Shown: positions 1 through 64,000 of the stretch, in pieces
How the letters are laid out: the number at the start of each line of letters is the position of its first letter
Numbering within the stretch: the stretch's first letter is position 1
Source of the DNA: Phoronis australis
Lineage: Eukaryota > Animalia > Phoronida
Reading direction: 5' to 3'
Length of the DNA stretch: 64,000 nucleotides
NCBI GenBank assembly: GCA_002633005.1
Contig: NMRA01000428.1
Coordinates: 232,036 to 296,035 of the forward strand
The notes under the pieces: generated by a model
Seen by the model: only the letters and a program-made list of their open reading frames with translations
What the model was told of the DNA's origin: nothing
Database searches by the model: none
Program-made: the position numbers and the translations under genes

Positions 1-2260
1 ATAGACAGATTATTTCATAGCGAAGTGGTTTTCCCACGTAATCTAGAGCCCAGCTGGATCTTGGAGAATTCTACAAAATCTACGAGGGCTCTAGATGAGT
101 GTGCTAACCACTGGCAAATGCAAGAATTTATTTATATCACATACCGAAAGATAAACATTGCAATGAACCGATTTACATATGCATTTCTCGCCTCGCCACG
201 GCTTTGTACATGTCAAAGGTTCGAGGTAGGAGGTCGTGACCTTTTAGAAACGCCGAGTTATTCTAGTTAAAAATGTTTTTACTCAAACGAATTGAAAATT
301 TAAACATAACAGAAATAAGTTGAATCTATAAAACAAGTTTTAAGCAACAAATCTAGCTTACTACACATTTTATCGTACTAAGCCTCCCCCGCGAAAATAT
401 CGTCTGCTAAAGTAGGTTACCACAGGTTACTGAGTATAATGTCCAAGTAAAAGGGTTCCTAACGACATGTTACCCGCATTTAAACTGGATATCGATGGTT
501 TCTAAGTTAGAGAAATGTCAGATAAAATTTATTGACTTAAAATGTTGTTTTTATTGAAGTTGAGTTTGTTGTTTTTCACAGCGTATAAAAGTCAGTACAA
601 TGTCGTTTGTTGAACATGCAATTAGTGCGAAATTTTCTATTTACACGTTCGCAACGGTTAAGTGGACGACTTGAAACAAGCGAAGCGGGTTCGAAACCGT
701 CCTTCGCCCTTCCAAAATGTTATTCAACACGCTTTGAACAACGCTAGGGGTTATTTAACGACCATGTCAGTTTAATAATGTTCCATAAGTGTACTTAATG
801 AAAGTAAAACAGTTGCGTTACAAGTTCTTCAATTTCTTAAATCAAATCACTACATTGGCAAAACATTTAACTTCATGTACAGGTAACCGTGAAATAAAAA
901 ACTACACGTGTGCCACAGACGTACATGCACAGTATGAAGAATTTCAACAACAGGTGTCGCCATACAGTGTAGATTAAATATACCGTTTAGGCGACTGGTG
1001 CCTATATTACAATTTACAGCGCTACAATCTAATGCAAAAAGTAAACTAACAACACAGAAAACCATGCATTGTTATTTACCTAATGCATTCATTGCAGTGA
1101 TATATTTTTCTTGATTGATCTTTTGACACAAGTATTGACTTAAAAGTTCCAACTGCGGCACTTGTCGCACCATTTCAATGACAGGCATGTTATTCAGCAC
1201 CCACATTTTCAACGTCTCTCACTAAAGGAAATCTGATGATTTATGTTGCAGTGGCGTTGCAAGGGGAACACAAAGAAAATTGCAACTGGGATCCACTCAA
1301 AAGGGGACGCCGTTAGATCCCTGAAAGATAAAGAGTGACTATGACTCAAGGTTTTGTTTACTTGAACGGAGAAAAAAAAATGTTAACGCACACCCACCTT
1401 CGCACAGACAGGTTTAAAGGTAGGTCACTGGCGAAGCCAAGACGATTAAGAATGAGACATGTCTCAGTACATGCAAAAATATCCTCACTTCGCTCACTAA
1501 TTTTCAATTTTGTGTTTGACACTCAGTTCACTTCAAAATGCTTCCAGGTTGCCACTCATTTTGCGCACCCCTTACCAGTTGCTAACACCCTTTCTGGCTA
1601 AGCCTGTGGTTAAGGGGGGGCAATGAAAGTAAAACGATCCTTCCGGACATGACCAAAGTCGCTTTCTTAGATTTCACACAATTCCTTCAAAAATTGACTC
1701 TTGTTCGTCCACTTGCCACACACTGTACGCCACTTTATCCAGTCACAGTAACTGGCAATGATGTTTGTGTTCTCAGAGACTTTGACCTGCGATCAAGTGA
1801 GGCTACATTATTTTTGTGGATCGTAAGATTAGATTTCTGACCTTCATGTAATTCTTAAATCACTTTTCACAAAACAGACTTCAGTAAACGTACGGGGTTG
1901 TAAACGAATTATGAGTAATGATTCGTTAAATTGTCTGGACCCACGGTTGACTCCTCAAATTCAAGTTAAACTGAATTTTCACTTCCATATACTCTGTACT
2001 TGGAAATGAGTCATGATTTTTGATCCCAGTGCAAAAGACACTCAAAGCTGCGTGTACTTCCATTCTATAAAAACTATCGTGGAAAGTTCAATTGCAAGTC
2101 TTAACTGCGATTATTGTTTGAATATGCAAGGCTATGCGACTTTGGGGATTGATATATCCGCCCCAAAGACAGTGATTCGTTTCCAACAGCCTTATTCGCA
2201 AAACTCGGTTCCCGCTAGTATCTTACTAGCTGTACAAGAACACCACAATACCTCGACAAG

Positions 2261-2714
2261 TTAACATAATAGACGTTTGAAGACAGTGTCCCCATTACGG
2301 CTACAATACGGTTTTTTGTCGTCTTGACGCCACAGTACCTTGTCCATCCCGCAACGTTTAGACAAATATACTTCTTGTTTGTCAACGCAATCAAATTCCC
2401 CATCATCATCATCATCTTTGAGAAAAGTTTCAAACTCTTTTAAAGGACCTTCTTCTGATATTGTTTCCTCAATCCAAGCCTTCCCTTGAAGTTGTGCAGC
2501 ATGCTGACTTGCAGGGATCTGAAGTAATATTACAAACAACAACCCCAAACGGGTCAGCCCAAGGCAAATATTCATTAAGGACATCTGACCGATATTCTGC
2601 GTACGTGCAGCAGAAATGCGAACAAAACTTACTGTTACGAAGTAGACCAGAGTGAATGTCAATGATTTACAAAAGATGTAATTTCGTGTTCCTGCGATTT
2701 CTCCCATTCGTCAT
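2261..2714 (-). pseudogene. Internally deleted paralog of the MFS gene (exon 1 + start of intron 1 fused to the 3' end of exon 4); residual 148-aa ORF
   Basis: 2600-2790 aligns to 18110-18360 and 2340-2600 aligns to 8700-8986. A net 56-nt deletion in exon 1 puts the ancestral ATG (2714) out of frame. Confidence 0.85.
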
Positions 2715-4814
2715 ATTTTGTAAACAGCGCATTTGGAGAGTTTGGGTTCCACAAAGCAGTGTTCCCTGCTGTCATAAAATTGCAAACTGAAACACTTAAT
2801 ATCAAGAAAAAACGAACTTCAATCGTCAAATACAAGGAGTATTAGGACTGTTTTCATACTCTCCACCCGTGTGTAAAAGATTTATGAATGCATATTGTGT
2901 AAGACAGGTGTGTTCTTAAGCGTGTATTATATAATACTTGGTATTTTGATAACTGGCGAGCAAAAACATTGTACGCACGAGGATGATGATGGACAGACAA
3001 ATGAGATTCCACCACAGCAAAGTGCATGGTTTAATGTATTCCTAAGGCCGCTACATACCCGTTCAGTTGAAGTTCGCAAACTATAGCGTGACTGGCCAAA
3101 CTGTGCATTTTGAAGAGTTCAAATATCCCTGCGTTGCATAATTACTGTAGGACTTGCTTTACCAAAACGACGTTTATCGATAAAATATACACTGGCATTA
3201 AATGTACAGCAAAAACGTGGACACTTTTGATCAAATTTTAAGCATGCAATCAAGCAGTAACGAAGCAATGAACGGTTTCAATTTCCAGTCACATTGTCAA
3301 CAAGTCAAATTTTCTATAACGTCACAGGATTTTTACATTAAGCCTCCGCCTCTCTCACAATGAATTTGAAAAATAATTGAATAGCTTTGGTATAGAAAAT
3401 AATTCTCGAATTCTGACTCACTTCAAGGTTCACGACAGCCTAAATATACGGAATCCTACACAGTGACCTTCAAATCACTGATCGCGGATATAAAATACCC
3501 AAAACGTCACGAAAGGACATGAATCCCGATTCCGGATCACAAAAACGCTCTTCAACCCCTTAGTATATGTAAAATGGAAGTCATTCCAGTCAATGTTGAA
3601 TAGAAACTGAAAAAAGGCAAATGTGTATGTATTTTAGGAAAATATATAGTGAAACAATATGTATGAAAGATTTTATGTACTTGTGCGTTTTCAATTTGTT
3701 TTATCGTTGTACTCATTGTTGAACAGCTAACATACTAACCAGGAACATTCCTATCTCTGCATATTCTATCAAACCCACTGTCACATATGCAAATTTTACA
3801 TGAGTTAAAATTATCCTTCCGTGTCAAGACTACTTGTTGAAATTCGCGTAAAGCGTAGACGAACTACAAGTTTCTTCCAAGACAAGATATCCCTTCTGGT
3901 TTAAGGAAAAATGATTACATTTTCATGACGTTTAACTTAGTATGTCATAAGCTAGACTTGGAAGAAATGCGGGTTAATAGCACGTTCAAGAGTTATGTGA
4001 TGCATATGAACCCCCTGAAGCTATCAAATTTCCGAGACTGTCACGGTTTTACTGAAAGTTCGAACGTCACCAGACCTCAAAAAGATGCATATAATAACTA
4101 TTTATTGACTTTGAAAGCCAAAACTTGTCTTCAAGTCCCAACAAGGGTTGTCCTTTGATGTTCACCTAGAAGTGGATGCGGCGATTTTGCTTACTAATTA
4201 CTGATCAAATATATGATTAATATGTACACGTAGGCAGTGTACGTGCATTTTTCTTACATGTACAAAAACCATTCATGGTAGCCGATAGGGGTATTTTACT
4301 AAAAAGCAACTACGTGCAAACGTAATGAGAAAGCAAGATGTTAAAAACACAGACGAGCATTCTCGTGAAAATCGGTCTTTACCAAGCATGTACAATTGCT
4401 ATTGATTCTAACTTTGGTTCATAGAAGAAAATAACAATATAAAATTTTAATTTTAAAATTTATAAAAGGTGGTAATTCTACTTCAGTTTTGTTGTTTGCC
4501 TCCAAACCGGGTTTCCGAAGATACCCCAGTAAAAAGAAACGTCATCAACTGATTGAAGTTATGATGTTTGGTGTCACCTCAATTTAAGTAGTACATAAAA
4601 ATCAGATTGCACCTTTTAGGCCGAAAAATTCCCTTTACAAGACCGCATAGTTCTATAAGAGGACTCTGAGGAAGTTGGAATCAACATCAGCCAGAGTAGA
4701 ATACTACTTGCTAAACGAGAAATTTCTGTTAACATACATGTACATAAAAACGTGGATGTGTATGTATGTATATATGTATGTGCGTAGGCATCTATGTTTG
4801 CATAGTGTGTTTGT

Positions 4815-4845
<31 letters not shown>

Positions 4846-4862
4846 NNNNNNNNNNNNNNNNN
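4846..4862. other. Assembly gap (17 N) within a TG microsatellite
   Basis: N run. Confidence 0.99.
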
Positions 4863-4976
4863 GTGGGTAAGTGTGGGCGTGTGTGGGTGTAGATACAATA
4901 TTAGTATTAGATCCCATTTTGGTTTGCATTTCATTTCATTGGAATAAGAAAAACAAATTACTTACTGAGAGACGAA

Positions 4977-5270
4977 TTAGTTGGATGCAGACGTTTCGGT
5001 ATGGTTCGCCACACCTTTGTCGATGAATGAAGTGTCTACCGCCGTGGCCTTAGTTAGTATGTTTGAGTACAGGGGAGGTAAATGTACACCGCGGTCCCGG
5101 TTCATAAAGCAGCGCTCCGTTCTGATGTTTATAGATTCTTTGATCTTGCGTGCAAACCAATTTTGTTCTTTGCCGATGAACTTGGATGAGGCAAGGGAGA
5201 CAGAATGTCCATTGGCCAAAGTATGTTCCTGTACAGCTGTTGGTCTGTCTAATTTCTGGTATTCATGCAC
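4977..5270 (-). mobile_element. Penelope-like element 3' fragment (C-terminal GIY-YIG endonuclease region)
   Basis: Translation TAVQEHTLANGH...EQNWFARKIKESINI...MNRDRG.HLPPLY matches the typical PLE GIY-YIG C-terminus; followed by a hammerhead-like motif. Confidence 0.8.
4985..5030 (-). ncRNA. Degenerate minimal hammerhead ribozyme motif in the Penelope pLTR
   Basis: Minus strand reads TCGACAA-A-GGTGTGG-CGAA-CCATACC-GAAAC-GTC. Stem II and GAAAC-GUC are intact; the CUGANGA core is mutated. Confidence 0.55.
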
Positions 5271-5449
5271 GATGACGTCAGCTGCTGAATTGCGCAGCTG
5301 TTAAGTCGACGGCTCGAACTTCTAGCGCAAGGGGTTCGAAATCGACCGCCGTTTCCGCCAAAATGAAGTTCAACACGCGTTGAATAACTATATACATGTA
5401 GGTTACTCAACGGTGCTATTGGTCATGTCAGGCTAGCAACGTGGTATAA

Positions 5450-6300
5450 ATATAGTTTATTACATGAAGAAGTCGTCATCCCTCCATAATCTAGAGCCTT
5501 CGCGCATTTTGGAAAATTATCGTCCTCGCGGACAACGCCCCTAGACCGATAATTCTACAACATCTATTAGGGCTTTAGATATGAGGAATAACCACTGGGA
5601 ACAAGTAATATAAGGATACCATATACTCAGCGATAAACACTGCATCGAATCTATCTACCTGTTTCGACTCGCCTCGGTTTTGTAACCACTTTCTGAGTCA
5701 AAGGCCCGGGTCCAGCGGTCGTGACCTTTTCAGAAACACCGAGTCATTCTTGCTAAAACAATGTTTTTACTCAAAACAAATTGAAAATCTAAACAAAATG
5801 GACATGAAGTGAATCTATAAAATAACTTTTAAGCAACTAATTTAGATTACTACACATCTTATCGTGCTAAGCTCAAACCGTGAAAACGTTGCCTACTAAA
5901 GTAGGTTATGACTTTGTAACAGAGTCCAAGTCAAAGGATCTCGACAACATGTTACCGCATTTAAACTGAATATCGACGATTTACATGTGGGAGAAATGAG
6001 AGATAAACTTTGCATATTTAAAAATATCGTTTTATTGAAATTGTGCTTGGCATTTTTCACAACGTATCAATGTCTGTGCAATGTCGTTTGGCGAACATGC
6101 GATTATTGCGCGTCCTCATTTAAGTATTAGTATTCTATTTTCACGTTCAATGACGTCAGCTGTTGAGTGGAGCAGCGGTTAAGTCGACGGCTCGAAAACT
6201 CTAGCGAAGAGAGTTCAAAACAGTCCTCTGTTCTTCAACGGGCGTTGTTATTTAACGGTTGTATTGGACATGTCGGGCTCATAATGTGGTGAAAGTGCAC
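5450..6300 (+). mobile_element. Dispersed ~0.85-kb non-autonomous element with a terminal palindrome and an internal tRNA-like head (other copies 1-790 +, 27665-28518 -, partial 5271-5450 +)
   Basis: Clear pairwise similarity among copies; the copy at 27665-28518 is absent from the corresponding site in duplicate A. Confidence 0.7.
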
Positions 6301-7283
6301 TGAATGAAAGCAAAGCAGTTACATTACAAGTGTGACCATAGATTAAGAGCTACAAAGCTCATTCAAAAAGTAAATTAGCAACATAATAATCATGGGATGT
6401 CATTGACGTACTGCATGGCAGTGACAATTTTTCTTTATTGCTCTCTTGACACAATTATTAATTTGACATTCCAAACAAAATTTCCTTTGAGGCCACGTGC
6501 CTGCAAAGTTGTAAGCTGTACCTTACTACAGCTTAATGGAGAATGCGGCACTTGTACTTGTTGCACCACTTCAATAACAGGCGTGTTATTCAGCACCCAC
6601 ATTTTCACCGTCCCTCACTAAAGAAAATCTTATGTTGCAGTGGCGTTGCGAGGGGACACAGGGGAAATTGCACCGCGGTGCCATTAGAAATGGGACGCCG
6701 TGAGATCCCCAAAAGATATAAGGTGGATAATGACAAAATTTCTCCTTTACTTGGACGGTGACAAAATGTTAGTGCACGCCCACTTTCGCACAGACAGTTT
6801 AGAGCTAGGGCACAGTCGAAGCAGCAGGGAGTAAAATTGAGACATGTCTCAGTTCAGTGCAACAATATCCACAATTCGCTCATGAATTGTCAATTTTGTA
6901 TTTGACACCCTGTTCATTGCAAAATGCTTCCAGGTTGCTACTCATTTTAATCACCCCTCCCTACTGGTCGCTACCAATTTCGTGCTCGCCCGCAATTAAA
7001 CATTTCTGCCTAAGCCTGTATGCAAGGAAGGCAAATGGTCAGCCCAATCCGTCCAGACATGACCAAAGACGATTTTTAAAGTTCACAGAATTCTTTCAAA
7101 AAGTGAATCTTTTTCGCCCGCTTGCCACACACTATATACGCCACTTCATCCAGTCACAGTAATTAGCAATGATGTTTGTGTTCTCAGGATTTTGCCCTTC
7201 GCTCAAGTTAGGATTATTTTTCAGAAATAATTGTGTGAAGCGCAAGAGCAAATTTCTGACCTACATGTACATGTAATTCTTAA

Positions 7284-8225
7284 ACAGTACACACCATGGA
7301 TTTTTGCACATTTCGAATTACCGGTGGCCATAGACTAAATGTATGACGTAAAATTTAGCCACATCCATGATTATTTTGTGTCATTAGCTCGAAATTTTGA
7401 TTTCTCTTTCAATTTTGCCAATTTTCATATTTCCCGCCATGTGACATCATGGGTTGAACACAAGAGATCAGCGACTAGCATTGAACAACGGCGGAGAGTA
7501 GGGAATTTGAAAGCTACAACGATTATGAGCAAGAAATGAACAAATACTATGAAGAAACGTACGAGAATGGTGGCCAGGATGACGAAATGGGGTTGCACGA
7601 AAGCGAGAACGAGTTTGGTATGTTTTCAGCTGCGTACTTTCTACTTTGAGGCCTTACGAACTGAATCCTCCCGCGAGAGAACCGGCCTCGGGCTCGGCCA
7701 ACAGACGATCCTGAATAAAGAGCCGATGTTTCTGAATATTAAATATCGCCCTTTATTGAACCAGGCCTTCATCGTAACATCTCCTCTGATTGGAGTCGAA
7801 ACACGACTCCTCAAAGTGGGCAGAACACAGAGTGGCTCCGAACAGAATCGCTTGGTCCACGCTGAGGTCCCACACTCTCGTTTGGCGCACGAAGCGATGC
7901 CAGATGCGCAACTTTGGCGTCCTTCGGAACACCGAGACGTTCTCCGTGTGACTGCTGTTGCTGCAGCCTCCGCAAACACATCTTTTCATCCCTCTACGAA
8001 CCTTCTCGACGCTAAATATACTTTACTTTCACTTCACTCTATACACTTAGTTGCTGATCCGAACAGTGTGTCGAACGACTTGGGTTCAACCCATGACGTT
8101 GTACATAATTTTTTTTTTTCAATTTTTACGTGTTTCTTTATGAGATGTGCACTAAAGGCACTGAAATCAAGTAAGATATAATAATAAAATTTATTTCGAG
8201 GTACTAGAGTCATGTTGCGTACACT
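7284..8225 (-). mobile_element. Non-autonomous Kolobok-type DNA transposon with a THAP-domain relic
   Basis: TTAA on both sides (7280-83, 8226-29) versus a single TTAA at the empty site in copy A (~1855). Imperfect TIR ACAGTACACACCATG / AGTGTACGCAACATG; internal IRs at ~7443 and ~8079; THAP motif CVCGGC...W...LCSAHF at 7753-7989. Confidence 0.8.
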
Positions 8226-8688
8226 TTAAGTCACTTTCAACAAAACAGGCCTCAGTGAACGTACGGCTTGTAAAAGTATTATGCGGAATGATTGCTTAAA
8301 TTGTCAGGATCCGTGTTTGACGTCTCAAATTCAAGTCAAGCTGAATTTTCAATTTCATATACTATGTGATTGGAAATGGTTTATGATTTTGATACCAGTG
8401 TAAAGGAGATTCAAAGCCGCGTTTCCTTGCATTCTGGAACAATAATCGAAAAACTTCATGCTTGATTATTGTTTGAAAATGCAACAATATGCAATTTTGG
8501 GAATTGATATACAAGCCTAAAAGTCAGCGATTCGTTTCCAACAGTCTTATTCGCCAATCTCGGATCCCGCTAGTATACATGTATCATGCTGATTGGTGCG
8601 TGATATAACAACATTACGTGTACAATACTTCGACAAGTTTATTAAACTTAACATAATAGACGTACGCAAACTGTTACCCCCAACACGG

Positions 8689-9872
8689 CTACACTACACT
8701 TTCCCGTGGCCTTGACACTACACTACGCTTGCCCACCCCGCAAATTTTAGGCAAATGTACTTCTTGTTTGTCAACACAATCAAAGTCCCCATCATCATCA
8801 TCTTCGAGAAAACTTTCAAATTCTTTTGAATGACTTTCTTCTGATGTCCTATCTTCGATCCAAGTCTTCTCTGGAAGTTGAGCAGCATGGCGACTTGCAA
8901 GGATCTGAAGTAATATTGCAGACAACAACCCCACAGAGGTCAGTCCTAGACAAACATACATTAAGGACATCTGACCGATATTGTGCAGTAGGTATCCAAT
9001 CAGATTGTCCGTACCCAGGTCTACTAAGCTAGATATTACAGATGCCCAGCCAATCAAAACCACAGTAAGACTGACATAATTATTTAGCCAGGACATCATG
9101 GTTGCCCACATGGACGAGGCGAAAAGTCTGTAAACGCAAAAATATACCCATAATGCCGTATGCGAAGTGAGACCAAATGATAAAAGCGTGAATGACAGTG
9201 TTGTTGCAACAGCCTGGGTGAAGAGTATGACGTGTACGGGAACAAGCAAACTGCACAACGAAGTCACGACACGTGACACCAAGAGCATAATGTTTGCAGT
9301 AGATATCAGATATGCGGCTTCCTCTTTTTCAAATTTCAAATCGCTTTCAATTGCAAAGGAAAATCCCCAAAGGGAAAATGCAGTTGTGTGACCACGAAAA
9401 CAAGACAAATACACAGTTGTCCCAATTAGTATGAGCAATCCAAACGTGAAATCCCCGCCAGCCCAATTCCTTGGGGACATAGTTTCCAGGAAACTGGCTT
9501 TTGGTTTGTCATGCGTTTTGCCGTTGCTGTGCACTTTATTGTCGGGAATCAGAATTTTACCTCGTTCAAGAAAATCAAAAATCAAGAAACAGACGCCAAC
9601 CAATAACATGAGATTCGCAAAGATTATAAAGGGTATCTCTATCCTCGACGGCTGAGTGTCTACAGACCATTCGGTGAAATTATCGGTGTTCACTCGCTGC
9701 AAAGACAAGTTAACTAAACTTTCATTAGATACTCGCTGTGTCCGTTGTCGGGAAATGAAAGATTTGCTTATCAATGGCGTGACAGCTTGGCCTAACGGAA
9801 AGCCCACCGTGACGAGATGCAACGGAAACGCCGCTCGTTCTCTCCACATGGAGCTGATTACTTGAGGTACCA
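8689..9872 (-). CDS. MFS transporter exon 4 (terminal; most TM helices and the acidic C-tail)
   Basis: Lies in the 401-aa ORF; acceptor tgttttag at 9880-9873; stop at 8689. Confidence 0.9.
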
Positions 9873-12800
9873 CTAAAACAAAAATATATATCACTTAAGA
9901 TACATATACATGTAAGTCTAATGGATGCTTGATAACCCATTCATGGAATTGGGTACCGCTTATCAAAAAGTCTGAAAATTTGAACCCCCGCAGTATAGGA
10001 CTTCAGACACAATAGAGCTTTTGCCTGTTTGCTACCGGAGTTTGTAGAAAAACGGAGGTAGTGAACCGTTGCCTCAGCCGGAGAAAGAAGGGAATAGCCC
10101 AAAAATGTGGTGACCCAGGGCAGCTAAAAAGTATAGCGACCGACGGACAGGAGAAAAACAATAAAGACTTTGGGAAGTGTTGGGGAAGTGACAGTCGTGA
10201 CAGCTCAAGTTAGTTGGACACCAAATTCTTTTTTAAACTGAGTACACCAGTAAACCATTTCCCAGCACAGAGTACACCATTAAATCTTAACTCAGCACTG
10301 AGTAAAAATTAAAGATGCATTCACTATCCCGTTACTACATGTACTTAAATATGATATCAATAATATATTAATTCGTCCTAAAAATCCAGGGTTAAAAGTC
10401 GTTGCCGAGGTATCGTCCATTTCAATATTCAGTTGAAATTGAGATACATCTTGCAACTGAGTTGAAGAGGAAAACTTTTGGACGGGTCTAACTTGTAAAT
10501 ACTCGGGAGAATCTCGAGGCAACGGACCTTCTTATGGATAACAAAAATCAATGCGTGGGCATCCCAGACGGTAGACTTCATCCAATCTGGATCCCATGAA
10601 ATGTCGCACCGGCCATCGCCTACTTGTTAAACCCGCAGTTGATTTTGGATAGATGAAACTTCTTTATTTGCATTTGTGATGAATTGAATTTCTGTGTGCT
10701 TAGATACTACCAAGATGAAGAGACTTTACACTTAAACGGGTTGCCATTCCCAGATTCTTTTGAGTACATGATGTAGTATATTATCCTAAAAGACTCAATG
10801 GCGACACAAGTGAAAATTTTCCATTTTGTAAAGACGGCTATGCTACGTGTACATCTCTTGGTGTTAAAAAATATCTTTTTGACAAGCATTTTAATTGCTC
10901 TTTCAAAACAGCGTCATCGCGTTCATATCTCATGTTTGTATCGAAATTGTTTACAGTAGATGGCCTGTAATTCCTCTGTCAGCGCTTTCTTGGTGGCTGA
11001 CACTAACCCGCCGGGAAGTAACGGGCATGCCAGGCTAAAAAATAATTTCTAATCAGAAAAAGAACAAGATGAGGGCCACTTTATAGTAGAAAGTAAGCTT
11101 GTTCAAAAGTTGCTTGTTGACTGACAGAAAAGCACTTCCCGAACCGAATGCTCGTAAACCAAACATTTTAAAAATAATTTATAAGTTGCTCGTTCATACT
11201 ACACATATTACAGCAAATCACGCCAAGTTTTGCTTTAGACTTTTTTGCACTCGGTCGACCTGTCGAAAAATGCAATCTGTTTGGATATGATCGCGTGAGA
11301 CAAACACATACCTTCACAAGTTTAAAGGGATTTTCCTATCAGACACTTACGATTGTTGACAATTGCTGCAGGGGTAACACTGATGAAGCGTAACACACCA
11401 AGCACCTCGACAGATGGCGCAATAGGCATCATTGCGTAAAAAAGAGCGCCAACAATGCAGCCAAAAGCAATCACCAAGTTACTTCTGAAATGACGTTAAG
11501 CATTTGAAGTTTCAATGCGTACATATGTGATTGTGTGTGTGCGTGTGGGTGTATGTGCGTGTGTATGTGTGTGTATCTTTGTGTTTGCGTGTTTTTGCGT
11601 TTGGGTATGTATGTGCGTACTAAGATTTTAATTCAAAAATTGCATATGGTATGATAAACACCTGCAGTAATGACGTTTTCGAGTGCGCATGCGTAAGTGC
11701 GATTGCGTGTATGCGTGTGTTTGCGTGTGTGTGTGAGTTTGAGTGAGTGTGTGCGTGCGTGCATGCTTGCGTGTGTGCGCACGCTTTTAAAGTCCTTCTC
11801 TCAAACTGCCCATGTGGTTCCAGTATCCGAATATACTTACTACATTAAATTTTATTTTTGACACCCTTTATTTATATTCTTTTCGCCTTTTTTGCCAAAA
11901 GCGATTTTTGAACAGTATTTGACCCTTCTCTCTGAGCGTATGATTACCGGTTGTTATCGGTTATTTCCGTACCCACATTTCCGGCTCATCAGTTCAGGAA
12001 CTTGTCCTGAACGCAGCCATTTTTTCCTTGTAACTGAATGTGCTATCGCTTGCTCGAAAAGTCTTCATTATTTTGTTTTATTAGTAATATCTCGTGATTC
12101 GTTTGCATATGAACTGTATTTATAGTTTGTAGCTAGTGGTCGTTGATTTTTTTTGGAATGTTACGCGTACTTAGTATGTTAAAATAGCATTGGTGTTTAG
12201 TTCCTTACGTAGGCCGGTCGGAACCTAGGAACCAATATGAGTCGAACCAATTTTTTCGGTTTCATTTTTTTTCTCGTTTTGAAAAAGTACTTTGCTATCA
12301 TCGGAAAGGTAGTGCATTCTACTCAGTAAAAATCGAAAAAGTATCAAAATCGGGGCAAGCAGTGTAAAGTTATTGCAATTTTTTTGGCGAAATTTGGGTC
12401 ACTTTGTTTGGATCGCGTCGGCCATATTGGTGGAGAGCGGGATAAGTGTTGAGTTCAAAAATTTGTGTAAATTGTTTTCGTCAACAAATTACGGTGAAAT
12501 TTAGCTAGACATATCTTTACTTACTATTCTGCACGATTTAACAGTGTTCACCAAATTTCAGCCACGCAGTTGTTACTCATTAAGTGATAAATGTGCTCAC
12601 AATTCCCGTTGGTCTTCGTCTCATTTCTGGCGGCACCGACAACATGGCGACTTTTGCTGAACTGAAAGGCATGTTCAATCGGCTACTTTGTAATTTGTGA
12701 AGATTTAACGTTGATACATTTTGACAAACGTTGCAACAAAAAAGAAACTTTGTTCAATTTCCGTGTTTTTGTTAAAAAATATAAGATGTATTCGAAGTAT

Positions 12801-15800
12801 TTTACTGTAAATTTCCCATTCAGTGACCTTACACGAAGCTAAAAAAATAGTTGAAATAATTTTGAAATGTTTTTTTGTTTGACTGTCAACTGCTGTTCAG
12901 GACTTGATTCGGTGTCACAAAATGATTCATATTTTTCTAAATTTTGAGTCTCAATTGCTTTCAAGACATGTTTTGTAACTTATTGCCTCTTAATTCAGGT
13001 TATCAAGTCAACAATATGAATAATCTTAATTTGAGAAATAAGCTATGTTGGATTGTGAAGCTTCAAGCCTCTAATTCTTGTTCCTTGCAACTTCATATTT
13101 TTTAAATGATGCTTGTCAAATTCTGGTGTAAGGAAACACTATTCCATCACCATGGTAATAGTTACATGTATGTCCACTTTCATATCATGGAAACTTTGCA
13201 CAGTTCGCCAGAAGTACCCAAGTTCTAAACAAATCTCGTTTGAGCGAGCGCTGCGGCCAGCGACCAGTTAGACCTAAGGGTAGCCTTGGCGCAAAGCTGT
13301 ACTGTATAGGCCTATTAACGAGCTGTATTTTGACGATAGTCTTCACTGGTAGCTGGCACTGAGGCTAACTAAGGTCTGCCGCGGCAGTGTGACACAGGAC
13401 TAACCAGCCCGTAATTTCATGCAAGTGTCTGAAACTACCCTTGAATATATGCAGCATTTATGATTTGACCATTTTACTTCGACAAAACAGCTTGCAACCT
13501 CATGCGTTTACCGTTCGCCAGTGTCTGGTCTCGATCGGCTACGGGTCCGATAGGCTGCGGTCCGGAGTCTGGCAAAATAATTTCTGTCAAAATTTACTCG
13601 TCACATTTCTTCAGCAAATTCGATAAAATTGTCGGTATTTTGATTTTATTAAAATTAAGGCGCGCTGTCGATTATTTTATCCCCGTTTGCAGGCTGGTAA
13701 CAGGCACTCACACTGACGGCGTTTTCTTAGCCTGGGTTCCTGAATGAATTGTACTTCCGGGTTCGCGGCAAGTTCAAAATGGCAGTGGTTCTTCGGGTGC
13801 GAATCGTGAGTGGCGCGTTCATTTGAACTTTTTTCGAGTACGGATCGTGTATTAGTTATGGGGTAGGTACTTCTTGGATCCTTATAACATCCTCTAACCA
13901 TGTACAAAGGGTTAACAACACGTGAGAGAAGGACTTTAAGTGTTTCTGCGTTAGTGTGTGGTTGCGTAAAAGCATTTTAATGAATAAACTGTTCAATACA
14001 TGCCGTATAGTTTAATAAACACCTGCAGCAATGACGTTGGCCAATCCCCGTGATCTAATCGTTGCACTCGAAAGTTGTCTCGAAAACTGACAAATTCATG
14101 GAACGCTCCTTGCGTCACCACTTTCCGAGTCATTTTTGACACACTGTTTTGTGAATGCCGGGATCGGCCAGTTGTAAAACGCCTGTCGATGTTTTCCAAA
14201 GAACCAATCAATGTTAAGGTCGCAATAGTTTGCTGAACAAAACAATCAGATCGTAATGTTTGGATCTGATTGACACCAGCAAAGGCTGTCGACCATGACA
14301 TCGATGAAAGCTTAAGAAAAAATTGCTGGCTACAGTTACAATAAATGTACAGCATTGGGTGGCTTTAAAAAGGATTTTGTGAGCCCGACAACTAGCTGGC
14401 TGACCGTTACGGCGGCGAAAGTAACCGATTCATTCCTTTTAGTGTTTTATAGCGTGCGTACAATAAAACAACTGCTTGTTTGTCAATCATAGTTTTACTA
14501 CAGCTTATTTTCGTTTAGAAAGGGGTGTAAGACAATTTGATTCATTGTCGCGCCCATAATTTTGCCTAGCTGTTGAATTTATGGCTAATTATATACGAAA
14601 TAGTAATTTTATTAAAGGCATATATGTTGAGAAAACTGAAGTTAAAATTCTCCAGTATGCAGATGACACTACCTCACATTACTGTTTTGTCCACAGCTAA
14701 ATATTAAGAAATGTGAAAGGTTATATCTAAAATAGGTTGAGAAAAAGAGTGTTCTGAACCACTTGATTGCTTCAAGTTGACTGGCAAACCAATCAAGAGT
14801 ATCGGTATATTTGTTAGTCATCACAAGCTAGAAAATGATTTTTTTTTTAAATTTTGAATTCAATATTAAGTTTTTTAAAATTTTCTTGATATCTGGAAAA
14901 GTCGTAACATTCCATTGTTAGGCAGAATCAATGTAATTAAAACTTTTGCGCTGTCTCAATTAATTTATGTTATGAGCAATTTAGGAATTGACAGCGAACG
15001 TAGAGCTGAGTTAAATACTATAATAAAAAATTTTGTTTGGCGAAATAAAGCACCCAGAATTAAACAAAATGTGGCTGTAAACTCCCATAAAAAGGGTGGT
15101 TTGTCAGTTCCTTATATCAATATTATGTTCAAGTCCTTACTAATTAAATCAGTTTTTGACCACAATAAGATTAAAAACCGGACGATAGCCGCACAGATAA
15201 AAAAGTTCATGTTCAATTCAACGTTTCGTCTTCATCATTAGACATCATCAGGATCATATTACAACAATTTAGGACAACAGTACTGACTATATTCTCTGTT
15301 TTTTTTATGGATGTTACCTCAGCTGCATGTTGGCACTTGTTGTCCTAAATTGTTGTAATATGATCCTGATGATGTCTAATGATAAAGACGAAACGTTGAA
15401 TTGAACATGAACTTTTTTATCTGTACGATTATCGTGCGGTTTTTTCAAGGCATTACTAGTTAAGTGGGTTACGCGTTGCTTAATAGATGGACACAATAAG
15501 TTTTTAAATTGTTTCCAAGGTATATTTTCAAAACATACGGGGTAGTTTGATCTTTAAATCGAATGATGATTGAAATATGCTGCCTCTTGCAAATATTGAT
15601 AGCTTTTAGCATGACATCTTGGTTGCTTGGGAAGAAATTGGTGTCATTTACATAAGGACATAACAATTGTAAACCAAGCTGTGTGGAATAACAAAAATAC
15701 GTGTATATTGAGTAATGCAAGGACTGTATATTTAATAGTTTCTTTGAGGCTGGTATAATTTTGTGAAGGATCTTTTGAATTTTGATAATAAATTTCTGAC

Positions 15801-16298
15801 GTGGAAGGTTTTGAACGATAGACATAAGCTTTCAAATTGGATTCATTATGCTGCTTTGAGACGTGCGATTAAGTTGAAAGCTGAGCGTTCCATGTCAAAA
15901 TGTATAAAAAAATACTCTCCGGTCAAGTGAAATAAAGACTGTGTTTTCTAGAAATATTTTTCTTTCCAAAATTGTTTCGCCTCCTGATGTAAACTTTGTG
16001 GTGGGAAATTCAGAAACTTTTAATTTATGTAACTGCACAAAACGATTTAACCTTAGATAAGAATGTTATTTTGACAGCATATTTTGGATATAATTTCAAA
16101 GATATTAATATCACATTAACTATTGTCAGTGTTTCATTCATAAATGCTCTAGAGACCAGATTATTCCTAGACATTCACACTTTCAATGTTTCTTGTATAT
16201 TTATTGAAATATACAACACTGTGAAACTGCCTTTTATTAACCCTCAATACTTTTTTTAGATTAGATCAACCGTGAAATTGTATTATTTAGATATGTCC

Positions 16299-16340
<42 letters not shown>

Positions 16341-18281
16341 GTGTGTGTGTGTGTGTTTCGTTTGCATACAACGCATTGTTGTATGTCTTAGTGTATTTAG
16401 AAATAAAATGTTTATATAAAAAACAATCAGGAGCGCCACCGCTAGACTAAAATGTGAACAACAAACAAATGTTTATAGTTAAGCCCACAAGAAAGTAGAG
16501 AGGGAAAGTTACTTCAATCAAAAATCGGATGCGCATCATTTTAGCGGAATTGATGTCACGACGTCAGAATTTGTTGACAATGGTAAACGTTCATTTCTGA
16601 AAACTTTCCGACAGTGCAAGTTGCAGACAGATTAGGATTTTTTCAAATAAAATGAGTCTGAATGTAAAGTTGTTTACTTTGACTCATTCGAAGTGGTAAG
16701 TGACCTTTTGACTGGTCAGATATCGGCTTAGTTGGCCCGTTAATTAACATCGGATCATGCGATATACAAGAAAAATTAATTTCCACTTTTAGACTATAAT
16801 TGGTGGAACATTCTGTGTTTTGTTTTGTTTTGTTTAATTCATACAACGACAAGTTTCGACCTTACATGCACAATCTGTCACTGCAAAAAATCTGAATGAT
16901 CCAGACGATTTTCCTTCTTTGAACCGGGACTGGAACATCGGACCTTTTGCTAACCGTGGGAGATGCTCATTAATATGTTTGATAGAATTTTCTGTATTCG
17001 ATCGGTTGTCATGGAGACTCAGTGGAGTAGAGCGTCTGCAAGGATTGCAAACAAGTCCTGAGTTCGAGTCGCTGTTGGGGCAGTAACTTTTTCAGACTTC
17101 TATTCATTAGGTGGCCTTAGGTGTCGTGCTGGCCAGACTTACAAATGTTTGCAATTGGTGATTACCTTACGTAAAAAGGGGAAAAAAAGACCAGACCCGT
17201 GCAGTTGCGAGCTTACATGCGCGATCAGGCAAATAGGTCACAAACTGTATAAAGTCAACTCACCTTTTAGGGAACTTGCCCATCACACAAGCTAACACAG
17301 GCGAAACCACGAGAAAACTCAAGGATGCAATTGACAGGGCGCTAGCTACAGATGCATAGTTGCTATTGGTTCGTTTGATGAGCTCTGGTAAGCAGATACC
17401 AATGTTCGTAAATTGACAACCCTGGGAACAAATATGAAACCGAATGACAAAATGGGAGTGTTAACTAAGCCCTGGCAGAACCACGTGTAATTTTATCGCT
17501 CCGAGAATCCCACATGCATCCGACTATCGAAACAAATTAAAGACGGGCCACACATTAATATTGCAAATTTTAAACGTCTTTTCTATTTGTTACGCGCTAT
17601 TATAAGAAGAGTGTGCATTTCCGTCGAGTCCTCATGGCGTGTATTGCTAGAATCGGTTTGTTCATGTTTGGTGGTTCTCGAAAACAAAGGCCAAGGGGTA
17701 TAAAATTACGTAATTACAATGAGTTTTCAATGATTGCAAGGGATGGAATAGAAAATCACTTTGTTTTGCAATTTATACATATTCATTTTTATAAGTTTAG
17801 AGGGTCAGAAAGGTATTTTTAGGTATTCCAAAAAAGTCAGGTGTTTTTGTGTACTATTTAACGTAAACTACATGCATTTTCTCGTTTTGTCTAATCTTAA
17901 ATCCTACCTCATCTAATTTACACACAATATATGCATTAAAGCAATAATTAGAGAGTTAATACCGCAGTTTTGGGAATACGTAGCAACAAATTGTTCCGTC
18001 TGCAAAAAGGTAATTATCAATGGCAATTTTGCGTTGGGTTAGACTTTCATTTGAAACCAAATCACACAGACTAATATTAACTGATTGCGTAAGCCCAGGG
18101 CCCTCTTTTTGCGTAAGAGCAGCAAAAATGTGAATAAACTTACCACCGCAAAAAAGACTAGAGTGAATGCCATCGATTTACAAATGAAGTAATTTCGTGT
18201 TCCCACTGGAAGATGGGGTTGCAATATTTCCTCAACGGGTTCTCCTTTGTCAGCCTTCGGATGATTTCTCCCATTCGTCAT
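8689..18281 (-). CDS. 4-exon MFS transporter gene, MFSD4 / sodium-dependent glucose transporter 1 (NaGLT1)-like, ~537 aa; join(complement 18144..18281, 17264..17421, 11351..11484, 8689..9872)
   Basis: All three introns have GT..AG ends with compatible phases (0, 2, 1). Exon lengths 138+158+134+1184 = 1614 nt = 537 codons + stop. The product has many hydrophobic segments and MFSD4-like motifs (G..LPEL, LHL..GF.LGQA.TPL, FAIESDLKF.K.EAAYL). Family call is from motif recognition. Confidence 0.85.
11351..11484 (-). CDS. MFS transporter exon 3 (SNLVIAFGCIVGALFYAMMPIAPSVEVLGVLRF...)
   Basis: Acceptor tttcag, donor GTAAGT, phases match both neighbouring exons; hydrophobic. Confidence 0.8.
11791..13935. 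mobile_element. Non-autonomous Kolobok-type element in MFS intron 2
   Basis: Perfect 13-bp TIR AGTCCTTCTCTCA / TGAGAGAAGGACT, each flanked by TTAA. Confidence 0.8.
15212..15258 (-). ncRNA. Minimal hammerhead ribozyme motif (left arm of inverted pair)
   Basis: Minus strand CTGATGA-T-GTCT-aatgatga-AGAC-GAAA-CGTT. Confidence 0.7.
15360..15403 (+). ncRNA. Minimal hammerhead ribozyme motif (right arm of inverted pair)
   Basis: CTGATGA (15366-72) T GTCT aatgataa AGAC GAAA (15390-93) CGTT; palindromic AACGTT in place of stem III. Confidence 0.7.
17008..17090 (+). repeat. tRNA-derived SINE-like head (degenerate)
   Basis: A-box-like ACTCAGTGGAGTAGAGC and B-box GAGTTCGAGTC, then a T-run; no foldable cloverleaf. 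Confidence 0.45.
17264..17421 (-). CDS. MFS transporter exon 2 (GCQFTNIGICLPELIKRTN...GKFPK)
   Basis: Acceptor ttcccag, donor GTGAGT, open frame with TM segments; not in the ORF track. Confidence 0.8.
18144..18281 (-). CDS. MFS transporter exon 1 (MTNGRNHP...FTLVFFAV)
   Basis: ATG at 18281 (alternative in-frame ATG at 18299); donor GTAAGT at 18143-18138; phase 0. Confidence 0.75.
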
Positions 18282-18354
18282 ATTTTGTAAACAACTCATT
18301 TGTACTGTTGAGTTCCAACAGCAGTGTTCCCTGCTGTCAAAGAATTACAAACTG

Positions 18355-19915
18355 AAACAAAAAAAGAAAAGCAACGTGGAGCATTGAAATGTTCCCATGA
18401 AGGTACCACAAACGGTGGGCTTTCAGGGGTGTTTATTTGTGGCACAGAAATAGCAATTACATTGCGCAAATTAAGTCGAATCGATCCCAAACCTGGAACG
18501 TGTCATCGCTTCTTTGATAGAAAGCTTCTACCAAATTGCCACTAGTGGGATATGGGCGGAAAAAATAACAGTAGTGAAAGTCGTCGGAAAATCATCGCCA
18601 AGCGTCCCCTTCACACTAAGAAAATGTATGCCAATTGATAGACGGGCAGACGCAAAAAAACAGCCTACAAAACAGTAAAATTGGCAACTAGATGGCACAA
18701 TATACGACAAATCTATCCGAAAACAGGAACATTTCATTGTCTCAGTAAAAAGTTATTTGCCAAATTTCATAAAATTCCGTCAAGGAGATTGAAAAGAGAG
18801 AAAAACAGAGGAAAACGGAAAAAAATTGCCACTAGGGGGCACGGAGTTTATCTGAAAGTCGTTGCCGTCCGTTGTCAACTTCATATAAATACACTTGCTT
18901 AGTGTAATAAAAATCGTGCGGAGAATTTTTGGGAGATACAGCCATAGGCGTAAGTAAAACAAAACTGCCACCAGGAGGCGCCACAGTAATCGAGGTCCTG
19001 GGAAAATCATCGAGAGCCGCCCTCTTCACAGTGGGAATATACTTGCCAATTTCCACAATCATCCTTAGACTAGTTTGGTTGATAGAGGGGCAGACGCTAA
19101 AAAAGCAGACTTGAGAACAATAAAAATGGCACTCGGTGGCGCAAAATACATGTACCTTGAATCCATTCTAAAACGAATAAATAGTATAACCTCACTAATA
19201 GATGCATATCCGCCAAATTTTATTGAAATCCGTTGAGGAACGTAAAAAAGCTAAACTTGCCACAAGGGTTCATACCGCTAGTCCGCTCTGCCAGAAATCC
19301 GTCGTCGTCCGTTGTAGACTTCATCTAAATACATTTGCTAAATATAATAAAGATCATGAAGAGCGAAGTTTAGGAGATACAGCCATGAGAACAAAAACAA
19401 GCAAAACTGCCACTAGTAGGCGCCACAGCAATCGAAGTCGTAGGAAAATCATCGTTAGCCATATTCTTCACAGTACTAATGTATACGCCAGTTTTCACAA
19501 TCATCCTTAGGGTGGTTTGGCTGACACTGGGCCGGTGGACGCCAAAATACAGTCTCGAAAACAGTAAAAATCCCACTAGGTGGCGTATAATACTTTCATT
19601 CTATCTGAAAATGTAAGGATAGCGTCATTTCACTAGTAAATGCCTAACTGCCAAATTTCATGAAAATCTGTTAGGGCACCCGGAGATACAGAAGTAAACG
19701 TAAAAATAAAACTGCCACTAGGGGGCACACCTGTGGACGGGTAGATCTGAAATTCGTCGTTATCCGTCGCCAACTTCTTAGAAACATATCTGCCAAATCT
19801 CATTAAAATCCTGTGACGGGTTTAGGAGATTCAGCTGCGGACGACGGACCCCGGACGCCCTGACAGAGATCAGGGCAAGATGCACCCACATATAATTATG
19901 TGGGAATATAAAACG
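18355..19915 (+). mobile_element. Helentron-derived (HINE/pearl-like) non-autonomous element with an internal ~145-bp tandem array (higher-order trimer ~435 bp)
   Basis: Absent from copy A; nine repeat units; GGAC/GACG-rich stretch at ~19838-19860; terminal hairpin CCCACATA-TAAT-TATGTGGG at ~19885-19904. Confidence 0.6.
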
Positions 19916-21558
19916 AAAACAGAATTTCAACGTTGATATTGAACTTCACTCGTCAAATACAACATGGGATATTATGATTGTTTCATACTCTTCACCCGTG
20001 TGAAAAGATTCCTGAGGGTATATTGCGTAAGAAAGGTGTGTTCTTAAGTATGGATTACATAATACTTGCTGTTTTGATAACTGACGAGTACGGTGGTAGT
20101 AAAAGGACAGCAAGGCAACTTTTCTCTGTTACTAACTCTGTCGGTAGAGTTACTACCACTCTCGATAGTCTTACTATCTCTATCGATAGACTTATCAACT
20201 CTATCGATGGTCTTACTAACTCTATCGATAGACTCAGTAACTCTATGGCTAACTAATATACACCTGAGCTCGTTTTCAGAGTCCGTCAATGGTAATACGT
20301 TTGCAATATTGTCTAAAATCATGGTTCTTAGATCACTGCACTGTTGATTTCAAGTTTGACAGTATGTTGGCTTTTGCTGTGGCTCAGGAACTCATATGTA
20401 GGCACGGAACAGACTGTTGAACTTTTCGAATTGTTTTTAATTGAGTAGACAAGCTTTTGTGGTGTATTAGTTGAATAGTTGTGTTGCGTATTATTTATTT
20501 CAAAGTACATATTGAGTATGACGGTACCTGTAAGTAAGATACAATGTATGTCTAGGATGGACTTAAGTCGTTCTTTTTGTTTCTTTTGTTATACATGTAC
20601 CGGTATATACAAATGATGATGCAGTAACTCTAAGCAAGATACACGTAGGTGGGAGATGGTTCTTAAGAGTCAACGATTCGTTACTTTCAGAATGGTAAAC
20701 TTGTCGACAATGGCTTCCAGTTTTGAAGGTGTGCTGACCATTGGGTCGGAGTGCCATGTTTTAAACGCCTGTTTATCACAGAGGCAATCAGGTTGTGTGC
20801 AGTTGCCAATACGACAGTATTGATAATTTATGAGACTTGTTATTGAGTTATATGGAGTTACTGGATTTAATGTTTTTTACTAAATAAATATTCAATAAAT
20901 ACTATTAACGTTTCACTGCAAACATTTACATCTGGTATCAAAATTGTATGTATGAGCAAAAAGTGTAGCATCGGAACAAACCGTTTGAATTCGTCATGAA
21001 CAATTATTTATTATAAGCCTAACTACATCCCAGTACTTTTTGTCTAGTGACTATATAAGTATCCTCATTGGCCAATGTTAGATGTTAATACCAGCGCCTT
21101 ATTGTTTTTCCTTGTTTTTCATTTTTGTTATCTCTGTAACAGGGATTTGATTATAGCAAGTCTCGGTAGGGTTTACATGTATTGTCTGTTATTTTTAGTG
21201 CCTCTGCGCTGGTGTGGCTCTTACTAACCCTTGGTACATACCTTTTCTGCATTAAACTCGAAGCTCAGATCAAACTGTGCTCTGTTAGTGCTATTTGTCA
21301 ATTTGTCATTTTTTCCGGCTGTATGTACAAAAATTCTTTCCCTCACCCGTGAACCAGGATGCTAGGGAAAGTTTTTGGATTTATGTTTTTAGGGTTTTGT
21401 AACTATGTAACATTGACCTATATCTGGGAAGGGGGATATTGCCTTTACAAGACCTGTCTATCACATAGCTCGGAAGTCATATATTGGAGTTTTTGTTTAC
21501 AGGTCTATGAATCTGCGTATCATTGTCTTTTCATTGACATTTACCTAGTATCTAAAAG

Positions 21559-22770
21559 ATGATTAACGTTATGTCTTTAAACTGCAGAGGTTTACGAAAT
21601 TTTCAAAAGCGTAATGATGTTTTTAATTATCCAAAAGGAAAAAATATAATATTTATTGTCTCCAAGACACGCATTTCATAGAATCAGACCATGACGTGAT
21701 TAGGGCCCAGTGGGGCTTTGACATTTTTGTGAGTCCAGGTAGAAGAGAAGCAGGGGGTGTGACTATCCTAATTAATAATAATTTTGAATATGAAATTACA
21801 AATTGTTATAATGATGAGAAAGGCAATCATTCAATTATTGAAATAGTGTTGGGAAAAATTATGACAGTCACCCTAGCCTGCATATATGGTCCTAACCAAG
21901 ATTCTTCACTTTTTATGAAAACATAGCAGATCCCATCTCTTTGTTCAACTCCGAATTTATTGTTCTGTGCGGAGATTCGAGTTTGGTCCTAGATTATGAC
22001 CGGGACTGTTTTGGTTATCTCAATCTGAACAATCCTCAGGCCAGAAAAGCAGTTTTAAACTTAAAGCAAGCATTTAATTTGGTTGATCGTTGGAGAGTCT
22101 ATAATCCGGACCGTACCTCTTTTACATGGAGTTGGAAAAACCCAGTTAATAAATCACGCCTTGACTCTCTTCTAATTTCCGACGAGTTATTATCTTCGTT
22201 AAACGCGGTAGAAATAAACCCAGGCTACAGAACGGATCATCCAGCCATTCGGTTGGAGGTCAAGTTGCACTCTTTTGAACGTGGCAGACGCTTATGGAAA
22301 TTTAATAATTCTCTACTCCGAGACAAAAAGTATGTGGAACTAGTAAAAATTATTATTCAAGAACCAAAATTGAATATGCTCCTGACATTGACGAAGATTT
22401 ACTGTTTAACATGTTCCTACTAAACATTAGATTTTTCACTCTGTCATATAGTGTTTTAAAAAATAAAGAAAAAAAGAAAACTGCATTTAGAAAGATTAAT
22501 AAATACTGTCCACCGGTTCGTTCAGAATACTGATTTTCAATTTTTTAGCGTTAGGCTAGAAATTCGTCAGGCCGAGTACGAAGAAATTAGAAGGGAATAC
22601 ATTAACGGTTAAATACTGAGATCTCGTGCTAAGTGGATAGAAAATGGTGAAAAACCAACAAGATATTTTAGTAATTTAGAAAAACGTAATCTTGTTAATA
22701 AAAATATCTCAAGTTTAATAGATGACAAGGGTACATTGATCTGTAGTCAAAAGGGAATTCTGGAGAGAGG
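21559..22770 (+). mobile_element. L1/Tx1-type LINE ORF2 5' relic (APE endonuclease), disrupted
   Basis: SLNCRGL, CLQDTH, GGVTIL, IYGPN, SRLD, TDH, LWKFNNSLL, RSRAKWIENGEKPTRYF; stops and frameshifts. Confidence 0.85.
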
Positions 22771-23229
22771 TAAACCTCCAAATCTAATTATATTAACAAA
22801 AGTAATTAACAGTTATTACTCCTGTGAAAAATATATTTATTCAAAAAATTTACAAATGGAAAAATTTACAAACAGGTGGCCACGAATGCATAATTTAATA
22901 GCAATGAAAGGATATTTTATCATTCCAAAATACTATCTCCCCTTTTCAGAGTCTTATACTACTACACTGTCTTGTATGTTTTTTTCTTTAAATGTACTTC
23001 TAAAATCCGGTTCAAGCATACATTTAACTTAGTAAACTTTAATTTCATTGAATTGTAAAGTAAGGCAAGGGAACGAACCCCAGACCTTTGTCCTTGTTTA
23101 TGTCGAACTGGGAGAATAAAAAACTATTTATTATAGGTCTTCAAGGAAGAAAAATATGAATGAGTGACAAATTAAATTTAAATTAAAAGGCTCCGGTGAT
23201 AGCAAATTGTTATGAAAAAGGATCTAGAC

Positions 23230-23650
23230 AACGAAAAGGGATTGTCACCCGGAAATAACGTTTTGTTAGGTTCACTTTTTGAAAATATATCCTCCGAACT
23301 AGCCTTTTACAACGTCTGGGTTCAACTCCAGACTGATCAATGACAGTTAACAACTGCCAAATTGTGCCTCGTGGTAAGTTAAACCATTTGCTACGCACTT
23401 CTGATGCATAAATGTATAACCGTGCACCTTACATGAACCCGCGACGTGTTCTTCAACAAAATTAACCATTTCATCAAAATCAGACATATTTTTAAGGCGC
23501 TGAAGTGCATAAGTCACCAAATACACGTCGCAAATTACCTTATGCTCAGTGACGCTCCAAAACAACGTTTGAGTACCTTTATTATTTCATTTTGAGTCAG
23601 TCCTGGCTTGAATAAAGCGACAATGGTGCTGCACTATATCTCATTATAAA
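23230..23650 (-). mobile_element. Transposase N-terminal relic, IS3EU / integrase-core type
   Basis: Frameshifted GSCKVHGYTFMHQKC...LLTVIDQSGVEPRRCKRLVRRIY resembles the G..HGYR.MH..C...DP.GV..R....L.RR.Y motif. Confidence 0.55.
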
Positions 23651-23784
23651 TATCTTGATGTTTCTATCACACCTAAATTGTCATGGTCAAAAGTGACAAG
23701 AACTCTTTCTTGTCAAGCAAATAAAGCTACATCAGGTGTTTTGAAATTACAGCGCAGATGTCGCGATATGCCCCCATCACTTGC

Positions 23785-24660
23785 CTTTCAGTTATTTGAT
23801 AAACTGGTGTTATGGTGCAGAGATTTGGGGTTTTAAAGAATACGAGTGTTTAGAAAAAATTCATTTAAAATTTTGTAAATGGACCCTGGGACTTGGCAGT
23901 TCTTGCTCTAACGCTGCAGTATTGGGTGAATGTGACTGATACCCTATGTTTTCTGTTATCCAAGGGCCGCTTACAACATGTTGTACAGACTAGATGAAAA
24001 TGGTAGACATATGTATAATTGGGCAAGCTCAGTCTGCAATTTATTGTCAATGTATGGTTTCTATGATGTTTGGGTATACCAAGGAGTTGCATGTCAAGAG
24101 TCGTCTTTAAATATTTTTTCACAACGGGTTAAGGACTGTGCTTTGCAAAGGTGGCATTCCGATGTTGATTCCAATTCTGAGTTACTCAGTTACTATTAGA
24201 AAAATTTTAAGGTTGTATTTAAACATGAAAACTATTTAAAAATTGAAAATCTTCCAAGAGTGTTCGTGCAAAGTTTTACACGTTTTCGATGTGCAAACCA
24301 CAGACTGGCAGTAGAAACTGGTCGTCACGTAAATGTGATATATCAAGACAGAGTGTGTACATTATGCTCGAGGAATTGTGTCGAGGATGAATATCACTTT
24401 TTGTTAGTTTGCGACGCTTTTTCCGAAATCAGAGTTATGTTTATAAGTGAGAGCCTCTGGACAAGTCCATCTTTGTTTAAATTTCATAGACTATTATGTA
24501 ATCCCGATATTTCAGTTGTGAAATATATATAATACGCATCTAAAAAACGGAACAGCTTGCGCATTACTGACTAGTGTGCATAGCACTCCAATGATCTTGT
24601 TTGCTTGTTTGTGGTACTTTGAGCCGAAGGCCATGTGTACAAATAAAGGAAGAAGAAGAA
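23785..24660 (+). mobile_element. 5'-truncated non-LTR retrotransposon 3' end (RTEX/L2-type)
   Basis: EIWGF, LEKIHLKFCK..LG, NAAVLGEC, HRLAVETGR...RVCTLC...VEDEYHFLLVC; AATAAA followed by a (GAA)n tail. Confidence 0.8.
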
Positions 24661-27600
24661 ATCGACAATATGCTTGTTTCAGTCATCTATTTCAATTTGA
24701 AATCAAGCTAATAACATCGACATTGCAACTACATTGATAGAGATAGTAAGTCTATCGATAGAGATAATACAGTAAGTCTATCGATCGAGTTAATAAGTCT
24801 ATCGATAGAGTTAATAAGTCTGTCGATAGAGTTACTAAGTCTATCGATAGACATAGTAAGTCTATCGATAGAGTTACTAAGTGTATCGATATAGTTAGTA
24901 AGTCTATTGCTAGAGATGATAAGTCAATCGATAGACTTAGCAACGGATAAAAAAGTTGCCGTGCCGTCCTTTTACAGCCACTGAATAGGAGCAAAACATT
25001 GTACGCATGAGAATGAGGACTTACATGTAAATGAGTTTTCACCACAGTAAGTGCATACATGTACATGGTTTAATGTATTCCTAAAGCCGCCAACATACCC
25101 ATTTAGTTCAAGTTCGTAAACCATAGCGTGACTGGCCAAACTGTGCATTTTGAAGAGTTCAAACATCCCTGCACTACATAATTACTTTACGGGGTGCTTT
25201 AATAAAAAGACAATGTTCGCTAAAACGATTACGATGCATAGAAATGTACTTGCAGCATGAAAGGGGACCTTTAAGATCAAAATTTAAAAATGCAATCAAA
25301 CGGTAACGTAGCAATGAACAATTACAGTTTTTAGCCATATTGTTAACAAGTCAATTTTCTCACATCACCAGGAATGTGTTACAACACGACTGGTTAATAA
25401 AATGAGTATGCAATTTTTTATATTACAAGGATAAATCACAAATTATTGCAGAGTAGAAATACATACGCCTTATATTTTAACGTCTGTAAAACGCTAAACC
25501 AAACGCACGCCAACCAAACAATGCCGGAATTCCGTGTTATGGTTGACAAATCCCAGTCAGAAGGACGTGCAAACAATTTCTTCGACAGCGAATTCCATAT
25601 AAGTATATTCAAACTCAACAAACGCAGTAAAACCAAGGAGTGTACAAGTACTAAACTCCTTGGTGAGACTGTCAAGCTTTACTGTTTCCGAGGTCAATTC
25701 AGTTCTCACGCGCAGGGAAACCCTACTGACTGTAATTTACAAACATTTGTTAAGTTTTTAAATTACAACTTGAAAGACTATTTATCAGATTCTAACTTGA
25801 ACACATGTTACGAAAGCTAAAGCAATTTACAATTGTTCAGTTTAAAATAAAACTACTAACAAAATGTAATTCAGTTTACTTTATATTGAGCAAACGTGTT
25901 TTTACAAAAGTTGCGTCATCTGGGTTGAAAGTTTTTGACACGTCGAATCGTTTTCGCGGTTCACGTGAGAAAACAAGGGATTTTGACGAAATTTCCAAGA
26001 GTTTGTGCCCAATGTCGTAAACCTGAGACGTGAATAGGATTCTCTATTATCTCTAACGTCATTGATCTTTACAAGCCGACAACACTCCCACAATGAATTT
26101 GAAAATAACGAAACCAGCGTCGCTAATTGAGTACAGTAGGTTTTGCAATAGAAAAAATATCGAGTTCGAAATAATTTCATAGTTTCCTGCAGACTAAATA
26201 TACGGAATCATGCACAGTGACCTTCAAATCACTGATCGCGGAAATGAAATACCCCGGCAAACATTCACCCACCGGCACAAATCCCGTTTCGGGGGTCACG
26301 AAAATGCTTTTCACCCTCTAACGGAAATAAAGATCAGTACGACTAAAGGTGAAGTAGAAACTGAAAAAAGGCAAATGTGCATGTATTGCGGGAAAAGATA
26401 TTCAGAAACAATATGTATAAAAGATTTTATGTGCTTGTTCATCTTCATTTGTTTTATCGTCGTACTCATTGTTTAACAGCGTACATGTTAACAAGGAACA
26501 TAACTATCTAAGTCTACATACAAATCCACTCTCACACATTTTACACGAATTATAATGCCACACCTTGATAGCTCTTCAGCTTTACTCAGATGAGAAAAAG
26601 TTAATGTGTTAAAGATTTTTTTTATGCTTGAGATCATGATCAACGCAAGAAATTATCCCTCCGTGTCAAGGTTTGTTGAACTTCGCGTAAAGCGCTTAAA
26701 AACTACCAGTTTCTTTGAAGACTATAGATCCCTCTTGCTCTAAGGAAAAAAATGAGTACATTTTCATGACGGTAAACGGAGTATGACATAAGTTAGACTT
26801 GGAAGAAAGGCGGGTTAATAGCACGTACAAGAGGTATGTGATGCACATGAACCCCCTAAACCTACCAAACTTCCTAGATTGTCACGCTTTTACAGAACGT
26901 TCGAACATCATCAGGCCTCAAAAAGACGCTGCATTAAATATTCATTGACTTTGAAAGCCAACACGTAGCATGTTTGACCTTATTGGCATCATTTTTCAGC
27001 CTCCCTTACCCATAGAATTTCGATTTACATAGCCGAGCTATTTTGATCGTACTTACGAAATGTCTTCGAGTTCCACGAAGGGGCTGCTAGTTCTTGTTCA
27101 CCCAACAAGTGGATGCGGCGGGTTTGCTTGCCTGATTACTGATCAAATATTTGATTAACATGAAGGCAGTGGACCTGCATTTTCCTTATAAATAGACATT
27201 TACGGCTGCCGATAGGGGTATTTTACTAAAACGCAACTACGTGCGAACGTAGGCTACTGAGAAAGCAAGATGTTAACAACTCAATCAGGTCTGCTTAGAA
27301 AAATTTGTCTTTACCAAACATGGGGAATTGCTGTTGATTCTAACTTTGGTTCATAGAAGAAAATAACGATCTAATTTTAAAAGTTATAAATTGTCAAAAT
27401 TCTACTTCAGTTTTGTTGTTTGCCACCAAAACGGGTTATCGGAGTAAAAAGAAACGTCCCCAATTAATTGAAGCTATGTTCTTTTATGTCACCTCAGTTT
27501 AAGTAGTAGATAAGAATCAGATTGCTCCTTTTATGCCAGGAAATTAGGTTTTCGTTACAAGACTGCATTGTTGTATAAGGGAACTCTGAGAGAGCTGGAA

Positions 27601-27664
27601 TCGACAGAAGCCAGAGTAAAGTACCACTTGCCAAGCGAAAAGTTTCGACCAACATAAATAAATA

Positions 27665-28515
27665 CGTTTATACCACAATATTAGCCTCGAATGGCAGATA
27701 CAACCGTGTAACAACCCATAAAGTTAACTCACTAGTGAGATAACATTTTGGCGGGAAACCGAGAGCGGATTCGAACCCGGGCCTCAAGAGCATCAAGTCG
27801 CCGACTTTACCACTACACCACTCTGCGGCTGACGTCATCGAACTTGAAAATAGAATACTTAAATGAGCACGCGCAACAATCGCATGTTGAGGAAAGGGCA
27901 TTGCATCGACATTTATACACTATGTTTTAAGACACATATTTTCCGTAAAAACGATATTTTAATTCAGTGAAATTTTTCTCTCGTGTTCTCTCACTTGTAA
28001 ATCACCAATATCTACTTTGAATGCGGGTATCGTGTCTTCGGGATCCTTTGACTTGAGCATTATAGTCAGTTACTAGTGATAACGTACTGTAGCAGACGGA
28101 TATTTTCCCGATTGAAGCTTAGCGTGTTAAAATGTGTAGTAAGCTATACTAGTTGCTAAACCTTAATTTATAGATTCACTTTATTTCCATTTTGTTTGAA
28201 TTTTCAATTGGTTTTGAGTATAAGCATTATTTGACAAAAATAGCTCGGCTTTTCTTAAAAGGTCACGACCTCCGATCCCGGGCCTCTGACATTGAAAGTA
28301 GTTACAGAACCGAGGCGAGTCGAGAAAGGTAGATCGATTCCTTGCAATGTTTCTCGTTCATCATGTGGTATGAATAGATTATTACATGTTCTCAGTCGTT
28401 ATCCCCCTTATCTAGAGCCCTCGTGGATTTTGGAGAATTGTCACCCTCGGGTCTAACGCCAAAATCCACTCGGGCTCTAGATAACGGGTGATAGCGACTT
28501 CGCCATGTAATAATC

Positions 28516-28518
<3 letters not shown>
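27665..28518 (-). mobile_element. Best-preserved copy of the palindrome + tRNA-like element, abutting a (TA)n(TG)n microsatellite
   Basis: 145-bp imperfect palindrome 28374-28518; A-box TGGTGTAGTGG and B-box GGTTCGAATCC at ~27765-27820 on the minus strand. Confidence 0.7.
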
Positions 28519-28604
<86 letters not shown>

Positions 28605-28625
28605 ATGTATGTATGTATGTATGCA
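28515..28625. repeat. Compound microsatellite (TA)n(TG)n(TATG)n; homologous tract at 4755-4890 contains the N gap
   Basis: Direct reading. Confidence 0.95.
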
Positions 28626-31549
28626 TGTACAGTATCATTTCCCATTTTAGTGTGCATTTCATTGCATCATTTTAATTTTAGTTCTTCATTTCTCTATTAT
28701 AGGGCTCTTAGTACGACCTATTATTTAAGCCATGTTGCATAATAAGGTGAACATTGCAACGGTCTCGTACTGTATATAACACCATCGCTATTCGTGGCCC
28801 ATTACCACACAGACAGCTGATTAAAGGGCTCGGTTAATTACGTTGTACCTCATGCCAACTTCAAAAGATCTCAACAGATGGGGTTTCATCAACCCGGGAA
28901 GGCATTAGCTAGCACGTGCACCTAAAAGTCTTCTCTTATGGACCGGAAACAGTGATATCCATAATAAATTTATGAATTCAACTCTACAAGTAAACATTCC
29001 AACCTTACGAACTAATTACTTGAGTGGCCGCCATTTTGCTGAGAGAGGTAACCTAGCTCTCGACCATTCTCGCGTGATTTTGAAAGGGGTTGATTTTTTT
29101 GCTTTTCTCATCAGAAGTTTAGGGTGCGGTGACACAACCAACATTATCTAGGAAACTGTTAACATTTTTATTTGGAAAACAGTAGTGTTGGTGGCGATGT
29201 ATTTTATTAGCAAGCTCATCGATACAATAGTCTTCACCTTCCGTACTACGGTAAACCATCTTGCCGCTTTTTGAAGCTTTGTCCCGGCGCAGTATTAGAA
29301 TGCCTCGCCTTTAATACACAAATTTTCGTATATTTTCGTACGTCTCTACCCGAGCTATTCGTATGACCCTTCCATTTCACGGAGATGGATAATTATTACG
29401 CAAACATAAATAATTACCTCGTATGGAAACAGCTACACACACATGCCTGTGAAAATATCATACAATCCGTGCTGGTTTAGATTCGGCTGCGCTTCCTTCA
29501 CTCTGCTGGACCTGCATAGTCTTGCATAATCTCGATGCCCTCGCGTGTCTACGAAACACCTGCGTTTTTAACCAATGGGGGGTGGAGGGAAACCACCGAG
29601 GGACGGCGCAAACATTAATGAGAGGTATGTAAAGCCATAGCCCACCCCAGTAGTTACTAATTTCTCCCCATGTGGCCATCATTTTCTCCCTCCTCCGCCC
29701 GTCACCTTTCCCCCCCGTTCGCCATTGTTCTCTTCGTCCTCTCAAATTTCACCCTCGGGCGCTGCAACTTTCATCACCAAGGATTTGCCTGGGGGACACG
29801 ATTTGTGGGGTCCCATAACACGGGTTCTCCTACGAGCTTCCTTTGTCCCTGAACCTGACACATGTTGATTATTGTTTCCTACCCGTCTGAAGTTCAAACC
29901 CTGCCTTCTGAAACGGGCCTGCACGGAAGGAGAACATTATATGGTATAGATGTCCAAATATATTGATGTACTACGCTCCATTCAAACATGTTTACGCTAC
30001 GTACAGTCTTGTGCCTGGTTTAAAAATTCCAGTAAACCCGTGCTAGGATATTTTCGTTTCCGTTCTCACGAAAAGCAGACGAGAAAACCACAGACGCTGG
30101 AATCTCACGTTCAAGGTCACGTCCTATAGAGTCTCTTGCTCGGTGTAAAAGGGGTGAAGTTTCGAGTGTTTTCTTTTTCGAGCGCTCGTGGGTCAAACAG
30201 GTTCGGAAGACGGCGACAATAGTCGACAGGCGTTGAGGTGTTTCCGCTTTTTGTTATTGTTCGGCTGAGGTTGTATTCAAGCGTGAGAACGGTATTGTCG
30301 GAAACTGATGCCTCGTTAGGCGAGATGATCGTGTGTCATTTAAATAGATCCAACAAAGAACATTCAAATTGGGAAATGAAACGCCGGGAAATCTGGTCTC
30401 AGAAAAAAACATGAAACAAAAATTTGATGAAGCTAAGGAAATTCGCGGTTGAACTGGCTATTATTATTATTATTCAAAAAAAACTTTGCCCATAATTATT
30501 TTCAGTTGACATTTTCAATTTATACTAAATTTGCTCAACTCGTGGGCGAGTGAGGAATTAGTAATGACTCTCCGGAAAATCTGGTCCCGAAAATTCTTCA
30601 AAAACCGTCGAGTAAGAGGTGTCACGGCAACAAAATCCACATAACAAGAAACGATGACTTTGGGGTCCAATAAAACAAGGCCATGCCAGGCCTTTCCGTA
30701 TGCAAATACCCGGATGTTTTAATTATGAAAAGATAACTCTGGTCAGATATCAGCAACACGACGGGTGGCGTGCAAGTTGTAGCTCATAACAAGTAAATTC
30801 AGGTGCCAGTGCATCCCTTCGAGAAACCTGTGTGTCGAAATTCATTACTATCTCTTGGGAACCAATATTGATTGGTAGACACCAGCCACGCCGTTGAAAT
30901 AGAAATCCCCTCTGATATGATGTCAATTTCTCATATAGAAGCTTACACAAGAGTGAATGTCGCCCTGCTTAGATGGCTTAAGAATAAAACACAGCCTTTT
31001 ACTCTCATAAAAACGATCCCATAATATTCACTACCGTCACAGACCAATAAGAACATAGAAACAACCATCGCCTAAAAACTGCTTTGCAGTTTATTGGGTT
31101 GGCCAGTCCTGAAGTTACGAATTGGAAAATGGCGTACATGTACATGTATGTACGCAATGCTTGTGACGTGCATTGTCGCCTCATTAGGCAACATTCAAGA
31201 TGAGATCGGATAAGCATGGTAATGTTTTTAAATTCTAAAGAGCTTTGTTTAAGAATTTGGCTGTGCGAACTTAACAGTGGCGAAGTTAAATTTTTGGGAT
31301 GACAAGTGCAAGAGTTACGAAAAATAGAACATTATGAATCTCTATTCTACTCTCATCCGCTCTGCCTGTATAAATACCGACCTTTTGATAACATGCTTAG
31401 ATTGATTTAAATTGTATGAAACTAAATAATTTACATTTCCAGTACCTACTTAGAATATATTGAATAAAAATCAGATTGTGATGATAGTGACTTTGATCAG
31501 CTCTGACAGTCTGGCAGAAAAAAATGCAAAATTCAAAGTTTTCCATTGC

Positions 31550-31660
31550 CAATTATACATAGATACACTGTACTTTATTGTCGATCAAATATATACAGAT
31601 ACGCTGTACTTTGTTGTCGATCAATTATATACAGATACACTGTACTTTGTTGTCGATCTG
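31550..31660. repeat. 36-bp tandem repeat, ~3 copies
   Basis: GATAC(A/G)CTGTACTTT at 31562, 31598, 31634. Confidence 0.9.
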
Positions 31661-32909
31661 ACCGATGTCCAACTGCTGCTTGAACAACTTTCTGATTCGT
31701 CTGCACTACTGCAAAATGGACCTTACACAGACAGCCAATTCTGTATGATCTAAATGAACGAAATCTGCAATCGTGCGCACAAGACGCGACCAACACTATT
31801 GGCCGTGAAGACACTATTCACGAGCAGTGCCTTGTGCGAGTCTCGATTTTACTTCCGGCAACAATGAGTCTGCCCACTAACCGGAAGGTGACGCTTCTGG
31901 GAATTCCATATGAAAATATCGGATTTGCGAAACAGCATCAGGGCGGCGTCTTTCCAAAACGTTTTGTACTTCTGGGTTTAACGGAGAAACTTGCTCAATT
32001 TACTCCACCCATATGTCTGTGACATCCCACGGGTAGCTATAACACACTTGTTACACGTCGCTTATCGTTGTCCAATTGGGTGTTGTGATCAGGCTTACGG
32101 TAACAGTTATGTCCGTTATGACACATTCACTTCCATCAAACGAAGACGTTTCAATAAAGTTTCATTCATTACCAACATCCATGTCGGTTTCCAAAATTGC
32201 TGTCCAATACTTGCAACAAACTGAATGGAAAACAGAGATACATAAAAAATATTGCCAGCGGACTCTAGGAGATAACGAATTAAGTTACATGTTTAAATAT
32301 CAGCTCATATACAGTGTAGAACCGATGGTGACCCAGCAATTCAGGCCAAGGTTGAGCTTGGCGTTCTGATTAACCCAAGCAAGAAATCAGTGAAAACAAT
32401 GACAAGGATTCGTGTACATTGTGTCAATGCTGATAAAGGGAAGTACTCAGGCTAAATCTAGTTAAACTAAGAATATCGAATTCGGCATATTCGTGTCCAT
32501 GTGCAAAACTTCTTCTTAGTAAAAATTTCTCTGAAAAAATATGCAGAATTATTTCCCCCAGTTTTCACAAGGGAACGCCATTCAAGTTTCGCCGGATTTA
32601 TTCCGGGCAAAATCATTCACGGCCTCCGTCGTTTGCTGATTCAACTAAAATTCCAATCGTTATCTGTATCAGTGGTACAGCACATACTGTGTGGTGATAA
32701 CTATCCGGAATTTATTAACCCTATGGGGAATGGCGTCCCCGAAATGTTTCTAATGTTCCAAAATATACATGTATGGTATTATTATAAATCAGATAAAGAG
32801 TTTTTAATATCTACACAATACTGGGCACTTATTCGGATAGAGTTATGACTTTATGATCCTTCTGTCTTTTTGTTATCATCACGTGATAACCTTAGTTATC
32901 TTGATCAAT

Positions 32910-33039
32910 TTTACCATAGCTCTGGTTAGCTTGACAAGTCCCCAGTGAGTCCATTCCCGCTTAGTGCACGTGTTTACCATAGCTCAGGTTAGCTTGACAA
33001 GTCCCCAGTGAGTCCATTCCCGCTTAGTGCACGTGTTTA
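32910..33039. repeat. Near-perfect 63-bp tandem duplication
   Basis: TTACCATAGCTC at 32911 and 32974; one mismatch between copies. Confidence 0.9.
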
Positions 33040-33784
33040 AGGGAATGGAACTCAAGTTTGTTCTCAGGTATCATTACAATTTGGTATCTTAGAATGACAC
33101 CAGTTCCCATGATATTTGGAAATTTGCGCTAAGGCGATGATGCAGATAACGCTGTTATGCAAGACAGTAGAGAGTTGGCTCTTCATCGCCTATGTTACTT
33201 AAAAACCTCCTTAGTCAGCGTGTCATTATAGAAATGGTTGCTTTAGGATGACTTATTTTCTAAATATGTTGAGAAAGCTAAAAAAAATAGAGTTAGAATG
33301 TGACAACAGAAAATATTGCTAGCAGCAGGGTGTATAGCATAGTATAATACGAAGATCATATTCAACGCTAATGACTTGCTATAAAACTAAAATCTTGCAA
33401 CATTCCGTCAGACATCGCTCGTAGTTTTTGCTGGATTTTGTCGCCACAAAACATTTTTTAAACTCGACTCGGGAATACTACGTGTGGCTTTTTATTGTGC
33501 TCTTTCGATGTTGTGATCAATTGATTATTGTTCAATTGCTATAGTAATGTACACACAGATTCTTTAATGTTCCTTCATGTTGTCATCAATTGTCCTTAAA
33601 TACAGTACTTAAAATAAATATTCATTCATTGTAGTGATTATTTAAAGAACAGTATAAGAATGATGGTTTATCCTTGCCCAGTAAATTTATTTCCAACTGC
33701 AAGAATGTAATCATGATAGTTATTGATCCTGACCGTCTTAATCGGTCTATATCCACATCAACTCGTATACCGTCGATCTTACAA

Positions 33785-34590
33785 TGTACCTCGCCGGTAG
33801 GGGTCGCGTTAACCTGTGAGGATGGTGAAAAGCGACGCAGCGACGACAGTGGTTTTTCTGCAGAGTGATTGCCGCCGTGGTGTGGTGTATTGTTCCCGGT
33901 TGTTCGGACTATGAAGCTGCGACAATCCATAATGCTGCGGAAGTGGCTCGCGGCAGTGAAGAATGAAAATTACGCTGTTAATACCAAGTATGAGGCCGTG
34001 AAACATCTCAGTGTCTGGCCGACGAAGTGTTTTGTGAGTCTTATCGGTATTGGGTCAAATATACTCACGTCGTTTAAACTTATATTCGTAGAAATCTGTA
34101 ATAATGCCAATGCTGTGGCCGCTAGGGTTCGCATCATTATAACGCTAAACTACATCCTCCCCTAATAAAACGTATATGGTAATTAAAGTCTCTCTAAACT
34201 AAATAAGTCCGTACGAGGCACTTAAGGAAGAGTTCGATAAACACAACACGATCACACGTAATCCTTGAGGTGTGCCGGGCGACGCCTAATACGTAAAGAT
34301 AATCTCACACTTGAAGTACTCATTTCTTCTGGACAAGAATCTGTCAGGTGATCCCTTCCATCTTCGTCGTCTCACGGTTCAGCCCGCAGGTGGCCCGTAT
34401 TTTCGTCAGCGCGCGATTCACCAGGTGGGTTTCCGGCATGAACACGGAATCACCTTCCTTGAAGTTGTCGGGCTGAACATACCTCTTTTGGTCAGCGTAA
34501 AAGTTTCATTCTCAGCTTCTGACACTCTAAACAGCCTTTGATATGCTGCTCAACCAATGTATCAGGGAACCAGACCTTTTCCCGTCGAAT
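33785..34590 (-). mobile_element. Gypsy relic: integrase fragments, PPT and putative 3' LTR (33785-34154)
   Basis: Minus strand RREKVWFP..LVEQHIKGCLECQ (integrase Zn-finger region) and YADQKR...FKEGDSV; PPT AGGGGAGGA directly before TGTAG. Confidence 0.6.
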
Positions 34591-36945
34591 TTTGGTGATT
34601 TATTTGTGTAAAGCGATGAATTCAATCGATAAGCTGACACAATTAAGCGTGTTGTGAACTGTTGAACAGACTGTGTTAGAACCTGTGACGTTTTTGGTTA
34701 ATTTTAACACCTCCATCTGCCGTCAGGTGTCAGATAAAAGAAATGTACTTGCTGTTGTCGAATGGAACTACTTGATCTAAATTGATACAAAATAGCTATA
34801 GCTTGTTTTTGGACGCCATTCTCCTTTAACATGTTGTGGCATAGAACCCAGGGTTTGTTTTCATGTATGTGCGTTTCGTTAGAATTTGTTGCCCCCACAA
34901 TATCGACAGCTAAAACTTTGTGTATTGAGAAAGCAGAGTTGGATGCTCCACATTCAGGTAAAATTTAAAATTCTGGGGAACTTTGGACAAATCATTTGAC
35001 CGAATTCGAGAACCTGTTCATAGTTAATTATTTATATAAGTTTGGCAACGACAATTTTTTTTAATAGCACGATCAATCGGACGCTTTTAGTTGTTGATGC
35101 GGTCATTGTTCGAATGTTTGGTTAACTGTAATGCTGATGTATATTACTGTCTTCCCGTATCCAGTGTTGTTACACTTGAACCGATTACACTACCCCGTGT
35201 AGAACTGACAGCGGATGTTCTGCCTGTCAACATAAGCTCTACGATTACGAAAGAGCTTAGATTTGACTAGATTGATGCCAGTGCCCATTTCTGTAATGAT
35301 AGTAATATCACCTAATGGACACACTCACAATGATGTCGACGTGCCTAATCGACTGATTGGAAAGTATTCCAATCCTAGTCAGTGGTATTCCGTCATTTTT
35401 AATTGTTAATTACATGTATTCGCAATATTAAATATCTGCGTGAACAAATTTTCTTATCTTCATTTCTTTCTAACTTTGTCTCTTCTGCCACATTCTTGTA
35501 GAAAACTAGTACTGTTTCTTTCTACCTGCAAGCTGTGATACATACGTGTATCTTGAATTTGAGAACTTTATATTGAAGTGTATTACTGGAATTTCCCCCT
35601 TGTTCAAGCTCAATACATAAATGTCAACAAGTGAAGATGTTTAATTGGATAAGCTATATAATTATGTATTTTATGCTTTTCGACTCCGTGATAGCTTGCT
35701 GCACTCTTAAGTCATGTTGTTCTTTTTTACAGTGGGTCCACAGAAATAAATAGATTGGTTGTTTATGTTAAAAAAGACAAATTTCTAGACCCGCAGTGGA
35801 AATATGTTTTTTACTTCTCCAAATTCAAAGGTTGAGCTATCACTCAAATCGAATTTCCCACCAGTCATAGAGCAGTTTCATGTACCCCCAGTCCTTTCAT
35901 TCACTGCCTCCCATAATACTGAGTCAACGAGGAACACATAGCAGAGAAAGATTTTGCGGAAAACGTAGTTTTGGTCCTGAGGGAATTGTGTGTCTGCGTG
36001 AACTCGACCCGGTTGAAAACTAATGCACAGTGTCCAAGTCGCCGCCTGTACATTGTGTTCACCAACACGACAAGTTATGAAAATAGAAAAATAGACCTCT
36101 TGTTCAGGGCGCACTTTAAAGAAGAAAGCAACCTTTTTTCGTGTCATTTTTTGTAAAAATATTGTTCGTTGATTATGCCAGACATATGCTTCAGTTAATT
36201 ACGATTCCCCGTATTGTTATTAATTAGTAGTAAACTACTCCAGAAGTGACCTTTAGGGGGTCCAGAGTTTCCCGCCATTTAGTTTCTAGTGCGTTAGAGT
36301 TACTGCGAGGATTTGTTGCACTGTTGTTGTTGTGTTTGTCTCATAAAATAGTTGTCACCACTTCCCATCGACGAGTATTCTACGACAAGCTAGGTTGACA
36401 GAGAACTCAATAACCTTAGATTTAAGAATCTTTTAATTTGTTGTGGCAGTGGGTGGATATGTGTTTGACCTTGAATATAGTGAGGCAAAAAACAGACAGC
36501 ATTTGAGAGGGATGAGGCAGAGACTATGGACATACGTGGTGGGACGTCTTGGTGCAAATGCAAGGTATGCACTGTTATGCCGACCTCATTGGAATGCCTA
36601 CGCTTTTCCCACTGGATGGTGACCTGAGCATCCAAACCGCTTACATCCAGCCGTGTTGCTCCTTGCCACACACCTGGCACCTTCTAAATACCTCCAATAC
36701 TTTAGTTAAAGGAGCATGCAACCCAAAAAACAACAACCTAATTTGTATCAATTTAGATCAGTCGTTCTACTCGGTAATGCCACGTTCGGTTGCGTTACCT
36801 GACACCTGACGGCAGACGGATGTGTTGAAATCATCCAATGACGTCATTGGTTTCAAACGCAGTCTGTTCACAACACGGTTTACTGGTGTCAGCTTATCGC
36901 TTGAATTCATCATTTAACCCCAATAAACCATCAAATTTCGATGTA
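34585..36945. mobile_element. Non-autonomous TIR element with ~150-bp inverted repeats
   Basis: 34585-34735 is a diverged reverse complement of 36795-36945 (GATGAATTCAA.CGATAAGCTGACAC...CTGCCGTCAGGTGTCAG). Confidence 0.7.
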
Positions 36946-37197
36946 AAGCCCTTAAAAATACTCCGAGCTCTTATAAAAACGTGATTTTTATTTCGCCGTT
37001 ACGGATTTATTGTTATTTGGACACACAGTAGCCTAAAAAGTTCGGCAGACCAATATTTACCAAGGTTCCGGTAGCAGGAGTTTGGGGTTTGTTCGAAGAT
37101 AAATTCGAATTATTTTTCCGTGAATCATACAGACAGGAAAACCTAGATCTGTGTTGTTTAGACTTGTATTTTTTATTTTTAAACACACAAAACGCTT

Positions 37198-37310
37198 GTT
37201 ATCCCAGTCAGTGGCTCGGAACCCGATCAGGCCCGTCGCGGCCGGACTGACTTGATCGTTATCCCGACCAGTGGCTCCTGATCCGATCATACCCGTTGCA
37301 GCCGGACTGA
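37198..37310. repeat. 60-bp diverged tandem duplication
   Basis: TTATCCC...CAGTGGCTC...CCGATCA...GCCGGACTGA twice, 60 bp apart. Confidence 0.8.
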
Positions 37311-37878
37311 AGACATCACGAACATAAACCAGCCAAAGTTGGAAACTAAACTTCCATTTCAGAAAATACTATACTAGTGAGCCAAACTAGTAATGTGCAA
37401 GTGATTATGTTGGTGAATTAGCCACGAAACTGCAAATCTACTTACTCGTCCGGGGGCTGAGAATTCAGGTTCCCCTATGACCACAGAACCGTCAGGGCAG
37501 AAGTTGTACATTTACAATCATTATTTGAATAATGCATATGTAAATAGATTCCCTTAACACCTGGCTGTGGGATAGAAAATAAATGAGTCATTGTTTCACA
37601 ACAGTTTCTGTCAGCCAAACACTGAATTAGCATGAGCTCACACGGCCTCGGTGTCCGGTCAAGTAGTTTTATTGCACCTAAAGCCGGTAACGCAGTGATT
37701 AATTTCTTGATGGCTTCTCAAATCATTTGCACTCATGAACACCCCAAAGGCATTACAAATTGCATCTAATGAGACAGAATTTGTTTCAGTTTTATATAAG
37801 TATTGGTTAGGGTGAGAATAATTCATTTTGAAACAGGACGTTCAGTAATAAACGTCAACATGACAACTTGCAATCAGA

Positions 37879-38016
37879 GGCTCATCCAACGAAGACTTCG
37901 CAGGTGGACCGTTGAGTTTCACAGGCTATCAGTTCGAACCGGAATACAGAGATGAAGAAATACTAGAGAGGCGCCGTGAACAAGCTCAGGCAACGGAACG
38001 TATGGATAGTTATTTG
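37879..38016 (+). pseudogene. Orphan exon resembling the N-terminus of Kolobok KolX / P2X7-C-terminal-like proteins
   Basis: Frame GSSNEDF...TGYQFEPEYRDEEILERRREQ...ERMDSY followed by GTAAG; Y.FEPE plus an acidic helix is typical of this family; no downstream Cys-rich exon found. Confidence 0.45.
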
Positions 38017-39177
38017 GTAAGCTGACTTTCGTCAAACCCACTGTCGACGACTGTAGGCCACAGACACATAGATGTTTCACGTATGGCCTTCATACTTGCT
38101 ATTTACAGCGAACTTTTCATTCTTCACTTTCTAAGAATTTCGGACTCTCGAGGAAATCGAAAAAACGATATTCCCGCATTTCTTGCAACTGCATAGTTCG
38201 AAAAATCGAGAACGATACACCGCAACGTTTATCTGGGATAATGAACGTACCGTATTGTAACTAAAATTGACATAAAAAAGGTTGCCTTCTCCTTTAACCA
38301 CCTACTCAATTTCTGTTCTTAATTTCGTACTTGGTTTTTTGAAACAAGGCTCCCCGGCGCGTGCTTTCTATAATGTGTTGACCTATTTACTGGGAACTCG
38401 ACCTTCGACCTAGTTTTACTCGATTCACTGAAAACCCACTTGCAAACTTAAACGTTTAAGTGAAAATTAAGTTACTTAAGCGCTGCAAATTCTGTTGACA
38501 TTGGGAGTGAATGCTGAAATAGTGACCATGTTTAAGACATGCTTAGGTTATAGTGACCAAAAACATTATTGATTTTACTGAAATTTTGCAGCTAACATAT
38601 TTATTTATTAATCTCATCTTTTCATAATCCTTGAACTTCCCTCTTTCAGAACATATATACTTTCAGTGATTGACACAGTCTAGTTTATCTGGTAATTGAT
38701 TTTTAACTAAGGTTCTTCAATAATATCCTACATAAAAACAGACCTGTTGATTAACTAATCCCGATTTTGTCTCAGATTTTTGCATCGAAAGCAACGTGCC
38801 TGGAATGGACACTCAATAGCGACGATTTACTGCAGGTGGACAAAACTCACGTATTTAAATTTCTTATTTAACTCCATATTTATCTGAGACAGTGGCAAAA
38901 CCAACACCAACACGAGTGTAACTCTAGCGCTATGCTGTAGCTCTGTGAAGAAGAATGGTCAAGAATTTTGATGTGCTCCCGTAGAGTCTATGTCGCAGTC
39001 GCTGAACGGACCTTACGACTAAAATGTGGCATGAAACAGTATTAAACATTAACTCAACTGAGTTTCTTAAAGCTATATTGCGAATTTGTGGGTTGTGAAA
39101 ACACTGATTGTGCTTTCTTTTGCTGTTTGAGTCTCAATAATGTCTTTGATACACATCGAGAGTGAACTCTCCACATT

Positions 39178-40152
39178 ATGGAAAAAAGTATGGGCCTTTC
39201 CTGCAACCACACCAAGTCTCTATCGCCTTCCGGTTATGGCCGAGACAACACGTGTATTCTAACAGGGAGAGTTTTCTCCGTTTCGAGAGGTATATCTGTT
39301 TCTACGGAGGGTCAAATTTGTTGCATACTATTCTTCATAATGGATGTCGCTCACAAACGACTTGCTAGTAAGAACAGTGCCGAGTTAAAGGCTTCTACAC
39401 CCAATGCCAAGCCATTGAAGCAATCTACTCTAACACCTCTGACATCAAAGCCAATGGCCGGCTCTGGCACCGGGCCTCAGTCAGGATTCGGCATCAAGCA
39501 AGAAATAAAAGACGCGCTCCTAGACAGCGAAATTAAAGGTTTCTTCACGGAATTACTGCAATCGCTTGTTTCTGCTCAAAGTACTGCCATTCGTGAACTT
39601 TTAGAGGCCAAAGACCGTGAGATCGATGTTTTGAAAAATGAGACTGCCGCCATGAAGAGTCATTTTGAGCACAAAATCGAAAACCTTGAAGTTATGTTGG
39701 ATGAACAACAAGCCTATGGCCGTCGAAACAGTCTCATAATAAGTGGTTATGAAGAGATAAGAGGTGAGAACACGGATGACATTATACTTTCTCTTGCTAA
39801 GCGTATGAGCGCCGAGATTGATATCAGAGACATTAGTCGCAGCCATCGTCTTGGCGCACCCCCCGAGTCTTCTACCTCAGGTAAACCAAGACCTATCATT
39901 GTGAAGTTTGTCTCCTTCAAATCGAGAACCAAGTTCATTGTGAATCGAAAAGCATTGTACAAATCGGACAAGCCTTTGTTTGTGAACGAGAACTTAACCC
40001 CAAAAAGAGCGCAGGTTTTCAGGAAATGCCGCGATTTAGTCAAGCGAAAGTCTGTTCTGAGCTGCTGGACATTTGTGGGTAAAGTTTTTATTAAACGTCT
40101 TGACAACTCGGTAACCTGTGTCAAGGATCTGTCAGACTTGAGTGAGCTATAG
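39178..40152 (+). CDS. LINE ORF1 (coiled coil + RRM/CTD, transposase_22-like); possible true start 39340
   Basis: EQQAYGRRNSLIISG, SRSHRLG, PRPIIVKF, FVNENLT, WTFVGKVFIK motifs. Confidence 0.85.
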   Translation: MEKSMGLSCNHTKSLSPSGYGRDNTCILTGRVFSVSRGISVSTEGQICCILFFIMDVAHKRLASKNSAELKASTPNAKPLKQSTLTPLTSKPMAGSGTGPQSGFGIKQEIKDALLDSEIKGFFTELLQSLVSAQSTAIRELLEAKDREIDVLKNETAAMKSHFEHKIENLEVMLDEQQAYGRRNSLIISGYEEIRGENTDDIILSLAKRMSAEIDIRDISRSHRLGAPPESSTSGKPRPIIVKFVSFKSRTKFIVNRKALYKSDKPLFVNENLTPKRAQVFRKCRDLVKRKSVLSCWTFVGKVFIKRLDNSVTCVKDLSDLSEL

Positions 40153-40537
40153 TTTCTACTCTTGGATAGTTTGAATTCATTCTACTGTTAGGCCTAGTGG
40201 TCTCACATTTACAATACTCTGCCACGGGTGGTGAATTCTAGTGTTTCCTAGTCTTATCATGAGTTGCAGGGTTTCATGAACCTGCGTGAGTTTATTGTTA
40301 CATTGTTTCCTACTTTACATATTCTGCTTATAGAGCTGTCAATCACTGTCGCATTTCGCTTGTATTAGTTGTTTGAACTGGGTGTTTGATCTCCTGCTGG
40401 GTAAGCTCGGTCCACATGCACAGTTGGTTCTCTGACATCTTTCATTGGCCCGCCCACTCTGTTGTATTATGATTCTCTCCCGGGGAAAATTTCCATCCAC
40501 TGCTAGTGTCCCGTAGACACCTATCAGTGTTGTTGTT

Positions 40538-43500
40538 TTGCCATTTATCTTTATTTTCGTTGCAGTATACACTTTATTACACTACATGGATATGTTAAAT
40601 AACTTTGGTGGTATTAATGTCAATAGTTTTGTTCATTTGCTTGGTGATAAAAATGATGAGATTGGGTCTGGTGCACTCAAGTCCTCTCCCTATTATGATA
40701 GTGATTCATTCAGAGCTTTTGCTCTTAAACACAAAGATGACTTTTGTATGTTATCTTTAAACATACAAAGTATCCGAGCTAAGTTTGATGGCCTGTTCCT
40801 GTTTCTCCGTCAACTGTCCCAGTTGAATTTTCATTTTAGTGTAATTTGTTTGCAGGAAACTTGGCTTGATGATGATGCTGACCTCTCATTGTTTCAAATT
40901 GATAATTACTCTTGTGTTTCCCAGGGTAAGAAATGTTGTGGCCATGGTGGCCTTATTATTTACATCCACAATTCATTGGAGTATAAACCCTCCAAAATTA
41001 AAAGTGATTCTACAGTTTTTGAGTCACTATTTGTGACCTTAGTTGGGACCATTCATAGGAAAAATGTTATTGTTGGCAATATTTATAAACCTCCCAAAGA
41101 AAATGACAATTTAAACATACGCACATTTCTAGATGATTTTAATCCATTGGTTAATAAACTTGGGCAAACCAACTCTCATGTCATGTTGGCAGGTGATTTT
41201 AATATCAATATCTTAAAAGTGGATGAGAGGCCCTTGTTTGGAGAATTCTACAACACTGTGTCATTAAATGGTTTTACTCCAACCATTACCTTTCCCACTC
41301 GTTTCTCTGAGTTTTCTGCTTCACTTATTGACAACATTTTCTACAAATTTAATAGCCGTTCTAACATTGATCCAGTTTCCGGGATCTATTTTTCCAATAT
41401 CTCTGATCATCTACCTATTTTCTCTTGTTTTAAGAGAACATTAAAAAAGGCGAGAGCTCCCAAATTTGCTTACAGAAATGTCATTAATGATGATTGTTTG
41501 AAAAGGGTGTATGATGAATTTTCGTCATACAATGTACTTTCTCACATGGATACAAATTTGAATGGTGATCCCAATATGAATTACAATTTACTTCAGGACT
41601 CTGTTCTTGCTTGTTTAAATAAGTTCAATACAGTAAGAAAAGTAAGATTCAATAAATATAAGCACAAAAAGAATATTTGGATCTCCCAAGGTATTTTAAA
41701 CTCTCTTAGGTTTAGAGACAGGCTTTATAAACGACTCAAGTCAACCCCTCAAAGTGCTATTAATTATGTCTCATTAAAAACAAACCTAAAAACCTATAAC
41801 ATTATTCTAAAAAAAGTTTTGAAAAGGGCTAAGAGACTTTATTATCACAATCAGTTTCGGGCACATGCTGGTTCTCCCAAGGACACTTGGAAAGAAATTA
41901 ATAATTTACTGAATAGAAATGTCTTATCGAATAATCCTACTAGATTGAAGATAAATGATGAAATAGTTTGTGACGAGGGTGAGATTGTTAATCATTTTAA
42001 TAATTATTTTAGTAATATTGCCTCACACTCCCTACCTATTCATTCTTCAAGTATCTCACACATGTCTTTTTTAGATAGTGACTCCGCTGCTACATGCAGA
42101 TTTGATTTTGAACCAATCTCTCCAATTGATATTAGAAAAGTAATTAATTCTTTTCCAGCTAAACCTACCTGTGGTCATGATGGCATATCTATGAAAATAA
42201 TAAAATATCTAAATAATCTATTGATTGAACCATTGTGTGTTGTGTTTAACCAGTCCATTTTCAATCAAATTTTTCCAGACAACATGAAAATTGCCAAGGT
42301 TATTCCTGTATTTAAAAAAGGGGACCCGTTGTTTTTAGATAATTACAGGCCTATCTCTGTTCTTCCTTGCTTTTCTAAGATTTTTGAAAAACTTATTTAT
42401 AATCAACTTTACGAATATTTTCAATCTAATGGCTTGCTACATCCTGCCCAATATGGTTTTCGTGGGGGGCACTCAACAGAACTGGCTTTAGTTGAAATTA
42501 TGGATAGAATTGTCAAGGCTATGGAAAATAATAAATTACCCCTGGCCATTCTAATTGATCTTTCCAAAGCTTTTGACTCTTTAAGTCATTCAATTTTGCT
42601 TGACAAACTTTTATATTATGGTTGTAACCCCTTGTCTTTAAGTTTCTTGAGAAACTATTTCTCTAATCGGGCTCAGTATGTTCAAATTAACAACACAAAA
42701 TCTAACACAGTTCCAATTCTACGAGGTGTCCCACAGGGGTCTATATTGGGTCCGTTATTATTCATCATTTATATGAATGATTTTGTGAAGTGCACAAGTT
42801 TCTTTGACTGCATACTCTATGCTGATGATACTACTATTATTAATAGTATTCATAGCACATTGTCTGTTAATGAGTCACGCATGTTTTGTGCGGAGCTGGA
42901 GAAAATTCAGTCTTGGTTAAACGTAAATGGACTGGTTTTAAATGCAACTAAAACAAAATTCATGGTTTTTCATAAACCCCCAAAACGTATTGATGATTTT
43001 TATTTAAAGTTTAATAATTTGGAAATTGAAAGAGTTCGTTCTTTCAATTTACTTGGTGTTACCATCAACGAAAACTTGTTATGGAGTCCACACATAAACA
43101 ATTTGTTGAGAAAGATAAGCAGATTCTGTGGTGTTCTTAATAACATAAAACATTTCTTGCCCTTTGAAACTTTGAAAACTATATATAATGGCCTTGTCCT
43201 TCCTCATTTTAATTATGGCATTCTGCTATGGGGGTGTGAACATCACAGAATATTTAAATTACAGAAAAAGGTTATTCGCAATATTACCTCTAGTCATTTT
43301 AATGCCCATACAGATCCTTTATTTAAGACTACACAGTTACTCAAAATAAAGGACTTGTATGTTGTTGCTATTATTAAATTTTTCTACAAATATGTTCATA
43401 ATTACTTACCTTTATTTTTTAACACGTTCAATTTAATTACTCGTGGGTCTGTTCATGAACATTACACTAGGCAACGACATCTTTTACATACTCCCCGTTG

Positions 43501-43696
43501 TACTAAATCATTTGTTGAAGATTCAGTTCGAAATGCCCTACCTCATATCATTAATAACCTTCCTGAAAGTGTCTACCAAAAACTTTTTACCCATTCGTTA
43601 TCCTCTGTTATAAATTATTTTAAGAATGTTTGTTTTGAAAATTATGAACTTGAGTGCACTATTCCCAACTGCTTTGTATGTAACTATTTTCGATAA
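40538..43696 (+). CDS. LINE ORF2: APE endonuclease + reverse transcriptase (first ATG 40586)
   Basis: SLNIQS, CLQETWL, GDFNIN, IDNIF, SDHLP; RT YRPIS, DLSKAFD, GVPQGSILGPLLF, YADD; C-terminal C..PNCFVC. Confidence 0.95.
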   Translation: MPFIFIFVAVYTLLHYMDMLNNFGGINVNSFVHLLGDKNDEIGSGALKSSPYYDSDSFRAFALKHKDDFCMLSLNIQSIRAKFDGLFLFLRQLSQLNFHFSVICLQETWLDDDADLSLFQIDNYSCVSQGKKCCGHGGLIIYIHNSLEYKPSKIKSDSTVFESLFVTLVGTIHRKNVIVGNIYKPPKENDNLNIRTFLDDFNPLVNKLGQTNSHVMLAGDFNINILKVDERPLFGEFYNTVSLNGFTPTITFPTRFSEFSASLIDNIFYKFNSRSNIDPVSGIYFSNISDHLPIFSCFKRTLKKARAPKFAYRNVINDDCLKRVYDEFSSYNVLSHMDTNLNGDPNMNYNLLQDSVLACLNKFNTVRKVRFNKYKHKKNIWISQGILNSLRFRDRLYKRLKSTPQSAINYVSLKTNLKTYNIILKKVLKRAKRLYYHNQFRAHAGSPKDTWKEINNLLNRNVLSNNPTRLKINDEIVCDEGEIVNHFNNYFSNIASHSLPIHSSSISHMSFLDSDSAATCRFDFEPISPIDIRKVINSFPAKPTCGHDGISMKIIKYLNNLLIEPLCVVFNQSIFNQIFPDNMKIAKVIPVFKKGDPLFLDNYRPISVLPCFSKIFEKLIYNQLYEYFQSNGLLHPAQYGFRGGHSTELALVEIMDRIVKAMENNKLPLAILIDLSKAFDSLSHSILLDKLLYYGCNPLSLSFLRNYFSNRAQYVQINNTKSNTVPILRGVPQGSILGPLLFIIYMNDFVKCTSFFDCILYADDTTIINSIHSTLSVNESRMFCAELEKIQSWLNVNGLVLNATKTKFMVFHKPPKRIDDFYLKFNNLEIERVRSFNLLGVTINENLLWSPHINNLLRKISRFCGVLNNIKHFLPFETLKTIYNGLVLPHFNYGILLWGCEHHRIFKLQKKVIRNITSSHFNAHTDPLFKTTQLLKIKDLYVVAIIKFFYKYVHNYLPLFFNTFNLITRGSVHEHYTRQRHLLHTPRCTKSFVEDSVRNALPHIINNLPESVYQKLFTHSLSSVINYFKNVCFENYELECTIPNCFVCNYFR

Positions 43697-44269
43697 TCTC
43701 TCCCAGTCTTTACACAAGTAGTTTTAAAGTACATCATCACCTAATTTTTATAGTTCTGCTTATCTGTAACGCTGTATTTTTTCTTTCTTATTCTCTGGTG
43801 GCTCCGTGGTCAGCGGACCTCTCGGGTCCTTCACGGAGTCTCCATAAGCGTAAATTTGTATCAACTGTATTTTTTGGTTTTTGACTTAAAGTGAATAAAG
43901 TGTATTACTACTACTACTACTACTCTAATTACTTTGACTCAACCAAGGGCTCAGCTTGTAATTGTATTAGAAAATCTCATTAGTCAAAGAAGAGTTTACA
44001 ATGGAAATAAATTGACACAAAACAACAGTTAACTGTGTGAGTAAAGAACGACACAAATACGCAGTATATTTAGGAAACTTGGTTGAGTAACTATTCTGGA
44101 CTGTTTCATACAAACGGGCGCAGGTTCCATACTCCTACCCATGTAAAGGTCAAATGATACAAATTATGGCCAGTAAGAAGTAAAGCATGTCCCCTATAGT
44201 ATGTAACATCTGCAAGAATGAAGAATCCAGGTAATTCAATAGAATAACGGACCCGTACGTATGACGTAT

Positions 44270-46090
44270 GATAGCATTCCTATACATGATGGCAGGAAGT
44301 GTCCTTCAGAGTATCAGCATTCATATACATGACGACAGGATGCGTCATTCAGTGGAGCAGCATTCATATACATGAAGGCAGGACGTGTCCTTCAGGGTAG
44401 CAGCATTCTTATACATGAAGACAGGATGTGTCATTAAGTACAGCAGCATTCATATGCATGAAGGCAGGACGTGTCCTTCAGGGTAGCAGCATTCATATAC
44501 ATGAATGCAGGGCGTGCCATTCAGCGGGCAGCATGCATGTACATGAAGGCAGGACGTATCATTCAGTGGAGCAGCATTCATATACATGAAGGCAGGACGT
44601 GTCATTCAGTAGGCAGCATTCTTATACATGAAGGCAGGAGGGGTCATTTAGTGTACAGTAGCAGCATTCATATACCTAAAGGCAGGAGGTGTCATTCAGT
44701 GGAGCATCATTCATATGTAACCAAATATAAACATTTAGGAATAATTTTAAATGAACATTTGGAGTTTTCTGAATCTGCTAAAGCTCTGTCCGAATCTGCC
44801 GGAAGAGCTTTAGGCGCTTTAATTAATACATTTAAAAAGAATAAAAATATGAGGTACAGAACATTCACTACATTATTCAATGCTTGTGTTGTGCCTGTTA
44901 GAGATTATTGCGTAGGTGTCTGGGGCGGCTCTAGTCTACAGGATTATGATGTCATTCAGAATAGGGCCGCGCGATTTTTCTTGGGCGTTCACAAATTCGC
45001 TCCTAATCATGCTGTTATTGGTGACATGGGGTGGGAATTCCCCAGTGTTAGGCGGAAAATTGAGCTTTTGAGAATGTGGAGTCGTATTATTAATTTCGAT
45101 AATGATAGACTAACATACCGAATATTTTGGTGGGACTACACTACTTGTACTAATAATTAGTCTTCTGAAGTTTTGAGCATTTTTGAAGAATTGGGGATAT
45201 CGGATTGTTTTCATAACTTACGTTCAGTTAATCTGTCTCACTGCAAGAGTATTTTGCATGATTTAGCCTGTAATAGGTGGTGGTTTGAAAGCCGTTTGAA
45301 GCCAAAGTTATGACCCTATGTTTGATGAAGAATGTCTTTGAAGTTGAGCCTTACCTGCTTTTAGACTTAACTCGGCCTAGTAGGTCAATTCTTGCTCAAA
45401 TTAGAACCGGAACCCTACAGCTATTGGTTGAGGTTGGACGTTTTTGTTCTCTAGAATTTGATGACAGAATTTGCTGTCTTTGTCACACTGGTCAGGTTGA
45501 AACTGAACTACATTTTCTGTTTGAGTGTCTGCTTTTCTTTAATGCCAGAAACATCTTTTTCTGTCAAGTTCAGATTAAATATCCACTATTCCATGCAGAA
45601 AGCTGTGAAAGCAAACTAATTACAATCATGCAAAAAGATGTTAATAGAAAAACTTCAGTTTTCAACAAAAATATTTTTAAAGTAAGGAAAAATTATGTTT
45701 ATTTATGATCACTTTTATATCGGCCTTCTCTTTTTGGTCCTCTTGCAATGCGCGTACACTTGTTTTTTTTTCTGTTTTGTATCATGTATCTAAAGTGACT
45801 TATAAGCCCCGTGGAGGGCTGGGTGTTCCTAGTCTTTGTAACATATTCATTATTTAAATTCATTTGAACACATGTCACTATAATAAAAAAATTACTTACT
45901 TACTTTTACATATACATGTACATGTACATGAAGGCAGTACGTGTCATTCAGTGGGCAGCATTCATATACATGAAGGCAAGACATGTCATTCAGGGTAGCA
46001 GCATTCATATACATGAAGGCAGGACGTGTCATTCAGTGGAACAGCATTCATATACATGAAGGCAGGACGTGTCGTTCAAGGGGGCAGCAT
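44270..46090. repeat. 42-43-bp minisatellite (CAGCATTCATATACATGAAGGCAGGACGTGTCATTCAGGGTAG) split by a LINE insertion
   Basis: Units at 44270-44715 and 45905-46090. Confidence 0.9.
44712..45905 (+). mobile_element. 5'-truncated RTEX/L2-type LINE fragment with a (CTTA)n tail
   Basis: YKHLGI..NEHL, RFFLGVHKFAPN.AVIGDMGW, LLVEVGR...RICCLC...ETELHFLFEC; in-frame stops; tail AATAAA...TTACTTACTTACT. Confidence 0.8.
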
Positions 46091-46134
46091 TCTCAACAAC
46101 CACAACGCATTTACTAACGAGCAAACGGGTAAGC

Positions 46135-46443
46135 TAAAACAAGAATCAAGAGGTGTGCCCGAACAAAGCGGAGCCTCACATCTTGCACTTACAAGATTCC
46201 AGACATTTCTGCCGTTATGTTTCATAAAAGTGATGGCGTTATGTCGATCAAAATGACTTCAAATGCTCATACATGTATCTCTCCATGCATCATGCGGAAA
46301 CATTGAGCGCTCAGAGGCAATGGAAATTTTCTAAAGCTTATTTTGAATTTGTTGTACTGTTCTGACAAATGCTCTCCTCAGACACAATTTCCCTGCCGTG
46401 GGGGTGTGAAAGAGAGGCCGACGGCCGTCAGGCCCTCTCTAGT
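46135..46443 (+). mobile_element. Short Helitron/Helentron-like non-autonomous element
   Basis: Begins AAACAAGA; ends with hairpin AGAGAGGCC-GACGGCCGTC-AGGCCCTCTCT followed by CTAG and TT. Confidence 0.4.
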
Positions 46444-48299
46444 TAGACCTTTTGGGAGGAGAGTGTTCAAAAACCCTTTTGGGGGCGCAATGCAGCGCTT
46501 TTGGAGCGAGCCAAATTTCCGTTCGATACAGCTTTTGAATGCAAGGTGTGCAGTACTCCAATTGGCCTCCTAGCTAATGAACACCACAACGCCACTGTTT
46601 ACTTGTTCATATGTGAGACGTTACTGACTAAACGCTTTATAAAGGACGCTTTCAACATTTTGCTTGTTTGAAAGATTTGACACAACTAAAGTTTCGTTGA
46701 AGGTTAAGGTAGTGAACTTAATGATACTTTTTGACGTGGAACATGTGTGGTCATGAGGTTTGACGAAGAAGACTGCATTTGTGTTACAAATCTTTTTGCT
46801 TTTAATTGTTACGATATCAGATTCTTTAATTATAAATAGATACCATGTGAGGCCAACAGTAGCCGAGAAATAACTCAATTATGCACTCGCTGCTCGTTAA
46901 GTTTCCAAATGCAAACTATTTGAGGAACATGTTTGCAATAAGTTCGCGAAAAAGGTCTGCTTTGTGAGACACATAGAAATTATGTTACCATGTATACACA
47001 CGAACAAATGCATCTGTGCAGTCTAGGAGCGTACTTTAATATGCACTTCGGTTTGAAACTTAAAAGTAACTAGTAACCGGTTCACATGAGGGCTAAAACA
47101 ATAACACTTTCACTGCAGCAAAACTTCAGTTAAGTGAACGGTCGCAAGGGTCACTTTTTATGACGCTTTACTGGAGTTTTGTGTTACCCCTAAAACTATT
47201 AGCATTTTTCTACCCCTGACCGCTTTGTTTAAAGGACACACATGCGCAAGAGTAACACGCCTTTTTTCAGTCGTGTCTTCGATCGTTTTTACCGGAGAGT
47301 AAATGTTTTATATTCCCGGATGAGTTGTTTCTAAGTTTGTGACAATCTTTTGAAATATTTGAATGGTTCAGTGTTTTAACTTGTATGTTTCACAAACTCA
47401 AAACTCAAAAAACTTATTCTGAAACAACTCTTAACTGGTTATTCAGTACTTTCACAGTCCTGTGGCTTAATCGGCTTGCGTACTGTACTTGGCGTACATA
47501 CGACGTCATATAACAACAAGCCAGAGCACACGGCAACAAGGTTTTGCAGTGATGATGCAAATAAGTCCATATATATATATGTGTGTGATAAATAGGTTAT
47601 CCTACATACATAGAAATACTACTGAGATATTCCATCTCGAATTCATTTCATCTGGGGATGCCCTAACTGGCCGTTCGGTCTCATCGGGACCCTCCCAGAT
47701 GAAATGACTTGTGGATTTGTTATGACAGTAGTATTAACACGTATGTGGGATAACCTAAATATATTGTTAAAGATTCAAAGAATTTTAGACTCCTTGTTGC
47801 AACATAGTGTAACAGATAAGGATTGTAATCACTCAATCAATGATGTTAGGACAAATATCTGAAGGACGAATTTCATCAGAAACTTCAATTTTATTGACTA
47901 CAATACATATGTGCATAAACAGAAACCAATCGTGTGGTTATAATGGGGTAAACTTCAGTAGCTTTTTGCAGATAGAAAAATTTTGCCAACACCACGTATT
48001 CTCTTATGAAATACTCAGCAACATCTCGCATAATCTCTCGAAGTCTTGCTTTTCTATTGAGGTCCTTATGTTACTGAAGTTTACCCGTGTCGTTACAAGA
48101 CACACGCAGACACAATCAGCCTGGCACACAACAGTGCTCCTAAGAATTTTAAGCCATGTAACGGAACTCTCTAGGGTGGTGCAACTTGAGCCTTACCATC
48201 AACAAAACTAACATCATAGGACGCTTTACCACTAGGTATTCTGAGGATATAGGCCATTTTATCCTTTCTTCGATGCATCACCCTACTCATGCACGGAGT

Positions 48300-49305
48300 T
48301 CAATTTCCAGACACAGGTCTCTAGCAAGCTCTGCTAGAATAACATTTGTGTACTTCAAATAGATTCAAACCTTTAAAACTATCAATCCATTTTAGGAAGC
48401 TACTAAGCGAATCCTCATGTAAACTATTATACCAATCAATACCCAATATCCAATAAATTTGAATACAAGTTTGGCGAACATTGTTCACGTTCCCACAGAG
48501 GATCTAATAACCGTGGAATGACACAAAGTTGACACTATGCTTAAAGATGAAACGATATGAGCACGTACTCGACTGCATCGTTAAAACTTTAGTGGAGTCC
48601 CTTTGATTCAAAAATCTAGAACTGACTTGTCTTTAATTGATGTCTTGTTAGTGTTCCACTTTCTAAGTGACATGTCAGCCTGAGCCATAATACACTTACC
48701 TTCAGTATACACCTGAACGGCTTCCGACTCGCTAGCGCCACCCAGTGACAAACCTTTAACACCCAAGAAAATTTTAACAATTCATTAACAAGCGGAGATG
48801 CCTCCAGTGAATTTAAATGATGTTTTGATGGCAGAAGTCAACAAGAATGTTCCTTCAGTAAGTAACACGCTTCATAGTTTGTGCTATTCAGCGATAGGCT
48901 TTCTAGAGCGCGTTTTGCTTCGACTACAAGTAGGAACTGCAGACATGCCAGCTTCGTGATTACCTGTAAATCTGGATCGTGTACATGTAGATGTAATTGT
49001 CCGAAAATGTCTGCCACTGAATTACATTTCTTGAAGCTCAATTTCTGGCGGCTTTGCTACTATGGCTCTTGGCGAAGCCGAAAACGCACATGTAATCACA
49101 ACAGATTTTTGCTGCAGCATTTTGACAGCATAACTATTTACATTGTCAGCTTTTTTCTCGAACGTCCCTTGCTTTCTTAGTGTCCGACAATAAATCGGTA
49201 TTCCTTATTAGGATACCAGCCTAAAGTTGACTTTCGTTATAATTTTTTATACAATACTAGCCAAAAGTTCTGACACAAAATGATGCGGAAATCACCATTG
49301 CACCA
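48300..49305 (-). mobile_element. BEL/Pao LTR retrotransposon gag relic
   Basis: DUF1759-like DLQVITKL..LQ.LL..EAKRALESLSLNSTNYEAC.LLKE; PBS-like TGGTGCAATGGTGA at ~49304-49291. Confidence 0.6.
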
Positions 49306-49345
49306 GGTGGAAGAAGTCGAAATTATCGTCAGAGTAGTCTCCCCT

Positions 49346-50047
49346 TGTCACGTTTTTCCCCGTGTGTGGATGGGCGCAGGTTGTTACAGACCGGTGGTAA
49401 TAGCTTTCGGTGCGATGATTGACTGAAGACTGGTTCGAGTTAATCCTTTATTTATCCCGACCGTGCGTTCCCAAGCCTTTAAACAAAACGTTCGACGTAT
49501 TGTCTGTTTATGCTCCAGCCAGTGCTGCGAAGCCTCGACTTGTATTGAACTTCTGAGATATTTCCAGCAACTGTTACACTCGTCGATTCAATAACCTGCT
49601 GTCTCTATAGCTGGCTCTCTATTGACTATCGCTGTAACTGCTGATTCTCTTCACTGCAACACAACTGTAGTTCTCCTGATTAAACTTTCTTCAACTGGCT
49701 TGATCTTCTTGTGAACGTACTTGATCTCACTTGATCTCCCGACTTGATCTGACTAACACAAACCCGTGCGTGTGTGTTTATAGCATAATGCATTGTTCTG
49801 GAACTTTTCATCAATTTAAGCACATTCTAGAACTTTCGTGAATCTACCCGACCATTCTACAAACATGTACTAGTCTCTAGAATATTCCAGACTGCATTAA
49901 TCATTGTCATGCTACAGTCTTCTAGAAAGTTCCTCACTATACTGCAGTAAACAAATTACATCATCACTGTACTTAACTCAGGGGTCATGCCAATCAAACA
50001 AAATAACAAAATAATACAACTAAAAATACTGTCGGACTATTCTGACA
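49346..50047 (-). mobile_element. Solo LTR (702 bp) with a 5-bp TSD
   Basis: TGTCA...TGACA termini; CCCCT on both sides (49341-45, 50048-52); TATAAA and AATAAA on the minus strand. Confidence 0.75.
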
Positions 50048-51221
50048 CCCCTGATGACCGTTAGTGAAGAGTAATTAAAAAGAGAATTAGCAACATAACT
50101 GAAGCATTCTTTAATTACAATTTTGCCTTCCTTATAATTATTACTAGTAATGTTTGTTGTCGACATAATTAGCCATCATGACGGGGAAACGGCGCTTTTC
50201 TGATTACTTTTGTCGTGTACTGTGTCCTGTAAAAAGTAATTTTCATACCCATTCCGAAAATGCCGTCAAAGCGAACGTTGGCTTTCACTGGGAACACCTG
50301 GAATCAAATGCTAAGTGCTATAGGGATTCTGAAAATACCTGTCCTCATGAGTCTAGGAGGTGTCACTGAAGGCTGTCTACAGAGCTTAGACTACCGGTTT
50401 TTTACTCAAGAGTATTAACGTAAACTTACAATCAGTGTTAAGCGTTGATTCAAATGTTCGTTTAAATTCAGTGTAATACGCCGTAAAGCTACGATCATCC
50501 GTAGTGTTTGAATGTTACCAACTTAACCCGATTGCTAGAAAACGTTGTAAACCTGCAACGTATTACGAATCAATGCCAGATATTTGTTTGTCAAATCCAA
50601 TCCTGGAAAATATGTTTACACTGTTTGTCATCTAACCAACCTTAGTTCATTTGTTGAAATTTTCGATCATGTGTTAATGTTTCTTGTACTGTTGTACAAT
50701 TGTGTGGTCATGTCACAACATGTGAACCTGGTTTTGGTGACCAAGGTTGGCAAATATACACATACATGTAGGAATGCTGTGGAGAACTCCCCTGGAATTC
50801 ATGTGTTTTAGTCTAATTTCAGAGATATGATCATTTCCTCTAGGTCCTGGACATTTGTCCTGAAGTGTCAAAATTGACAGGACACTTCGAAAATCACCTG
50901 GAAAAATTAGCCATTGGAGTAGGGCGACAAAACTTTGACCCAAGTTGATTGTTGAGAAAACGAAAAGCTTTTAAACGTAATGGTTCTTTGATTTGGATCG
51001 TAAAGTTCGCGACAAAAATGGGGTGCATCCAGTCTACAATATGACCAGAAATGAACAAGTTTCAGGACTGAAGTAAATTCTTCTCTGAAAATAAGTCGGA
51101 CCCATGGCCCAGTCCTATTACTGACCCTTAGCAAAATGTCTTCTGTTTTTTGTCCTTCAGTACAATCACTAAATTTCGACGCACTGCAAAATTCCTCTTA
51201 ACCGTCTATACGCATAATAAA

Positions 51222-52841
51222 TCAGTTTTGGTCTTCCAAAAAGCGTAGACGGATTTCTCGCCCTATCTTGACAAATTGGGCCCAAACACTTTTTTTCCAA
51301 AGCAGAAAAATTGAGATCAGTGTACCATGTGACGTGTTCAGAACCATAAAGATGTACCAGGTGATCTCGTCATTGTAGATATTGGCAATGAATCCAGAAA
51401 TCCACGTCGTGCCTGCACAAAGGCAAAGGCGAACGATAATCGATATCAGGCTCCACTGCTGCGTTACCTGGTTCCGAATTTGCATGCGCATTTGAAACAA
51501 ACGACCAAAAATCACTGCAATAATGACAACATTTACCCCGACCGACACGCCTACGGGAGCACCAAAGAAGTAAGCAATGGCACCAGGTTCAGCGATCCAA
51601 CAAATTTCGTTACCATATCCTATTTTCAGCGGCGAGTCGGGGACAAAATCCAATGCGCACGACGAACCGACGATCAGGAGAGGAACCAAAGCGATGAAAG
51701 GAACTTGCTTTATTATGGAGCGACTCCTGTTGGAAGCTGAGTTAGCCACCATTGCCTCTGTGCTCCACGTCACATTAGCAACCGAGAAACAAAAACATGT
51801 CGAGCATGTAAAATAGAATAAATACAGGTAATGGGAACTGATTGCCATGGAGATGCAGAGGGGCCTTAAGACAAATGCTTGAGCGCCGAACTGGAACGAT
51901 GCTTGTGCTAGACCAAGAGAGGAACACAGTAGGATTATGTGGGGTCCCCCTTGAGAAGATCGCATTTCCTTGAACAATGCATGCACTAACGTGGTGCATA
52001 CGAGACTTACTATGGAGATTATCGTCAACCAAAAAGAAACCAAGGAAGCCGAGCTCTTCTTAAGTAACACTTCAGGTGAGCACTGTCGCTTAACATCCTC
52101 CGTGATGTTGTAATATTCTTCTTGACAAACTTCAATGGTGGAATCATCCACTATTCGAAACCACTTTTCGAAGGTCGGTGGCTCGCATGAGTTATTTAAA
52201 GCCATTAAGTTCAAAGTATTGATGGTGCTGAGGTTTATGTAAATGCGAGAACATGGCATGAGCACTGATTCCAACGGAATTTTCCCTTCTATACTTTCAG
52301 CATAAATTCGTATGTGTCCCTCCGAGTGTTGGCCAAACATGGGAAGGTGACTAAAGAAAGATTCGGACACGCTCTTTGAGTGAGTAAAAGCTTGGATAGG
52401 GTTCACCTCCGACCTGATAACAACTTCATTTCGGATATTAAGGAACTCTGAATAATTTCTCAAACTCTTGGGAAGTTCTTGATGCTGGAAAGTGCCGTCT
52501 AAAGCCGACGCATTATGCAGCTTACACGTAACCATAAACTTGTAATACGGCGCATACACGAATCCACCAAACAGTTCGAACCAACCCCCTAAAACCTCTT
52601 TGGTATGTACGTCCAATCTTCGTGGCCAAAAGTTTGGTCTGCCCTGGCGACTTTTCATTACGTTGATAGTGGCCTTGATAAACTGTGACGCTTTAATCGA
52701 TTCAAGCACGTCTGACCATGCTGTAACAGGTGTTATCACTTCGATAACATACATAAGCCTCATTACCTTCTTGTAAAACTCTACACAGATTCCACAGTGA
52801 AGAAAACGCATAGGCCCACAGTGAAGATTAACATAGTAGCC
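51222..52841 (-). CDS. Secretin/adhesion-class (7tm_2, Methuselah-like) GPCR, terminal exon
   Basis: Seven hydrophobic segments with SIVSL..T..VH, LC..MA...HY.YL..F, GYG...CWI, G.TWI.GF, LN...G..I; acceptor tttatttccag ending at 52842; no GPS motif seen. Confidence 0.85.
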   Translation of the reverse strand, partial: GYYVNLHCGPMRFLHCGICVEFYKKVMRLMYVIEVITPVTAWSDVLESIKASQFIKATINVMKSRQGRPNFWPRRLDVHTKEVLGGWFELFGGFVYAPYYKFMVTCKLHNASALDGTFQHQELPKSLRNYSEFLNIRNEVVIRSEVNPIQAFTHSKSVSESFFSHLPMFGQHSEGHIRIYAESIEGKIPLESVLMPCSRIYINLSTINTLNLMALNNSCEPPTFEKWFRIVDDSTIEVCQEEYYNITEDVKRQCSPEVLLKKSSASLVSFWLTIISIVSLVCTTLVHALFKEMRSSQGGPHIILLCSSLGLAQASFQFGAQAFVLRPLCISMAISSHYLYLFYFTCSTCFCFSVANVTWSTEAMVANSASNRSRSIIKQVPFIALVPLLIVGSSCALDFVPDSPLKIGYGNEICWIAEPGAIAYFFGAPVGVSVGVNVVIIAVIFGRLFQMRMQIRNQVTQQWSLISIIVRLCLCAGTTWISGFIANIYNDEITWYIFMVLNTSHGTLISIFLLWKKSVWAQFVKIGREIRLRFLEDQN

Positions 52842-53614
52842 CTGGAAATAAAAAAATATTTGTGTGTATTAGAATAACATGTAAGTGAGCACGAATAGCA
52901 AAAATGCTTTTACTTATGATCAAAACGTTCATTACTTTCGTCATTGACACTGGAGTCTCGGTGGTATTCAACAGAGGGGACCACATTAGCCACCGAAGGG
53001 AGGAAATGAAGGAACGACACGGAAAGTTTGAACGAATTTCGATCGGGGACGGTTTTTTGCTACGGGAAAGGAGGCACGATCTTACCCCGTGACTGATAGT
53101 CAAGGCATTTGCGCTGAGAAATGATGCAACGACGCCGGTTGACATTAAGTTGTAAACAAGTAACTAAAATTAGCAGTGGGACTACAAGTTGATTAAAATT
53201 AATGTTCTTTATGCACAAAAAAACCGTTTAGTTTCCAGACAGTACAACAGTAGTTTCAAAGTCTATAATACTTCCACTATCAGTCTAGTCTATTGTTGAA
53301 GTGTCCAAGTTCTCTTCTGTTCGGCATCACATCGGACATGCCTACCATTCGTCCACGAATACGAGAGAACCAAGATATTTCAAAGTATTCTCCTGAGGTC
53401 AAAAGAGAGACTTTGCTGGATCATGCAGCTGTGCTTAATTCAATAGACGATTTTTCATATTGGCACTTTCTAAAGAAATGAGAGCAGGAAAGTGGACAGA
53501 AATTCCGTTACTATAGAGTGGCAGAAGAGTAAATTCCACCGTCAGCTGCACCCATTTTGCTTAGTTTGCTAATTTATTTTAACTTTTTGAATGGCTGAGA
53601 TAAAAATTATCTCA

Positions 53615-54350
53615 CTTTATCAGCCACAGCCACTGGCGTTTTGTGGATATTTCTTCGCACTTGGAAATGTATGGAACGTGATGTCCTTGTTCATCCAGCG
53701 ATATTTCAAAAGATTTTGTTTTTTTCTTCATGCATTAGTTCATTCCAACCCACGGCAGCGGAAAATGTGGTTTGTTTGTATTTGTGAACATATTGAGAAT
53801 GAAAAAAGACGACTTGATCGGCTGTAGCTGCACTCTTCTTCACTATGGCAGGCCCCTGTTGCATTTGTGCATTGCTGGGTAGCAACTGAGCAATTTGCAG
53901 TGACATCAGGTACACCTTAAACAAACCAGATTTGCAAAAAAACTAGTTGGTTGAAAGTACATTTGTACCACATATTTGGAGTCGGTAGGAAATTTGATTT
54001 CGGAGTCTGTTTGCTTTATTCGAGCATCGGCAGGGAAGTGGTGGTTTTGGATTAAAAAGTGCCGATTTGGCATTTTTATCCCCTATTTTTAGTTTAGCCT
54101 GGTCTTCAGTGGGAGTGAAAGGGTCAAAAATACAAGAGAGAATAAAGCTTCTGGTCTCATCTAAAAGGCTTTTGATATGAAATGACTCGAAACTTTTCTT
54201 TCTTTGCATGCAGTTTTTGACAGATTGAAGAAAGGGTGAAGAGTTCATCCACGTGTGTTCTGATAGGCAAAAACCTGTGACAACTGTTCTGTGCCTCCTA
54301 AACATCCGAGTTATCACGTTCCCCTCAAAGCATTGAACAAGAAGGACGTA
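53615..54350 (-). CDS. Probable upstream ectodomain exons of the GPCR (structure unresolved, possibly disrupted)
   Basis: Open Cys-containing frame 54349-53971 with AG/GT ends; Cys and NxS/T-rich segment after the acceptor at ~53917; stops or frameshift downstream. Confidence 0.35.
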
Positions 54351-54974
54351 CCTGTATTGTGACAATTCTCTAGCGAATAAACGAAACGAATAAATAATGT
54401 GCACTAGCAGGATTGTTCATTTTGTTAGCTTATAGGTATACAGGTGTATGTAATTTGAAACAGAATACATTATTTGAAAATTTTCACAGCGAGGACTTTT
54501 TGTTTGACAGCTGATTACAGATTTGCACTGAATGAGTAGCTCACAGGTACCGCACGCCTGGGCCAATTTCGTCAGTCTTACGGGCTTCCTACTGTGTGAT
54601 ACATTCACACTTTCTGATTGGAAGCCAGGTGTTCCTGCTGCAATCGTATATTTCAGTGTTTATTTCGCCTCGTATCTTAAGTTCACCCAGACGATGAGAC
54701 CTTCCTTCTCGAAATGTAGCTAGTGACTAATTAGACACTACCAGAAAGTCTGTATATTAATACAAACTCGCTAAAAGCTGTCGAACAAAAAGTTCACTGG
54801 TGCTTTGGACGTATTTTTTACCAGAGAGTTACAAACATTTCTTTACGTAATGGGATCACTTACAAATTGAATGGTAAGCGAATGTACCATTGTCACGGAT
54901 TTTCATTAAGCTAACAAGTTTGTTGACACCCCAATATTTTCCTTGGATGAATTTCGAAATGCTGGACATACTAG

Positions 54975-57900
54975 TGTTGTGAATGTTGGTTTGTGTGGTC
55001 TCGTCTTTCGTGTTGTCTTGTGTGTTTGTGTTCGTCGGTGGGTTTCCGTAATTGGCCGGATGTTGTAAGTTCTAGTATTGTCACGTGACTGGGGAATCAA
55101 GAGAGCTCTCTGTTCGTGTGGCCCTGCTGCACACAGGACGTTTGCGTTTGTGGATCTTCATCTCAAACGTGTATTCAAGCTTTCATATGAGTAAAGGTAA
55201 GCTGCACGAGAACCTGTGTATCAAGTCAGAGCATTTGGCGTAGTTACTACGTGCAGTTTCTACCTTTACACCGAGTGGCGCGTAGTTCAAAGTAACTTTC
55301 GTGGATTTGTTTCCATTGTCGCTCGGTACCACCCGTGTCGTGGAGGATAGGTGACTGAACACGGGTGTTCAGCTGTTTCGTTTATTGCATTCTTCATTTT
55401 TGTCTGGTATTGGTATAATTTTTGGTATTATTATTTACTATTTCAGTCTTTGCAGACTTAGTATTTCCCTAGTGCCACACCCATTTTGGGCACCTTATAA
55501 TGACATCCAAGATTGTTATCAATTCTTGTGACGCTGCAACACTGTTGGACCTTCCGGGTATGACTACTGATGTTGCTGCTGCAGTTATGGACTTCAGAGC
55601 AATATTAGCTATTACTCCGGAGAATGTGTGCAAGATACATTCCAGTTGGAAGCCAACCAAAACTCTGCAGAAGTCCATAGATTTTACAGTCCCATGTGGT
55701 CTGCCTGAAGATTTGGAGTAGTCAAGGTTTGTGACGAATTTGGTAAGAAAACCTCATCAATACTTACCTCTAGCCCTGACTATTCATTTTCCAAGTTGGC
55801 AGCTAAACTGACTCCGTCGTCAAAGACTGGTAGTGGCGTTGCTTATGCAAAGTCTCATTCGCATACTGGCATGTCACCTACGCCCTCTGGCTCTGGCACT
55901 CATTACTTGTCACGTCTCCCACGCAACCTAATCTTTAGTGGCAAGTTAGGTACATGGGAGGACTTTCTTTGGAAATTCAGTAATGTTGACCGAGACAATT
56001 TTTGGTCAGGTCAAAAATGTAGAACGGAGCTGGGCATGTGCTTGGAAGGTGATGCCTCTCGTTGGTTTTTCAACCATATTAAAGCTCATCCACACTCAAG
56101 TTTCGACCAAATTGTGGATCATATGACCTATCGTTTTGGGGCAGATGTCCAGTGCAATGAAGTGCACCAACTTAGGTTCCAAGCAGACTTCTAACGAGTC
56201 CTTAGAACAATGCGCTGACCGTCTTATAAGTTTATTCTTGTTGGCCTTTCCAGAGGCGAAGGACTCTGATGAAGCTCAGGCGGTTCTTCGGTTCTGTTTA
56301 TGTCTACGGGATAGAGAGGTAGCGCAGTTGGCTATAAACAGTCGACCAAGTACACTCACGGCTGCCTTGAATGCCGCTAGGTGGTTTTCAACAACCAAAG
56401 ACTTGATGGCTACTTCCAATTCACCGAAGTCGGAATCTTTTTGTAGAGAAGGGAATATGGAAGGAGATGAAGTTGCTGTTCGCCAAGTAACCAAAAAGCC
56501 AGCTCTTAAGTTCATTCCTCGTGGCTCCTTAGAGTCTCGATAAGATGTTCTTGAGGGTAGGTGCAATGACTTAGATGCGTCGGTTTCTTTCCTTATGACT
56601 GACAATGCTAAGCTTCATAAGAAGATGGATGAGTTAAAGTCTGACCTTTTAGAAAATCGGAGGGAAGTATCAAATAATTTTAACAAGTTGTTTGCAATGT
56701 TACAGACACAGTCGCCGAAGCCACCTTCTCCATCTTCACCAAGAGTTTCACCGAGTTCATCTCTGGGAAGATCTTCTAATCCTCCTCCCAGGTGTTTCAG
56801 GTGTGGAAAGCTGGGTCATTATCAGTCGGCTTGTTGGAATTCTGTTTCAGCTCGTCGAATGAACTTTGACCTCCCTGACAGTAAGAAAGTAGTTGGCCTG
56901 TTAGGTTTCTTGAAGAAATCGGTTCAGAAATTCGTGAAACGTACTAGTTCGACTGAGGCTTTCCTTTCCAAGACAGCTGAGTCATCTACTCAGACTGCTG
57001 GTGAGTTCTCTGTACCTTCAACTGAAGATGATAGTACTGTATCTAATCCAGTAGATAGTATTGAAGTTCCAGACTCATCAGTTGATAATATTGCATATGA
57101 CTCATTGATTACTCAAGATGTTGCAGTTACTGTTTCACAGAGTGTCCCACTAACTCCAGGGGGGCTGTCTCAGCCTGATTTCATACGAGATGTGGCAGTG
57201 AGTAGGAACGTCTGTGTCTCTCCTGCAGCGTCAATTGGTGACTCCGTTCCAGAGACCATCAAGATTAAGAAGAGTGCACATGCATTTCTTCCCAAAGTAG
57301 ACAAATGCGTTGGAACTAGGCAAGTGATTACGAATCCTGACTCCAACCCTATACGGGCTACTCAGTCACTTTCTCCATGTGACCTTGACGAGACAGATTT
57401 CGGTCTGTCCGGCATTTTTGCTTCAGATGGTGCAGATAATGAAAAGTTTGATCTGAAACCTGATGACTGTTTCATTTATAACAATACAACATCTCCAAAT
57501 GTTTTAATATTTCAGTCCGCAGATACTGATTTTACTTTCATTATTAATCGTGAGGTCACGCAACCAGCAGACCTCATGTTCTGTCCACCATCTGTTAATT
57601 TTCTGTAGTAGCTTACTGTGCTACCTTGCTGTTGCTTGTTGTTTTGTGCACTATATGTTCTGTGTTCATTACTTGTTCATATGGTCCAAATGTTAATAGC
57701 TTTTTTTAAAGTAAATTCTTCTTGTCACAAGTTTAAATTTTTTGACCACATGTACCTTGTAACTAGTATTTTTCAATTTTTCAAGTATCCCCAGTCATGT
57801 ACTTTTGTGAAGTATTTAATTTTTTTATTGTAAATCCGGCCACATAGGTTTTAGTTACTCTAGTATTTTTCGTAGTATAGTTCTTAATTTTTCATAATGT

Positions 57901-58263
57901 ATATTAGACATTGGTCAGTTTATTTTTTACTATTTCATTAGTTAAGGGGGAGTAAAGGTTGGGTGGTGTTTTTTTATCATTTTTCTATTTAGGGAGGGGA
58001 GGAATGTTGTGAATGTTGGTTTGTGTGGTCTCGTCTTTCGTGTTGTCTCGTGTGTTCGTGTTCGTCCGTGGGTTTCCGTAAGTGGCCGGATGTTGTAAGT
58101 TCTAGTATTGTCACCTGACTGGGGAATCAAGAGAGCTCTCTGTTCGTGTGGCCCTGCTGCACGCAGGACGTTTGCGTTTGTGGATCTTCATCTCAAGCGT
58201 GTATTCAAGCTTTCATATGAGTAAAGGTAAGCTGCACGAGAACCTGTGCATCAAGTCACAACA
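54975..58263 (+). mobile_element. Gag-only (pol-less) Gypsy-type LTR retrotransposon, 3.3 kb
   Basis: 259-bp LTRs 54975-55233 and 58005-58263 (TG..CA; 10 mismatches by my count); CTAG TSD; PBS TGGCGTAGT (55236, tRNA-Ser-like); PPT AGGGAGGGGAGGAA. Confidence 0.92.
55500..57608 (+). pseudogene. Disrupted gag: HhH-like N-terminus, capsid, coiled coil, CCHC knuckle, Ser/Asp-rich tail
   Basis: INSCDAATLLDLPG...AAAVMDFR; FSGK.GTWEDF..KF; CLEGDASRWF; CFRCGKLGHYQSAC; two frameshifts plus stops. Confidence 0.8.
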
Positions 58264-60053
58264 CTAGTACACCATGATATTTGGCCTTAAAAAAACCACA
58301 AGATCAGATTAAATAACGAAATTATACCTTCCGGTGTCGACAACTAAGTCATAATTCGCACAACAGAATCGCGTGAAACGTTGTGTGAATTTTCTATGCA
58401 AATCTGATATTTAAATTGAAAAAGATATCTTAACTTAGGATTACTATCAACGTCACTTTGCCAGCCCTGTATGTACATGTAACAATGTACAACACGCTAG
58501 ACAAAAATATTAATAAATGATGTCTCACACGCAACACCCTGGTTCAACCAAAGCTCATAAAAACCACATTTACACAGAAGTTTTTAATTGCATATGTCCA
58601 GTTATAGCGACTCCTTCCACTGAAATGCAAAGTAGGCTACAAATCGTAGGATGCTTCTGTTGATACAGGCCAGTAGGGCGGTAAAAATTATTGAGGAGGG
58701 GGGGGCACAAACCAATTCGACCTTGGCAATTTGCCTCCTTCCTATCATCATACCCTCCCCCCGTTCTCTGGATGCCACCACATTTGTACCGACCCCCCAC
58801 GTCCACCATAGGTGGATTGGGGGGGGGGGGGCGGTTAATACCTGATAAGCAGTCATCAGGATTAGTAACTGAAAAATGAACCAACAAAGTTTCAAGGAGA
58901 GTAAGAATGGGTCTAAGGCCAGAGCACTGACGGGTAGCTTGGATACAACAATGGATTCGATGAACTAAAGCTACACTGTAGTCGCTGATCAGCTCAGCTG
59001 TGTTTCATTTTAGACAGGCAGTTTAGCTCGTACCCATTCCTCTGCGCTGACTCTAAGGTCAAGGTTCGTTTTACTATGATCAAGTTTCGAAAAAACTTCA
59101 TTTTATCATGGCCATTCTTCGAAGGAATTTTTTGGAAAGGTGAGGTCCCGAAGTCCCTGTTAGGAGTCCCTTTGTGTCCGTTTCAAAATCGCTTGATGAA
59201 ACACAGGCGGTATTCCACTTTCTTGTGGCTGAGGGAAATGATACAGAGTGTGTCCCAAAAATGTACACACTTCATATCGTGGGTGATTCAGTCGTGACGT
59301 GCTCCGTGTGTGTAGTATGCACAGGAATGGAAAGCAAATGGTTCAGTTTTGAAGAAAATTCTTTGCGTAATACAATTAGAAATTAACAACGTCGAGGAAG
59401 TGCAAAGAGAACCTTTCGAATTTGATGACCAATAAATTTAATTTTATATATTTAAATACTTTAACTTTATCGATCTACGGTTTGTGAAATCAAACCCACT
59501 AATCAATTTCCTAAGTCACTAAACAGCTTATTGTCATTTGAACTGTGAGAAATTTTTGTGACACTTTGTATAGCTGTCCGACATTCATCAATATTTTTGA
59601 GACTTCTTTCAGACAGACAAATCAAATCATTTAGTGCACGTTTATACACTGTATTTGGGGATCTGATGTTAGATCGATTTTTTTCAATGTCTGCTTTCAA
59701 GTAAGTTCGTTGAAGCATTGTCATTTCTTACAAGAGTAGCTTCTAATTGTAAAAAAATCATCAGGCCATCAGCTCATTTTCGTAAATACATAAAAATGTA
59801 ATTCAGAATCCAACAATCGAATCCATGAGCAATACGTTTACCTTGAATTAATGACTTAAGTCCTTTTTGATCCCCTGTTAGTGAGTTTAAACGACAAATC
59901 TTGTACCGAAGTCAAAAACCAATGCACTTATTGACATTTTAATTGTTAGTAAATCTTTGGGAATTGTCCAAATTTCATCAATGTCTTTGCGAGTTATTTT
60001 AGATAAGCAAGGAGCGTCCAAGTGCATTTTAGTATTTGGGGATCTGATTATAG

Positions 60054-60155
60054 TATATATATACATATACATATACATACAATGTATACATATACATATA
60101 CAATACATATACAATACATATACATATACATATACAATACATATGCATATACATG
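60054..60155. repeat. (TATACA)n microsatellite
   Basis: Direct reading. Confidence 0.9.
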
Positions 60156-60943
60156 TATTCACAATGAAAAGTATGTCTGTTTGTTTTCTCCGGCTGAGAG
60201 AAACTGGCAAACTGGCAGTAGTTAAATCAAACATGTTCTATTTTAAAAGAAAATTTATGTGAAATGCTTTTGTGAAAATATTTGTGATGAACAATATAAC
60301 AGTTCGTCAGAAATTATACGAAATTGTTGCTAATTTTTCAAAGAACCATTGTTGAAATTTTTATCATCGTTTTTCAACTTCATCACAGCTGAAGTTAGCT
60401 AATGTGCTGATTGTAACGTAAATTAAACCAATTAATGTGTTTGGTAATTAACGGTATTCTGTTAGGACGAAATGAACAAATCAGATTTTACTCGTTGCAT
60501 CACAATAACGTGAATTTGCTGCTGCACTATACTTTAAAACAGGTCCAGGCATAATTAGTTGTCTTTAGGAACACAACCATCTAATTGTTAACAATGACAA
60601 ATTTTCTAACATCTGAAGATGGACCCTGGTCATCCAGACAACAGTACCCAAGCAGGTGACGCCAGTGTTGAGACTCACAAAATTTTGACTTTCTTTTCAT
60701 TGTTCTATTTGTATTATTTTGAATGAGATTGACATGGCTCCCTTGGTACTCTCTAAGTCCGCTACTGACAGCCACATTTAAAACGAATGTTTCGGAGCTG
60801 GAACGATGTCAGCACTCGATATGTCACTATGAGGTACATGTTTTCGTACAGCCTGCTTCAGGAGGCCTTACTGGCTACAGTTGGTAGAGCTGACTCCTTC
60901 CTTTAAGTTTCGCAATTTGACTCGCACAACATATGCACATCAG

Positions 60944-61069
60944 GGCTGGGTTGCATAAAACTTCAAATGTTGTCCGCTGAATAATTTTAATTGTTGCAAT
61001 AAGAAAGTGACAAGTGCTAATGCGATGTCATTGTTGCTATACGGCGTATAACTTTTATGCAACTGGGCC
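60944..61069. mobile_element. 126-bp PIF/Harbinger-like MITE
   Basis: TIR GGCTGGGTTGCATAAAA / TTTTATGCAACTGGGCC; CAG on both sides. Confidence 0.6.
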
Positions 61070-61459
61070 CAGGTGACAGCTCTGTCTCTAAGAAGGAATA
61101 ATTACTTATTGTAGGAAATCAAGGTGGACCAACAGTCTTTCTCTTGCTGAAAATTTGAAAAATCAACAAGAAGTCCAAAATTTGAATTCTGTAACTGTGT
61201 GATTTTCTGGAAATTCCCTCACAAATGAAATTGAACTACACCGTACTAGACTTTGTGAGATGGTCCTTTCGTCAGGTATTGTTCGTTAAAGACATTTTTG
61301 ACGAGCTTTCGACTGAGTTCCATGCCTCTTTGCTAGTGAAGAAAACATGTTACAGTGTTATTTTGAGAGATTTTTGGTCAATAAAGTACCGTTGCCTAGC
61401 CTTTATGTTGTCATTTCTCAAACAGCCATGGATTGTGTTACTTGGCTGCCATTTTGTTT

Positions 61460-61960
61460 TTCCAGATTTGATCTTGAACTCAACATCAACATAAGGATCA
61501 CTGAGCCACACGAGATTCAGCGTGACCAAAAAGTAAGTGTGTCGAATTCGGTGTTTTAATCAGTGGTGTAAACGTTTGCGGGTTCAGAGCCTGGGATATT
61601 TGTAGAGCACGTACATCCAACAAAGGCTCTACACACTGTACTGAACGTGGACACTGTTTTGACAATATCAGGACCGCCACCAGTGAGCCAAATAAGGACA
61701 AGTTTTACTCTGTGCAATCTTTGTACATAACAGATCAACGTGCTAGAGCATCTTAAAAAAATAGCTAAGTAGTGGACCTCTAAATCTGTTCTAGATGCAT
61801 TGTATTGCATGTGGTATCAACCATCGTACTTTTGATATTTACTTATTGTTACAGTATTTTTTAATTTTGTGTTTTTTTCTAAGCCTATACTGTTACTTGT
61901 ACATATATTGTCTGATGATGCTATTAAAATAAAGGCGAAACGTTGTAAAGTGAGCCTTCC
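61460..61960 (+). mobile_element. Highly decayed Penelope-like 3' end with a hammerhead motif
   Basis: NINIRITEPH...RDQK and VLDALY...QPS resemble GIY-YIG C-terminal motifs; HHR motif ~90 bp downstream. Confidence 0.45.
61905..61950 (+). ncRNA. Minimal hammerhead ribozyme motif
   Basis: CTGATGA (61912-18) T GCTATTA-AAA-TAAAGGC GAAA (61937-40) CGTT. Confidence 0.65.
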
Positions 61961-62722
61961 AGCCACTGTGACTATAATTTGCTTTCTGGTTTTGATACCT
62001 TACCAAGTCCATTCCCATACTCTGCTTGTGAATATCAGCCATTAGTGATCCTATCTCAAGAGTTAATCTAGTTCTAATACTTCAAAATGTATACCTTAAG
62101 TATTATGCACAATTTTGTACCTCCACCGAAATAAATTTCATTTAGTGTTCCTGCCCTTTCTCTGCAGACTTGACTTCTCAGTAGGGCTACATCGGTTTAG
62201 GAAAAACACCTGTTGCGAATGACGGGTTGGCTTGTTTAAATATGTTTGCGTTGAGGACTGAAATTGCGTCTCTGGTACGGTACTTCAGTTTTCGCATAGC
62301 CCTTCACCATTGAGCCACTGGGTGAAGTATAGATTCTCTAATTCGATTTTGTGTTATATTTTATTTGTGTTGTGTTGACCAGGTTTGTTTGTCACCTTCA
62401 GATGTGCTGAACTGTGTCATTAGTGGTTTGAGCGCATGAGCTCTCAGTAACCGTTCAATGTTACGCAATTATGTGCAGAGCTTAAAGTGTAAATTGCAAG
62501 GTCTCAACCAATCTGAACAACAATATGCTCTAAATTCGTGTTTATAATTATTCTTGCTATATTCTTAACATTAACTGAATAGTTCAGTTGCGAGTTTTAA
62601 TGCGCATGTACCGTAGTATGAATGACGTCACCGGATGTGGGGCAAAAATCGGCTAGCGTGGTCTTGTATCGAGTGTTGTGTATCGAGTATTTGAGAGTTA
62701 TTTTTGTGTTGTTTGTCGGAAA

Positions 62723-63774
62723 ATGAGTCAGTTTGGTGGATTGACTGTGCCTCAGTTGCGAAAATGGCTCATGGAACGTGGCATTACTGTGAATGGACGG
62801 AGAAGTCTTGATTTAGTTAAATTGTGCGAAGCAGTGGACAGATTGGATTTGGTGATCGACCCTGACATGGCTATGGACAACGACTCAAGAACAACGAAGC
62901 AAACTTTAATTTCGATCGGTTATGTGAATGACGACCCATTTATGGACCCTCTCTTGAACAATGATTTTAAGGACATTCCAAAATTAGGATTGTATGATAT
63001 TTTCAATTATTTGCTCTGTAGTAAGGCGAAGTTTGATGAAAAAAAGTTACGGGCTTACAAAAGTGCTGAAGATTATAGGCTCTTTGCCGATGGCCATGTC
63101 ATGGAGCTCAAGTACAGCACTGTGAACGACATCTCTCCTGTTGGCTTGTTCGTTTCTCATGTGAAACCAACACAGAGAGCAAAAACCTACATGAAAAAGG
63201 AATTCTACAGGGCTTGGCTGTTTATGAACAAAGACCCTGTGTCTGTTTTAGCAGCGTGGTGTGAGTGTCCAGGAGGGTGAGTTTAACAGATTTTTTTGTG
63301 TAACCTACTGATTTATCCATACTTAGTATCAATCAATGTATGTTTGGGGTGTCTTGACTAATGTTTCATTGTAGGCTTGATAGGAAGGATCATAAACTTG
63401 TGTAATGGACTCCAGAGTTCGATTAATCTGTTAATTAGTGCGTGGAATACCACCGGGACTTCTTCTCTACACTATCAGATTAACATTGTAGTACTGCAAA
63501 AACTAAGATGTTTCATTAGAAAATTGGTTGTTGAAAGGGTTGTGAGCTACTTACTTGCCTTTACAGCAACACTCAGCATTAACTTTTTGGTTATGTGTTT
63601 TGCTTTCTTCCTTGTTAGCTCTGACGGTGCTTGTCGTCACATCAGTGCGATGATGTACGAGATAGAAGATTTCGAACCAACCTCATGTACGGACGGTCCT
63701 GTGCAATGGAAAAGGCGAGCCAGGGCACATGATGCACCCACTACTGTTCGGCGCTTAAATGTGCTTAAAGCAAG
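62723..63774 (+). CDS. SAP-like + SWIM zinc-finger transposon accessory protein (Kolobok/ISL2EU type); exons 62723-63276 and 63619-63774, continues beyond the window
   Basis: LTVPQLRKWLMERG (SAP-like), RAYKS.EDYRLF.DGHV, VKPTQR, CECPGG|SDGACRH (SWIM split by a phase-2 GT-AG intron), SCTD...W; candidate TTAA|AG terminus at 62482-62487. Confidence 0.75.
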
Positions 63775-64000
63775 GTATGAAATCAAATCCTAATTATTAT
63801 ATACTGACTTTATACTGTCTCATTCTTCCACACCATCAATGTTTAAATGCGACCTAAAGATCACCGCTTGTGGCATAAAGTAAGTTACTATTTTTCTTAA
63901 AATTACAGTACGATGTATTTTGATGTGTAAATGAATACATGAACAATATGTTGAGTTGCGGAATGGTCTTTTTGTCAAGGTACCGCACAGTTGATCAGCC

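What the first reader, a model, noticed from the sequence alone, without database searches (positions are those of the whole stretch)
15173..15445. Inverted pair of hammerhead ribozymes forming a possible self-locking foldback in an MFS intron
Seen: two ~115-bp arms (15173-15287, 15329-15445) are near-perfect reverse complements around a ~40-bp spacer. Each carries a full CUGAUGA-U-stem II(GUCU/AGAC)-GAAA-CGUU core pointing outward. The cassette interrupts an L1/Tx1 relic and is bracketed by a diverged duplication of that relic (TTCAAG..TTACTA.TTAA...CACAATAAG on both sides). Known: Penelope pLTRs and retrozymes carry minimal type-I hammerheads with a palindromic stem III that cleave as dimers, and Penelope insertions can give inverted pLTRs. 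Inference: on either strand the antisense arm is transcribed before the ribozyme, so the MFS pre-mRNA would carry a hammerhead sequestered in a long dsRNA hairpin (possible siRNA/ADAR substrate). It may be a mobile non-autonomous ribozyme-foldback family. Stem I pairing is weak.
Basis: partly seen in the sequence, partly recalled or inferred. Interest (0 to 1): 0.8.

Follow-up and report, generated by a model that had tools for sequence, protein, structure and literature searches.

The report
Head-to-head stump of Penelope retrotransposon
This 300-base mirror-image repeat is real and is most likely the cut-short end of a common Penelope-type jumping gene, laid down twice head-to-head in one insertion; that layout is already described in animals, and its two self-cutting RNA motifs are predicted to be inactive by-products, not a switch.

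Summary
The foldback is real: arms 15173-15279 and 15338-15444 (107 bp, 5 mismatches, 58-bp spacer), each with an outward-facing minimal hammerhead core, in a LINE-1-like relic inside a predicted MFS intron. Reads of a related or identical organism show the arm is a very abundant dispersed repeat with two 3' ends about 30 nt apart. The spacer is the right copy's own upstream sequence. An ATG opens 12 codons in the arm and 22 with the tail, the same numbers as Adineta Pen2a. This is the published Penelope-like layout: an inverted 5'-truncated copy, a one-sided tail and a TSD. Opposite-strand minimal hammerhead pairs were reported in 2014. Other head-to-head junctions occur in the runs, but none listed is this one, so a mobile cassette is unsupported. 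The hairpin would bury the ribozyme, but a lone minimal hammerhead needs no lock. The parent RT/endonuclease gene was not found, and no RNA read came from this locus. This scan noted the same kind in several other genomes. Ordinary.

The parts
15129..15142 (+). left copy of target-site duplication (14 bp; 15 bp if 15128 is counted)
   Evidence: 12/14 identical to 15445-15458; both copies share T(15129/15445) and C(15140/15456) where LINE paralogues mostly have A and T
15143..15172 (-). about 30-nt 3' tail of the element, on the left copy only (outer end 15141-15144)
   Evidence: loose ends behind 15444 in 4 of 4 runs read as the reverse complement of this stretch; family depth jumps at 15140-15144, with mixed flanks at 15141-44 and 15170-71
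15173..15279 (-). left arm: inverted, 5'-truncated pLTR-like copy
15220..15251 (-). minimal hammerhead core, left; predicted cut after GUU, between 15220 and 15219
   Evidence: cut site inferred from the hammerhead consensus (recalled)
15143..15210 (-). ORF stub: ATG, 12 full codons to the arm end and 22 to the tail end (MNFFICAAIVRFLILLWSKTDL)
   Evidence: same 12/22-aa geometry as A. vaga Pen2a (PMC3846280); no protein homologue found
15278..15285 (.). head-to-head junction, with an 8-bp palindrome CAGTACTG
   Evidence: junction placed at 15279/15280-15284 from where family reads leave the reference
15280..15337 (+). 'spacer': the right copy's further 5' family sequence, with a copy-specific loss of about 10 nt near 15300
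   Evidence: family depth is high from about 15305; loose ends before 15303-15306 match 15284-15299 apart from the lost stretch
15338..15444 (+). right arm: pLTR-like 3' end without tail; carries 4 of the 5 arm differences as departures from the family majority
15366..15397 (+). minimal hammerhead core, right; predicted cut between 15397 and 15398
15445..15458 (+). right copy of target-site duplication
   Evidence: a LINE paralogue contig runs from 15149 straight into the right-flank sequence
14500..16250 (+). decayed LINE-1-like (L1/Tx1) ORF2 relic that received the insertion; limits approximate
   Evidence: removing the insert and one TSD copy gives an open 115-aa frame across the site
11485..17263 (-). 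predicted intron of the MFS-like host gene
   Evidence: GT/AG ends and in-frame join; last exon MFS_1 E 5e-5

Best explanation
The 302-bp insert (15143-15444) is most likely a single insertion of the ribozyme-bearing end (pLTR) of an abundant Penelope-like retroelement family, likely copied twice and joined head-to-head. Shown: two 5'-truncated copies of one dispersed repeat (165 nt forward, 137 nt inverted), 3' ends outward, a 30-nt tail on one side only, and a 14-bp duplication of the LINE relic around them. Inferred mechanism: the element's GIY-YIG endonuclease nicked both strands of the AT-rich relic about 14 bp apart. Its reverse transcriptase primed from each nick, once at the short start site and once at the tail start site, stopped early both times, and the two cDNA heads were joined. 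The outward-facing hammerhead pair and the antisense-first order follow from that geometry. If the intron is transcribed, the RNA is predicted to form a hairpin of about 105 bp that buries the ribozyme. The ribozyme would in any case be predicted inactive alone (2-bp stem I, no same-strand partner). It is most likely a neutral fossil.
For: Abundant dispersed family: summed contig depth over the arm is 18,000-149,000 in run X1, against 38-49 for the long flank-bearing contigs listed. That suggests hundreds to thousands of copies, though the tool warns depth is no copy number. Two 3' ends: mixed-flank loose ends (agreement 0.4-0.7) at 15141-15144 and at 15170-15171. Tail equals left flank in 4 of 4 runs. 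TSD 12/14, with two letters shared against LINE paralogues; a paralogue contig crosses the site without the insert. Both arms share four departures from the family majority, one of them rare (15196: 126,607 of 127,425 depth units differ), which fits one template. ORF stub of 12/22 codons and a 30-nt tail, against 12/22 aa and 31 bp in A. vaga Pen2a, where head-to-head is the commonest arrangement and junction palindromes occur. The layout is described as typical in PMC8557442; opposite-strand minimal hammerhead pairs 100-700 bp apart are in PMC4209133; the PAc protein cleaves and extends both strands and has two RT start sites bounding the tail (PMC11167929). The motif class looks real: 7 of 7 metagenome loci with the same core have 3-8 bp of stem I, which the pattern did not ask for, and one lies about 1.7 kb downstream of an RT fragment.
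Against: The parent RT-GIY-YIG gene was not found (0 hits among 1.84 billion proteins for a 30-aa query; 0 DNA hits), so the assignment rests on architecture and motif. No Rfam hammerhead hit. The TSD (14-15 bp, 2 mismatches) is longer than the 8-10 bp seen in the PMC3846280 passages, and more diverged than the arms (14% against 5%, small numbers). The runs hold the family but no listed piece of this locus (share of words 0.11-0.16; listed LINE pieces are diverged), so they may come from another individual or a relative, and no true empty allele was seen. The two-nick mechanism is inference; PMC3846280 prefers self-priming on an antisense template.
Confidence: 0.85

Rival explanations
1. The whole foldback is a mobile non-autonomous unit, re-copied with a fixed junction.
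For: Either strand's transcript ends in a proper family 3' end. Head-to-head junctions recur in the family (15186/15279, 15214-15304 and 15177/15232 in DNA contigs; 15212-15306 in 23 and 28 RNA reads). Captured sequences between pLTRs were moved in trans in A. vaga.
Against: The listed junctions have other breakpoints. Depth collapses at this junction (X1: 18,540 and 17,892 beside it; 1,525 and 596 across it), and reads at 15279 continue as uninterrupted family sequence. The tables were cut to the best-supported rows, and the runs may lack this locus.
Confidence: 0.05
2. The source is a non-autonomous, retrozyme-like repeat rather than the end of a coding Penelope element.
For: No parent ORF was found. 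Animal retrozymes are proposed to derive from pLTRs (bioRxiv 10.64898/2026.07.22.740005). Family RNA is present on both strands.
Against: No tandem array at the locus and no 'goes back' joints listed. The core is minimal, not canonical. The ORF stub and two-ended tail are features of coding elements.
Confidence: 0.06
3. The cassette has been co-opted as a self-locking ribozyme switch or a dsRNA regulator of the MFS gene.
For: 105 of 107 positions can pair in the MFS-sense strand, with a 91-bp uninterrupted run when G-U is allowed. Both cores are intact.
Against: Five mismatches fall where they would under neutral decay. Intact cores are expected at 5% divergence. Stem I is only 2 bp. The lock is 67.8 kcal/mol deep, too deep to switch. 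The site is 1.8 and 3.7 kb from the splice sites. There is no evidence of conservation or of expression of this locus.
Confidence: 0.02
4. Two independent insertions at one site later homogenised by gene conversion, or an assembly artefact.
For: The TSD copies are more diverged than the arms.
Against: One TSD brackets both copies. The arms differ at 5 sites and one has a tail, which a mis-assembly would not give.
Confidence: 0.02

Closest known systems
Inverted-pLTR insertions of endonuclease-positive Penelope-like elements (A. vaga Pen2/Pen2a, PMC3846280; general layout, PMC8557442 Fig. 2 legend)
   Same: Head-to-head inverted 5'-truncated copy, tail of about 30 bp on one end only, TSD, ORF start inside the pLTR (12 aa, 22 with tail), short palindrome at the junction, insertion into another non-LTR element.
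   Different: Both copies are cut down to pLTR size, so no RT/EN is present. The TSD is 14-15 bp rather than 8-10. The parent element is unidentified.
Minimal hammerheads (min-HHR) of metazoan PLEs (Cervera and De la Pena 2014, PMC4209133)
   Same: Type-I core, extra base before stem II, G10.1-C11.1 pair, palindromic ACGU in place of helix III; opposite-strand pairs 100-700 bp apart were reported in Schistosoma mansoni.
   Different: Stem II is 4 bp (7-8 in S. mansoni) and stem I is 2 contiguous bp (4-5 typical; 2 in the D. virilis variant). Read loose ends suggest a sister subfamily one base shorter here, which would allow 4 bp if its 5' strand is unchanged (inference).
Animal non-LTR retrozymes (PMC7229834; bioRxiv 10.64898/2026.07.22.740005)
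   Same: Non-coding, hammerhead-bearing, abundant, related to pLTRs.
   Different: Retrozymes are head-to-tail tandem units of about 170-400 nt with classical type-I ribozymes. This is a head-to-head pair with minimal cores and no tandem array.
MITEs and foldback DNA transposons (features recalled, not from a call)
   Same: Long terminal inverted arms and a TSD.
   Different: The arms are 5'-truncated retroelement ends, asymmetric because of the tail, and the junction varies between loci.

Membership tests
EN+ Penelope-like element insertion | RT plus GIY-YIG endonuclease ORF in the full-length element | tested here: inconclusive
   Absent from this stump, as expected.
EN+ Penelope-like element insertion | pLTR carrying a minimal or type-I hammerhead near the ORF start | tested here: met
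   Cores in both arms, with an ATG 10 nt after the predicted cut.
EN+ Penelope-like element insertion | Optional 30-40-bp tail, i.e. two alternative 3' ends | tested here: met
   Family ends at 15141-44 and 15170-71; tail on the left copy only.
EN+ Penelope-like element insertion | Inverted 5'-truncated copy adjacent head-to-head | tested here: met
   other junctions in the family.
EN+ Penelope-like element insertion | Target-site duplication | tested here: met
   14 bp, 12/14 identical; LINE frame continuous across the emptied site; a paralogue crosses it. No orthologous empty allele seen.
Minimal hammerhead ribozyme | Conserved core CUGANGA / GAAA / NUH with stems I and II and palindromic 15.2-16.2 | tested here: met
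   stem I marginal at 2 bp.
Minimal hammerhead ribozyme | Self-cleavage as a dimer or with protein help | not testable with these tools
   No pile-up of read ends in 3 RNA runs (table 6), but these are ordinary RNA-seq libraries and the reads come from other copies.
Rfam hammerhead families | Covariance-model score at the gathering threshold | tested here: not met
   Minimal forms lack helix III, so this lowers only membership in the Rfam families.
Non-LTR retrozyme | Head-to-tail tandem units of about 170-400 nt, each with a type-I hammerhead | tested here: not met
   Only a (GT)n array in 14000-16600; no go-back joints listed.
Non-LTR retrozyme | Abundant monomeric linear and circular RNA | tested here: inconclusive
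   Family reads lie on both strands with no sharp ends; library type unsuited.
Mobile foldback or MITE family | Same two-arm unit with a fixed junction at many loci | tested here: not met
   Depth collapse at the junction and only other breakpoints listed. Caveat: the runs may lack this locus, and the tables are cut.

The most novel reading that the evidence does not exclude
Head-to-head pLTR stumps like this one are not dead ends. Read through from a host intron they give a near-perfect hairpin that locks the ribozyme yet leaves the 30-nt tail (an RT start site) free at the 3' end. They could then be re-copied in trans as a ribozyme-proof mini-element while feeding double-stranded RNA into silencing or A-to-I editing of their own family. 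One other head-to-head locus is present in RNA of 3 of 3 libraries, and RNA reads show a slight, unconfirmed A>G/T>C excess.
Probability: 0.07. Interest if true: 0.55.

Novelty: new member of a known kind. Interest (0 to 1): 0.13.

Why it matters
As it stands it matters little: it is a clean, fully bounded example of the known Penelope inverted-pLTR insertion (TSD, one-sided tail, 12/22-codon ORF start) in an unnamed animal. Its use is as one data point on how these elements insert. Both arms share rare variants and end at the two different family 3' ends, which fits copying of one RNA from both nicked strands, as the in vitro PAc work allows. It would matter more only if the unit were shown to move again or to seed silencing of its family.

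Tried and rejected
Rfam: 0 hits at gathering score; 9 hits at E<=10, none a hammerhead, the best a generic hairpin match to MIR2606 far below its cut-off, so a microRNA reading is rejected. No whole genome was held, so the genome-wide BLAST could not be run. Parent ORF: phmmer of the 30-aa stub gave 0 hits; Pfam gave 0 for it; the Atlas gave no answer; tail and arm DNA motifs gave 0 in genome contigs and viral contigs. The metagenome scan gave 7 loci with the same core, none matching the arm beyond the core. 'Target resembles tail' (CACAATAAG) rejected as chance: 66 of 1109 tiles, 263 of 5000 shuffles. 'Junction at the ribozyme cut site' (lead from e1-8622168) is not met here: the left copy stops 59 nt upstream of the cut. 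No RNA holder was listed by the index. Reads at least 99% alike to the locus: 0 of 333, 0 of 312, 0 of 393 and 0 of 441 laid, with about 18-19% of each run read, so nothing is shown about this locus's expression. Editing: A>G+T>C against G>A+C>T places were 68:41 and 68:38 in RNA against 46:51 and 52:49 in DNA on the right stretch; 2 of 6 Fisher tests fell below 0.05, uncorrected, and none on the left stretch. The individuals and copies differ, so this is not counted as evidence. No pile-ups of read ends. A homologue search with the MFS exon gave nothing at E<=1e-20, so the host group was not established. Earlier findings: none near this place and none by sequence. Supplements of the papers were not read; they may hold closer family examples.

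Full report
Observation. The inverted repeat is real. The region folds at -167.7 kcal/mol, z -22.8. Each arm carries CTGATGA-T-GTCT-loop-AGAC-GAAACGTT, facing outward. The pattern occurs 3 times in the window against 0.01 expected; the third match, at 61912, is another family. Rfam gives no hammerhead hit. The flank is a decayed LINE-1-like ORF2 (E 1.3e-5 to LINE-1 ORF2p) on the plus strand, inside a predicted 5.8-kb GT-AG intron (11485-17263) of a minus-strand MFS-like gene.

What the reads show. No genome was held, so I laid public runs of 'organism A' on each side of the cassette. These runs hold the repeat family and LINE paralogues but no listed piece of this locus, so they may come from another individual or a close relative. 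Summed contig depth over the arm is 18,000-149,000 in X1, against 38-49 for the long flank-bearing contigs listed: a family of probably hundreds to thousands of copies (rough; the tool warns that depth is no copy number). Molecules that run past the right arm's end (15444) continue, in 4 of 4 runs, with the reverse complement of the left flank 15172-15143. On the left side, family depth rises from about 750 to 36,000-60,000 at 15140-15169, and loose ends with mixed flanks sit at 15141-15144 and again at 15170-15171. So the family has two 3' ends about 30 nt apart; the left copy has the long end and the right copy the short one. The spacer is family sequence too: it is the right copy's further 5' part, with a private loss of about 10 nt near 15300.

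The 'diverged duplication'. Outside the tail lies a 14-bp duplication, 15129-15142 and 15445-15458, 12/14 identical. Both copies share T and C at two places where LINE paralogues mostly have A and T, and a paralogue contig runs from 15149 straight into the right-flank sequence. Without the insert and one copy, the LINE frame is open across the site. The rest of the resemblance, CACAATAAG, is at chance level (66 of 1109 window tiles). The insert is thus 15143-15444 (outer tail end uncertain by 1-2 nt): an inverted 137-nt copy with tail joined head-to-head to a forward 165-nt copy. The junction carries the palindrome CAGTACTG.

One event, not a mobile unit. Both arms share four departures from the family majority, one of them rare (at 15196, 126,607 of 127,425 depth units differ), which fits a single template. 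Other opposite-orientation junctions occur in the family: 15186/15279, 15214-15304 and 15177/15232 in single DNA contigs, and 15212-15306 in RNA (23 and 28 reads; the same joint is 15306/15405, 15 and 19 reads). None listed is this junction. Depth falls to 1,525 and 596 across it, against about 18,000 beside it, and reads at 15279 continue as ordinary family sequence. The tables show only the best-supported rows and the locus may be absent from these animals, so this counts against a common mobile cassette without excluding a rare one.

The ribozyme. The core fits the minimal hammerhead of PMC4209133 (parts 1-2 of 4 read): an extra base before stem II, a G-C closing pair, and palindromic ACGU instead of helix III. 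Seven metagenome loci with the same core all have 3-8 bp of stem I that the pattern did not ask for, and one lies downstream of an RT fragment, so the motif class looks real. The window's two copies have only 2 bp. That paper found no cleavage for a single motif and low cleavage for dimers; PMC11167929 (passages and part 2 of section 3) found that the PAc ribozyme cleaves only with the element's protein. In the MFS-sense RNA the antisense arm comes first, and all 15 core bases are predicted paired at P>=0.997. Forcing the hammerhead fold costs 67.8 kcal/mol, and 10.1 even in a lone arm. No RNA read came from this locus (0 of 333, 312, 393 and 441 at 99%), no read-end pile-ups were seen, and the slight A>G/T>C excess in RNA was significant in 2 of 6 uncorrected tests on paralogous copies. 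dsRNA processing is untested.

Mechanism (inferred). The endonuclease nicks both strands about 14 bp apart; the RT primes at each nick, once at each of the two start sites; both cDNAs stop early and are joined. [quoted passage not shown] Two earlier notes of this scan put the same two-sided reading. PMC3846280 prefers self-priming on an antisense template; my data do not separate the two.

Comparison. PMC8557442 (passages) describes an inverted 5'-truncated copy adjacent at the 5' end and a 30-40-bp tail, often at one end only, as typical. PMC3846280 (passages) gives Pen2a: inverted pLTR, 31-bp tail, 9-bp TSD, and 12 aa of ORF in the pLTR, 22 with the tail. Here an ATG gives 12 and 22 codons. 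PMC4209133 already notes dual minimal hammerheads 100-700 bp apart on opposite strands. Retrozyme membership fails on the tandem criterion (PMC7229834, abstract only; bioRxiv 2026.07.22.740005, part 1 of 5). The one defining feature left open is the parent RT/GIY-YIG ORF. Four literature searches were run; no supplements were read. This scan has noted the same layout in at least four other genomes (unchecked notes).

Verdict. Observation partly confirmed, interpretation partly supported. A new copy of a known kind of insertion; interest 0.13.

Noticed in passing
window 61912-61944 (+): A third minimal hammerhead core of another family (4-bp stem I with two G-U pairs), after a T-rich tract and before a short hydrophobic frame; probably another solo pLTR.
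   Followed up: partly
window 4977-5300 (-): Frame ending in ...WFARKIKESINIR...MNRDRGVHLPPLYSNIL, resembling the C-terminal end of a Penelope GIY-YIG endonuclease (resemblance recalled; Pfam gave no hit). A GAAACGTC follows at 4997 without a recognisable first core half.
   Followed up: partly
window 1-4739 against 5445-8986 and 18107-28525: A second, compact MFS-like paralogue region: exon-like and intron sequence 72-88% alike, with large insertions in the copy that holds this finding.
   Followed up: no
runs X5, X6, X7; joint 15212-15306 (15306/15405): Another head-to-head copy of the same family is present in RNA of 3 of 3 libraries; only one arm holds the ribozyme, and the junction has short TGT microhomology.
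   Followed up: partly
L002 3-767, 2501-2530, 2693-4327: Metagenome contig with an RT fragment that ends without a C-terminal endonuclease, then a minimal hammerhead with an 8-bp stem I, a 72-bp direct repeat, and a 545-aa ORF with a faint SGNH/GDSL hit (E 0.033).
   Followed up: partly
L005 1-1121 and the end of L006 (same contig): A 3.76-kb contig with identical 1121-bp inverted ends, each with a minimal hammerhead facing inward; may be an assembly artefact.
   Followed up: no
window 39166-43696 (+): A near-intact two-ORF LINE (328-aa ORF1-like and 1059-aa endonuclease-RT frames).
   Followed up: no
window 47593-47757 and 28374-28518: Two further, more diverged foldbacks (about 70% and 78% self-complementary) without a hammerhead core.
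   Followed up: no
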